From the NCBI GenBank assembly GCA_002633005.1, contig NMRA01000172.1, positions 269,866 through 333,865 on the forward strand: 64,000 nt of DNA, given 5' to 3'. Positions 1 through 64,000 of this stretch are shown piece by piece. The translations under genes and the position numbers were made by a program. The number at the start of each line of letters is the position of its first letter. Position 1 is the stretch's first letter. The notes below the pieces were generated by a model. That model had not been told where the DNA came from. It saw nothing but the letters and a program-made list of their open reading frames with translations, and did not search any database. Origin of the DNA: Phoronis australis. Its lineage: Eukaryota > Animalia > Phoronida.

Positions 1-850
1 GCTATCATGGCTGTACTTATGAGAATAGCCATCAGGCTCTAGAGGCATCAACTTCATCAAATGGACAATTATAAGGCCCCATGTTTGAATTGGGCCATTG
101 AAGCTGGCTACAGCTTGAACTCTCCAAGTACCGAAGGCAAAGTTAAAAGAATAGAAATTTAATAATAGTACTGCAGCCTACAGTATACTGCAACAAAACT
201 CCAGTCACACTCATTGTCAACATAAAACATCAGAAGGTATTGTAAAACAAAAGCAATGTAATGCCTAGTAAGGTAAACCCAGCAGGTCTGCCTATGTCTG
301 TGGGTCTGTGGCCTTCAATGGTTCAGATAGAGGTGATTGAGTGTCTGCGGAGGGTTTCAGGGGGGGGGGGGGNGGGGGGGGGGGGTGGATTCCTGGTAAA
401 TTGCACTACAGGGCTTATAATTTTCCTCTTCTAAAAGGATTTCCATTTTTTTTGGTTTTGATTTCGTCTTGTTTGATTTCCAGTTTCCTCTTTTTTGTCT
501 CTTTTTATCATTATCAATTGACTTGCAACCAAAGTTTATTTCAGTTAAATTTTACATCAAAAATATTTCTATTACAAAAACTTATGTGTTTGGAAAATTT
601 TCCTCTTTTTTGCCATTGGTTATTCCAAGCCTGGACACTACTCTCACTTTGTCCACAGATTTTTCCCAAGAATTGAGGCATTTTTGTGGCTACGGTATGA
701 CACCAGAGAGCTTCGCAATGGTTTATCTGCCATTTGATGCAGTGCTAAGTATAATTTGACCAGGTTTTAATTAACCTGCTTAAATTGCCAATATTTACTT
801 CCTAATATGCTTAATTATTTCAAACGTTCATATCCCATCTGTAGAACAAT

Positions 851-948
851 ATGTGGGGTCTGCCGCCGTCACTGCTGCTGTTGCTGAGTGGCTGTGCACT
901 GCTATCCTTATCATGTGGACAACTTGAAGAAAGACTTGAACCAGCACC
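851..948 (+). CDS. Gene 1 coding exon 1 (signal peptide)
   Basis: MWGLPPSLLLLLSGCALLSLSCGQLEERLEPAP; acceptor AG 843-844; donor CC|GTAAGT phase 2 joins exon 2; paralog exon ends similarly (ERLEPLP). Confidence 0.85.
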
Positions 949-3900
949 GTAAGTTGAAAGATGTCACACACTCTCTGGTGGTTGGTCTTGATCTACTTGA
1001 AGAGAATGTCTTCTTGTACTTGTCTGTTAATAACATCCATTCTATAATTTTTAAAATTACAGTTGCAGTAATGGTATTACGCATGTTGCTATTTAAGAAT
1101 CATCTAAAAATTAAGGCTGTCTTCTCATAAAAAAAAATAATTGCAGGCGTTCTGATACACGTTGTATCAGATGTGCGCAGGCCTCGCATGTGGGCCCATT
1201 GCACTGATCACCTGGAAATATTTTTCTGCTTTATTGATATATGGTTAAAACCGAGCTGAGGAGCTAGAAACCTGGCTCAAGGGTTTAGCAGTGTGACCTG
1301 GTGGGACTTGAACCCACGACCTTGAGTAAAGAAAGCGGGCACTTATCAACCAGGCCACACTGCCTCCTCTTGTCTTCTCATAGAACTATGTGCACATTTT
1401 AGTTTGATTCATCTTAAGTTGGACGTGGAGAATTGTGGTTAACCTTTAAATCAAATGATACTTGGCTTTGTTGAATGGTAACACTTGCAAAAATTGACAT
1501 TTGACCCTTGTAGTGTTGTCATTGTGGGTTACTAAAGTTTGAAATTTAATGTCACATGACTGGTGATGTAATCGAGTTTTCTTGTGTAGCATCAAGAAAT
1601 CGTAACAAAAATTGTTCAGGGAAATGTTGTGCTAAAACACCTGTGAAAGACAACTCATTTTGATTGTTTTTGAGTAAATCAAAAACATTTGGTTCAAGTA
1701 TGCTTTTCCGTTGTGAATGGGTCAGGTGATACCATTCTGTATGGTCACATGATGCCATAGATATCATATGTATACAGTCATGAAGCAGAATTATCTTATT
1801 GATGAAGCTAAAGTGATTTACCGGGACTCCAACTGTGGTTACCATTTATTTTCCAGAACCTATTTATTGGCTGCCCCACGAAAGGTGCGGCCCAACCAGA
1901 TAGTAACTATGAGTGCTACACTGCTGAGACTTGAGTACGAAAAGATCAACTTCCGTGTACTAATCAAGCGAGACGACACTGAGATCTGTAGTGTGAGCAG
2001 AGAGTTTGATGCCCCGGGCACACAAGTTATGCAGATGAAGGTTATTAACTGTTCAATCAATTTGTTTGTTGTTTATCTTCTATGCTATGCTTCCTGTTAA
2101 ATCTAGTTGCTATTCCTCATGAAATTATTTTGCCTAGTACCTAGTTGTTTTGTGTTTGACATCGCTCGACATAAGCGAGTAAGCATTTGAAAATACGAGT
2201 AGAAAAACTAAAAATACAGAATTGGCCTCACTCTTACAGGCACCAAGCCGCTGTCGGGCATTTTTTGGTCCCCACTTGTTATGTGCCCAAATTCGGGAAT
2301 AAGACTTGCAAATATGCCGTCAGTCATATTTTCAAGCAGACATGTTCACCTGTGTCAAGCGCTGTTTCATGGTATTCAGGTCATGACAAGTTAATTTGGA
2401 AGCTTGCTAGTATAATATTGATATGTCTATGTTATTGTAACCTGTGTACCTTCACTCTTCACATGAGGCCTAAAAGCACCACTGCAGTCATTGATTTCTT
2501 AAGAGCCATAACTCTGTTGTTCATTGAAGAATTTTTCTGAAACTTGCTTTGTGGAGAGTATGAGAAAAATATGTCATACGTGTTGTGCAGAAAGAAACTA
2601 TGGTTTGTGTTTGAGCTGTCATGTTATGTGTGTTTTGATATTTCAAAGTTTGGCATCCAACTGTTGATAGCGTCACTGGAAATTATACCACTGTTTGGTT
2701 TCCAATAAGCTTCTGACAGCATGCTGTCCCAAAACACCTATTGGAATAGTTTCTTTTTCTACCTGTCATGTTATCGGAGTCTCTGATATTCCTCTGTCCT
2801 TAGATGCCTGAGAACACTGTGGTGGCTAATTACACTCTGCGAGTGGAAGGAACGACAGGTAGCGGTTATGGCGGGTTCCTTTTTGAGAACGAAACCGCGT
2901 TGCAGTTTGACTCGAAACAGATCTCGCTGTTTATTCAACTCAGCAAGCCACTCTACAAGCAAGAGCAAACAGGTGATAAGTTAATGTGTTTAAGTCTCAA
3001 CCTGAATTTTGTTGACTTGGTAAACAATTATCGAGGACAACTGTTTTGGTCAATTCGCCTGCCTTCGTCAGTTTGAGATGTCGAATACACTTTTGAATAA
3101 GATCACTAACTGTTATAGAATTGGTTACAGTCCACATGTATTTGTGAGATTAGAAATGATAGTTCAGCTTGGCGAGAACTGGGGAATTGTTTGTGGTGGT
3201 GGTTGAATTCAGTGAGTTGGAGTTCACGGGTTGGTTATACGCTGAAAGTAGCACGGTTACAGTCAGTGCAATGGAAATGGGCTGATTCTGTGATCAACTG
3301 GTAGGTGGAGCTGCTGGATAGTGTTATTACCAAGAATTCTAGTGTATGAATTTTGAATTTCTTGTCCACATGAGTTTTATTTTTATGTGAAATAATGTCC
3401 ACATGCGCATCTCTTGCAATATTCACAGGGAGATTGTTTTATTTGGAAAAAGTATTAATTGTCGTGCATGTAGGGAAATTTTTTTCCAGTTGTAAGACAG
3501 CTGGTGCGTAGCGTTTTTGACAGTCTTTAAAGAATCTGAACTGATTACATTTTCTCCACCATGTGAACGGGACACTGATTGGAACTTCCCATATTTACAA
3601 ACCGGGATAAAACTTTCATAGAAAGCATACTTCTTGACAAGTTTATGAATCATTATATTTTATGAAAAGTGACTCAAGACTTGAGGTAAAAATGTTGGTA
3701 TTATGCTCCCACTTTACTGAATAAACGTTTAGGCAACTAATTAATAATAATTATAAAGCGCATCACACTTTAGAATTAATGTATAAAAATTATCTCGGAA
3801 ACTAGCTATTGTGCGTATGTTCTCAGAGACTTTGCACTCATCCTCAAGTGAGATTTAATAATTTTTCAGAAATAGCTGTATGAAGTGTTCAACCAAATTT

Positions 3901-6900
3901 CTCACTTAAGTCTCTTTTCATAAAACAGACCCCAAGTTAAAGCATTAATAGGGTCGTCCCGGATTACATGGTGATAGAACTCTCCTTTGTCCCGGAGATA
4001 AAAAAGTGCATGACATCGTTTTGGAAATAGGCACATTTTCCTCTCTCATTGATGTTGGGAAGGCGAAGAACTTCACGTCACGCGTCCACGGGTATTTGCT
4101 AGCTTATCAAACTTTCTCACATCGGAGTTGCAGCCCACAGCACAGCAGTAATAATTTATTAGCATTGGAAGGACGAATAGAGAGTAATGCAACCGAGAAA
4201 AACTTGTAAAGAATCAGGTAACAACAAATGGCATGTGAAACTCCAATGGTAAGAAAACGAGACAGCAAATGTGCCTGACGGATGTTTGTGGCATTGTGGG
4301 TAAATACAGTGAGATTGGAGTGTCGCTGTGTAATCTGGGACGACCCTATTGAATTCACAGTTGCAGGTTTTTGCCGATATCATATCCCTCAGTCTACTGT
4401 TGATCTCAGTATGAAAATAGCTCAATGTACAAGTTATTGACTTTTAGTTGATTTTAGTCTTCGTTGTTGCATAAACATTAGAATTATGTCTACTGTTGTC
4501 AACCGTTGTTTGCTCATATTTGTTGTGGCTTTCTTTCCAGTTCGTTTCAGAGTGGTTCCTTTACAGACAAATCTCCAACCAAGTCACACAGATATGAACA
4601 TTTTTGTATATGTAAGTGAAAACCTGGTTGTCTATGTGAAATAACAACCACTTTTATTTTATCGTAAGATATTATGAAATTAGTCATTAAAAAGATCTTG
4701 TCTTTAAAGTATAATTACTTCCCAAGTCAACTCATCAAACTCAGTAAACCTGCCTGCCATCAAAAACTATTGTTTGATTTATACCACTTATTCTTAACTC
4801 AAGTTAAAAGTGATTTCTGGGCTTGATAACTACTGGCAGTTTGTTATTGCTTGAATTGAGGTCCGTGCACCGAGCTTGGCCTTGGACATTGATGAACTGC
4901 CAGTTCTTCTGAAACCTGCACTTCTAATCTAAGGAAGAAACAAGTTGCGACCAGTTTCGTAATTTATTTAAAGGGAAGTGATGTAATATTTATTTTTTTT
5001 GACAGGGCAGATTTACGGCAGCTTTTAAATTACAAATCACGGGGTCAGTTCTAATAAAATAAGCGTTTCATTACCTGGCTTACTAATTCGTGACACCAAT
5101 CAACTCAGTCACCTTTCTAAAACCCCACCCATTCAGCCTTTATTTGCAATTAGCACTTTTAAGGAGTACTCTTGATATTCTGGACAGGTCCTTTATTGTA
5201 CTCACTTGTTGGCTAATGATTAACTGAAAAACAATGCAAATGTTGTCAGTTGGATTGAGACTCTGAGTATGAAAAAGGTGATTCCTCTGTACACAACGCG
5301 CCGTGCATTGCTGAAGGTCAGGTTACAAATTCAAAGTTAACATAGTAAAATATTTACTTCTCGAAACACCAAAAATCCGTCGATTTGTACCTTAAGGAGG
5401 ATAAACTTGCTTGACGTATTTACTTGATGCAACATTAACATATCTGGTTGCCTAGATGCTTGGCAAATTTCAAGAATTTTCACCAGAGTGGTGTGTGGCT
5501 TGTAGTGTAATTTGTGGCTCTGGTTAACAGTGAATACTGCAGTATATGAATTGCCAGCCTTGATTCATCTCATGCTCTGCTCAACAGAATACTGCAGTAT
5601 ATGAATTGTCAGCCTTGATTCATCTCATGCTCTGCTCAACAGAATACTGCAGTATATGAGTTGTCAGCCTTGATTCATCTCATACTCTGCTCAACAGAAT
5701 ACTGCAGTATATGAGTTGTCAGCCTTGATTCATCTCATGCTCTGCCCAACAGAATACTGCAGTATATGCTAATTTAATCTGACAAAATGGCTGTCAGTGT
5801 TCCGCTTTCATGATAGCCGAACTCTAGTGTAATGACGGCAAGTGTAGTTCGCCATCACAGTATTTATAATGGTCTCTTATGACGAGTTGTGGTAGATCAT
5901 TAACTGTTGTGAAGGGGAGGTGGTATTTCAACGCTGTAGCATGGGTCATCTGTGACTGAAACTAATCTCCTGGCAATTTTGTTTTCTAGGATGCTAATGG
6001 CGGTCTTGTCAGAAGATGGCTGAATCAACAAACAAATTCTGGTAATGTTGTGTGCTGGTTTGAATTTTTTTAACCAAGCCCTTACGATGCTTTTGATGTA
6101 CTTTCTCTCTTATGAATGCTTTTAACCTCATCAGTTGTACACAGAATGTCGTGAACAAAGTATTTGATTCCTCACACGCTGTGTGTCTGGGGTAAGTGTA
6201 GTTTTACCATTTCCAAAAGATGTTTTACGTTGGATGTTTCACCCGTTATTAGACAATTTTTTTCTTCAGTTAGAGAGAAATTACACTGAAAGTTCTTTTT
6301 ATGTTTTCCTTTATGTTGTGTATCAGTTTGCATGGCATGCAATTCTTTCTAGAAACTCGTATTAAGTTCTTTTAGTTATTTGTGTCTTGTTAGCTTAATA
6401 CTTTAATTGGCAGCTTATTCCCATGACGACTCATTCTTTGGCCTTCCCTGTTCACGTGAATTTGAGCGTGTATCAGATTTTAGAGTCAAAATTTGGGGTT
6501 GTTGCACTAATATTGCTTTAAATTCTTGAAAAAATTGGTTGAAATGTATTATTGCAAAATACAACTTTCATTTTATTTTTTTGTATTTTGTAATCATGAT
6601 TTTGTGTCTACGAGTGTCACTTTTTATCTTGTACCCCCTACTAATCCTCACCAGTGTGTTCCAAAAATTTCAAGCCCGGACTGTGAGTGCCGAGTTGTTT
6701 TTGCTAGTGCACTGTTTCAATGGATCACCATCTGAGGTCAAATAATTAGAGATTTTCATGAAGCAATAGATTCAGATCATGTGGTGCTAATGAATGACTC
6801 ATACTCTTCCCTGGCTGAGGAGAAGAAAATATCACTTTTCATTGCATTACGGCTCAAGTATGCCCCTTTATGTACACCATAAATGGTTTCATCCTAAAAT

Positions 6901-9900
6901 CATTCATCACAAGTAAGGGTGATTATACGTGTGTGCCACTGAACAGAACTCTGCACTTGAGTAAAAATCACCGATTGAACTTGTTTATGCCGACTGACAT
7001 GACAATGAATAGCATAATTAGATTTCCTGCTCATTTCAAAATGTGCGTATTAGTTGTAGTAGTACCTCCAAACACCGCCAAGTGGCAGCTACAGTCTGCT
7101 GCCCTGTGTGATCATTTACAGCCCATTAGTTACTAGTGGGGGTCTTTTCTGTCCTGGCCATAATGCCAATCAAATTTCAGCCAAATGCACGTTTATGTAC
7201 ATGTGCTTCAATTTCTGTACGTGCGTTTCGATTTTTCGACACATTTTTCAATTCATGTTTGCGCGTTTCAGTTCATGTGCACATGTTTTAATTCTTGTAG
7301 GCGTATTTCATCTATGCACACATTTTTCAATTCAAGAATGCATGCTTCAGTTCATGCGCACCTGTTTAATTTCATGCTCATGTGTTTAAATTCACGCACA
7401 CATGTTTAAATTCATGAACATGTGACTGTTTAAATTCATGGACACGTTTTTAAATTCATTTAGGCATTTTTTAATTATGCATGCATTTTTTAAGTCAAGA
7501 ATGCATGCTTCAGTTCATGCACGTGTTTAAATTCATGGACACGTGTTTCAATTCATTCACATGTGTTTTAATTCAGTCACCCGTGTTTCAAGTCATGCAC
7601 ACGTGTTTCAATTCAGTCACACATGCTTCAAGTCATGAACACCTGCTTCCTATGTTGAAGAAACAGTGTTAGAATCTAGGTCAACAGTGTTCTCCCTGCA
7701 TGTATATAAACATAGTGTTGCGCCATCTTGGAAAAGTCATGCACCATGTTTGGAAATTTTGAGTCATGTTACAAAAACTGTGAGCCTTCATTTGCAGTAA
7801 AAATGACCGTGAAAAGCTCAGCAAGTGAAAATAGTGTGTAACTGTTGTTGTTTTTGTGAAATAACAAAACAAGATTAGGACACGGAAACATTGCGTGCAA
7901 TTTGTACCATGTTTAAACTTTTACTCTGGCAGAACCGTGGTCAAACTTAGAAAGATTCTGGAAAGCGTTTCAAGTATTAGGAACCAACCAACTGTAGCTG
8001 TTTTGCATTTCATTGTTTACCTATCTAACTATTGTTTGGTTGTCCTGGCACATTTCAATCCAGTATGTATATTCACTCACCATTTTTCTACAGACACTGT
8101 TTTCCCAAAATGCACTCGGTATCCTCTTCAGTTTTGACAGAGCATGTTTTACTAACAATCTCCAGTTGACCTGCTGGTGTTTCACCCACCGTAACCTTAA
8201 TCCCCTACCCCCTGCTGTGTTGGTTTACCCTGTCCTAACCTCCTACCCCCTCCTGTGTTGGTTTACCCTCTCCTAACCTCCTACCCCCTCCTGTGTTGGT
8301 TTACCCTGTCCTAACCTCCTACCCCCTCCTGTGTTGGTTTACCCTCTCCTAACCTCCTACCCCCTCCTGTGTTGGTTTACCCTGTCCTAGCCTCCTACCC
8401 CCTGCATGTGTTGTGTCACCCACCCCTAACCTGTGTTATTACACCTCCATACCTTGTCTCTTACCGCCAACCCTGCCTAATGTATTGTATCACTAACTTG
8501 GTCTGTATCTATAGGTATCCTGTCTATGTCCTTGGCCCTCTCCGGAGGAATGGGCTTTGGTCAATGGACCATAAAAGTGGTCGCCTTCGTAAGTTTAAAG
8601 CGTTGATTACACACACACGGTTATTGGGAAATTCGTGTGCCTGTGCTTTATTCACTGTTTTTGCCTGTGCTGAGAGCTAGTAGCATGACAAATGTAGTCT
8701 TGTGGCATGTTTTTCACTGACTCTTTATAAAACTTCATAATGTTACTGCCAACTGCAGGGCAGTTCTGTTTTGAGTGGCTTTGTAACTCATTGTTGAACT
8801 TAGCGATATGCTCCAATTGTCTTGAGAAATTCTACAACATCATGTATTGGTTGAAGTGTGAAGGGTTTTTTACTTATGTAAACCCCATTCTCCTTTTTAT
8901 CGTGGATTAATTTAGACAATCAAAAATCTGTTCCCTGGATTTTACTACATTTTTGTCAACCCGTACTTCCTGGCTCATGAATTGGGAGGAAAGGGATGGG
9001 GTGAAGGGGGGATGGGGGTTGAGTGTAAAAGGTGTGTGGTGGCACAGACAAGTGGAGCATATCCTGAAAGACTTTATTTGCTAGAGTTGACTGCATTGTC
9101 AAGGCACAGCGCGCACAAAAACATTCGCTTGCAATCAATAATCTGGTACTGGTGGCACATGTAGGACCATGATTCTTCACTACACGCTCTCTGTGTGTAC
9201 AAGGGGTCACAGACTGACCTGATTACCCTGTGTTATTACCTGAACAGCAGTATATGCGCTTTTCTATTTCTTGTTCCGACTCTCGTGTAGGCATTCTTAG
9301 TAGAGAATTCCGATTGGGCAAGCCATACATTGCATTTGGAACGTGGACTATCAAGGTGGTCGCTTTGGTGAGTAATGTGGAGTCTGTCGTCATGTATATG
9401 TCCATTTGCATGTATTTGTTTTAGTTTTTTGTTCTGTACGGTTACTTTCACTACAAATAATGAACGTACACACACTTGACCAGACTCTAGACAGGTCAAA
9501 TTTATATTTTTACGTCTTCCAAGCTTAGAATCTAAATTTCTCTAATCTTTCCTTTTCAACATCACTATGCTAAAATCTGTCGTGGATGCTCATCTGTAAG
9601 ATGATACTTAGCCCTGGTGATGCCCCCTGGTGGATCTTCCAATGATTAATTTCTAGTCCTCTCTTGTATGCCACATGGGGAGGGTGTGAAATAGATCCAG
9701 TGAAGGCCAAATTTAGTGATTGGGCTGTTGTCACTTGATTGTTTCAGTTGCTGCAACTCGCATGTTATTGCATGCGTTTGTTATCTGACAGTCTTAATCA
9801 CATGATTGTTTTATTTTTGATTGTGTTTTGAAGTGATCGCCTATTAACCTCAATTGTATCCTTGCACTACTTTCTGTCACTCACCTACTGAACTGTTGCA

Positions 9901-12900
9901 CACATTTTCACACACTAGTTAGATAGCACAGCATTATTGTGGTGGCACGAATTAGCACAAGATCACGGTTGTGGTGTTTACCATGCTTGAGGAATGAGGA
10001 TTCATTCATAAATGTTATGCCTTACTGACATGTGAGAGAGGGAGTACACTTTTACTGAGACTTGTTAGTTTTTGCAATGTGTTGACCATTCTGGAGGTTT
10101 AAATCACCTGAAGGATCTTTTTGCTGTTCCTTGTTTTATGTCCGTCAGTGTTGTAGTGGGTGAGTATTCTAAAAAGGTGGGTACCATAATTTTCAAAATG
10201 AACTTAATGTCTTAGAATTTTGACACAGTTTAGGGGCGTATATTTAAAGTACAGCTAGATATTCCATCAGATCCATAATGATTTATGAAAAAAATTCTTG
10301 CTTTGGGACTTTATTTCCATTGGAATTCTGACAAGAAGAATTGGAGACTATGAGCAATACTGTCAGATGTATTTATGGCTCAAGTGGACAACAGTGTTTT
10401 ATGATTATTGAAAAGCATGGCACTGTATATTTAAGGAACAACATAGCTGAGAGCTGAACTTTTATCTTTGTTAAGGTGTATTGTAAGTTGTATTCGTAGA
10501 TCAAGACATACATGCAATGAAATTTCTGATTCGGATTTTGAAGTATTATTGTGACAAAAGTGCATAAAATCTGGCTCGTATGAAAAATTTTCCTTCAAGG
10601 TCTGACTGGTTTCTTTCGAAAACTATTGTATTGTGTATAAAATCTCGCGAAATTTAGAGATTAAATTCTATAGCTTCAGAGTTCGTTGACGGATTTCCAT
10701 GAAATTCGACCAATAGCTTTTTATTAAGGAGATGGATAGACATTATCTAATGTCCATTTTGATTATTCTTGAGTTTGGTTTTTGACGTCTGCTTCTACAT
10801 CAACCAAACCACTTTAAGAATCATTGTAAAAATGGCATGTGTGTTCCTACTGTGAAGAGTACGGCTAACAATCTTCAGATGTGTTGGACTACTTTGGCGC
10901 TCCCCGTTGCCTTGGTATCTACCAATCTTTGTGGAATTTTAGCAAAAAAGTTATTATCATCAATGCAACAGCACCTGTCTCATTTCAGATTTGAAATATT
11001 TGACATATGAAATATGATGAAAGGTGGCAGGTCTATTCCTATTCAAGAGAGCACTTGCTGAATTACAAGCTGCATTAAGTTTACTAGTGTTGCTCCCTAT
11101 AGTGAGAATGTTTAAAATAATGATCATTCATAGTATCTGTGTTGTATGCGACGCACACGGTGTACATACATTGTTGTTCTTGTACATACCACATGTGAGT
11201 CTTATCTGAGCAGTTAAAATATTGGAGATCTCTTCACAGAAACACTCCTACATTGCACTAATTCTTGCTGTATTTTAGGGTCACGAGTATTTCAAGAACT
11301 TTGTTGTGGAAGAATTTTGTAAGTATTTTGAATGCTAGTTACCCATTTCATTATGACAAGAAACTCTGATTCTCTCCTGGTTGTTTAGATGTATCTACCA
11401 ATGCTCACTTTCAATATTGTTCCTTAGTTTACATACATTCTGCTGCAACACTGTGTTGATATTGACCAGGTGACACCATGGTAAGAACAAAGTAGAGGAA
11501 CTGACCATTTTCAAAGAGTGTTATGTTATGACCAACACCCAAGTGGTCGTGAACTTGGTGCTCTATATTGCTGCCATCTGGTTTTGGTTTCCTATTTGAT
11601 TTATGCAGATAGGATCTAGGTCAACATCCATAGTTCTTTTAAGATTGTTCCCTACCTTGGTTCATATGGGTGGGAACGATGTCAACTTGTGCTATGCTAT
11701 AAAAAGCTAGATTAAGAGCCATTTGCAATTCATGAAAATAGCTTTCTGTTTTTTGTTAGGTAAGAGTTCAAAGCTAACTGACACGAAGCGATCTAGACAT
11801 TTACTAGAATTAAGCAATGTGTGGAAATGTGATATAGTAAATATGGACGCTGATGTTGGCCAATAGTGAAACATATCAAATAAACTCAGAAAAAAACCAG
11901 GAACCGCAACTGGGAATCGAACCACAGGTCTCTACATTGCCTGTCTACATGGCCAACATCATGTTCTATATTTACTATATCTAATGAGCACATACTGGTA
12001 AATTACTGATTACATAATTGTCCAAATCTTGTGTATAAAAGGTGAAATGCCGCTCATTGGATGGGTGACATAACAGTTGGCTGCAAGCAGTAATTGCTCA
12101 GATGTCAGGTTCTCAGTAGCTCATTGGTAAGAGCACTAGACCGGCAACCTACTTTACTTTTCATAGAGCTCAATGGAAATGATTTGTCATGTTACATGCT
12201 CTGTGTGTGTTTCAGATGGACCAAGGTTCTACGTCAATGTCAGTACTGCACAGTATATCATGAGTGATAGCTTTGGTCTGTCAGGCACTGTCTCCTCCAA
12301 GTAAGTAATTGACTTTCTCACATGACCTGGAATGTGTTATGACACGACTGGTTAATAACACTGAGTACGTAATTTTTTGATATTACATGGGCAAATTACA
12401 ATGTAGTGCAAAGTAGAAAATAATCCATACGCCTTACATTTTATCATCTGCAAAACACTAAAACAACCAAATGTGCGCCAACCGAACAATGCCAGAATTC
12501 CGAGAAGGTGATGAGGTTGTGATTGACAAATTGGGTGTCGCAACTGTACGTACTCCCAGTCAGAAGGACATGCAAACAACCTCTTAAACAGACCCATCTT
12601 CGGCGGCAAATTCCATATCCACATTCATACAAATGGAGACGAGCTCCAACTCAAGAAATGCGGCGAGGCTGTCTAGCTGTGCTGTCTCAAGGTCAATTCA
12701 GTGCTCGCGCACGGGGAAGCCTTGCTGACTGTTATTTATATTTGTTAAGTTTTAATATTCCAACTTCAAAGAATATTAGATTCTAACTTGAATATTTGCT
12801 ACGAAAGTTGAATGCAATTTGTTAAGCTTAAAATAAACCTATTAACAAAAAGTAACTGAATTACTTTACATTGCACAAGCGTGTTTTTACAAAAGTTGCG

Positions 12901-15900
12901 TTGTGTGGTTGAAAGTTTTAGACATGTCAAGTTTTTCAGCAAAAAAGGTCGTTTTTACAGTTCATGTGAGAAAACGAATCCTACACTCATCTCAGATTTA
13001 TGACATGGGCAAAACCTCTTGGAAACAATTGACAAAATCCCTTGGCAAGCCTCGGGATTTTGACAAAAGTTCCAAGAGGTTTTGCCCATGTCATAAATCT
13101 GAGACTCGTGAATGATTCTCTTTGACTGAAATGTGTTACGTTAACAATGTGTAACCTGCGAGCAGAAATAACGCAAATAGCTATAAACAGAAATAACGCA
13201 TAGCTATAAACAGAAATAACGCATAGCTATAAACAGAAATAACGCATAGCTATAAACAGAAATAACACAAATAGCTATAAACAGAAATAACGCATAGCTA
13301 TAAACAGAAATAAAGCATAGCTATAAACAGAAATAACGCATAGCTATAAACAGAAATAACGCATAGCTATAAACAGAAATAATGCATAGCTATAAACAGA
13401 AATAACGCATAGCTATAAACAGAAATAACGCATAGCAAAAACAGAAAAATGGCTGTTTTGAACAAAGCAATCATGTTGCAATGTAGACAAACAGTATTTC
13501 ACAGATACCTATGTTAGCAAAAATAAATACAATTTTATTTTTACATTTTGTGAATCTGCAAAGTCTGTTTCATTATTTTAAAGTCAAAGATGGATTAACA
13601 CTTAACAAAGTTACTAGGGAATTGCACAACTTTTTAAGCTGAATTATGAATAACTAGTTGCACGTGTTGATTGTTTCTCAAAATCAGTGAGGGAACATCG
13701 CCACCTTCAGAAGGAATGAACAACAACGCATAGTCTGATTTTCTTGAAAAAAATCAAAAGCTCCACATGATTAAAGAAAAAGGAAATAATTTTAATAGAA
13801 AACTGTAATGGCATTTTCGAGATTTCACATCAAACACTTATTTTGTTATTGATTCCATTTTGCTATCAATATTCATTTCTTTTCTGCTAAAGTTTAACAA
13901 AAGACATCATTATGTGACCCAGTTAATGGTAGACTGGTTATAAATCAAAAATGAAATGCTAATCACTGTCTACTTTCAAAAAATATCAACCTTTACTGAG
14001 TTAGATATTTGGGTCAATACTCAGACTTTTTGATGAGGCCCATTATAACCTTAACTCAAGTTGTTTTATTATAGAGTCTTGCGACAGCTACATTATGTTT
14101 CTTTCAATGTTGAATAAAAGGGTTCTGATGCGTATACACAATTATACAATACATTACAAAAATTTACATATCTACATTGTCTCTCCTGCTACCAGCTGCT
14201 AACAAATATCTATTGAATTTAAATTATCATACCTCAACATAACATTATCTATGGTAGTTTCAAAGTTTATGTAATTTTGAAAGTTGTTCTTATTCATGAT
14301 TAAGTGGTCATTCAATTAAACAATGATACTCTGCTTTTTAAAAATTGAAGTGGGTAGTTTGCATGATGGTACCAAGACAAGTGACTTGATGCCGGTGACC
14401 TAGATTGTATACAATTGATAAACTCTTTTAATCATTGTCTTGCTCAATATAAACATTTATAAAGCCATATTTTGTAAGTGGAAGTCAGTTGGTGTTGATT
14501 GGCAAAATAACTGGGAAAATAAAAATGTCTAATAGCATGAAGATATAAGAATTTTGTGGAGGAATTAATAGTTGGGACAAAGTGAAAGGTGATTTTCTAC
14601 AAGTGTAAAGCGTTGTCACTCTTTTACGTTATGTTCAGTTGTTTGAAAATGTTCAATTTACAGCCATTCCAGTGGCTATGCCACTCGTGGAAATGGAACT
14701 ATTACTTTGACTATCATTGACCCCAGCAAGTCGTCAACGCAGTCACCAACTATTACCCGGGATATACCCTATGTGAGTTTCTTTTATTAAATGTATTGTC
14801 AGTTCTTTGGCAAAAACCAGGTTCCATTAAGTCGGCGTTCTATTGGCGCATTCTCATGTCTTTGAGTTCACGCCACACGTCAGCAACATGTCAAACAAAC
14901 CAGTATTGTCAAAGTACACTGTCTCATACAGTGTCATTAGAAAGCACATTGATGCAGTCAGTCCACTATTAGGAAAGTACCTGCACAGTTGTTGGGGGTA
15001 AATTCATCACATGTGAAGAGAAATCTTAAAGCTACATTTTACCCTGTTGAGCTGACACTTCAAATATATTTTGAGTTCTTAACTGAAGTGTTTCAGCATT
15101 TAAAAGCATTACTTTGTCTTAGCAAACTCAAATTTGTGTCGAATGAGTTGGTAAGCAAGGGTGACATTATATGTCTACGTATTTTCCTTCGTTAAATGCT
15201 ACACCATTTTCTTGAAATAAACAGATGCTACGACTCAGTAACTAGGTCAACACCGTATTCTAATTTCATTTTTTTACCCGTATTAGGTTTGTGTGTTCTT
15301 AATAATAACAAAAACAAGTCCAGTCATGGTAAGAAAAAATTTGAGACCGATTTTATTAAAGTAAAAGTCTAATTCAATTTTTGTTTTTAGTCTGCTTAAC
15401 AGGGCGAAATTCATCTTTGCAGGTATTAAAAGTGTTTTTTATGCTGTTGTCTAACGTTGATAGGCAATGGATATTAATGTTATGGCAAAACTTGTTATGT
15501 CTGGAAGTAATCATCTAAACTTACACAACCTTTGAGTGACCTGAGTACCATTGAACTCTTGCTCTTGATTTATGTCGACAAATTGTTCCCGTAGATAAAA
15601 CTTAACAAGTATAGCTATGAATATGCCAATTATTATTATTATTATTATTATTTTACAGTTCCATGGTCGCACTGACTTCTTGTTCACGAGGCAGGAGATG
15701 GAAGATATCGCTGGTGGTAACTTGGCGGGGAAAATGTTGCGTGTGGACGCGTCTGTTATGGATTATTATCAGATGGGCACTGGCAAGGGTTGGCAGATTG
15801 CCAAGGTGTACAGTCATGACATCGTTTTGGAGTGGCTCGGTGATCATGTCAGATCTTTCAAGCCAGGAATGCCCTACACTGTCTATGTGAGTTGAGGGGA

Positions 15901-18900
15901 CGTACATACAATACAAAGTAGTACATACTACATGCATACAATACTGCATACTACATGCATGCAGTGCTGCGTATTACATGCATGCAATGCGAAGGGCTAG
16001 ATACTGCGAAATATGATACAATACAATTGCTGGAAGACATGCTTTATTTTAATGCGATTTGTTGGTCACATGGGAGAATATTCTGTTGATGCCCTATCAC
16101 CAACAGGTGGCGTGTGGACTAGTTTAATGATTTTTTCAAAAAGGTTCTTAAAGAGTCATGGATATCTTGTTCATTTCTTACAATTTTTGTAATTGTCTAA
16201 AAAAATTTACATATTATGTCTTAAATGAAGTAGTGAAAAATGATAATTGGGCAGTAATTTTATATGATTTCTTTTTTAGCTTTCAGCATCTAATGAAGAC
16301 AGAACACCCATAACGACTCAACGGCGCCTGGTGACCATCTCTGAGAGCCATCGTCGCATAAATAACGGCGGTACTGTTACCAAAGAGGACAAAGAATACA
16401 CCCTGCCGTCCAGTGGTATCCTCTCCTTGATTATTACACCTGAGCTGAATGACGAGCTCATCACCTTGGAGGTATGTATTTGCCAAGTGATGAGTCATCT
16501 TGTAATATTGACTACGGTAACTTGTCTTCTTTATTTCGCACAAAAATATTCAACAAAATTTTCTATTTTGCAAAGGCTGATCACTTTATTGCAAATAATG
16601 GAAAATTTAACAAAAATTGTTTTATGACATGTACACAGTACAAGCCGTGCTAGTAATAGCCTAAATTTTTTACTCTTTTTGTGGAGAAATTTGACAAAAT
16701 AGAATATCACTTATCAGTCTTATTGTGTGCTAAATAAATGAAGAGTTGATTTATGAAACTATTTTAAATGAGTTTAATGAGACAAATGTGCACCAATCTG
16801 TTAATTTGGTGACAGTAGGCTGTCTGGGATGGAATAATTATGTTATCCATTTATTTATTTAAAATAAGAAACATTTTTGCCAAAGTCATAATGGTCAAAC
16901 ACAGGTACAGTGCAACTACTTGTGAAAGGATGGTGAATCTGGCATCTTGGCTATAAAAACAAAGAAACATTAGGATATTCCCATTGGTTGGAAGTGCAAA
17001 AATTCTGTTGTAATTCAGGTTGTTGCGACAAATGTCCAAACTCTATGTCATGCACACTCATGCCAACACGCGGAATTCAGCGTGACACAACACAGTCCAT
17101 AGATGGCACTGCACATCGCAGATTGTGTTGACTCCCTGATGTTATTGTTAATTAAACTATCAGTAGTATGTGTTAATAGTCAGATACAATATATTATGCC
17201 TAGGCACGCTACGAAGACTTCTCAACTCGCTACAAGATGCAGGCTTATCGCCAGTACTCACCTAGTGACAGTTACATTCAGATCACTACGTCTACAACAG
17301 ATACCAAAGTGAGTTTCATTTACGAAAGTCAGCTACCAGTCTTTTGATTCACAGGGCAACCCAATTCTTGTTGTAATGAAGATTGCAACTGAGTACAGAT
17401 GCAGTACTTGCACTGCTTGCCCAATAAACTGCAGATTAACCAGTTGTCTGGTGTGCACAGCGTTTTTTGAAAAACCTTTCACAGGGCTTGGGTAATTACA
17501 GGTATTTTTGTTTATGGACTAAAAAATGTATGACCTTCCGGTCTTTTAAAGGTATTCTAGAATAAAGATTTAGTTTGCGTTTCATTGAGTACAACTTTTG
17601 GATGTGTCTGAACTTCTGTTTCAAAGTGCTATTAATCCTAGAAAAATGTGTTAAGTAGACAGAAAAGAAAGTCATAAGACCGTCCTACAAAACAATCTTC
17701 GCAACATGTCTGTCACAGCGACCTGTTTTACAATTTTTCAGGTAAATGAATACATGATCTTCAATGTTCACACCAACACAATTGTGGATCAATTGTACTA
17801 CATGGTGAGTTGTTTGATTTAATTTAATTAATTAATTGTTGAGTCTTTGAATGAATCACGTTTCACCAATTTAAAATACCAACTTAATGCTTTACCATTT
17901 TGAAGTTCTGTGTTGTACTTTTCATAGTGCAATAATCTGACCATTTTCAAACATGTCGCCAGCCATTGAAAGCTGGAGGTTGAACTGTCTGGCATTCATA
18001 AATGAGATATTATTATTAAGCAGTGAAACATCAAGAGTGATGTGTAACCAGATAAAATTGTATGAAACCAAAGCTGACTTTAAATCCGTTTTGGGTCAAA
18101 AAACAAAACTTTGCTACAGTAGTGGTTCTGATTACTTAATTACCTCTATGCAATTGGTCTAAACTTGTGCCTCACTCAGATGAGAAAGTATTGCTAGGCT
18201 CCTACAGAACTAATGTGTTTTTACTAGTTGAGACCATGCTTGTCACATAAAATGTCACGCCGTGACAATACAATGACACGCTTTGACAATAACAATGACA
18301 CGCTTTGACAATACAATGACACTGTGGCGCCTCCTAGTGGCATTATTTGTGCACCCTTAGTTGTACCTCCTAAGCCCTCTGCAGGATCTTTATTAAATTT
18401 AGCAAGTGTATATATATGACGTTGACAACGAAGACGACAACTTTAAGATGGATCTGACAAATGCTCAGTCCCCTAGTGGCAATTTCATTTTTTTGTGTTC
18501 CCCTGTTTCTCTAACGTTCCTTGACGGATTTTAATGAAATGTGGTAAATTGCTTTCTGTTAAAAAGCCACTGACATTTTCCTGTTTTTTGATGGATTTTA
18601 AGTATTTTGCTCCACCTAATTGCCTTTTTATGACACAAATTATTCTTTACTTTCAGATTGTCGCCAGTGGAAACATCGTTTTCACAGAGACCTTGATGAT
18701 GTTCTCCCGACACAAGACGTTTTCCGTAGCTTTGTCACGTGACATGGTGCCAAGTGCTCGCATCATTGTTTACTTCATACACCCCACCACTGCTGAGGTT
18801 GTGTCTGACAGTGTGAACTTCTATGTCAAGGGAACTAGTATGAACACTGTATGTATCATGAGGTTGTGTCTGACAGTATGAACTTCTATGTCAAGGGAAC

Positions 18901-21900
18901 TAGTATGAACACTGTATGTATCATGAGGTTGTGTCTGACAGTATGAACTTCTATGTGAAGGGAACTAGTATGAACACTGTATGTATCATGAGGTTGTGTC
19001 TGACAGTATGAACTTCTATGTCAAGGGAACTAGTATGAACACTGTATGTATCATGAGGTTGTGTCTGACAGTATGAACTTCTATGTCAAGGGAACTAGTA
19101 TGAACACTGTATGTATCATGAGGTTGTGTCTGACAGTATGAACTTCTATGTCAAGGGAACTAGTATGAACACTGTATGTATCATGAGGTTGTGTCTGACA
19201 GTATGAACTTCTATGTCAAGGGAACTAGTATGAACACTGTATGTATCATGAGGTTGTGTCTGACAGTATGAACTTCTATGTCAAGGGAACTAGTATGAAC
19301 ACTGTATGTATCATGAGGTTGTGTCTGACAGTATGAACTTCTATGTCAAGGGAACTAGTATGAACACTGTATGTATCATGAGGTTGTGTCTGACAGTATG
19401 AACTTCTATGTCAAGGGAACTAGTATGAACACTGTATGTATCATGAGGTTGTGTCTGACAGTATGAACTTCTATGTCAAGGGAACTAGTATGAACACTGT
19501 ATGTATCATGAGGTTGTGTCTGACAGTATGAACTTCTATGTCAAGGGAACTAGTATGAACACTGTATGTATCATGAGGTTGTGTCTGACAGTATGAACTT
19601 CTATGTCAAGGGAACTAGTATGAACACTGTATGTATCATGAGGTTGTGTCNGTTTTCTTTTGGAAATAGCTCTCGCAATGTAAGACAACGGTCATTTATT
19701 GCATGTAACCGTTGAAGTAAAATGCTGTTGCCCAACCTGATGGTAGTCAAATGCACTGACTAAAATGCTGAACTGTCATTTGTTTTCCATTTGATGACCA
19801 TTCTGAAATGCTGCTACTTGAAATCTTATCTCATTTGGAATTTCTTTGCTTTAACTTTTGAGGACCTTACTGCACGTACACTATTAAGAATTACGTATTG
19901 ATGGAAGAGTCTGTTGAGCTTGACAAGAAGTGGCTGTAAAACACACGATTCAGCTTGATTTGTAACTTGTGCCATTTATTGTCACCTGTACAGGTGATTG
20001 ATGAGCTGCTTACCTACGATGCTCACGCCAACTCGTCGTTCGGCCATACCTGGTATTTACCTGACCAGAAACAGAAGAGAGTCTACTACCCATCACCCAC
20101 GTACGCGCCTGATGCCAACAAAACATTTGCAGTAAGTTCATACTTTGACAACATTGAACTCAATTTTAATCATTTGTGGTGTATTTAGTCGATAACGGTT
20201 TGCTGAACTTACCTGGAGTTTTGAGGGTGGTGCTTTTATTTTGCTGTTATGGTGAAGGACCTGAAGCTACATCCCCAATCTCTCTCTGAAAGATTCTGGA
20301 AAAACGTGTTTCCAGTTGAAATTTTTTAATTCAGACTTTTCGTGTTCTTTACATTTTACAATGAAATGCTTTGGATTGTTTTGATTTTTTGGTTATTTGC
20401 AATTTTAGTTGTCAATTAGTTTCCAAATACTAGGTTATATATTTTTATTATACTGTCTGACTAATAAATTTTGTAAGTCTTAAACCGGCATGAAAATATA
20501 AATCACTATCATTACTGTGATCTGCATGCCACCTATTGAGTAGAACCCAGGACCCTCTGCTGACTGTGCTGATGCTTTAGTCCTCTGAGTCATCTGGTAT
20601 ATATGAATATGCAAATCTTAAACTGGCATTTGAGTCCTGGTCGGAGCAGAAACTCTTTCAGACTTCTATCTATTCATTAGGTTGCATGATTTGGCCAATA
20701 GGTGGCGTGCAGACCAGACTGAAAAAATTAATGTTTGAGATGTACAATATATTGTCATTTCATTGAGTATATCTTGTAGCTTTATTTTAATTGCCAGATG
20801 TACTTTTTTAGAATTTTTGCATTATGGTTTTTGATATGTCTTCAAATATTTATTCAGACAAATATATAGTACGCACAATCCTTGTCTATTTTATTTTTGA
20901 ATAGTTGTAATAGAAATGGATATTTGTTTACTCAGGTTCACCATTTTGCATTCTATATCATAAAACAATATGTTTTCAGTTTGCTGGGCTCCACGTCTTC
21001 ACGGATGCTAAGCTGATTGAAGTGAAACGTAAGTCGATTGTCAGGACAACAGTACAGGAAAAGAAAAGTCAGATTTGATACAAAAAAAAATTATTGAACC
21101 AAATCCATTTGTCTGTCTAAATTATGTAAGTTCACCAAGTTATAATTTTGGAGATTTGTTTATTTTTGCATTAATTTATTTTTGTGCGGGTAGTTTGGGA
21201 TAGCGCCCTCTTTTGGATGCACTTTTGAATGTTAATTTTTCTGCAGTCCTCAGTGTAATACACCTTATTGTTGATAGCAGTTCGTGAATCATTCGCTAGA
21301 GTGGCGTCACAGTTCACGCAAAGCATTATGGGCAATATTTTGGATTTTGTTTTAAGAATGGCCTCTTTAGCAGATGACGAGTTACGAAATGGCGGCAATC
21401 AACAATACGGTGTATGCCAATGCCACTTTATAATTGTTCAAATTCTGTATTCCGCAGACAACTGTAACTTCACACTTGGTTGGTTGCCATGCTGGAATGG
21501 CGAGTGTTACCGTAACCATACTCGCTGTAATGGAGTCTTTGACTGTAAGAAAGATGGCGCCGATGAGTTTGGATGTACGTACTTTTCTGTATCAGCTTCA
21601 TATTGTCTTTGCCATGTTGCTTTACTTCGTGGAAGTGTTGCAGTGTAAAGTACCTGTTCATATTTGGCGACATTTTAGTGTATTTACAAGTTGGCTTCAT
21701 TTGGCTTACGTAGTTGAATGTGTGTTCAAAATGAAAAACATTCTTGTTCAGATGGGTTAGACTGAGACAAGCCCAACTTTGTGGCCTGATTAAGACACTG
21801 TAGATTTTTGTTTTTTGCTTGTAGAAATTGTATCTGAATTGCAAATTATGTCCACCAATCTTTGTTTTCAGGAAATTGTTACTTGTCCATAGGTGTGACT

Positions 21901-24900
21901 TAATTAAAGAGACTGTACTGAATTTTATGCATTGTGAGACGTGCTGAACATGAATTAATTTCATCTTCAGCATGCTTTCAAGTTTCAAGAATATTCACTT
22001 AAATCAAATTTAAGCATTGTTTATTGCAGTTTGGTTAGCTGCTCTTTTGTTAAAAGTTATATTTGCCAAGCTTAGCATAATATACCTTTAATTCTCTGTA
22101 TTTTGAACACCACGGTTTGATTTTTCACATTTGGATTGCTATACTGCAAGGTCCTGCTGTTGGCCATTCCAAACAATTTCATGTTGTTGTTGACTTCAAC
22201 CTAAGATTACTACTTTAAGCACAGTTTTCATTGTCAAAATTTTTCAAGTGCAAATGTCTAGTGAAAATATGCGGATGTCGGCTTATTATTGGGCAGTTCG
22301 CACTTCACGTGGTCGCCATCCCGCTTAAATGCTGTCATGAAATTGGGTCAAATTTAAAACCGACTTGTGCCGACCTACCTGTATTTTGGTGAGAGGGACA
22401 GAAAAGTACTCAACAGAGCAACTCACCACCACCCCACCCCAACAAGCATATCCAACAGTTCACGGCAGGCATGAAATGGAACAAACCACAGGACACAGTC
22501 CTGAACTCCATGAATAAGACTCCTGCAGTACCAGGCAGAGCTAACAAACATTCCAAATAGATTGTGATCGCTTAGGAATCCTCACAACTTCCAGCAAATA
22601 TGAGCTGATTAAGTGCCAAACTTAGTGTCTGACCCGAATTTCCCAAACTGCGGGGAGATCACTCAAATTCAAAATCCTAGTGAAAATTCTTGACGGTGAA
22701 ACTGATGTTTTACTTTATGTCTTAGTTTTGAATTAGTGTCGTTGTCATACATCTCTCTTGTAGTTGTAGGATTCTTGACGATGCTTCAACGAATTCATTC
22801 ACTCGTCAGCTTATGCATACTGGATGTTCATTGCTTGATCTCAACTTTATAATGGTCTTGCGTAGGCAGCTTGACTACTTGACTTTTAGATTCACATCTG
22901 TGATTGCAGTGGTTTAATGAGTGGCTAATAACACTTTGCTTTCACTAGAACTTCATTTGCAGCTCAACTTTAATCTAGTTTTAGTTTCCACTTTGTGAAT
23001 TAAGTTCTGAAATGGAAGCCTCAATTTAAAATTGATTCCACAGCGGTGCCTTCTTTTGACTTTTATGCACGGAAAAATGGAAAATGCTCTATGCTTCTTT
23101 TTTATCATGATCTTAAATGGTAATATCATTTGGAGAAATAGAAGTCTTGGAATTGTTTTAATTTTAGATGCGAAGCAACAAATTAATTTTCGCCTCCAAA
23201 GTGTAATTTTTGTTTGTCCATTTTTTATTTGACACCTATTTTTGGTAATCTATTTGTAGAACAGTGTCTAAGTACACATAATAAGCAACAACCTGAGTTT
23301 CTGCAACTGAAGTGTGACATTAAGTTATGTGCTGTATGCAAATTAACTCAATGTTTGTCTTGTAATTGGTTTGTCATATGCTTTAATCAACATTGTGAAC
23401 TCATTACTAATGCGTACTTCTCATTCTTGTGCTACTCACATATTTAGGCGAGAAAAGTGACACGTTTCAAGTCGATACCAAGTTTTGGAACAGCAAACAC
23501 ATCGACCATCACTTCCTAGATTATGATTGGTTGTGGGAACAGGCGTACACCAAGTAATTTGACTATAAATGTGGCTTTGTACCGTCCCATCAGATTAACA
23601 CAAGCATGTACCCGACGTACCTCCAATTTTGTCGCTGTGTGTCCGTTTCTTTTGAAATGACACCAACTCTGCATGTGTCAATGTGTGTGATTTACTAGTT
23701 AAACAAAACTTCCATGTCTGATTTTTTTTTCATTTTCAAATAAGTGTTGCAACATTTCGATGCTCATTCTCAAGATCTTAGTTTTGTTTTCACTTTTTCA
23801 CATTCTACTACTATTTATTCTTGGTGTACAGACAATCATGGGCGGCATATTAATTACTTTCCATGTTAAAATGAACATGTTTTTGTATGAAATTTTTCTC
23901 TGTGCTCTGAAAATAGCGTAAAAATTGTTGAAGGCAAGGAATGTAAACACGGTGATATTAGACATGGAAGTCTGTTGTATACTTGTTTAGATCAGTTGAT
24001 TTCCACCCGTGTTCATGATTTTCTTGCTTGTTTGTTTTCAGTTTGGTGCTTCCAGTCACTAACATTGCATGACTTCTAACTTGCTGGAACTACTAACGCC
24101 GTCTAGCTGTAGAGTGGTGACTTGCATGTGAATCACTCATGTCTTCTTATTTCATTGTTATGTAATGCACAAAGAGTCCTGGGAATATTTAATGATCATT
24201 AGTAAGGTAGTTTTCAAATTAATCAAGACAACACCAAACTTTGAAGTTTTGATGCACATAATTATCCATTTTGTATTGACTAGAACCCATTTCAGTTCTG
24301 GCTAAATCTTGACTGGTATTACTCCATTGCAAAACCTTGCTTTTAATTGTTCATTTATTAGTGAACTTGAACTTTAAATAATTGCTGGTCCATTAATAAA
24401 TAAACAGTTACTGTCTAGGTGCAGAAATGTCACTCGGATTAAACTTTGACAAATGTGTTATTTCATTGCCAACAAAATTTGACTAAAATACGAAATTATT
24501 CCCATAAGAAGTTCTTTCAAGTTTGTTAGAGTTTGACAGTTCTGTGGAAGTCTGTCTCGTTTTTTTGAAAACTAGTAACTATACCTGCATACAATCAAAA
24601 TTTTTAAAATAAGGTTCTTGCCAAATGTTTATCACTTGTTATGGAAATTTCCCATCATTCTTTGTACAATACAGTTGGAACTTTGTTTCTGCACAACTTT
24701 CTTGTTTCTTTTCTGTTTTGCATGAAAATGCTTTGTGTTCAGTTTCCTGCGTGTGCCTAAACACCATGACTGCACGATCGCGTTGCATGGCTTGATGCTG
24801 TCTCATCATTGTCAGATAGCCTACACCCCCACCCCAGTTTGTAACCCCACAGCCAGTTGTTGCCTGTTGTCACTGTGAGTCTGTGTGTGTCTGTGCAGGC

Positions 24901-27900
24901 CCCAAACCTAAGGCCGACCAGTATGATGCTACTCTGTGGCGCACCGCCCACATTGGGAAACTCTACATGGGCAACGACTGGGCATGGCAGGAGTCCTTCA
25001 CTAAGTATTGTTTCAACTCATTCTGTCTTATGTTTTTAACTCAGTTAAAGCTGCTTTTAGCCCTACTTAGCTGGCTAAAAACAAAAGTCGTATTTGCCCT
25101 TCTCTCCTATAAAATCGGTCTCTGAGTATTCTTTACCTTGATTGGAGTTTGGTTTTCGAGATTCACAATTTTAGGTTTGTTCAACTCCATAAACTCTTTC
25201 TTAAGTTGCTAGTGATTTTAATGTTTTTATTGATAATAGAACTAGAATCACATGGTGAGGACTATTTTGAAACCGATTTGATTATAGTAAAGTGCCTAAT
25301 TTGATTTTTCATTGTTTTACCCAGCTCAACAGGGCAAAATACAGCTTTAAGTAAGAGGTTAAGTCTGAAAGTATTTCTCAATGACATTTTCGAATATGTG
25401 AATTTTAGAACATTTGGCAGCCATGTTGAGATTTAAGATGGACATTGACTGCTACAGAAACTAGCCTGTTTTATGTACACGAATGTTCTAGTGTAGTGTT
25501 CAGTGTTGTTTAATATAGCTTGGTTGTATACAGACCTAGTCCTATTGTTAGGAGTGTCATGTGACTAGGCAGGTTGGGGGAGATGTAGAGCAAGAAAATT
25601 GGGTCCTTTGTTGTACTGTATTTTCACTGTCCTTTGACTGATGCAAAATTAACATTAACTTCTACGTAATACTTACTGTTACCTGAATGGTTACATTCTT
25701 TGTACTAACGATTTCCCCAGAGCTGTTAGAAATAGATAAATACTTCAGTTGCTGTAATGTTTCTTATGTGTACATTGTAGGGTCACATGACACACCGGGT
25801 GTGTTAGGTAGACCAAATGTGAAGGGTCACGGCACCCATAGTAACTGCTATGATTGACTTGAAATTTTTAAAAAGAAATTTAAACTGAGGTAACAGAATT
25901 ATTTTTATAGTTGTACTTTTTCTTCTGGCTAGCTTAAAACTTGCAGCCATTTTTATGCGCCCACATATTTATATGTGGACGCATTATTTTACATTCGATC
26001 ACTTTTGTTTAAAGTTCCTTAATCTCTGTAATGTGATGCCAGGTGCAGTACCCTGGTTACCATATGTCCACCATTTGCAGGCCAGATGGACGTATTGATA
26101 TCAAGGTAAAGGTACCCAATCATCCGGGGTCATGGGTCATCAACGCATTTGGCATGAGTCGCAATAAGGGACTTGGGTTCCTTGGATCTCCTGCACGGGT
26201 GAGTAGACACACAAGAATTGAAAAACACCTCTATATTAACTTAACTTGGTTCGAAAATAGTTCTCATGCCAATACCCACTTTTAGATAAAACTGACTGCT
26301 TCAACTCCACAGTTGCCAGACAATATGCCTGTATCAATACCAAAATTATAAACGTGTGTATAGAGCAGGTACGTCTGCACCATCCTACATGGTCACATGG
26401 TGAGACATGAGTATGGTTCTGTGAAGGTATCAACTGCGTGCGCACACATTATACCAGATGAGTCTTTGTTTATCATTCCTATTACAAAGCAACCTAATCG
26501 TGTGGTAAAAAAGAGAACCCTCCCAGGAAGTTAAGTTCGGTGATATCATTGGCTGAGTTACTCCTTCTTTGTGATGTCATAATCACTGCTTTGAGAGTAG
26601 TGGACTGGTTTTACCTGCAAAAGGTTGCAAAGTATTGTTCTACTGGGATCAAGTTTTAATGTTTGATTTGATCTACTGAATGCTTTTATTTGATTTTATT
26701 ATATCATTTAATTCCCCTACGTGTTAACTTGCAGTACGATGCTACGCGTCCATTCTATATGGTCGTTGAGAACGCACAGCATGTACGTTTTGGTGAACAG
26801 GTCGGGTTCCGGGTGACCATTTTCAACTACTGGGACACAGAGATTGAGGTGCTGACGTGGTTACATGACTCGCCCGACTATGACTTTGTCATCGTTGACC
26901 ACGGTGGGAATGTGAACTCCTACGCACCCCGTACAGGAAGCAAAGACATGCAGACTCTTGTTGTGGTAAGTGTGACAGGAAGAGAAGAGGATTGTGGGAT
27001 ACCAGTGCATGTTATGTTTATGTGTTAGTTGTAGTGAATGTTTTGTCATCCAGTAGTTGAATGATGGTATGTGTACATGGTTCGTGTTCCTTAAGTCAAT
27101 TGCCGCAGGGTTTGCTACTCTAAATTTAAGAATGTTAATTGAATGTTTCACGGTTTCGTATAGTCACATGCCATCAGTTGTTGAATTGTTTTCAAGATAC
27201 GCTGTACATCTGATCTATTGTCTGCCAAATAATGATTAATCACACTTACTGTGTGCTGTAATTTCTAGGTCAAGGCAGGCACTTCACGCTACGTGTTCTT
27301 CCCTGTATTGCCGAAGAAAGTGGGTCACGTGGAGGTCACCATCAGTGCTATGTCATTTGTTGGAGCTGAGACGGTCAAGAAGACGTTCTATGTTGAGGTA
27401 AGTGGCCCAGGCGAGTGGATAAGTGTATCCTGGGGTGAGAGAAGGGCCTGACTACCTTGTTATGCATAGATGTATTGGTAGTTTGGCTATTGTTGCTCAA
27501 TGTCATCTTTGTCATTCATAATACAAAAAATTCATACTGTCAAATTTTTATGCACTCACATACTTATGTGTGGATGCATAATGTCGTCAATCCTGCCTGT
27601 CCGTCTGCCGCCGCCATCCGGCATCTGCTGCTCTATCTCCAAAACCCTTTTATTAATGTTCGTATTCCTTTTGTGGATGGGACGTCATGAGCGTCATTAT
27701 ATTATATGATGGCGACTTTCAGGTCGATCCAATGAACGCTGTGCCTCCTAGTGGCAATTTCATTTTTTCCATTTTCCTCAGTCTGTTTCTCTGAAAATTA
27801 GTAAATAGCTTTCTATTAAAGAAACGATGACATGTTCCCATTTTCAGACCTATTTTGCGCCATCAAGTGGTCATTTTTACTGTTTTTCTAGTCTGTTTTT

Positions 27901-30900
27901 GGTATCCACCCTCTCAACCAAACCACTCTAAGCATGATTTTGAAAATTGGCATTTATGTTTCTACTGTGAAGAGGACGGTTGATAATGATTTTCAGACGA
28001 CTCTAACTACTGTGGCACCTCCTAGTGGGAGTTTTTTGTGTCTGTAGCTGTATTTCCCAAATCCTCTGCAATTTTGGCTGGTATGTTTATTATGAAGTTG
28101 ACAACGCACTACAACAACATTTGGATAGATCCAACTGGGCCTCCTAGTGGCATTTTTTTCGGTGTCCTTTGTATGCTTAAAACTTCTTGTCAGATTTTTA
28201 TTAATTAAAATTTATAAATAGGTTTCTATTGAAAGAGTCGACATGTTCTCGTTTTCGGATAGATTCGACGTATAGCTGCTGTTTTTATTGTCACAAAATT
28301 TTTAATAGGTTTCTATTAAGGAAACAATGATGCCTTCTCATTTTCAGGCAGATTTTATGTATTCTGTGCCACTTGATGGCCATTTTAAAAATTTTTGATT
28401 GTTTTAGACGTCATTCTCTCCATCCATCAAAATTTGGTGATGTATTCCTGATGAGAAGAATGAGGCTGGGGTTGCTTTTTCGGATGTGTTCAAATACTCT
28501 CCCCCCCACTGGCAATGTTTTTGCATCCACGGCTATATCTCCTTTTGCAAAATCTTTCTGAAATTTTGCAGATGTGTTTCTATGGAAATGGCAACAGATG
28601 ATGGCCAGTTTCAGACCAATCCAACAGAGTTGTGCTGTCTAGTGGCAATTATATTTTTTACGTTTGCCTCTGTAACATTACTTAAGGGTTCCTTGATAAC
28701 TTTTCATGAAATTGAGCAAACAAATTTCTATTATGAAGACATCAGCATCTTTCTAGTGGCCATTTTAATTAGTTTGTAGTCTGTTTTTGTCGTCTGGTTC
28801 TGTATCTGCCATATCCTGCAGAGGATCGTTATAAAAATTGTCAGATTTGTTCCTACTGACAAGAGCATTGACTGACGTGGATTTTCAAATGAATCCAACT
28901 ACATGGGTGCCCCCCAGTGACATTTATCTTTGTCTCTCCTAAACCCCTTGCAAGATGTTTTTGAAGTTTTACAATTGTATTGACCTGACAGCAGATGGAT
29001 GGATTTGACTACTGCTGTGGTTTCTAATGACAATTTGTTTTTTTACTTTTGCCTTAAGTTTGTATCTTTGAAGGTCTTTGACAGATTTTCATAAAATTTG
29101 GCAAATCATTGTGAGAGACGATGACACCTTCCCATTTTTGCATGGGTTCAATGTATGCTGAGTCATCTAATGGGTATTTTTATGATACAGATAAACAACC
29201 CTAGAAGCACACTATTTGCGGTGCAGTCATGGGCACAGTTCAACACTCCGCACTGTTTTTTTTTTGAGTAGTTGAATAAACATGTGACTCAAATATTAAA
29301 ACCTAATATTTGCAGCTTGTGCTTAAACAAATGGTTGAACTGTGCTCTTTTTACTTTCCTGGCCATGTGTGATTTGTTGTTCCATCTGTTGGCAGTAGCA
29401 TACGATGCGGCAGCTGTCGCACACCCTAATATACAGGGCTGTGGAGTACTCAAAAATGCCCGCTCGAAAATACGACTGATTGCATATTCTGCACTCAGAT
29501 TTCCAGATTTGCACTCGTAAAAAGTGACTAATGAAAAAAAGCCGAATGTAGGACAATGTCCATACGAGCGAGTCCAATTTTCTACTCATATGTTTTACTT
29601 TTTCTTCTCGTATTTAGGAGCGTGAACTCGCTTATAATGAGCCCTGGTGTGACTGGGTGGCACGGCTTGCTTACACATGGTGCCACGTTGACCACACCCC
29701 TCTCACTGTACCCAGCTTCATCTGATCAACTGACTTGTTACACGACCAATGATATTCCTAAATTAGCCATATTTAGAGTATGCTCCTACGCATATCCTGA
29801 TCACGCGAGCGCATACCCCCTTCACATGGTGCGGGCTTGGTTGCACACTGTGTTGATTAACGAGTATGGTTGAAATCAGTTGCATAGTGAAATACAGCCA
29901 CTACTTCAGTGACTTAGACCTCACAATGGATGCAACAACTGTTGCGTACTAAGTATCTGTGACCAATGGTTCATCAAGTGCGACTACTGTGTGTTAATTG
30001 TGAAATTTACACTATCCATACTGTTTATTTGTAAAGGCCAACGGTGTTACAAACTATTACCACACACCGTTCCTGTTGGACCTGTTGAACACTGGCTCCC
30101 TCATCCTCCCTGAATTCAACATCACCATCCCGGCAGAGTTCATCCAGCCAGAGACTTCCTGGCATCTCTACGTACCTGGCTCACAGAAGGTCACCGTTAG
30201 TGCTGTTGGTGAGTCATAACTTAATATTGGTTACAGTGAACCAGGCTGACTAGAACCCTGGTCTGTTCTAGTCGCTGCACCTGCTGAACTTCTCATCTTA
30301 AATGACTGTAAAGTTACTTAATTGGTGAGCTCTTTATTTTACTCTGTGAAATCCTGCTGAGCCTGCAGAAAGGAACAAACCACATTACTTCCTTGTTTCT
30401 TTCCACGAAGAGTTAAATAACCGAAGCATGTTACAGACGTCTGCCATCTCTAACACCATAAGTAAACACGTGTCTTTGAACTGTGTAACGGACAGTGTTG
30501 TGGACTGGCTTATTGTGCTTGGAGGCCAGTGTGAAGATAATTGCTGCTTGTTCTTCGTTGACAATTTTTTTTGGATGTTCTTGAAATGACGGTCACACAA
30601 ATTTGTCATGTTAAGACACTTAATTCTCCATAACTGCACCCCATCGCTGATCACTGAGATTGCTATAATTAATGAAAATGACACTCAATTTTTACATAGT
30701 GAAATAACTCGTTTGAGCATCAGACTCTAATGTTTTTTTTTTCAAAACATATTAGCTGATTACATGAGATAGGAGATGTGCTTATACTTTACATAAAGTC
30801 AACAAAAATCTTTCTTAATGTTACTGTGGCTTCAGGGCCAAAATTTACTCGACGGCTTTGTTGGTAATTAACCCAAGATTCTTTGGCTGAAGGTTGCCCA

Positions 30901-33900
30901 CATGTTCACCTTATTATTGTGTCCTAGGTGACGTCATTGGGCCAGGCATCTACGATGACTTTGTTACCTCCCTGTCTGTGCTGAGAGAACCTTATGCCTG
31001 TGGTGAACAGTCAATGTTCAACTTTGCGTATAATCTGTACAACCTGAAGTTCTTGAAAGACACCAATCAACTGAGAGATGATATACTGAAGACTACACTG
31101 GAAGGGCTTAACTTAGGTACACCAGTTTGGATTGGGGGGGGGGCTCTCCCGTTTCCCAACGGTNAACTAGTCTGCATAGTGGCTTAAAATTTTGTGGAGG
31201 ATAGTTGTCAATCATGGGTGTCATTCACACACAATAGACCTTTTGAAATTGACAAGCAAGATCATTGAATTAAAGCAGTTCTTGATGAACCCTGCTCTGT
31301 GTAAGTAAACACAGCTTAGCAATGGGCTTATGGTCCTGGCTGAGAAGATAATTGTTTTATTACCCCGCGTGGATTCTTGGAATCCATTGTAGCATTATGA
31401 TTGTCTATTTCTACTGTTAAGCACTGATCAGAAATATTCGATATTTCTCTGCAAAGTATTGTATCTTGATGGGAACAACACTCCTAAACATTTTGCAACT
31501 AATGTATCCGTCTGTTTAAACACCTGTAATAGTGATTAATTTGAGAAACACAAGATTTGATAGTGAGTGAAAATATAATGAAACATGAGCTTTCAACAAA
31601 CTAGAGAGATTATTTAGATACACAAGTGTTCAACTAATTTAAAAGTATAAAATTCTAACAGACAACTAGACTCCATTTCTCATGTATGAAGTTTGGTACA
31701 ATGTCACCAATTTCAAGGTCTTCTGACATTATGGTGAACGACCACAATTTTTCAAATTTTTTTTATCGATTGTAGCTTCGGTACAGAACTTGAACGTGTT
31801 ATTGGTTTAATTTGATACTACATTGGTATCTTTTGTCAGAAAAGAAGAAACTAAAACTTCCCTTGTCTGCCATATTGTGTCCTGCATTGGTGAGGATTTT
31901 TTGCTTTTTTCAGAACTTGAATTATTACAAATAAAAAAGTCACATTTTCCCCAGAATATATGACATTGACATGTCGAGCATACAGAGTAAGAGCGGTGAG
32001 GGAATGTCTTGTATCTCCACAGGTCTGCAAGAGAATGATGCGTACTACCGCGAGGAGGGCATGTTTGCCTGGATGCTTGTTTTTGAAGACTGGAGCCAGC
32101 CCAGCGTCTGGCTCACTGCCTTCACTGTGGCCACTATGCATGACGCCATTGTGGCAGACTGGGTCAACGACTTCTTCATTGATATCTCCATGCTGGATAA
32201 GATGGCGTTGTGGTTGTGCTCACAGCAGAATATGGAGGGGCCGCTTAAGGGAAGCTTTAAAGGTTGAGTTGACTAAGTTTCCACCACGTGACTGTAGATA
32301 TAATGTGGATATTATAGACACAGTGGTCTATTGTATAGAAATAAGTGAAAGCTTAGGAACAGAGATATAAATGTTTCATGAAATATGGAGGCGTGTTAAT
32401 GAGGATTACTTTTGTTAGAACTTTACACAAAATGTTATATGACTTGTTCTTGTATCTAATGTTAAGATGTTATATGTAGACTTGTCTCCCCTGTTAAGAG
32501 TGTTGCATGCTAGTTGTGCTTCATGCCATTTCATGGGTTTAAAGATAAGTTATCATCATTGAAATGAAATGACGTTCACTCTTCTCTTCATTTCAGAGAG
32601 TTTTAATCCATATGTTAGAAGTGTACTTCAGGGTTTAGTTACCTCTTTTAATGAAGAGTGATGACCTTTTGCCCTTGAGTGCGAGTCATGCAAAATCCTT
32701 GTATGTTTCTAGAGCTGGCGCAGGTTTATGACCGCAACATGAGGTCACCGTACACGGAGGTCAACGGGGTGCAAGTTAAGGAGAATGTGACCCTGACTGC
32801 CTACGTCTTGATTTCATTGTCCAAACTTACTAAGCTGACTTCTTGGAATGTAAGTTCAACTTTGAATATTATGGAGATCTATTGCTTGACAGTCTCAAAA
32901 ATTATGATGTAATAGAACATCACTAGGTGGTGCTTGTGGCATATTGAATGTTATTTTATTAATGTTCCATGAGGTGCACGTTATAATGATCAAAATCTCA
33001 GCAAATAACAGTCTTAGAAGTTGTAGTCTTTAATGGTTTTTGGTTATTCACATGTCTGAAGCTGCAAACTATTCTTTGAGCTAAATAGCTAGTGTGCAAA
33101 ATACAGGCTTTATTTTAGAATTGCGCTCTGCATCAGTGGTGCATAAAATTTCTTAATTCTGGTCATTGGGCACATAAAAAAGGATTTGCTGTCATGCTTT
33201 ACTTTGTCTTTGGTCATAACCATCATGTTGATATTCTAACACAATGACAATGCAGAGTAGCCAATCAAAGCCAATGTCAGTGATCAAAACAGCAATGTTA
33301 TCACCCAGGTCAATTATAGTATGCATGAAAGTATGCAGACTCAACTTTTATTTTATGTCTTTGATTTACAGTTATGTGTTATGATGAATAATAAATCGGC
33401 GCATAACATGAAGCAGACAAAATCGCACACTCTAAAGTGCCCTCTTAAGAATCAATTCGAAAAAAGCCAGAAAATTTTTATGAATCCAAAGGTCTTTGAA
33501 ATTGGTCCTTAGATTTGAGGCTTTATGTGCCAGTTAACCCAGAACTACATTTTTGTAAAATGATCCCTGAAAATATAATGTAATACCGTTTCAGGTCAAT
33601 TTGGTGACACAAATAGCTCAATTTCAATCAAATAATTTTGATTCTTCAGGACGCGCGTGCTAAGGTAGACCAGGCACAAAAACTGGCCCAGGATTTTCTG
33701 GGTACCAAAGTAGAGACAATCACTGACCCATATACCATGGCTATTGTCTGCTATGCACTTCACGTGTCAGAGAGCACACGCAAGAGTGCCGCCTATCAAC
33801 GGCTAAAGAGCATGAAGACTGAGAGTGAGTAATTAAGACAATAACTACTCCATGTTATTTGCTCAATGGTGACAGTTGTTAGAATGCCTGCTGATTAGCT

Positions 33901-36900
33901 TGTCTGTTAGAAACCTATTTTCTGAAGTCACTGTGGACATAAAGGCACTGTAACTTAAACGTACTTCTTTGAAGAAGTTTTGAGTGGCATCTGTTTAAAA
34001 AAGCATGCTAGTTTTGATGATGGCTGTGCCACTCAGCCTGTAGGAGATCAGTCTGATATCTTTGTTTGATGTTGTAGTTGTTACATTCATTTAATATCCA
34101 AATGGTTTGTACAGATTTTATTTTTAAGACCACTTATGGTGAACGAATTTGTTTAGGATTTTCTCAGGTTACCCTTGGTGAGTTTTTTTTTGGGTGAACC
34201 AAAGTTTTGTACCTTGAAATTGTCACCTTCAGGAGATTTGTTTACATGGATTTAAATCTTCATCTTTGCAGTAAAGTCATGCATGATATAACCATGCTTT
34301 GCTGCAGTACTTTCATTCACCAAAAGATGGCACTGCCTTACAAGCAGAAACACTTGCCTGTGTTCTATTTATGCTCTTTCAATACCAAGTTCATCTATTT
34401 CTGTGTGACATTATCGTGCACATCACTACATATAGTAATATAGCTTTTGCAACGAATTTGTGGGTTTTCCATGTTTTCAAGTAAATTGAAATACTTAGGC
34501 TCTCATGTCAAATAAATCGCCAAGTTTGCACAGTTCTCAAGGCCACTATGATGACTGTCTTGTGGCACATGAGCAATAAACAGAGAGATTACACACTATC
34601 ACAAAAGTTTCATAAGGCGTGCGTTTGACAGTAACGTGCAGCATTTCGCTTCGGCGACTAGGTCAAACTTCACTCTGAGTTTTAGTGCAGTGAAAGCAGG
34701 ATGCAGTGAAAAATGTTCAATCAGTCTGGCTTTCAAGGTAAGATTGATACACTTGGCTAAAAAGTGTGTTGTCTGGAAACAAGTTTCCTTCAAGTTTTAA
34801 TTAAGAAGTGGCAAGGAAGTTTGATGTCTAAAAAAATTTTAGAATTCACCGATTGATTGTGTGAGTACGACATGCAGTGAAGTTAGTGATGAGTGGTCAC
34901 AGTGGAAGAAAGAAATTTGATCTTCAGTGCATACGCCTGTGTGGTTTTAGGCTATTGAAAACATTTTCAGTTCCTTAAAATTCCATTAGAAAAGAGGAAG
35001 GTCCCATTTAGTGTCGAAAAAGTTTCACAAGCTCTACTAATACATATACATTATAACGTTGTATGGAAAATGACGGATTTTGTATTGAATGAACGTGGTC
35101 CCATTTGTGTCATATACATACTCCCACTAGACACTTGTGCATTGCAGCTTGCCAACCCTCTCAAGCACGTCTCTGTCTCGCACTGTTTGGCTTTTATCAG
35201 ACAGTCAGGGGACTGTGCAGGCTAGTGCGATGATCTTAGTTGGTCTTTTTTCAAAATTGAATATGTAGGGCTTGGTTTCTTTTAATTCTGTGCTAATTAT
35301 GTTCCCTAAAACTTTTTTCAGCTCTTGTAGTCTGTATACTACTGAAATTTGCTGCATGTATTTTTGTAACTACGTGACAAGTGGGCATGCACATCATGGC
35401 ATTCCCTGCTGTCACTTTTAAAAAACTTTAATTATGAGATTATTTGAACATTTTTTTCAACGTGTACGAGGGAGTAAGCCAGAATTATCCAGCAAGCTCT
35501 CACTGTGTCAGCTCGCTCTAGTTACTGCAACATTTTGCTAGTCAACGGTACACTTCGCAGCAAAAGTAATCCTGCAAAAATCCGTTTCCTGTTTGTATCA
35601 TTCCAGAATTCTGATGGTGAACTCTGCTTGCAGTCACATGGATTATGTTTGTATTGTTGCCATGACATCATGACAGGGAATTTTTGTTATCTTGGTGTGT
35701 ATTGTACAGTACTAGACAAAAAGTAAGCAGACAAAATACTGTTCTACTGTCATGACGGCTAATTATGTTAGTAGCAAAAATGGCTGGTAATAACTATTAC
35801 GGCGGTAAAATTCTAATTAAAAATGATTTAGCCACCTTTCTAACTGTCCTCAATCCTCTTCATTCTGAATCATGAATACTACTCTGATGAGGAATTCAGC
35901 TTCCACACAGCCGTTTTGACGGGGTATTCCGAGTCATTTTGTCAGATTACTTTTGTCTTGTGCTGTATATTATCCTCCATTTGTCAGTTTCCCATATTTA
36001 TAATTTTCCGTGTCTTTAGGCGAGTATGATTACTGGTCACCAGTGGTAATTGCCCCTAATCCGTCAGCTACCATCAACACCATCGAGTATATCGACGCTC
36101 GTATTCCTCAAGATTACGAGGCCACAGCGGTGGCCGCGTCTTCATATGCTCTAATGAGTTATCTGTTGAACGGCGATCGTGACGAAGGGTCTCTTGTCAT
36201 GAAATGGCTGCAGACGATGCGTAACACAGTGGGGGGCTTCTCAGCAACCGCGGTGAGTGGCCGCCATCTTGTTTTTTAGAGACAGAATAGCTATGAAGTG
36301 TTTGGCCATTAACGGTTTTTGTTGTTTTGTGTTTTAGAACGGCATTAAAAATAGTTGAATTTTTTTAAATATAGCCATAGAATATTTATGCTGTGTAGAG
36401 TATAAAAAGTAGTGAGTAAACCTAATTGAGAAATAAATGTGATTCTTAATAATGTTCATCAATTCATGTTTGCAAAATCCTGCGTTTAATTGTGTACACC
36501 TAGAATATAAAAGCTAAAAACATTTTCCTTAGAAGTCAGGTAATTTATACCCAGTGAGACTTAGGACCACCCACTATATTTGGCGTTAAATTTTCATGCC
36601 ATATGTTCATTACCTGAAGTTACGTCAAAATTTCTAATTAAGTTAAAATAAAAAATATAATAATGTAATTAGTAACTCTAAATAGCACTTGTAGCTAATG
36701 TTGTCAATTCCGTTATGTCCCGACAGTAAACAGATCTATGTACCGGGTATTCATAAGTGGATGCCAAAATTAATGGTGCATTTTAGTCTATTTAACTAGT
36801 TAAGTAAAAAAAGAAAATTGAATTAGGATTCTGTTTCCGTTACCAAGGAGAACGTCAAAATTATCAGCGACTCAAGAAAACACTTCCGAGTTTATTGGGG

Positions 36901-39900
36901 TCGGCCTAAAATTGCGGATTTGAAAATAATACATGTACGCATTGCCTGTCACTAAGAGTTTCTCGCGCATTCAACAACAATTCAAGACTGAATGAGCTTG
37001 GTAGTGTTTTTAAACCCCAAAGCGCTTCGATTAAGAATTCATCAGTGACAGCTAAACAGGGTTGAAGTGCACATTATTGCCTTAAACTAAGGGATTTTGA
37101 TATATTAAATCACTAATAAAATTGTTCTTCTTCCTTTTAAGACTTTCAAACTAAAGCTTTAGGCAAATGTTGTGTGTATACATGCAGTGGGCCCTCACCG
37201 TGTCAATATGTTGTGTGTTCAGTACATAAATACATACAGTGGACCCTCACTGTATCCAATATGTTTCACTGCAGGATACCATAGTAGCTCTTCAGGCTCT
37301 AACTGAGTATGCCAAACGTGACACGGATCGGACGAGCTACAACATGAAAATCACAGTCAGTGCTCGTGACTTTGTCAAGACACTAGAATTCACCAGAGAC
37401 AACTACGCCTATCTCCAGCGAATTGAGGTGAGTGCTGGCCTTTATCACACCTACAATTTATTAGTCTGATCTCCAACCCCTTCACTTGCTTTCTGAAGCT
37501 GTGTTGATCTGGGAACAGTGTACATTTTGTTTGTTGGATCAGTGAATAGTTTTTTCATTTGGTAAGTCTAATACTGCTATTTACGTTTTAATTTACCAGG
37601 AAGATTTAGTTTCTGACATTCTCTGCTTCGTTGGTGTTTTTAACAGCAGGTTCTAACTGCTGTTGTCACGGTTTCGTGAATATGCTTTGTATAAATATTA
37701 GTACACTGCTACCGGGTGTGTAGCCTGCACATGCCTGGTGCACAGAAATCGCATCAGACCACCTGCGTATTTTGAGAACAATTTGAATTTCATTTATGTT
37801 ATATTGCCAGTGCTTAAGTAACTGTTCTGTTGTTGGCTTTCAGTTGCCAGTACAGTTTGGAAGTGTGAAGATATCTGCACAAGGCTCTGGCTTGGCGCTG
37901 GTTCAGGTACAGAACATAATTATGTTGTTTGTCCTATGTTGGGTGCAATTTGGTTATTTGTGGACTAGCATTCTCTGTGAAACACGAGTCATGTATGTTG
38001 CACTGGCATTGAGGTTTTGAATGGCATTAACTTCACACAGGTCACTATGGCAATATTATGTTCACACGTGTCATTCTATGGTAATATTAATCCTCTTGAA
38101 ACTTGTAGCCATAGGTAAAGAAAGGTTAGAATTTCATTCACATCTGAAAAATGTTATGGTCAGAAAATGTTATGGTCAGAAAATAAAAACAGGAGCGACC
38201 AGCCTGATACGATCTCTCCTCTTTAGATCTGAAGTCGTTCTAGAGATGGCCATGTTATTGACACTGTGTAGTACTATAGAATTCTGGTTCCACTCATTGC
38301 AGTATGCTGTAAAATTACATAGCTTTGATATTGTAAGAGCTACAGTAAAAGTATGCAGCCGTATTATAAAGCGGACCAGATGTACTTTTTGTATTTTCAA
38401 GTTTTTTATCTTTTATGAGACAAAACTTGTAGAAATACAAAAACGTTTTGAAAAGTACAAGTTAGCCATTTTCTATTCTCTTTTAGCTGGAGACTCAGGT
38501 CAATGTTGAATATCCCTTCCTTCTAAGACAGCCGCCCGTCTCTGCGTATGGTGTGCAGTTGGTGAACGTGACATTTTCAGGACGCAATCTCTCGATCTTT
38601 GATGCTGATGCTTGTGCCATGTAAGGATATTTTTGCTGTTGTAAAAACCTGATTTATCACATTTTCTGTTTCTGGCTATTATTCCATGAGATGTTTTGAA
38701 AGCGTTCAAGAATCAAACTTATGTGAGGATGATGTATGAGGTTACATGCAATCCAGCGAAGGGTGGTTGGTGAATGTAACTGAGTAATATAATTGTGTTT
38801 GACATGAATGCCTTTAACATGACTGCCACGTTGATTGTTGATGTCAAAATGACTAAGTGCCTGTTCTGTTTCATTACAGTTGGAGGCGAACATCAGTTTC
38901 AGCCCAGAGTGGCATGTCTATCCTTGAGGTGGAGCTGCCGTCAGGCTATGAGATTAGGAACACTGTTCTTAACAAACTAGTTGCTGACAACATCTACCCA
39001 CGTGTTAAGAAGGCAGAGTACACCAATAAAAGAGCAATCTACTATTTTGTCTATGTAAGTTGCCTTTTGTGCTTCTTAAAGGGACATTGTCGCTCTTTTG
39101 TCTGAGGAGTGACCAAAGGCTGTAACACAACAAAGTTCGTTGTGTTTTTGTGATTTTATTACCAATTACAAATTCTTACCGTTTTCTGCGAGGCAATCAC
39201 TGATATCCAAGCCGATGTCTTTACTGTTTCCATGCGCTTAAGATAGTTGTGTGGTATTTAGCTGAGTGCAAGAGTGCTTGGAGGCCACTGTGGAATTAGT
39301 GGGCTCGATTCCGCGCTACTGCTAATTTCTAATTTGCTTTTCTCGCTAAGAATGTCCCTTTGAGTTACTAAAACTCAATTGCTTAAAAACACTTTTATTG
39401 ATTCAAAAGCATCTTTGTCCCATGATTTAGTCATTAAGTTTTTGCTCTCAATACAAACTACTCGAGGTGTTTCAGTGTGTTGAACTAATTAGAATCAGAA
39501 AGCACATATCTACGAGAGGCCTGCAGTGTGTCCAGTTTCAAAACTTAGGTTTAGTGAAGTGTGTTGTTCCTTGCAGATAACCTGACATCTCTGTCGAAAT
39601 ATCACTTATTCAAATTTTGTTTATGCGAAATGTATCTTCGCATTCTCAAACACTTTGTGTTAATTGTATCTTTTCACGACGATTAAGAGTTTTGAGAAAA
39701 TTTTTGAATAATTTTTTGGCAGGATGCTCCAGAATTTATAATATTATTCACTTGATAATGCGAAAAGCTAACTGAGCTTTGTTGTAATAGAATACTGGAT
39801 AATGGCAGCTGTCCTGTGTTTTAATTTGTTTTCTCTATTGTTTCAGTTGGATAGTTCATGGACGTGTGTTCATGTGAGGGCTGAACGTTGGTACCCAGTG

Positions 39901-41369
39901 GCTAATTACACCCGCGAGTATGAAGTTAGGGTTTATGACTACTATCAAACATGTAAGTATAGGTTATCAGATGTACATTCAAACATGTAAGTATAGCTTG
40001 TCAGCTGTACATTCAAACATGTAAGTACAGGTTGTCAGCTGTACATTCAAACATGTAAGTACAGGTTGTCAGCTGTACATTCAAACATGTAAGTATAGCT
40101 TGTCAGCTGTACATTCAAACATGTAAGTATAGGTTGTCAGCTGTACATTCAAACATGTAAGTACAGGTTGTCAGCTGTACATTCTTGAAACTGTCCCATG
40201 TGACAAATTATCTGTAAAGTGTGCTACAGGCAAAAGTATTCAGTCTAAAGCACTGTACAGTCAGTGAACTATTGCAGTAACATTTATATTCCTAGTTTTA
40301 TTTCATTACTTTAAATGTAGACTGCATGGTGGGACGTGCATGGTGGAATGTGCATGCATGCCAGTGCTGGAAAAATCAACAGCGCTTGGTTTAGATAAAT
40401 GGCAGTGGGTCGCTAAAAATGAAGGCCATATTGGCATCACAGAATGTTCTGCTTATAGTGCAATACTTGCAGCAACTCTTACAACTTGCTGGTTACATTT
40501 ATTCTGCCGTTTATTGTTTATTAATAAATTACTTCTAAATTTTTGACATACTCTCATCTGTCATTGTGTAGCCCAATGTGTTTGCTGAGAGACAAACGTA
40601 AACCTTCAAGCACGAAAATTTCAAAATTAGTTGTTCAAACTTAAACTTGTGTCAGAACAACTTAAATGAACAGGTCTCATCAGATTTTGACCCTTTGTAA
40701 TCCTGCCCCTTAAAGGTCATGTTGTTGGTGTGCTTGGTTGCACACTATCTGGACACCAACACGTGTTGTCTTGCTCACGCACGGAGGGCGGTAAACTTGT
40801 CACATGACAGATAATAGTTGAGCTATTATCCAAGTGGAGTGCTGCATGCTCATGGATTGTCTGCTTTGCAGTCAAGTCAACCTTTCACAGGCAGCTCATC
40901 GTGGCATGGCTTGGTGCTGGCTCTGAAACTCTTTTCCTCAGACACTTAACTTTGACAGAATCTGTTGGGACAATCTGCTTTACTAATGGATAATATTTTG
41001 TATGACTTGTGGGGATGCGTTGGAATATTGTAATTGTTATTTCCATGGTTTTTTGTTAATATCGATTGAAAGTGGGACTTTTTGATCACTACAACAAAAT
41101 TTATGCACAGATTCTACTTTTGTTTGATGAATATTTATTATTTATTTCATTTTTCAGCCAATCACAACACGTCGATGTACTGGGCCGAAGGTCTCACGCG
41201 TCTTGACGTCTGCCAAGTGTGTGGCTCTTGGCAGTGTCCCTACTGTCCCTTCTACAATACAGCGACATCTGGTGCTGGATTCAGCATCGTTCTTCTGGTC
41301 ACGTCTGTGTTAGTGAGTCTGTTTCATTACAACTGGATCACCTTCAGAGCCGGCGTATCTGTTAGATAA
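851..41369 (+). CDS. Mcr: Gene 1: Mcr/TEP6-like (CD109-like) thioester-containing protein, multi-exon, membrane-anchored
   Basis: Hand-built exon chain with GT-AG boundaries and consistent phases: 851-948,1857-2040,2804-2972,4541-4611,5990-6041,[8515-8588|9291-9367],11279-11318,12216-12300,14664-14772,15659-15886,16280-16471,17204-17308,17742-17804,18657-18848,(N gap 19651),19994-20131,20980-21028,21458-21574,[23448-23553|24899-25004],26081-26198,26735-26965,27269-27397,30037-30208,30928-31116,32023-32262,32713-32849,33650-33824,36020-36252,37275-37427,37844-37906,38487-38620,38880-39054,39847-39952,41158-41369. A2M-family motifs: TYLLAAP, FIQLSKPLY, FKPGMPY, PYACGEQ, SVWLTAF, LTAYVLISL, GGFSATADTIVALQAL, LEVELPSGY, VYDYY. 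The LDLa module plus C-terminal CQVCGSWQCPYC point to the Mcr subfamily; orthology not tested. Confidence 0.9.
1130..1370 (-). mobile_element. tRNA-derived SINE with 12-bp target-site duplication
   Basis: Minus strand: A-box-like TGGCCTGGTTG, B-box GGTTCAAGTCC, then CCCTTGAGC core-like motif; flanked by direct repeat TGTCTTCTCATA at 1118-1129 and 1371-1382. Confidence 0.8.
1857..2040 (+). CDS. Gene 1 exon 2 (MG1)
   Basis: TYLLAAPRKVRPNQ...QVMQMK; 184 nt, same as paralog exon 56020-56203. Confidence 0.95.
2804..2972 (+). CDS. Gene 1 exon 3
   Basis: MPENTVVANYTLRVEG...FIQLSKPLYKQEQT; 169 nt as in paralog. Confidence 0.95.
4541..4611 (+). CDS. Gene 1 exon 4
   Basis: VRFRVVPLQTNLQPSHTDMNIFVY; 71 nt as in paralog. 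Confidence 0.9.
5526..5768. repeat. 55-bp minisatellite, ~4.3 copies
   Basis: GAATACTGCAGTATATGA...CTCTGCTCAACA repeated at 5532, 5587, 5642, 5697, 5752. Confidence 0.95.
5990..6041 (+). CDS. Gene 1 exon 5
   Basis: DANGGLVRRWLNQQTNS; 52 nt as in paralog. Confidence 0.9.
7180..7650. repeat. Degenerate ~20-bp tandem array
   Basis: Recurrent TTTCAATTCATGCACACGTG-like units; generates several spurious ORFs. Confidence 0.8.
8205..8410. repeat. 38-bp C/T-rich minisatellite, ~5.5 copies, upstream of exon 6a
   Basis: TGGTTTACCCTGTCCTAACCTCCTACCCCCTCCTGTGT with period 38 (8221, 8259, 8297, 8335, 8373). Confidence 0.95.
8515..8588 (+). CDS. Gene 1 exon 6a (putative mutually exclusive)
   Basis: (G)ILSMSLALSGGMGFGQWTIKVVAF; ATAG acceptor, CACTAAC branch point at 8491, GTAAGT donor; phase 1 to 0. 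Confidence 0.8.
9291..9367 (+). CDS. Gene 1 exon 6b (putative mutually exclusive)
   Basis: (G)ILSREFRLGKPYIAFGTWTIKVVAL; GTAG acceptor, GTGAGT donor; phase 1 to 0. Confidence 0.85.
11279..11318 (+). CDS. Gene 1 exon 7
   Basis: GHEYFKNFVVEEF; 40 nt as in paralog. Confidence 0.9.
11835..12150. mobile_element. Degenerate inverted tRNA-derived repeat
   Basis: B-box GGTTCGATTCCC on - strand (11912-11923), tRNA 5'-half TAGCTCATTGGTAAGAGCAC on + strand (from 12117), internal inverted segments. Confidence 0.55.
12216..12300 (+). CDS. Gene 1 exon 8
   Basis: YGPRFYVNVSTAQYIMSDSFGLSGTVSS; 85 nt as in paralog. Confidence 0.9.
12990..13104. repeat. Palindromic MITE-like hairpin (35-bp perfect arms)
   Basis: TCTCAGATTTATGACATGGGCAAAACCTCTTGGAA (12990-13024) and its exact reverse complement (13070-13104). 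Confidence 0.9.
13163..13447. repeat. 23-bp minisatellite, ~12 copies
   Basis: CAGAAATAACGCATAGCTATAAA. Confidence 0.95.
14664..14772 (+). CDS. Gene 1 exon 9
   Basis: HSSGYATRGNGTITLTIIDP...RDIPY; homologous to 62609-62720. Confidence 0.9.
15659..15886 (+). CDS. Gene 1 exon 10
   Basis: FHGRTDFLFTRQEME...SFKPGMPYTVY. Confidence 0.95.
16280..16471 (+). CDS. Gene 1 exon 11
   Basis: LSASNEDRTP...DELITLE; phase 0-0. Confidence 0.85.
17204..17308 (+). CDS. Gene 1 exon 12
   Basis: ARYEDFSTRYKMQAYRQYSPSDSYIQITTSTTDTK (TEP YSPS..YIQI motif). Confidence 0.9.
17742..17804 (+). CDS. Gene 1 exon 13
   Basis: VNEYMIFNVHTNTIVDQLYYM. Confidence 0.85.
18657..18848 (+). CDS. Gene 1 exon 14
   Basis: IVASGNIVF...DMVPSARIIVYF...EVVSDSVNFYVKGTSMNT. 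Confidence 0.92.
18795..19650 (+). repeat. 65-bp minisatellite (13+ copies) built from the exon 14 3' end + donor site; ends at N gap
   Basis: GAGGTTGTGTCTGACAGTATGAACTTCTATGTCAAGGGAACTAGTATGAACACT|GTATGTATCAT. Confidence 0.97.
19994..20131 (+). CDS. Gene 1 exon 15 (first visible after gap)
   Basis: VIDELLTYDAHANSSFGHTW...YAPDANKTFA. Confidence 0.9.
20980..21028 (+). CDS. Gene 1 exon 16
   Basis: FAGLHVFTDAKLIEVK (A2M linker motif GL.VFTD). Confidence 0.9.
21458..21574 (+). CDS. Gene 1 exon 17 (LDL-receptor class A module)
   Basis: NCNFTLGWLPCWNGECYRNHTRCNGVFDCKKDGADEFG(C): LDLa Cys pattern with DC..D..DE..C; phase 1-1 exon. Confidence 0.92.
23448..23553 (+). CDS. Gene 1 exon 18a (putative mutually exclusive, bait-like region)
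   Basis: (C)EKSDTFQVDTKFWNSKHIDHHFLDYDWLWEQAYTK; 106 nt, phase 1 to 2. Confidence 0.85.
24899..25004 (+). CDS. Gene 1 exon 18b (putative mutually exclusive, bait-like region)
   Basis: (C)PKPKADQYDATLWRTAHIGKLYMGNDWAWQESFTK; 106 nt, phase 1 to 2. Confidence 0.85.
26081..26198 (+). CDS. Gene 1 exon 19
   Basis: PDGRIDIKVKVPNHPGSWVINAFGMSRNKGLGF. Confidence 0.92.
26735..26965 (+). CDS. Gene 1 exon 20
   Basis: YDATRPFYMVVE...GEQVGFRVTIFNYW. Confidence 0.95.
27269..27397 (+). CDS. Gene 1 exon 21
   Basis: VKAGTSRYVFFPVLPKKVGHVEVTISA...FYVE. Confidence 0.92.
27590..29170. mobile_element. Dispersed non-autonomous repeat with recurrent (G)CGCC(T/A)CCTAGTGGC motifs; related copies ~10790-10920, 18320-18630, 42300-42700
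   Basis: Shared segments (CAACCAAACCACT; CCTACTGTGAAGAG; CCTAGTGGCAATTTCATTTT) between loci; CTGTCCGTCTG near the left end. Confidence 0.65.
30037..30208 (+). CDS. Gene 1 exon 22
   Basis: ANGVTNYYHTPFLLDL...LYVPGSQKVTVSAV; AAG acceptor. Confidence 0.9.
30928..31116 (+). CDS. Gene 1 exon 23 (thioester motif)
   Basis: GDVIGPG...LREPYACGEQSMFNFAYNLYNLKFLK; CGEQ codons at 30999-31010. Confidence 0.95.
32023..32262 (+). CDS. Gene 1 exon 24 (thioester domain)
   Basis: ...PSVWLTAFTVATM...WLCSQQN...GSFK. Confidence 0.9.
32713..32849 (+). CDS. Gene 1 exon 25 (thioester domain)
   Basis: ELAQVYDRNM...VTLTAYVLISL. Confidence 0.92.
33650..33824 (+). CDS. Gene 1 exon 26
   Basis: DARAKVD...DPYTMAIVCYAL. 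Confidence 0.92.
36020..36252 (+). CDS. Gene 1 exon 27
   Basis: YWS...VAASSYALM...VMKWLQTMRNTVGGFSATA. Confidence 0.95.
37275..37427 (+). CDS. Gene 1 exon 28
   Basis: DTIVALQALTEYA... Confidence 0.95.
37844..37906 (+). CDS. Gene 1 exon 29
   Basis: LPVQFGSVKISAQGSGLALVQ. Confidence 0.9.
38487..38620 (+). CDS. Gene 1 exon 30
   Basis: LETQVNVEYPFL...FSGRNLSIFDADAC. Confidence 0.88.
38880..39054 (+). CDS. Gene 1 exon 31 (A2M receptor-binding/MG8 domain)
   Basis: SGMSILEVELPSGY...IYYFVY. Confidence 0.95.
39847..39952 (+). CDS. Gene 1 exon 32
   Basis: LDSSWTCVHVRAERWYPVANYT...VRVYDYYQT. Confidence 0.95.
39945..40184 (+). repeat. 34-bp minisatellite (7 copies) built from the exon 32 3' end + donor site
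   Basis: TCAAACAT|GTAAGTATAGGTTGTCAGCTGTACAT, period 34. Confidence 0.95.
41158..41369 (+). CDS. Gene 1 terminal exon 33 (Cys motif + hydrophobic anchor)
   Basis: DVCQVCGSWQCPYCPFYN then GAGFSIVLLVTSVLVSLF hydrophobic stretch; TAA stop. Confidence 0.93.
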
Positions 41370-43989
41370 TAAATGCACAGAGTTAGCTGTACATCTGAAT
41401 TGCGAATCTTTCAAACAGCTGCATATTTGTTATGACAGAGGTATTCAGCTAATCTGAATTTAAACAAATACAATTGATTTTTAGTAATTTGCAGTTTAAT
41501 ACATGCAATACTAGAAGGCTTTAACCAAACACAATCTAATTTGAATTTAAACTAAAGGATATATTCTTGTAAAACTCAGGTGTCTGGTCGATGTATGATA
41601 TCATGATTCACTGAAAAGTTGTCGTCTTGCAAGCAGACACTGTTATGGTGGTGTGGTTGATCAGATATTGATTTGGTGCTGTTGATCTTTAACAGAGTGC
41701 TGTGTCTCAGCCAGTTTCTGTCAACAACAATGGCTGGATGTTGATTTGTGTACATCTAAAATTATTTGCACAATTGTACAGATACATGATCCTGCATTTT
41801 ATGCGCCCACAAGTATACATGTGTGTGCATTATGCTGTTATCCCCATCGTTCCGGCATCCGTCTGACCAGCCTCTGGTGCTGCTTCTCCAAAATCCCAGG
41901 ATGCAATGTGCTGACTGTATTCTCATCCTTATTTTGAAGGTCATGTGACTTGACTCGCCTGATAGTTGTCGTTACTTTACATCATAGATAATGCCTCACC
42001 ACGACATGCGTGTGAAGGAAATTATCATAGTTTAAAAAAGGCTGTAACAAATAGACAAAGTATTGTTTCTTTGTTGTTCAGTTATTAATCTGTACATATT
42101 GCATTATTCTAAGTATCCAACTAGAAATATAATTTGTAGGCAAGTGCTGAGTCTTTGAGACAAGCTTTGATTTATTTAGCACCAGCCCAGTATACACTGT
42201 ATTTGTTGGGAGGGACAAGACTTCGTTGCTAAGTCTTTTCACGTCATGTTATTGCCAAACACGAGCTGGAATAAATTGGAACGATCTAGGTAGTAGTTTA
42301 ATCGTGGATCGCACTGGCAAATTTTCGGATGGATTCGACTGTTAATGTTCCCCTAGAGGCAACTTGTTTTTTACGTTTGCATTTTTTATCTTTGGAATTC
42401 AAGAAAGATTTTCATGAAATTTTGGCAAATAGGTATCTGTTAAGGAGGCAATGACATCTTCTTGTTTTCAGATGGATCAGACCTATTGTATGCCACCTAG
42501 TGGCTATTTTTAGTATTTTTGAGTGGGTTTTGGCATCTGCCTCTATCAGCCAAACCACTCCAATATTCGTTGCACCCCCTAGTGGTCTTTTGATTGTTTT
42601 TTTGTCTGTTGGTTGAGGTCCGCTTCCCCATTCTCCAAGTTGCGAAGAATCATGACTTGCTGACTTGTTATGCGCCCCTAGTGGCTATTTTAAGTGTACT
42701 TTGCTACTAGCGTTGCTCTCTTTTCTGGGAATGTTTAAAAATCATAATTGTCTCTTGTACCTGCGCTGTTTTGGTGCACATGGTGGGCACATATCAATGC
42801 CCAACATTTCTCTTGTTTATTGATAACTGACCTAAGTTTGCTGGTTTGATTGGACCAATGTGTGCAAAGTTTTGTTTAACTGTACATGACATTGTAATTC
42901 CTATAATCTTTTTAGTGTTGTCAGAATGATTGTTAAAGCTCAAATTGCAACATAATCTACCTTAAGTACGTCGTTTTCGTCTGCTGGAAATAAAAAATCG
43001 CAGGAGTGTGAAACACCAATGAATAGTGAACAACATGTGAACAATGTGATGAGACGTAATACGACTGCTGGAAATGAAGTATTATGGGTATTTATTTTTG
43101 ATTAAGTGACGTCATTTGTATTCATGATGAGGCCGTTAGTCTTCAATGACTGATGTGGAAGATATTAATGATGAAGTTGTGATAATGGTACAACACAGTG
43201 ATCAAGCTTTTATTGCAGTTGTTATTATTGTATACAAATCCATTTTGAAAAACCAAAATAGTGTGTTACCTCCTACGAGTGCTAGTCTTAGAATTTGTTT
43301 ATTAATTACTTGTATAATTTTGCCATGTGAAGTCAAGTTTAAACTGCATGCAATTAAGAGATTCCATATTTATACTCAAATAATTAACACAAACTGAAGT
43401 AGTCTTTAGACATTCACAGATAGTGCTAAGTTTGTTCATGGTACACCACCCGATAGAAATGACGTGTATGTGGTATGTTTATACTATGATAATCATTGTT
43501 TTTCAAGATTAAGTGACACTTTGATTAGATGAAAGGCTTAAAAAGATGCCTATCATTTTTTTGGGAAATGACATTGTGTATAGGTGTGTGTGTAAATTGT
43601 ATGAGATTTTGAACGATTGATGGCTTGTACATATTTTTATATTGGTGTTGGGAGTAAAGATGTTTTAGTTAAAGACATTGAGTCCTGCTTTCTGTAAAAA
43701 ACCGTGTTTTGATTTTGGCCCCTTACTGTTATAAAATTGGTTTTGCCTTGTTCGATACTCTGTTTAGAGGTGACCTTTGAGGCCGGAAATCACACCTGTT
43801 TTGACTTTGAACTGTGGGCTGAGCCATCCAGGTAAATTGTGGTATGCTTATTGGCCAAGCTATTGTACATTTATACATAAACTTGAAACGATTCCAGGCT
43901 TTATATAAGACTTTCTGCTGTGACATTCCATTTACCTAACAATTTTGTCTTCATGAATGACCAACATTCCATATTGTAAATGCTGTATA

Positions 43990-43995
43990 AATAAA
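43990..43995 (+). terminator. Probable distal poly(A) signal of gene 1 (3' UTR ~2.6 kb)
   Basis: AATAAA followed by a GT-rich tract (gtgtctggtgttgatttt); sequence becomes visibly CpG-richer just downstream. Confidence 0.45.
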
Positions 43996-44512
43996 AGATT
44001 TGATACAGTGTCTGGTGTTGATTTTCATTCTTGTAGGTTTAGGAATTGTCTCCAGTCAAAAACTGACAGGCATCCGCATTTTCCGTGCTCACTTGTATGT
44101 AGCGCTGCGTGTAAGAAAAAAGTGTGGTCCGTGAGAAAAGAATTGTGGTACATCAGAAAAAGGAAAAGAAAATTATACAGCTCACGAGAGAATTGTGTTC
44201 AGGAAAAAAAATGCTGTTAGTGATAACGCCCGTGAGTTGAGGGGAACGGAATGGTTGTCAACCTGTTAGTAAAAATACTTGTAAATTTTACAAACTAGCT
44301 TTTATCGTCTATTAAATGGGTTTGACGATTTCCTATCCAACAGCAAAAGTCTTAGTACCTAGATTTCACTATACCCACAAATGACTCCTCCCTGATTTAG
44401 TTATCGGTTTTGAATCAGTTGAATCGTGCAGTTATAGGAATTATGCTCAATAGGAGTGATTTGTGTGTTGACGATTTTTTTTAAAACACCAATGTTTTTC
44501 ATGTGCTATGAC

Positions 44513-44668
44513 CAGTGCTGTAGTGGAGCGTAAGCGCACGTTGGCGCAGCCAACAACCTTTTGGTATTTGAACGTAGAGCCTACGCACCGTAAGTTAGGT
44601 TCAGTGCTCAAGGTGATACGATGGGCTTTGGGCGCCTACTTACCTCTAATTTTACCACTACAGCACTG
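44513..44668. mobile_element. hAT-type MITE
   Basis: 14-bp TIR CAGTGCTGTAGTGG / CCACTACAGCACTG and perfect 8-bp TSD GCTATGAC. Confidence 0.9.
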
Positions 44669-45489
44669 GCTATGACAGTAGTATTCTTAGAAAACTCCTA
44701 CGTCGTGCTTTTATGGGTGTTTATTTTATGCTTACCTCAGCACTTAACGAAAACAATGGTCACCTTTCTGGTTACTGCATACCCAAGTTTGCACACTTGG
44801 TCGCGTGCCATAATTGCAAGACACTCTCGAAACGCTGGCTCGTGGCGAGAAATCTTCACACATGGCATAGAAATTGTTCAGTAAATTCTATGCCCTAATT
44901 CCCCCTCTGGCCATTCACTTCAGTGGCCGCGCCATTTTGCTGGTGTACGCTGCTAAGGCTCCGAGCATACTCTCGAAACACCTTTCACACACTTGATTTT
45001 GCGTGGTCTTATGTGACCTCGCCAAACTCGCGAGAAACTTACTTTACGGAATGCAGCCCTGTTGACGAGTAATTGCGACACCATCCTAACATACCACGCA
45101 TTCTCCGTTTTTTTTTGTTCGACGAGTTACTTTGAAATGGTACATCAATCAAACGCGTGTGAAGATGATATATGAGGTTAGGCTACATATAGTTGCAATC
45201 CAGCAAAGGTTGTTGGTGAATGTAAGTCCAGAAATCGCACATATTTTGACAAAGGAACAATTTGAGACCAATCCCATAAGGGTGTGTGCGGGCCTAAATC
45301 AAAATTTGTTTTTTTGACAGAGCATGAGATTAATGCCACAATAAAGATTTCCGGCATCTTTTATAATCATTCTATCAGTGGTGCACATTTACATTTGTTT
45401 GTCTCAGAACTGATAGCTTAAAGCTGGGTAAAATGCCCCTCGGCCATGGTAAGTACCTATACACAACTTTGTACTATGATGACTGTTCG

Positions 45490-45650
45490 CAGTGGCAGAT
45501 TTAGAGGGGGGGGCAAGGGGGCCATGCCCCCTCCTAAAATTCTCCAAGATTCCATTGGGCAGTTCGGGAGTGCCAATGTCTGACAGGCAAAATCCTGGCT
45601 AATACTCTGCTCTGCCCCCCCCCTAACTCAAAATCCTGGATCCGCCCATG
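45490..45650. mobile_element. MITE with imperfect TIRs and apparent 5-bp TSD
   Basis: CAGTGGCAGATTTAG ... CTGGATCCGCCCATG; GTTCG on both flanks. Confidence 0.7.
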
Positions 45651-48600
45651 GTTCGTGCATGTATACGCAAGCAGGAAGTGTTTTTGTAAACCTGCCGAGG
45701 TTTATGATCGGGAACAGAATGTGGATGCTGTTGAAGTTACTTAGGATACCGCAAGCGCAATATCGTAGAGGAATTTGAACAAGCGGAGGTGCGCATTAGC
45801 TGAAGAGGCACGTCATGCTGTGGTTACAGCGAAACAGCAGCTGACACTCCAAGTTATGACCGAACTCTGAGTTGATGTGGGGATCCTGGCTGGCATCCGA
45901 GACGATTAAGTCTTGATTCTAGGATCTAAATTATTAATGAGACGCTTGGCAGCACTTGGAGAAACAATATATCCCAACATATCCCGGTGTTAGGTATTTT
46001 TATTACCAGTTCACATCTGATGACTCCAGCATTGAAGCAAAAAGTAGTCACGGTAGTAGAAATCTCGAGTTTGACTTAAAGTTTGTAGCTCGAACCTGCT
46101 AAGATGGAACGGAAAATGTCAAAAACATTTTCGATTTCAGAAGTATGACTAGACCCCGGTCAGGAAGTCTTTTCATCTATTAAGGCCAGGTTTTATAAAG
46201 GTTAGTCGCTCAAACCAAGTTAGTTTTTTACAAGATATGGATCCTTATCATCAGCTTACTGTAAATAGTTTTGCCCGTTGGATTTAAAGCTCATTGCAAA
46301 TAGCCCATGCCGAAAAAGCTTCAGCTGACCAACTTATAAATCGATGCCTGTTCGGTAGAGCTTCTGTTATGTAAAATTGCATCAAAGAAAATAAAAAATA
46401 GCACACTTTTTACAGTATTCTACAAACACATTATGAAATCCCGAACATTTTTCTGCAATTTAGCAAGTCCCCGAAATTACTTTTGTTTGAATTTATACGA
46501 TGTGAACTGTATGACGTCCATACTGTGGTGTCTATTCCACCGATTATTAAACGTAAAGAACATGCAACAGCATGCCTCCCTATAACGTTTTCTGTCCGTT
46601 TTCTAAAGCAACTGCTAATGTCTCAATACACTTAAAACGTTTTTCTGCAATTGTGCGCCAGGATTGAGCGGTTAACCACTTCAGGTTCTAGATTATTGGC
46701 TATGAAAACTTACGTCTTCACTGTGTGACTAACATGAAAAGCGATTGGCTCCGTCGCCAAAAAGTACTATTCAGTGACCAATTAAAAAGAAATCCGAAGA
46801 AAATTTTGGTTTTTATATTATCGTGCAACCTCAGTGTCGTCCACTTCTAGGAAAAAAGTGTCACTTTCAGAGATAGAAAGTGACCATTTTTATAAGAAAT
46901 CAAATTGCCACTTCCTATCTTCGGACCAGAAATAGCTATCTCTGGGTCAGAGAGTAAAATTGAAACGCATTTTTTATGTCCACTTTCGATACCGTACGGA
47001 AACAGTGCTGTCGAAACATCCCGGCGATTGCAGCATCAACACTTACGTTACTGAAACAAATAGTGTGAGGTACGACAGCTCAAGTGAAAGAAAAGCCACA
47101 AAAAATCCATTTTCCCACAGCAGAATTGCTCAGTAAACCGATCTTCTACCGTTATTAAATTTAGCAACGACTTTTCAACTCTTCAACAAATAAATCAACC
47201 ATTTGAATGCGTCACAACCATTACGTATCCGTATGAATGTGTGGCTGGGTATATTTTACGACCGGGTACAGTTCGGTCATCTAATAATTTGCTGTTTAGT
47301 ATAGATTACCTTGCTGCACCGCCGGTAGTTTTATTGATTTGTCTGTATACGCTGGCTACTTTTCGCCATATGGAATAGCACCTGGGTTTCTACCTGAAAG
47401 GTGTCGATCGCTTTTCAGATAGAGAATACGACAGTATTCAGTGACCTTGTGATTTAACGCTACCTAACAGGTCTATTGTCAACTACGGATTCAGAAAATA
47501 CCTCGCTCCCGCATGTAACGACGATTACTTCAGACAATGGTCAGGCAAACTATACGTATAGAAAGAAAGGCGCGTACAGTTAAATGTAGGTCAACCTAAA
47601 ACCTCAAAGAAGAGCTTGTCTTGAGCTGCGTATGACATCCGTCTGTCTGTGTTGGAGACGTAAAAGGGACTGGACTACGTAATTTCATGGAATATTTCAA
47701 CTTATGAAGGTTAGTGTCTTTTGAGAGAACTATGGTAAAACGATGTACCTTGCAAATAGGTCAAATCTGCGCCAACGGTTGTCGTCGGTTATGATCGCCA
47801 GTGACACACCGCTGTAAACGAAGAAGCAATAAAATATTTCCATGTCAACATATAACCTAAAGTTACAAGAGCGTTTTCTTCATTTAGCTGTGTCTTATGA
47901 TACTGGAACATTGAGGTGACTTTAGTTTCTTTTTACCCATACGACAGTGTTATAGTGATGAAGTTCGACATGAGATGCCCGGCTTGTAACCGGCCAACTT
48001 CATTACCTTACTGGGAACAGGTTATAGTTTGAACTGACATGGTTAATTTTAAGGGTGTAAAATCGTTACTTTTTAAATTGCGTCTCCGAAAACAGTTTAG
48101 GAATGAGGATGATTATCACCGCATCATTTTGTATTTAATAAAAGAGTTGATTGATGTTTATTACCTGGTATCATTTGGTATTTGATAAAAACAATGATTG
48201 ATGTTTCTATCGGCTATGAATCTCACGCATTTTAATCAGTATAGAGAAGCTTACCTACATTATTTACCATAATCTTCAGCAACCGAAAAATCTCAGCGCA
48301 AACTTGTACCTGTATAGTGCTGTCCCGGCCAGGAAAAACTTGATCACGCTCAATTACCTATCGCTATATATTTGATTAATATCTTGTCAGTACACTTTCC
48401 ATTTACCCTGTGATGTAGAATTGGATCAAAGCGTTTTAATTATTAACTGCGAAAGAACCATTATCATAAACTCATATCATGTTGATGTTTTACTCGTCTA
48501 CATTTGCAGAGGTCGTTGATCTGATTCGCTGCTTCCTCAATTTTCTATGCTTCGCAGTCAGCCATTGTACACGCCATATTTACTGCTTTTTCAATGATGT

Positions 48601-51559
48601 CATAGCTATTGATACCACCCTCCGGTAAACACAGTTATTGACCGCAAGTTCACTAATGATTAATAACTACGATAATACTTTACTTATTTCGCTCGAAACA
48701 ATTGCCAAAACTGAGGTTTTTGGGTCTGTTTACCATCTTGCTAGTTAATGAAATTTTGACTAATGCTTTATGACAATTTCTCATTATGCTAGCAACCAAC
48801 AGGAGAGTACTTTTTAATATTTATTTTTGAAAAATTTAACATTCTTTTCTTTTCCCGCCATTCCCTGCGCTTCATATGTGAAGAATTGTCGTCCACACTT
48901 CAGACACCAGACAATAAACGTAACAACGGCGCTTGAAGCACTATTGTTCTGACCTAGGTACTACAGACTTTTTCGTAATACCGTCATCATACAATCAGGT
49001 CAACGTTTGACTACCTGAGTCATTCAAACAAATCAACAGCAGATTATTGTAATATGACACGCACGGCGGGCATGCTTGTCTGGCGGAGTAACAGAGGTTT
49101 TCAAATTTAGCTTTCAGCACTCTACGCAATTTAGTGCGCATTTGATTTATTGAGAGCTATGAATTCAATACTGGATTAAAATTTCTTGGACCCCCTAAGT
49201 TATATGCGGTCTATGAATGCTAGTACATGTACACTGAGCGGCCCCCGGTCACCCCTAATTTGGAGGTCCTTTCTTTGTTCGCCACTAAGTTTCACACTCC
49301 ACCACCCACTCGACATAGTTTCTCGCCCCCAGTACAAACTTCGAGCCCCAACCCTTTGCTTCAGTGAGATCCTTATTTAGTACCAAGACCTAAGGTGTCA
49401 CCATAATTAGCTGGAAATGTCAGCAAGCTCTGAACGAGTATTGGGTTTTGTTCGTAAGCATTTCGAAGCTTTATAAAGACTTCCAAAAAATTCGGGAAAT
49501 CAGAAACGGGCGATCGAATTCTTGTCGTTGTGGACCTTTTGGTAACAAAAAGGCGGGCGGACTAAAAAACAAACAAACGGGGGCACCATTGTGAATCGCG
49601 CGTTTGTGCTTGTTTAGGGGAGTTTTGTCTCATTTTCTCGGACATTTTTGTTTCTCGGAGGCGGACCTTTTTGCCCACTTCGTCAAATGGGGGGGGGGCT
49701 CGTTCGAGCCTCCCGAGCCCCCTCCCTGGGTGCGCGCATGGTACATCTCAATAACGAAAATAATGAACTATAACGTATACACTACACGTGACCTTCTTTA
49801 ACAGACCAACCTCATGTTCACATTAGATAATGAATTTGAAGGACTCTGGTCTTGGCACATTGCAGCTTTTATTGCTACAAATATCAGTATCTCCGTTTGT
49901 TGGCTGCATATGAGTGGCTGTAAACTCTGTTCCCCCTGACACTAGAAGCTTCCAAAGAGTGTCAGTATGAAAGTGCTTATTACTTTGACAAACCAACCAC
50001 GGTTTGCTTGGCTGACCCACCCACATGCCTCTTTTTAAGCTCACACCTGTCAGGAAAGATTTGAATGTGTGATGGATCTATTTTTAATTTGCAAGCCGAT
50101 TTCAATTTAGAAAAATGTTTAAGCGACAGTAGGAAATACTTAGGTACATGTAGGGTATTCTAATTTTGACAGTCATTAATAACCTGCCTGTTTATCTGTA
50201 ACGCATGTATTGACCTCGACTCATTTTACATTCAGGTGCTTTATTAACGTTGAAGTTATTTTTTACAGTGACATGTTTATTTTTAAAAATCAGTGAAAAA
50301 CGTCGAAGAAGGAAAACAACTACCGCGAAGTTGAATAGAGTTAATAATGTTTACAGACGCACGAAACTTTTGCAGCCAACTTTCGCCAGTTGTGCGCGTC
50401 TTTTGAGTTCCCGTTCCATTTCTCTCTTGGGTGTCTGCTTCTGTCGCGTTGAACTAGACGTCTGCTAACTTCGGACCAACATATCTCGGAAATGGCTGCC
50501 CGATGTCATGTACTATATTTCATACATTGTTAGGTATTGTTTTCAAAATGTTTTACTTCTTCATAAGGAGTTATGATTTTTATGAAAAAAGTGAAATTTG
50601 CATACAGTGAAAACGATACGATCACGTGGAAATCTGTAAAAGTGTTATTGAAGTTTCATCTTAAAAACTGATATCAAACGAAATTTGACCATGATAATGT
50701 TACTGCTCCTTTGTTATACATGTACTTTTCACTTTCCCTAAATTTTACAAAATATACATGGTCGAGTGAAGCATTTAATGATAGCAGATTGATACAAAGT
50801 CGAAAAATAAAAATCTACTTTCAGAAAAAATATACTTTTACCCAGTTAAAATTTGTACTTTTGTAGATATTTGCCCAAAAACGCTGACTTGTCGATAAGG
50901 CCCGTATGACCTGTCTGAAAGCATGTTAATCGTTTAAAAATGCTTACGGTCATTGTCACTAGACGTACTTTAAGCTCCTTCTTACTTACCTACCTATCTT
51001 AGAAAACGTGTAAGCCAATAAAACTGTACATTTGCCAATAGACATTTCATACCGCTCTTATTTTGTCAATTTAAATTGAGCATTTTTGTAAATATGGCAC
51101 TGCGTTATACAACCAGTGTACAAGTACGTATACTTTCAAGCACGCACTTGGTGTTATTTGAACTGCACAAGTTATCAGCTAGCATAGTTGTCGCGCGAAG
51201 GAGGTGATAAGAGCTAAATAAGTTTTTCAATGCCATATGGTTGTAGCTTCGGCAATTAATCTCCCAAAATGTATCAGCAATTGATTGACCAGTGGGGCTA
51301 TTGACTGGCGTGCCTGGTGTGGAAGGCGCTAACTTTGTTTCATTTCGCTACTCCAACGCGACGTGACATGTGACATTTTCACCTTACATTTCATTGTGAG
51401 TCACTCAACGTTTTTTGTCCGCACGTGTAGAACTACCATTTTATCAGGAGTTTGATTGTAATCTAAACCAATGACGCACGTCTACCACGGTGAGTCGGAG
51501 AGTAGTGGAAATCAAGACGAAAATAATACTTGTCAGGATTGTAGTAAAAAGAATGCCAA

Positions 51560-51850
51560 AGTAACCGATGGCGATGGACGATGTGGTGGCGGTGGTGCTT
51601 CTGGTGATGGTGCCGGTAGTGAAAACGATGACGCTGACGGCGGGGATGGCGGTGATGATGATGATGCTGACGGCGGGGATGACGGTGATGGTGACTATTT
51701 GGTGATGATAACAACGAAACTGATTTTGAGGATGAAGGAAATAGTGAAGATGGCGGGATGATGACCGCAGTGATGACGAGTATGATGACGGCCTTATTGA
51801 TGGCACGACGGTGCTGTTGGTGATGAAGATGTGTAGCGATGATGGTTACG
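51560..51850. repeat. Degenerate GAT/GGC trinucleotide low-complexity tract
   Basis: GATGACGGTGATGGCGG-type runs. Confidence 0.75.
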
Positions 51851-52959
51851 ATGTGGACAGAGAGTCATAATGGAAATTGCAACACTGACCACTGCGTTGA
51901 TGATGGGGGGAGCAATGATAGTGCCAAGTGCCGATTGTGCTGGCGATGCATTGAAAAGGGTGGTGTCGAAGACGCTGAAGGAAGACAAAACGACTTGACA
52001 GTCCTCATCTAAACGTCTTGGTAACAACGATGAAAAATGCGCTCTAGTTACTAACTGATGTCGGTGACGTCAGAGATCTCGTAACACTAAGTTACGCATG
52101 TACACAAATGTACGCTCGCACACAACTGACCTTGTAATCATAAGTCAAAGTATTGGGAAGTGCATGACTTACTTTTGAAACTACCCACAATTCAGCTGGC
52201 TACTCTTGTCACTTTTTCGGATAAGTTGATAACTCAGAGCACTTCTTGATATGTCCTTTGAGAAGAGTTTCTCATGTTGCTATCTCAGTTGGTTTGTGAG
52301 TTTAATCAAATTTTGAATAGTTATTGAAAAGCGGATTGCATTAGCACATTGTTCTTTCGGCAATGCCACAGTCAGGTAGCCTACATAAACATTTTCTAGA
52401 TGCCCGTGTATAGTGGCATTGTTTGTGATTGAAAATGTCATTCAGTTGATTTACTTTGCCAAAACTGATGTGAGAAATTCCAACAACCGCTTGAAAAATG
52501 CACTCTTCATTTTGAGTAGTGTGTTAAACACATTTTTTTCTTTTATTTTCACCAGTTTAGACTCTCATCAACTGAGAAATGTCACTGAAATAAAATTATT
52601 TGGTTAACCGTAGTCCTGCTTGTAATTACGTTTTTGTGCTGCCATATTTAGAAGTTCAGTATCGTTCAACTGAGATGGCTAATTTCTTGGTGCATCACCA
52701 GAAATTAAAAACGTATTTTGATAACCCCGTATTCAATTTTTTAAACATTTGATAACGCGTTGAAAGAACATCAATTGAGAATCAGTCTAAACCAGAGTGG
52801 CTTGCGGCCAATATAGTTAATTTAAAGAAGCTGAAAGAGATAAACACTGGCGTCTCATTGACTCATGTAGTGAGGGTTGGCGAAATGATATCGCAACACT
52901 TGAAGTTATAGTTTTGTCTTTAATCCTCTTGAAAACCGTTCACAATGCGAGAACCAAAT

Positions 52960-53119
52960 GATACTAACCAATATCTTGGTGATACTAACCAATATCTTGG
53001 TGATACTAACCAATATCTTGGTGATACTAACCAATATCTTGGTGATACTAACCAATATCTTGGTGATACTAACCAATATCTTGGTGATACTAACCAATAT
53101 CTTGGTGATTTCAACCAAT
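52960..53119. repeat. 21-bp minisatellite, ~7.5 copies
   Basis: GATACTAACCAATATCTTGGT. Confidence 0.97.
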
Positions 53120-53429
53120 CCTTGTTCTGCCAACTGCTAATGCATTATTGCCGTCAATTTTGGAAGATAAAATACGGAATCTGATGTCTCATACAGAAAA
53201 CAATTCAATTTTACCAGCCGATTCGAAAATTTATTTAAGAGTGGTAATTGAACAACTGTATACTTTTTTAAAACGATATGTCAAGTATTTAAAGTTTCAG
53301 TGGGAAGAGCTTGGTAAGGAGATGAGTAACAAAACTTTTCCTGAGGGCAAGTTGTTTGAAACACTATTCCCACATGTAACCACGTACAATACAAATAAGC
53401 ATGGTATTACCTTGTAACACGGACAATGA

Positions 53430-54540
53430 ACACTGTGCCGTGCTCCCCAGGCGCCCCAAGTTTTTGCATTCTTAATCAATGATTTACCACAAGGTGCGAA
53501 GAAATGAAAACAATGCAATGTACGGTGACGACACTGCTCTTTTTACACCTCAAGTCTATGATGGGCCGTTGGGGGGAAAGTGTCGCCGGAAAAATACGAG
53601 CGTAATTGTGTACATTACGCCGTTATTTACGCCGTTAATTACGCCGTAAAATTACGAGTGTAATTTAATTCTTTACGGCGTAAAATTACGCTTGTAATTT
53701 AGTTTAAACTCTTAGCCAATGACGTTGGGTTTTACAATCCACGATCGCGCGCGCTCATAAACATACTTATTTACTGACGGACTGTCTACGATACGAGCGC
53801 TGAATCATGGCGGATCAAATTGCTGCTACCATGTCAGCGATTGTGCAAGAACGAGCTGCCCAGAAACAGTCGGATATGTTAGGTCATCACTGATTGGTTT
53901 AAACTTGGAACGTTCTTAAGGTATTTTACGAGCGTAATTTACGGCGACCATTTCCCCCATTTAATTTACGGGCGTAATTTTACTGCAACACTTTTGCAAT
54001 TTAACTTACGCTCGTAATTTCGAGCGTAATTTTACGGCGAAACTTTTCCCCATTTAATTTACGAGCGTAATTGTACGGCGACACTCCTGCAATTTAATTT
54101 ACGCTCGTAATTACGAGCGTAATTTTACGGCGACACTTTCCCCTCAACGGCCCACCATACAAGTCGAAGGCCGTCGGCGACCTTCAATCTAGTGCGCGGT
54201 TTGAGGGACACTGGAATGTTAGCCGTTGACTCTCCCCTAACAAACTCTCCTTGAATATAACAAAAACAAAATCAGTGACAATTTAATCTCGCCAAATACA
54301 AACCAAAGATAGGGAAGATAGGGTATTGTTTCAATTCCAAGGAAAAACTATTTGAAATGTTTAAAAAGCGTGTACCAGTACCTGGGTGTTTGGAAAGACG
54401 AAATCTTGACATGGGAGCAACGGATATTGATGGCATGTGAAAGACATTGTCTAAAAGGTATTGGTATTTTCAAAGAAATTAAAAATTTTGTAGACTTGAG
54501 GTCAAGTCTTTCAAACCCTTCTATAATGGATTAATACTTG
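53430..54540 (+). mobile_element. Decayed non-LTR (CR1/L2-like) reverse-transcriptase fragment, interrupted by a MITE
   Basis: Frameshifted motifs FLINDLP, MYGDDTALF, NKLSLNITKTK, YQYLGVWKDEILTWEQRI...IGIFKEIK. Confidence 0.75.
53557..54159. mobile_element. Foldback-like MITE with long TIRs, internal TTACG repeats, 6-bp TSD
   Basis: TATGATGGGCCGTTGGGGGGAAAGTGTCGCCG ... CGGCGACACTTTCCCCTCAACGGCCCACCATA; CAAGTC on both flanks. Confidence 0.85.
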
Positions 54541-55047
54541 TTTTGACTGTTGTGATAAAGTCTGAGACGACTCAACAAAACGCTCTCATTTACATGTAGA
54601 CTCTAAATCCTACCTAACAACTGACAGTTATTTCATGAAGGGACTACCGGAGTCTTTAAAACGCGCATTTTACTGACATTCTGGCGTCACTGGATTGGAC
54701 GATGCTCGATGAACGTAAAACATTCCCCGTTGATTCGGCACTCCACATCCGGCCAGCATATCTCCAAAATAGTTTCACTGCAGTAAATAACATACATATG
54801 CAACGAGAAAGTGTCAGTTGTTTCCCGGTTGTTTCCCAAATCCCTGTCATCAATGGACCAACTAAAATGTGCATACCGTAGAACCACTCACAGCAAACTT
54901 ACCGATTCATATTTACTTACAATCTTATTTAATTTGCAAAATGCGAACTTGTGACGAGGAGGAGACAACTTATCGATATAAAAATGTCCTTAGAGTGTCC
55001 TTACATATAAATAAGTGGCGTTCCTGGGTTTGGAAAGAAACAAGCGG

Positions 55048-55153
55048 TCGTGACAAGCCAACTTGTTGAACGTGGTAGCAACCAATAAGGACTTGTCCGT
55101 TCGTGACGTGCCAACTTGTTGAACGTGGCATCAACCAATAAGGACTTGTCCAT
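55048..55153. repeat. 53-bp direct duplication upstream of gene 2 coding exon 1
   Basis: TCGTGAC..GCCAACTTGTTGAACGTGG...AACCAATAAGGACTTGTCC twice. Confidence 0.85.
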
Positions 55154-55340
55154 TGTTTTTAAGCCCAGAAATCGCCTCGAATTTTTGCGAAGAACATAAG
55201 GATCAGTCAAATTTCTTAACTGTCAGAGTTCTAAATAAAAACCTGTATTTTAGACGACCTTTGCTTTGGGTTTATAGATGTAGCAGTTTTCTATTGGAGC
55301 TTTTGCACTTTGTTCATGTTTCTTTGCAGTGTATCACGTG

Positions 55341-58300
55341 ATGAAAGTGGTGTGGTTCGCGTGTACTTTGACCTTCTTATGGTTGGAGGTCGGCGGTCAG
55401 CAGACATGGGAGAGACTTGAACCTTTGCCGTGAGTAACTAAAAATATCGCATTTCATTTATTGCGTCACAATGACGCCATACGTCACCACTGTCGCTTTA
55501 ACTGATTAAACATATTGTATCAAAATGTACTTTTACCGGATGTAAAGGTATTCTGTTGAAATGTGATCATTATGTTGTAAAACACGAGGAGTCATCCTAG
55601 TGGACAATGTTGTTCTATCTGAAATAACTTGCCAAATAGTTGGTGTAGTACAAGAGGAGGACTAGTCTGCACTCTAACCAAATTTAACGACCGATCTAAA
55701 ATTTCCACGTATCTGAATTTTAGTGATTTTTTATTTTTTACATTTTTTCAGTGTCACATCCGTTTGAAATATTTGTTTTGGGTGAACTCACATAATTACT
55801 CTTTATTTTTTATTAAAGAAATGTTCATCTAACAGCAAAGTGAAACATAAAAACTAATAGGATTGTATTGTGTATAGACAGCCAACTCATACTCACAACA
55901 CTTTGTCATGTTTTTTTAATTTAAGGAATATCAAAAGGTTCACGCAGCAGGATGTCGCTTTATGCTGTCTGCCCTTCATACTTTAACACCATTTGTGTAA
56001 CAGTTTCGTCGATTTTCAGAACATATTTGCTTGCCGCACCTCGAAAGGTTCGACCTAATCAAGTCATCGCCATGAGCGCTACTGTGCTGAGACTAGAGTT
56101 TAACAGACTCAACTTTAGAGTTCTTATAAAACGAGATGACACGGAGATCTGCAGCGTTTTCGAGACATTTGATGCACCGGGCACGAAAATGCTTCAAATG
56201 CAGGTATCTTAATCTTAGGTTTGGTGGGTGTTTTGCTCGCAACAAAAACCCAACACAATTTCAGTGACTACATGTTTCTGCAGTACGATAAAGTGGATAT
56301 GTAATGATATTTGTCTAGAGATACAAAAGATCAAAACATCAAATTAGAACATAGATATCTCTCATGGGAAGTATAACGTTTCAATGAAAACTTAAAAAAT
56401 TGCACGGAAATTACAAGTACTAAGCGTGACATCTAAAGGTCATGCGTGGAATTAAGCGATAAAAGCTAGCGACACGAATCATATTATTTTATTTCATTTC
56501 ATCAGTGTATGTTCACATTTGTTGACAATAGCATTCTTGAGTGACATGTGCCAGAGATTACCTATAAAAAATACCCTGTTTAACGGTGTACGTGATTCAA
56601 TGAATCAATATACATAGCTCCGTTTCCCGCCGACAGAACACCAGCAGCTTGGTGCTTGACAAAAGGCATCCATTTTCTCGCACGGCATTGTGCAGTACCA
56701 TTTGTTTAGAGTAAACGAATATTTGTGAACTTATGCTTCAAGCTAAGTCACTAATTATTTATGCTAACTAATAATCATTTATATATAAAACATCTCCTTC
56801 AAATACAGACGGAAATCTAGAATGGATTGTTTTACAAATTATTGATGCCATTTCTAATCAAGCATCATGGTTTACAAACAATGGACAAGATATCCAACAG
56901 CACTACGCGCTTACTGTTTGACATTACTTTCGCTCGACCATTCCTGATTCAGATGAGATTCACTTTTAATTATTCGAAGATGGCAGCCAGTAGAATGTTT
57001 ACTTTTTCTGAAAAACCAAACACACGTAGTGTGTCTCAGAATGTACAATGTGTATTTTTAAAATATCGCCACTAAGAAAAACTGCGAAGCAATCGGTGAT
57101 ATTTTGCAGATGCCCGAGAATTCAGTGATGGCAAACTACACACTGAGAGTGGAGGGAACCTCCGACAGCGGCTACGGAGGATACCTCTTTGAAAACGAGA
57201 CAGCTTTAGAGTACGACTCCAAGCAGATCTCCTTATTCATACAGACTAGTAAACCCCTCTATATGCAGGGCCAGACAGGTGAGGCAATTGATCTCAGAAA
57301 ACTCCTTGAACTAAGCAGTGTATGAATAAGCGTATTTTCTGCAGATTTTTGAACAGAGAGAGAAGCTTCCGCTAAATTATGTAGTTAGGGGAACAACCAG
57401 CAGTATTTTTCACGAACTCTGTCCTCCGTTATTAAGTCATCGTCCATGGCTGGCTCAACATCCTACTGTACACTTCTCACAGACTGAGCCAACCATTGTG
57501 TGGTCACTTCATTCATCTTTTATTATTTCCGCAAAACGCCATCTGTTGTCACATCGGTGAGGTGATGGTAACGATATTTATTTTTATTTAAATTTCAGTT
57601 GATCAGTAGCTATAGTTGAAATAATAGTCTGCCTTCCGTGTGAAACGATAAACAACATTGATTACTCGCTAAAGCAAACTCATTCACTTATGACGCGACG
57701 TTTTAACGTTTAATTAATTATAGAGATTGAATATGCCCATGTGAATATTTGTTACACTATTTTTATGAAGACTTGTGCTGGTATGAAAAACTGCTTATGA
57801 GAACTGTAAGCTACAATATGCATTATCTCTTCCAGTTCGCTTCAGGGTAATTCCAGTGAAGAACGATCTTTTATCGTCGCACACTAAAATGGACATCTAT
57901 GTATATGTAAGTAAAAACAAGTTCACAAAACGTCGTTTCTGATTTTTCTATTCTAATACAGGTGCATTCTCAACACGGTTGTTACCCACAGTTGCTTTGT
58001 CATGCGCAGACTGTGTAGTGGATCAATTATCAATTTCCCATAGTCTTTCTGAGGTAATGAGTTGATAAGACATGTTCCGGAAATTTTTATCTGTTTTTGC
58101 CTGTCTGCATCGAATCTGCTCGACGAAATTTTGGTTAATTAATGCTCTGATCTTCGCGGTTTTTTATTTTTGAAGATTCGAATGCTTCGTGGAATATTTT
58201 TCCCGCGATCTTCACTTCTTCCATTTCCCTGCATTACCTCCGAAGAACGGTTCAAGAGTACGATTGATATGACGTCACTTTCGCTATTCGTCATTATTAC

Positions 58301-61300
58301 TTTGGTGTTCGGATGATGACCAGTGAGATAAATATAAATATATGTAGCTCACTGATGATGACCAAGATGGATGTTGGGTTCAAAAGAATAAAATTTAGAA
58401 TTGATACTCTTATAATTCGAATACAAGTTTCTTGGCGCATTGTATTAATTCACTGTTATTTAGGACGCAGACCGTTGTCTATGTCTACGGTTTGAAATAA
58501 ATGTATTACGTAGTCCTAATGCTCCCTAAAATCGCTGACGTCACTTCCTCATGCAGATGTAAACTGTTTCGGTAGCAATGGACTTAAATAGAACAACCAT
58601 TGCGTAAAAGCACAGCAAATGCACAAAATAGTCCACTTTTCTGTTTTAGGATGGCAAAGGTTTGATGGTGAAACGATGGCAAAATCAACAAACATTATCA
58701 GGTAAGATGAAGAGCTATACGATAATGACACGCCACACTATACTATGTAATATTAAACCAATGTACTGGTCTCAAACTTTGTACACTGGTTATAGAAAAG
58801 ACGTTTATAGGCATATTCATATTATTTCGAGTTCGCTGCAAATTTTGGATATTTGGATTCTAAACTACTTAGAAGGTAATTTCCTCTTTCATTTTACCAT
58901 TTTTCTTCAACGCAAATACTGAAACAATCTTGTATGGCATGCTAAATTATTTTGTAGACAATTTCCAAAATTTTGGTATACTGCTCAATATAACTCATTG
59001 ATGTGAAAACTAAACATCTAAAAATGATAGACAACTTCACATGGGCGGCGAAGCACTGGAAAAAGTGGGGGCTGAAGCCCCCTCAGCCCCCCCCGTGGTT
59101 CACCGCCTTTTGACCATGTGCGGCGTAGCACTAAAAAAGTGTGGGTGTGCTATATCCCACGGCCCCCTGTGGTGCGCCGCCCATGTTTCAATCAAAAGTT
59201 GAAACATACACGCAATTCTTGCAGTATATCCACCAAGGCGAGGCTGTTTGAGCAGATTCGATGCTTGTTTTCACACATTTCAGTTTTCCACCGCGCCATC
59301 TAGTGAGTCTTAGAAAGCTCCATCTTTTAAAAGCAATTGGCTGTTAACACGACGGAAGCCCAATGAGGCGTAGCCAAAACCAAAGGTTCGAAGGATACGG
59401 CGTTCCTTAAAAGCGGTCACTTAATGCAGTTCTGCGTTTGTCAGTTCGGTGTCGCATTTACGGCGATTCTGCTGTCATGTGAACATGCTTTACTCTGCTA
59501 ACAGTTTCCCCATGAGAACGTAAATTAAAGCAAGTTACTTTTCACAAGCAAGTATTCTAGTCTAACTAACCTCTGTATTTACCGAATATTTATTTCTATG
59601 AAGTGTTATGTTTTTTTTGCAGGCATAATCGACAAAGAAATTGAAATCGCTAACTATAATTCCATCTCGTATGGAGAGTGGACTATTAGCGTGATAGCCT
59701 TTGTAAGTTGGAGCTTATGTGTGCAAATATTTATAACCAAGATGACATAGCAATATAATGTCACCATTGGTTTTAGCCGGTTTTTTCACTGACAGAAGCA
59801 TTCGTATAGTTGACTGTGTGTGTGGGAAAACGTCCCTTCTAATAGAGGACTCAGTTGCAAACTGCATTTTCGTCAATTCCGAACTGGCGGACATGTATGC
59901 ATGCCGTCCAAGGAATGCAAGACCGTGAATAATACATCACAAATTCTGCTTTGACGTGTGCATTCCATTTGCCAGTAAAATAGCCTCGGTAACAAATATT
60001 TTCACTTTCGACGAAAAATCCCGATTATTTGTTATATTCCAATTATGTGGTGAGACTAAAGTCGTTGTATGGGTCACACAGTCAGCAAAGGGGATATTTT
60101 ACACCGTTCAGCTCGGAGGCTATTTAAATTCTCAAAAGTCATTAACATCTTCCTGCTGTAGCTTATTCACGGACGAATCACGTGATTATTCCAGAAAATG
60201 TCACTCTTTAAAGATGCCGCATCCTCTTGTGCTAAGTCGTGCGGCTGTTGATCATCGTTGCCTTTGTGTGACCAACAAACAAACAAATATGCATTTTATG
60301 TCATGTTTTGTTTTCCAGGAGCACACCTATGATAAGAAGTTTGTTGTGACGGAATTCTGTAAGTAGACCCTATACCTTGCCATACGTATGTTTGTTGTGC
60401 CCTTAAATTTTGTTGATGGACGAACTCTAGTGTTCCAAAACCAGAATAGAACACAAAAACTCACGAAAAATATCTTTCAAACAATTCCAACAAACTTACC
60501 GTTTCGTAATGTCTACGATCACTTTCATCTGTAAGGAAATTCCAAGAGAAAAATAATCATCAAGTTTGTCAATTATAAACATGGACGTAAATTCAAACTT
60601 TCCTTCCATGAACCATATATACGCGCATGCGCTCATATCAATATACAATAATAACAAAGATAACAATCTACTATAGCTAAACACAGTGAGAAGAGTGAAT
60701 GTACAGCAGAGGAAGTGACGGGACTTCCGCTAAAATTCTAGGAGTGAAAGATTGAGTGAACAGATATACTCCGTGAAGATTGAACAAGAGACTGGTTTAT
60801 TGGCTGCAAAGCACGATCGCTGAGAGTGCCCAGAATGAACTAAATGCTAGACGTGTCACGGTCGGCTGCGAGTTCCGACTTCTCCAACTGTCCCTATATT
60901 TTCAACAACCTTAAGGTCAATAACAGGGGTCAAGATGGCTTATTTCCAGATACGGAAAGCCCGCATTGCATATTGGTACAGAACCGACGAAGTGACAAGT
61001 GTTTGGTAGATCGTTTTTAAAATTTTGATTCGAACTGAGATAAAATACTTCAAACTGCATGGAAATTCCAAATTTTTGTGAAAACGTCTTAGAAGAAACT
61101 TTTTGATATACTGACATCAAATTAAATGTAACAAAAATAATTACGTTTTGGGACTATATCAGACCATTGCATTTTCCCATGGCCTAATTATATCTCTCTA
61201 AACCGAAAAAAGAGTTCCGTAGAATTAGTTTCTTGAGAGAAAAGCAAGATCTCGCAAAATTTTCCGCGACTTTGTTCGGGAGGTTGCTAGTTTAGCAAAG

Positions 61301-64000
61301 TGGCGGCCACTGAAGTGATGTAGTGGTGAGCTTGGGATTGTTCGCCTGGATTGCTGGATTGAATTGACTGTTTCCGTTCCATATGTGTAAATATTTGCCG
61401 CAACTGCAAGCTCATGACTTTTGGTTTACGGAACTCATCTCTTGGGCTGATTATGCATTTGTATTTCGTCTATTTCAGATCACAACGAGTTCTATATCAA
61501 CGTGAGCACAGTCCCCTACATGATGGCCGACGGATTCGGCTTGTCCGGAGTTGTCTCCGCAAAGTAAGTACAGCGTAACATTTACGCTGTTCTTTTGTTG
61601 TTTCTGAGAGGACCAATTGCATTTGTTATCAAAGGTTTTCGTTTTGCAGTTCTAATTTTAAGCACACTATGGAATTTTTCACTTGTAAGCTAAACATGTG
61701 CATGGTTTTAAAAAATATACATTTTCCTCATTGAAGGCAGTTTTATCCATTGTTATCGGTAGATATTCACTTCTAAATTTCGTGGAGTTCTGTACGAACA
61801 TTTGCGTGGTTACTAAAATGAGCGATAACGTGGATCTGCAAGGTAGACCTGTGTGAAAATTGAGCTGGTTATTGTCAGGGCACCTAGCACCTCTTTTCCA
61901 TGAAGGGGAAGCCAAACTGGTACTGATTGTCTGAATTGGCTACAGACTGTAATGCCCATGCGCAAATACTTGCTTGTATTTTGTAACAAAAATGACCATG
62001 CCTGATGAGGGGTTGTTGTTGGACTAAGATTCGCATTCGTGAGTTGGGCGGCGTTCCGCAGAGCCAATACAAACGCTAGTGGGATCACGCGCTTTGCTTT
62101 TAATGCATGGCGTTACCTCGCAAACCCTTTCGTGAGCTTCCTGCGTCCGCGAAACGCATACCGGTTCAAGTTTGTCTGTGGCGGTAATGAGGTGGCCCCG
62201 CATCACGCACAAGTAGCTTACCCGCATAAAAGGTGTTGAAACTCGCAAAAAACAGTAACTTCTCGCGAGGTACACAGAAATGGGTACCATGCATGCATGC
62301 TTTACTTGACTCGCGTGTGACTCGTTTTACGGAAGTGACTCAGCAACAGGCAGTAGTCTAACTTATCTTTTTCTGTTCACAGAGAAATGTGGGGGAATGA
62401 GTACTTTTAATGAGATTCAGATCATTTTCTGAAGGAAATTGGAAATGTCTATGGTTCAGAAGTAAATTTTATTATCTGTCAAGACACATGTGCGTATGTT
62501 GAAAACAAGAATTCAGGCTCCAGGACACCCTTTCAAGCAGATTGCAACGTTATCACTCCGCTTGTTCACCCTGTTATTTTCATGACTGTGTTCTTGTTAC
62601 TGTTTCAGTCACTCAACAGGGTACGCTGTGAGGGGCAATGCGTCAATAACTCTGACGATACTGGATCCAACCAAACCCAACGCTGATGACAACCCTACTA
62701 TCAAGAGAATCGTCCCCTCCGTAAGGACTAGTTCCAAATCCTTTTGCTCAGCTGTGCTACTTATTGTAAACTTGTCACAGTTATTCTTCCTTTTAGGTAT
62801 GTCTTTTTACGGGTGTTATTTTGTGTTCTCTTCGCCCAATTCACCTGTCAGAATTTTCGAGGTTGATTTTTTTTATTATCGCCTGCGTTGTCATCGTCAA
62901 AAGCTGTGTTGACAGCGGAGGCAATAAAGATGTTGCCCTGTGCAACCACTAGGTGGGGCTGCGGATGATATCCCCATGACACCAAACCCTTATAAGAGAA
63001 GCCAAACAATTTATTCTGAAATCTGTGACATTTCATGAGACCGCATACACAATGAGGTAGCCTGTTGTGTGAAGGTACACATTTCAAATTTAAAGATCAC
63101 AAAATCTCAAAATATGTTACAATCTTGCAACTGTAGCATCAAATCAACATGCCAGTGGTACGTTGTGTTAATAAGTGCGACTATTGAAACCGGTTTTATG
63201 TGGTATAAATGAGCTCGACGAAATTTAATTCTAAACATGGTTTTAAATCAATAAAGGAACCCATTGATAAAATATGGAAGCACTTAAAAACTTTCAAAGA
63301 AGAACGGTCGTGTGTAGTTCTTGTGGTTTTAAAACAGCTCCTTATTAATTAATTAAACCAGTTTAATGGCTTTCCTTGTACATACACGGGCACTGATTGG
63401 AGAATAAGAATCCATAGGAAAACCCATCAGTTGGTTATTGGAATCAACAATCGTATGTCTTATGCTCAGTAGCATTTACGTCATAAGAGGTTAGAATGGC
63501 CAACTTGAAGGTTGGCACATTCCGTAGAACGTAAGAAAGACTGAGGCAACGGACGCAACTTGATAGTACAACTTAGGTAAATATGACAGGGGAGATAACA
63601 GGCACTTTGTCTAAGACTCCAATAATCCACGTGTGCTGACTTACCTGCAAATAATCTGTATAAATATAAAAATAAAAACCCAATTAATAGGTGTAAGTAA
63701 GATGTGTGGATTTTTGACTTTAAATTATTTTGACACATCGCCATAAGTCTGCACAGTCGCACCCACGTGCGGAAATGAAGCGGTTTGTTTAGTGCGGCTT
63801 GCATGAATGCCCAAAAGACAAATAATGCCGTTTTGCCCAGTTATTCAAGTTCAGATTCTATCTTTAAATATTTTCTTTATAGTTCGATGGTCGAACAGAT
63901 TTCCTGTTCACGAGACAGGAAATGGAAGCTCAAAGTGGCGGGAATCTAGCCGGCAAACGCCTCCACGTGGAGGCGAAGGTACTGGACTACTTCCGGGAGG
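55341..64000 (+). CDS. Gene 2: tandem paralog of gene 1 (Mcr/CD109-like TEP), 5' part, runs off the window
   Basis: Exons 55341-55429 (signal peptide MKVVWFACTLTFLWLEVGG), 56020-56203, 57110-57278, 57836-57906, 58650-58701, 59623-59702, 60319-60358, 61479-61563, 62609-62720, 63883->64000; same intron positions/phases as gene 1 exons 1-10 and strong amino-acid similarity (TYLLAAPRKVRPNQ, FENETAL, F.GRTDFLFTRQEME). Confidence 0.92.
59040..59185. mobile_element. Small MITE (CATGGGCGGCG TIRs)
   Basis: 11-bp TIR CATGGGCGGCG / CGCCGCCCATG; flanks CTTCA / TTTCA. Confidence 0.7.
59623..59702 (+). CDS. Gene 2 exon 6 (single copy)
   Basis: (G)IIDKEIEIANYNSISYGEWTISVIAF; homologous to 6a/6b; no second copy seen between 58702 and 60318. 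Confidence 0.88.

Follow-up and report, generated by a model that had tools for sequence, protein, structure and literature searches.

Organization of the locus and classification of gene 1

The window analyzed in this study, i.e., the whole 64,000-nt stretch of Phoronis australis DNA, contains two tandem paralogous genes on the forward strand, and the features discussed below are listed in Table 1. Gene 2 (55340-64000) has the same exon layout as gene 1 and is 82% identical to it on exon 3. Pfam searches of gene 1 identify A2M-family, TED, receptor-binding, and LDLa modules. The LDLa module is encoded by a six-cysteine exon located where other TEPs have the bait region, and the C-terminus carries four cysteines and a transmembrane-like stretch of 19 residues with a mean hydropathy of 2.06. 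The coding part of exon 1 is a prediction based on its translation and donor. The spliced model of 32 exons (exon 2 through the final one) remains open as far as the terminal stop with 6a or with 6b, and its length is 1479 or 1480 residues; comparison with homologs shows that the model lacks at least one exon, at the assembly gap at 19651.

Table 1. Features of the window (positions in the window; +, forward strand)
Feature	Position	Strand	Description or basis
Exon 1, coding part, gene 1	851..949	+	Signal-peptide-like; GT donor after 949; fixes exon numbering
Exon 5, constitutive, upstream	5990..6041	+	Donor joined to both 6a and 6b in RNA
38-nt tandem array, 5.5 copies	8204..8413	+	Unit contains degenerate Ua/Ub word
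Ua, candidate selector before 6a	8430..8444	+	13 nt (8430-8442) identical to Ub; predicted
Exon 6a, minor form	8515..8588	+	74 nt; precursor residues ~192-216
18-nt inverted repeat, 5' arm	8805..8822	+	3' arm 9046-9063; crosses both selector helices
D1, candidate docking element between exons	9034..9047	+	Predicted complement of both Ua and Ub, counting G-U pairs
Second copy of D1 9-nt core	9150..9158	+	Sequence
Ub, candidate selector before 6b	9227..9239	+	13-nt word; predicted
Exon 6b, major form	9291..9367	+	77 nt; RNA joints
D2, third copy of D1 9-nt core, downstream of 6b	9940..9948	+	Sequence
Exon 7, constitutive, downstream	11279..11318	+	RNA joints
Exon 8	12216..12300	+	Early stops 12261 and 12265; RNA joint 11318>12216
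LDLa exon, MCR hallmark	21458..21574	+	Pfam PF00057, E = 1.2e-4, 22.6 bits, just below 24.1 cut-off
CGEQ thioester motif, intact	30999..31010	+	Sequence; TED match
Single exon 6, tandem paralog gene 2	59623..59702	+	80 nt, same phases

The sequences closest to gene 1 are mollusc and annelid MCR-type proteins, including ones named BgMCR1. In three protein searches and a representative search, the best full-length identity to any homolog is approximately 42% (57% on exon 3), and no close relative of gene 1 was reached by the protein searches. In a quick tree of 21 rows, a set without deuterostome sequences, gene 1 falls in the spiralian MCR group, with SH-aLRT values of 100 for both the MCR group and the spiralian subgroup; it does not fall within the mollusc clade and is separate from CD109.

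MCRs are defined in the account of PMC7016707 by an LDLa module, a membrane helix at the C-terminus, a cluster of cysteines, and a thioester that is mutated, and the mutation is stated there to apply to all MCRs. Gene 1 has the LDLa module, the cysteine cluster with the tail, and the tree grouping, but its thioester is not mutated. Because CGEQ is intact, the gene is classified here as a member of the MCR clade rather than as a canonical MCR. It shares with Drosophila Mcr/TEP6 and Biomphalaria BgMCR1/2 the MG domains, the LDLa module replacing the bait, the TED, the receptor-binding domain, the four-cysteine cluster, and the hydrophobic tail, whereas it differs from these MCRs in keeping CGEQ and in having a duplicated MG2 exon. 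CGEQ is kept in 4 of 104 rows, two of which are the Owenia MCR-type proteins P0252 and P0254, contrary to the statement that all MCRs lack it.

Structure and expression of exons 6a and 6b

The original prediction described exons 6a and 6b as a mutually exclusive pair, and the lengths, phases, AG/GT splice sites, and translations that it gave are all correct; both exons are of 3n+2 length. The claimed homology of 6a to 6b was recovered by tblastn within the window (E = 5e-5; 14 of 25 aligned residues identical), as was the match of 6a to exon 6 of gene 2 (E = 2e-4), the next match in the window having an E value of only 2.2. The middles of the two exons were said to differ sharply, and they do: 6a has a net charge of 0 and a GRAVY of +1.0, and 6b has a net charge of +2 and a GRAVY of -0.6. 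No third copy of exon 6 was found in the window with a profile from 77 homologous exon-6 peptides. In the spliced model, inclusion of both exons leads to a TGA at 12261 in exon 8, as had been claimed, and the skipping of both, an outcome absent from the original prediction, leads to a TGA at 12265 in the same exon.

The RNA data are three stranded raw-read runs with the same species label (X1, X2, and X3; approximately 18-19% of each run). Sense-strand read cover is continuous over the introns of the 6a/6b cluster (6042-11278), and the contig run X4 contains no sequence on exons 6a/6b. The check proposed with the original prediction was a search for the joints 5>6a, 5>6b, 6a>7, and 6b>7, all of which are present. 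In X1, X2, and X3, respectively, 5, 0, and 1 reads (6 in total) support 5>6a and 10, 13, and 6 reads (29 in total) support 5>6b, while 6a>7 is supported by 5, 0, and 0 reads, i.e., in X1 only, and 6b>7 by 5, 4, and 1 reads (10 in total). Against these 50 joint reads of four types, no 6a>6b or 5>7 joint is listed on 5900-11400; a joint was listed only with at least three reads from two starts, and rarer double inclusion or skipping could escape this threshold. The upper bound for double inclusion or skipping is approximately 6% if the reads are independent. Exons 6a and 6b are, with near certainty, a transcribed and mutually exclusive exon pair.

Exon 6b is dominant, and 6a accounts for 6 of the 35 upstream joint reads. 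The counts are small overall, and 10 of the 11 joint reads of 6a come from a single run. The use of 6a in upstream joints differs between X1 and X2 (Fisher test, p = 0.044) and less clearly between X1 and X2+X3 (p = 0.064); at most, the between-run difference hints at regulation.

The mean sense-strand depth in the cluster introns is 1.8, 1.1, and 5.1 in X1, X2, and X3 (25 exon-free bins), and exon 3 has a depth of approximately 14-16. The introns of the cluster hold reads, while the flanking introns are nearly empty (0.4, 0, and 0; 5 bins), which suggests slow splicing, or detained introns, at the 6a/6b cluster. The stops at 12261 and 12265 are located far upstream of the last junction, which makes transcripts with both exons or with neither likely targets of nonsense-mediated decay. 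The exon choice is likely to be policed by this pathway.

Candidate competing RNA pairing in the cluster

In the upstream 300 nt of 6a and 6b, the sole residual similarity is a stretch of 16 nt containing the word that is designated Ua before 6a and Ub before 6b. Ua precedes its acceptor by 70-85 nt, and Ub precedes its acceptor by 50-65 nt. The Ua/Ub word is the longest shared among 561 acceptor-pair comparisons, in which two control pairs share 12-nt words by chance, and it has only two occurrences in the window at one mismatch or fewer (0 of 100 shuffles reach two).

The best partner of the word is D1, which lies between the exons and has a pairing energy of -15.0 kcal/mol; such a value is reached in 1 of 300 shuffles when that intron is shuffled and in 10 of 300 when all cluster introns are. 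Among 23 real 4.9-kb stretches, this partner strength is equalled only by a stretch overlapping the cluster. A blind three-way scan looked for a single intronic element able to pair with sequences upstream of both exons of an adjacent pair; among 32 such pairs, 6a/6b takes first place with -17.0, and the runner-up reaches -14.5. The 9-nt core of D1 has three copies in the window (from 9037, 9150, and 9940), all of which are in the cluster; three copies are reached in 2 of 100 shuffles, and no triplet of this kind occurs in any of 10 control stretches. The predicted duplexes are of 14 bp for Ua with 9034-9047 and of 12 bp for Ub with 9036-9047, and with flanks, the values are -25.4 for Ua:D1 and -18.1 for Ub:D1. 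One copy of the 38-nt array pairs with 9025-9056 at -16.0 kcal/mol. These RNA tests were selected after the word had been seen. Judged from the sequence, the chances are even that RNA pairing contributes to the choice between 6a and 6b.

Somewhat short of an even chance is the alternative that exclusivity comes from splice-site competition, protein regulators, and decay only, and that the words are protein-binding, branch-point-linked, or products of chance. This is consistent with the early stops in both wrong products, with the scores of the exon 5 donor and the 6b acceptor, which are below the median of the gene, and with the AG-free zone of 126 nt at 6a; the word is also UG-rich and preceded by a branch-point-like pentamer. 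Moreover, neither selector helix forms in the nested equilibrium fold of 8400-9300: both have a pairing probability close to 0, and 10.6 and 17 kcal/mol are needed to force them, pseudoknots being outside this model. The 8805:9063 stem that crosses both helices has a pairing probability of 0.99 in the same fold. On the other hand, two word families that were found separately, by repetition, are complementary to each other, and the pair that they flank is the first of 32 in the blind scan. The unlikelihood of steric exclusion, described below, also argues against an explanation without pairing.

Other causes of exclusivity were considered and rejected. A docking site of the Dscam exon 6 type upstream of the cluster reaches -9.3 at best, and 222 of 300 shuffles are as good. 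Steric hindrance is unlikely, since the intron between 6a and 6b is 702 nt long and an AG precedes 6b by 42 nt, and U12/U2 incompatibility does not apply, since both donors are GTRAGT. No Rfam match was found on 5900-11400.

Location of the exon-6 segment in the MG2 domain

As had been proposed, the exon-6 segment aligns within the MG2 domain of solved TEPs (residues 185-209 of A2M, and CD109), and its position in the precursor is well outside the central region in which TEP splicing is reported in the account of PMC7016707. Exon 6a alone has no PDB match, and a single-exon protein search gave no match. The folded model of an Owenia homolog, with a mean pLDDT of 79.8 and CD109 as its best fold matches, contains a strand (139-144), a loop (145-152), and a further strand (153-161); this homolog has the loop length of 6b and stands in for the isoforms, and the model ends before MG8. 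On this model, the variable part of 6a/6b corresponds to the end of one strand and the following loop. The exon residues G1 and W18, two of the 16 columns that do not vary among 55 homologs, are retained in both 6a and 6b.

The loop consensus in 77 distinct homologous peptides is D (84%), Q (90%), and P (90%). At this position, 6a has G-G-M, and 6b has G-K-P and one extra residue, so that D-Q is gone from both exons. The D-Q-P loop is also lost in exon 6 of gene 2, and two Owenia sequences and one Macrostomum sequence are likewise divergent at this loop.

By way of a snail MCR, the exon-6 loop aligns with L194-P198 of human A2M, a distant homolog in which we know of no alternative exon at these residues. 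For native A2M, a preprint (10.1101/2022.05.10.491262) describes an interface in which E197 and E223 of MG2 interact with the hidden lysines K1393 and K1397 in the receptor-binding domain and which vanishes on activation. In C3b, E197 and L198 of MG2 are described as contacting the CUB domain (PMC4868954); by aligned range, these residues fall in the exon-6 segment within approximately 3 residues. Gene 1 is without the acidic residue of the A2M loop and without the basic residue of MG8: at the position matching K1397 of A2M (ungapped mapping), R is found in 75% of 65 homologous segments, and gene 1 has N. Because the matching basic residue of MG8 is N, the ancestral MG2-MG8 contact may have been lost or rebuilt in gene 1. 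The relation between the loop and this R is not a strict covariation, since insect-type sequences keep D-Q-P without the matching R. The receptor-binding-domain helix at 38880-39054 is off consensus (N for R and T for D), in step with the possibly facing MG2 loop.

The original prediction regarded the variable segment as a switchable surface loop outside the classical bait region. The location outside the bait region holds, but the description as a surface loop is less easily reconciled with the conserved D-Q-P and the alignment with a contact of A2M. Since the loop is conserved in relatives and aligns with the A2M loop that touches the receptor-binding domain, an interdomain contact appears likelier than a free surface loop. 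That the 6a and 6b forms actually differ through such a contact is a tentative proposal, with odds a little below even.

The competing possibility, that an exposed loop changes a microbe, receptor, or junction partner and that bait-like diversification has been moved to MG2, is rather improbable. The sharp difference in charge and GRAVY between the middles of 6a and 6b would suit it, as would the difference in 6a use between X1 and X2, and MG2 of C3b belongs to a regulator-binding platform, as described in PMC4868954. However, the difference in 6a use loses strength when X1 is compared with X2+X3, and relatives show strong conservation of the loop, whose counterpart in native A2M takes part in a contact between domains. 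In addition, by aligned range, the regulator strand of C3b described in the same account (175-186) is upstream of the mapped segment (approximately 195-202), and there are only two variants here, as against 5-12 in the bait-type clusters described in PMC7016707.

Age and distribution of the duplication

At the degenerate codons of residues that are identical in 6a and 6b, 10 of 13 differ in the DNA, so that the synonymous sites are near saturation. Because the reading frame, the splice sites, and 14 of the 25 residues have nevertheless been kept, the duplication is, on the sequence evidence, old, and both copies have been under long purifying selection. This argues against the possibility, which we consider unlikely, that the pair is real but near-neutral, i.e., that the loop constraint was lost in this lineage, the two proteins are alike, and the duplicate persists as only one copy is usable in each transcript. 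The loss of D-Q in 6a, 6b, and the gene 2 exon, together with the divergent Owenia and Macrostomum sequences, would be expected if the constraint had been relaxed, as would the minor use of 6a. The far weaker notion of an artefact (a pseudo-exon, an allele assembled in tandem, or reads from a paralog) could appeal to the assembly gaps elsewhere in the window (3 N) and to the origin of most 6a reads in one run, but it is very improbable in view of the splicing, in X1, of each copy to the same exon 5 upstream and the same exon 7 downstream, the similarity of at least 99% in most reads, the sense-strand cover of the intron between the copies in all three runs, and a divergence of 6a from 6b that is far too great for alleles.

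A metagenome scan reduced 157 pattern matches to two loci, L001 and L002 (the latter of 1472 nt with 34% identity). L001 carries at 310-7970 the MCR gene of another animal, in which the positions and phases of the exons match those of gene 1 and exon 6, present once, is 74 nt long and located at 3510-3583. A second exon 6 was found neither in gene 2, nor in the L001 gene, nor in 20 homolog clusters, none of which is a close relative; these clusters have 111 members, of which 87 cover the segment, and within a cluster the members differ by 3 residues at most. In Biomphalaria, Aplysia, and Pecten, the annotated isoforms have different ends but no difference in MG2. Judged from these distant relatives, the 6a/6b pair is most suitably described as restricted. 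In Owenia, there are at least four MCR-type proteins (P0078, P0081, P0252, and P0254), two of which have a divergent MG2 loop, a diversification by gene copies where gene 1 uses exon copies.

Proposed mechanism and comparison with known systems

We lean slightly toward a combined explanation in which a gene of the MCR clade carries either-or exons for an interdomain MG2 loop, the choice between them being governed by RNA pairing and nonsense-mediated decay. An ancestral unit composed of an upstream word, the exon, and a downstream complementary word would have been duplicated. Pairing of D1 with Ua would loop out 6a, and pairing of D1 with Ub would mask the sequence that precedes 6b. As Ua:D1 is the stronger helix, it would favor 6b and suppress 6a. 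The observed preference for 6b (29:6 reads) agrees with the stronger Ua:D1 duplex, 6a being the minor form that would be suppressed. Wrong products with both exons or neither would be removed by nonsense-mediated decay. The glycine-rich, uncharged loop of 6a and the basic, proline-bearing loop of 6b would then pack MG2 differently on MG8 or CUB or bind a different partner.

A more far-reaching version is, in our view, improbable: an independent ATE1-like RNA switch in a thioester-retaining protein of the MCR clade would swap an MG2 loop that latches the receptor-binding domain, the two forms would differ in activation threshold or receptor exposure, so that splicing would act on the conformational lock instead of the bait, and combination with the other exon pair, located after the LDLa exon, would give four isoforms.

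The candidate regulatory layout resembles that of human ATE1 exons 7a/7b as described in PMC7797038, in which the elements R1, R3, and R4 are proven to act and a helix with the element of the first exon suppresses that exon. In both genes, similar elements are found before each exon; the complementary element between the exons is, in gene 1, a predicted candidate that the duplex tests favor and the equilibrium fold does not. The ATE1 elements touch the polypyrimidine tracts, whereas the words of gene 1 are further from the acceptors; gene 1 also has extra copies of the partner word, and the two genes are unrelated, as are their sequences. The duplication model of PMC6071210, as given there, predicts the layout of gene 1, with upstream words and a complementary element.

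Mutually exclusive exons are reported in TEPs in PMC7016707, with 12 in BgTEP2, 5 in Drosophila TEP2, and 6 in the Chlamys farreri TEP. Like gene 1, these genes have tandem homologous exons, one of which is used per mRNA. They are described there as iTEP, CD109, or A2M genes that vary a central, bait-like region, whereas gene 1 varies a folded, conserved segment of MG2 with two variants. The TEP splicing cases in the literature searched change the bait-like center and hence the target range; in that literature, bait-region cases only were found and no MG2 alternative exon in a TEP or MCR. What is new here is the site, i.e., MG2 of a gene belonging to the MCR clade, together with the candidate ATE1-like switch, while either-or exons and TEP splicing are of known kinds. 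The surprise is limited, because either-or exons arising by tandem duplication are common in animals.

If the explanation is true, an either-or exon in MG2 would be a second route of diversification, one that acts through the packing of the folded molecule, and 6a/6b provide a natural two-state test of the role of the conserved MG2 loop. The cluster of approximately 1.5 kb is also a compact candidate for competing-pairing control in a non-mollusc gene of spiralian type. Fly Mcr is described as functioning in septate junctions, phagocytosis, and wound chemoattraction (PMC7016707 and PMC12254109), and by analogy, the 6a and 6b isoforms could separate such roles.

Other features of the window

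Dispersed repeats at 3670-4350, 10799-10831, and 11830-12390 attract reads on both strands from other loci. A tandem array of 13 copies of a 65-nt unit (18794-19650) repeats an exon end and its donor and runs into the gap at 19651. A second candidate pair of either-or exons, of 106 nt each, is located directly after the LDLa exon (23448-23553 and 24899-25004). No competing-pairing triple was found at this pair, which takes a middle rank in the blind scan (-12.4). In the spliced model, the frame is kept with either of these exons, and a stop arises with both or neither.

Follow-up and report, generated by a model that had tools for sequence, protein, structure and literature searches.

Predicted mutually exclusive exon pairs behind the LDLa domain and in MG2 of a Phoronis australis Mcr gene with an intact thioester motif

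A gene of the Mcr clade in Phoronis australis contains two homologous tandem exons of the same phase (A and B) immediately behind its LDLa exon, and a second such pair in MG2; in either pair, inclusion of both exons or of neither breaks the reading frame. At a little less than an even chance, we propose that the choice between A and B exchanges the exposed linker and plug that follow the LDLa domain, altering which proteases trigger the predicted membrane-anchored protein. The gene lies in the window, the whole stretch of 64,000 nucleotides that was analysed, with the following features at and around the A/B pair:

1857-41367, forward strand: host gene, 32 exon slots modelled
21458-21574, forward strand: constitutive LDLa exon, upstream of the A/B pair (PF00057, E 1.2e-4)
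21575-23447, forward strand: intron before exon A, with near-exon depth on the sense strand in two of three runs (retention or read-through)
23448-23553, forward strand: alternative exon A (last LDLa Cys, linker, plug-equivalent segment and first MG6b strand), with a weak acceptor
24899-25004, forward strand: alternative exon B, in the same slot as exon A, with a weak donor; expressed
26081-26198, forward strand: constitutive MG6b exon, downstream of the A/B pair (PF00207, E 1.9e-4; depth 18/21/12 at 26147)

The coordinates of exons A and B, their length of 106 nt each, AG and GT ends, phase (1 to 2) and both translations, as given in the initial annotation, were reproduced, as were its predictions that joining A to B places a stop three codons past the junction (PQT*) and that skipping both shifts the frame. 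The predicted mutual exclusivity of A and B follows from the reading frame rather than from spliced reads. The LDLa exon contains the domain only in part, and its PF00057 score therefore falls slightly short of the curated threshold. When the intron span 21580-26080 was scanned for 60-160 nt AG..GT stretches with matching phase, free of stops and containing W.W, only boundary variants of A and B were returned. The two exons are identical at 54 of 106 nt without gaps (between A and every 106-nt intron window tested, identical nt averaged 26.9 and reached 43 at most), specify the same residue at 12 of 36 codons, and agree at 19, 22 and 15 of 36 sites for the three codon positions. A, B, the mollusc orthologues and A2M all have an aromatic residue five positions ahead of the first W.W Trp. 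The flanks of A and B share nothing beyond one 22-nt match (E 0.077), so the exons are not two haplotypes, an artefact already judged improbable on the same grounds in the initial annotation. A single exon used as the query in a word-based search for homologues gave no match.

Exon A has neither a stop nor an indel and preserves its length, splice ends and three Trp; in a neutral-decay simulation of substitutions only, splice ends, frame and three Trp survived together in 0.4% of cases at 30% change. The mollusc consensus is matched at 24% by exon B and at 11% by exon A. The acceptor of exon A scores -0.4 (mean 9.8 and minimum 4.7 for constitutive acceptors) and the donor of exon B scores 0.6 (mean 8.3 and minimum 0.3 for constitutive donors). 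Exclusivity probably arises from these weak splice sites together with nonsense-mediated decay of messages that contain both exons or neither. The intron between A and B is 1345 nt long, which speaks against steric block as the exclusion mechanism, and a search for docking and selector pairing found nothing clearly above shuffled sequences: the best energies of the three-intron duplexes (-29.1, -33.5 and -34.4) were within about 1 kcal of the best among 8 crude shuffles.

Exon use was judged from read depth in three raw RNA runs of a single study (X2, X3 and X4). Exon B is covered in all three at a depth comparable to that of constitutive exons (13-22 in X2, 16-19 in X3 and 9-15 in X4), with four of four listed differences between RNA and assembly being synonymous, and it looks like the main form in these libraries. 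The binned depth over exon A is fully accounted for by adjacent intron depth (residuals of -4.8, 0.2 and -2.4; upper bound 17-24). Bins in the intron before exon A reach 11.5-16.5 in X2 and X3 and 2-3 in X4 (0-0.5 in an ordinary intron bin); read-through past the LDLa exon still supplies the last LDLa Cys and adds 24 codons before a stop. Sense-strand reads are present in every bin between the LDLa exon and the MG6b exon.

The placement of A and B at the bait position in the initial annotation holds insofar as the slot is equivalent to the end of the bait of A2M and CD109, but in Mcr this slot is no unconstrained hypervariable bait. In an alignment of the Mcr orthologue P0004 with A2M and CD109, the LDLa domain and A/B segment match the bait and the RKYFPETW stretch, reported to be the plug that sets off activation on retracting (PMC9156758, PMC9352918). 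The slot's C-terminal half is 77% identical across 25 mollusc sequences, and its variable part comprises about 15 residues ahead of the conserved plug segment, shorter than the A2ML1 bait with its 31 unmodelled residues. In the predicted model with the MG ring present, pLDDT is 72-76 over the linker and climbs to 87-93 over the plug. A disordered slot, suggested by a first model (pLDDT under 50), was rejected: that model was a fragment without MG1-MG4, and the slot is ordered once these are present (the two models are also unlike in alignment depth, 37 versus 74). The orthologue models are native-like, with TM scores of 0.61 and 0.66 to native CD109 versus 0.32 and 0.53 to the active form. The A/B exon is a short variable linker followed by a plug (the BR-C/alpha'NT equivalent) and the first MG6b strand, with no disordered bait. 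Human CD109 and A2ML1, the closest solved folds to Mcr orthologues, differ in having no LDLa domain, a long disordered bait, and a plug Arg and Phe that are strictly conserved; counted from the Trp without gaps, the corresponding residues are His and Leu in exon A and Lys and Met in exon B, the Arg being conserved in human family members and mollusc Mcr. No furin-type motif was found ahead of the LDLa domain in the host protein. A serine-protease site has been proposed beside the Cys-rich domain (LDLa) of fly Mcr (PMC12254109).

Two further features bear on the identity of the host gene and on its predicted capacity for thioester chemistry:

30999-31010, forward strand: intact CGEQ thioester motif, within the exon at 30928-31116
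41158-41367, forward strand: last coding exon, with a Cys-rich stretch and, 14 residues from the end, one hydrophobic segment

The open frame of the host gene comprises 521 and 958 residues flanking one missing exon, and a signal-peptide exon was not found within the window. The assembly is imperfect nearby, with one expected exon missing at a tandem array and an N at 19651. The assignment to the Mcr clade made in the initial annotation was borne out: the gene clusters with named Mcr proteins, apart from CD109, iTEP and A2M (SH-aLRT 100 for 25 Mcr rows versus 7 outgroup rows, in a quick tree with a midpoint root). The protein atlas gives the host protein only a generic A2M label. An LDLa domain, its six Cys aligned with those of Mcr orthologues, replaces the bait/anaphylatoxin domain, and a C-terminal Cys stretch accompanies a predicted anchor; the anchor, also annotated initially, is a hydrophobic segment with a 19-residue hydropathy peak of 2.06 (a transmembrane helix or GPI signal). 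Fly Mcr, BgMCR1 and Scolopendra MCR1 (Mcr/TEP6 clade) resemble the host protein in the LDLa domain at the bait position, the C-terminal Cys stretch, the hydrophobic anchor and membership of a single clade, whereas the host gene is set apart by its intact CGEQ, two exon pairs and a tandem paralogue. Mcr proteins are reported generally to have a mutated thioester site (PMC7016707, PMC4833078); CGEQ is lost in 69 of 74 Mcr-type representatives and kept in five, Varroa, Tropilaelaps and Tubulanus among them. With CGEQ intact, the host gene is, on its sequence, Mcr by descent but outside the thioester-less definition of the group. The motif, overlooked in the initial annotation, helps the protease reading.

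Also overlooked were the MG2 pair and the tandem paralogue (from about 55.3 kb):

8515-8588, forward strand: MG2 alternative exon a of the second frame-locked pair, 74 nt
9291-9367, forward strand: MG2 alternative exon b of the second frame-locked pair, 77 nt
55341-64000, forward strand: tandem Mcr paralogue, 5' part only, with a single MG2 exon at 59623-59702

MG2 exons a and b are identical at 13 of 25 aligned residues. Comparison of the 34 modelled exons with the window by tblastn detected no other duplicated exons besides the two pairs, the tandem array and the paralogue. Between the host gene and the paralogue, the MG2 exon has 31-35% identity and the seven other exons compared have 57-82%. 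Among 32 segments of four Owenia paralogues, the MG2 slot has the lowest identity and the A/B slot the third lowest, and the host protein deviates from the Mcr consensus precisely where the two switched slots lie. Assignment of the MG2 pair to the wall of the plug channel was not supported, as motif-based mapping indicates that the A2ML1 channel residues Leu130, Leu216 and Val598 are not encoded there. We consider it possible, although doubtful, that a thioester-competent, cell-surface Mcr has two independent exon switches (protease trigger and MG2) giving up to four variants, and that both segments, diversified in Owenia by gene duplication, mark the specificity-determining surface of Mcr.

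Exon switching at this position is documented in related proteins. Drosophila Tep2 is reported to have five exon-5 isoforms at the hypervariable/bait position of a thioester protein and to be the sole alternatively spliced gene among six fly Tep genes, which implies that fly Mcr is not alternatively spliced (PMC5489563); Tep2 is an iTEP without LDLa and with five isoforms, whereas the host gene has LDLa, two exons at the slot and the MG2 pair in addition. In Biomphalaria, BgTEP2 (12 mutually exclusive exons), BgCD109 and BgA2M are described as having, within the variable region, tandem exons that exclude one another, each with conserved residues at its C-terminal end; the same source credits scallop CfTEP with 6 exons, and its survey gives splicing in three genes and not in BgMCR1 and BgMCR2, which have a mutated thioester where the host gene has CGEQ (PMC7016707). 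As the initial annotation had supposed, literature searches found no report of exon switching in the Mcr clade. Divergence like that of A and B was found at neither slot in any of 23 other Mcr clusters (87 long members; annotated or assembled forms of molluscs, flies, mites, one annelid and one flatworm), in which isoform identity fell no lower than 0.79 for the LDLa slot and 0.92 for the MG2 slot, excluding one MG2-slot value of 0.08 from a fragment without MG2.

Both pairs may be used for binding instead of cleavage, the linker next to LDLa and the MG2 loop being surfaces for microbial ligands, a receptor, Mcr-Mcr contacts or junction partners, in tissue-specific forms for adhesion or recognition. 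Fly Mcr is reported to bind Candida and to build septate junctions without a thioester (PMC4833078, PMC5969219), the A/B segment is largely ordered in the MG-ring model, and the MG2 slot, although unconnected with cleavage, shows the greatest divergence among the Owenia paralogues and between the two paralogues of the window. We judge this reading rather unlikely, because a thioester kept here and lost in most Mcr-type representatives suggests a triggered conformational change, and the equivalent slot is switched in protease-activated relatives. That most Mcr proteins function in binding and at junctions while lacking the thioester is nonetheless a point against a protease trigger.

Another possibility, which we consider unlikely, is that only B is productive, A being a duplicate that was silenced recently or is seldom used and whose weak acceptor mainly causes intron retention or read-through after the LDLa exon, so that output is tuned by decay or by a short secreted form ending after LDLa. 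The acceptor of A scores below every constitutive acceptor, the preceding intron has elevated sense-strand depth in X2 and X3, depth over A leaves no surplus above intron level, B is nearer the mollusc consensus, and read-through would complete the LDLa Cys before its stop. However, A is intact and has kept its motif residues although about 49% of its nucleotides differ from those of B and the introns share no recognisable similarity, and would therefore have been under selection for most of its history; the second intact pair points to a working habit of exon switching, and three libraries from one study are too narrow to prove absence. Collapse of two haplotypes or two paralogues in the assembly could be imagined from its nearby imperfections and the adjoining paralogue, but is very improbable: the flanks are unrelated, no neighbouring exon is duplicated along with A or B, the span from the LDLa exon to the MG6b exon has sense-strand reads in every bin, and A and B differ at 52 of 106 nt, against about 4 differences between B and the RNA of other individuals.

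The reading that we tentatively prefer, a change of protease trigger, is supported by the switching of the equivalent slot through alternative exons in Tep2, BgTEP2, BgCD109 and BgA2M; in membrane-anchored CD109, cleavage of the bait is reported to activate the protein, whose thioester traps the protease (PMC12927315). Weighing against it are the shortness of the variable linker, the His or Lys in place of the plug Arg, the lack of a furin-type motif ahead of LDLa, the lack of A2ML1 channel residues in the MG2 pair and the absence of surplus depth over exon A. Retention of one exon per pair would swap the linker and plug behind LDLa according to whether A or B is chosen, and different proteases would then act as the trigger, with the use of exon A restricted by tissue or condition. 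The MG2 pair would likely retune a second surface of the same protein, allowing up to four isoforms.

Alternative exons at the bait slot are already familiar from other thioester proteins, which lessens the surprise, but the A/B pair extends switching at this position to the Mcr clade, the MG2 switch is an addition to it, and loss of the thioester in Mcr is not universal. For fly Mcr too, activation by cleavage and the source of specificity are described as open questions (PMC12254109). Because the two natural forms of the trigger segment share one backbone, which has a thioester motif, Mcr activation becomes directly testable; if the proposed trigger is real, the host gene would offer a naturally isogenic way to ask if Mcr is activated by proteases in the first place.

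Two pairs of duplicated, frame-locked exons punctuate an Mcr-clade gene of Phoronis australis that keeps a thioester motif, one (A and B) next to the LDLa exon and the other (a and b) in MG2; the domain labels MG2, MG6b and LNK are ones that we take from alignment and nomenclature.

8515-8588, forward strand: exon a of the MG2 pair, frame-locked
9291-9367, forward strand: exon b of the MG2 pair, frame-locked
21458-21574, forward strand: LDLa exon, upstream of A and B
23448-23553, forward strand: exon A, 106 nt, AG/GT-bounded
24899-25004, forward strand: exon B, 106 nt, AG/GT-bounded
26081-26198, forward strand: exon downstream of A and B
55341-64000, forward strand, as the gene: tandem Mcr paralogue, onset near 55341

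Exons A and B occupy the positions given by the initial annotation, between the LDLa exon and the exon at 26081-26198. The frame stays open with one of them included, joining both brings a stop three codons past the junction, and skipping both shifts the frame. They are identical at 54 of 106 nucleotides (intron windows reach 43 at most) and share 12 of 36 residues, with identity by codon position of 19, 22 and 15 of 36, second positions being most alike. Their flanking sequences are unrelated, which bears out the doubt already expressed about an artefact of two haplotypes; judged by its sequence, the pair is an old exon duplication, neither chance nor two haplotypes. The acceptor of A is the weakest in the gene and the donor of B nearly so, and no docking/selector pairing for A and B stood out in a duplex search.

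The gene model has 32 exon slots (1857 to 41367), with 521 and 958 open residues flanking one missing exon, whose expected place coincides with a 65-bp tandem array and with an N at 19651. In this array (18784-19651) the 3' end of exon 18657-18848, together with its donor, recurs in 11 extra copies up to the N; an exon of some 50 residues would be expected there and is absent, so the assembly probably has a gap. Judged by eye, 41368-43990 may be a 3' UTR (about 2.6 kb), closing near an AATAAA at about 43989. Searched as a profile, one exon matched 120 sequences, of which those with names are Mcr proteins and spiralian orthologues. A quick tree of 32 rows places the model inside a 25-row clade with a fly-relative Mcr, Scolopendra MCR1 and BgMCR1, separated from 7 CD109/A2M rows (SH-aLRT 100). 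Within that clade it groups, in no resolved order, with sequences of annelids, nemerteans and molluscs (identity at most 42%). The predicted product combines the LDLa with a Cys stretch at its C-terminus and a hydrophobic tail. Whereas the Mcr clade is described, in PMC7016707 and PMC4833078, as having a mutated thioester site, this gene retains an intact CGEQ (30999-31010). Of 74 Mcr-type cluster representatives long enough to cover the site (three fragments stopping short excluded), 5 keep the motif; its carriers besides this gene are Varroa, Tropilaelaps, Tubulanus and two further proteins (P0021 and P0107). The catalytic His position is Asp, which would favour amine targets, as in C4A.

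In an alignment of one orthologue, the LDLa plus A/B segment lies opposite the A2M bait and RKYFPETW stretch, and CD109 aligns likewise. In A2ML1 and A2M this stretch is a plug that runs through a channel formed by MG2, MG3 and LNK, and activation is triggered when the plug retracts upon cleavage (PMC9156758 and PMC9352918). Across 25 mollusc sequences, identity is 27% in the first half of the A/B slot and 77% in the second; between A and B the values are 29% and 33%. In a bivalve orthologue model with MG1-MG7, segment 742-779 climbs from pLDDT 72-76 to 87-93, and in an orthologue fragment model without MG1-MG4 it stays under 50; both models, of orthologues and not of the isoforms encoded here, are nearer native than activated CD109. 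On this alignment, these identities and these models, the A/B exon is predicted to encode a short linker that is exposed, then the plug, then the first strand of MG6b. The proposed bait position stands in that the segment falls at the bait end of A2M and CD109, but behind the linker the exon would be plug and MG6b strand. An aromatic residue at -5 from the first Trp of W.W is kept in both exons; at -7, where Arg is conserved, A has His and B has Lys. Over the 26 residues that follow the Cys, A is richer in acidic and aromatic residues, and B contains two prolines and exceeds A by one basic residue.

Exon B is used. In three raw stranded RNA runs of one study (X2, X3 and X4), matched by species label and taken with one contig set over 12000-31900, depth at four sites in B was 22/20/20/13, 19/16/16/18 and 9/9/9/15, all in sense orientation, resembling constitutive sites (for instance 14/25/18 at 15685 and 18/21/12 at 26147 across the runs). 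At least four differences from the genome fall in B, all four listed being synonymous, and none falls in A among the rows listed. Exon A is a candidate exon: the 664-nt bin containing it has depth 2.7/3.8/2.7, which can be read as A at up to 17-24 or as wholly intron spill-over (residual -4.8, 0.2 and -2.4). Over the intron before A (21575-23447), sense-strand depth is 11.5-16.5 in X2 and X3, close to exon depth in these two of three runs, and 2-3 in X4; an ordinary intron bin shows 0-0.5. Retention of this intron, or read-through, could yield a truncated form ending 24 codons past the LDLa exon. Fragments of a dispersed repeat family lie at 25948-25987, 27600-29200, 18320-18560 and about 41800-42700 (the last spotted by eye only), those within 12000-31900 having heavy one-strand RNA coverage that originates elsewhere in the genome.

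Tentatively, and at somewhat less than even probability, we favour a role in which exon choice would alter how proteases trigger a surface protein that bears a thioester and acts like CD109 (PMC12927315); in fly Mcr a serine-protease site has been proposed at the equivalent place, cleavage there being putative (PMC12254109). Less probable is that the choice changes the specificity of binding or adhesion. Slightly less probable still is that A is silenced or causes intron retention. In simulations of neutral copies, the splice ends, the reading frame and the three Trp all survived in 17.9%, 2.8% and 0.4% of cases at 10%, 20% and 30% change, so that long decay of A is unlikely, though A may have been silenced recently. 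That the pair is an artefact is very improbable, given the unrelated flanks and old divergence.

The feature is real, and switching at this slot is already familiar: alternative exons occupy it in Tep2, BgTEP2, BgCD109, BgA2M, CfTEP, tick A2M and shrimp A2M (PMC5489563, PMC7016707 and PMC2685406). For Mcr, of which the initial annotation knew no such case, no report was found in the mostly open-access literature searched (PMC5969219 and PMC9363628 included), and none of 23 other Mcr clusters has an A/B-like pair.

Exons a and b are alike at 13 of 25 residues, and including or omitting both gives a stop; neither has the SDQP motif that Mcr orthologues typically carry. No further duplicated exon appeared when 34 exons were searched against the window. 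A C-rich 38-bp tandem array before a (8198-8441) could form a duplex of -45.8 kcal with G-rich sequence in the intron that separates a from b (about 8982-9020), the best of 8 crude shuffles giving -36.6; this would loop out exon a but may reflect base composition alone. The tandem paralogue, whose first exon is signal-peptide-like, has a single MG2 exon, one residue longer again, which is 31-35% identical to a or b, seven other compared exons being 57-82% identical. Owenia fusiformis has at least six Mcr paralogues (P0117, P0129-P0133), all without CGEQ, which diverge most at the two positions where this gene has its exon pairs. Among the four full-length Owenia paralogues (a truncated fifth omitted), the MG2 slot is the lowest in identity of 32 segments (0.43) and the LDLa slot the third lowest (0.46; median 0.66). 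The MG2 slot of molluscs, in contrast, belongs to their best-conserved segments (0.72). Two lineages thus appear, from four sequences of one species and the exon pairs described here, to vary the same two segments, P. australis by exons and Owenia by genes.
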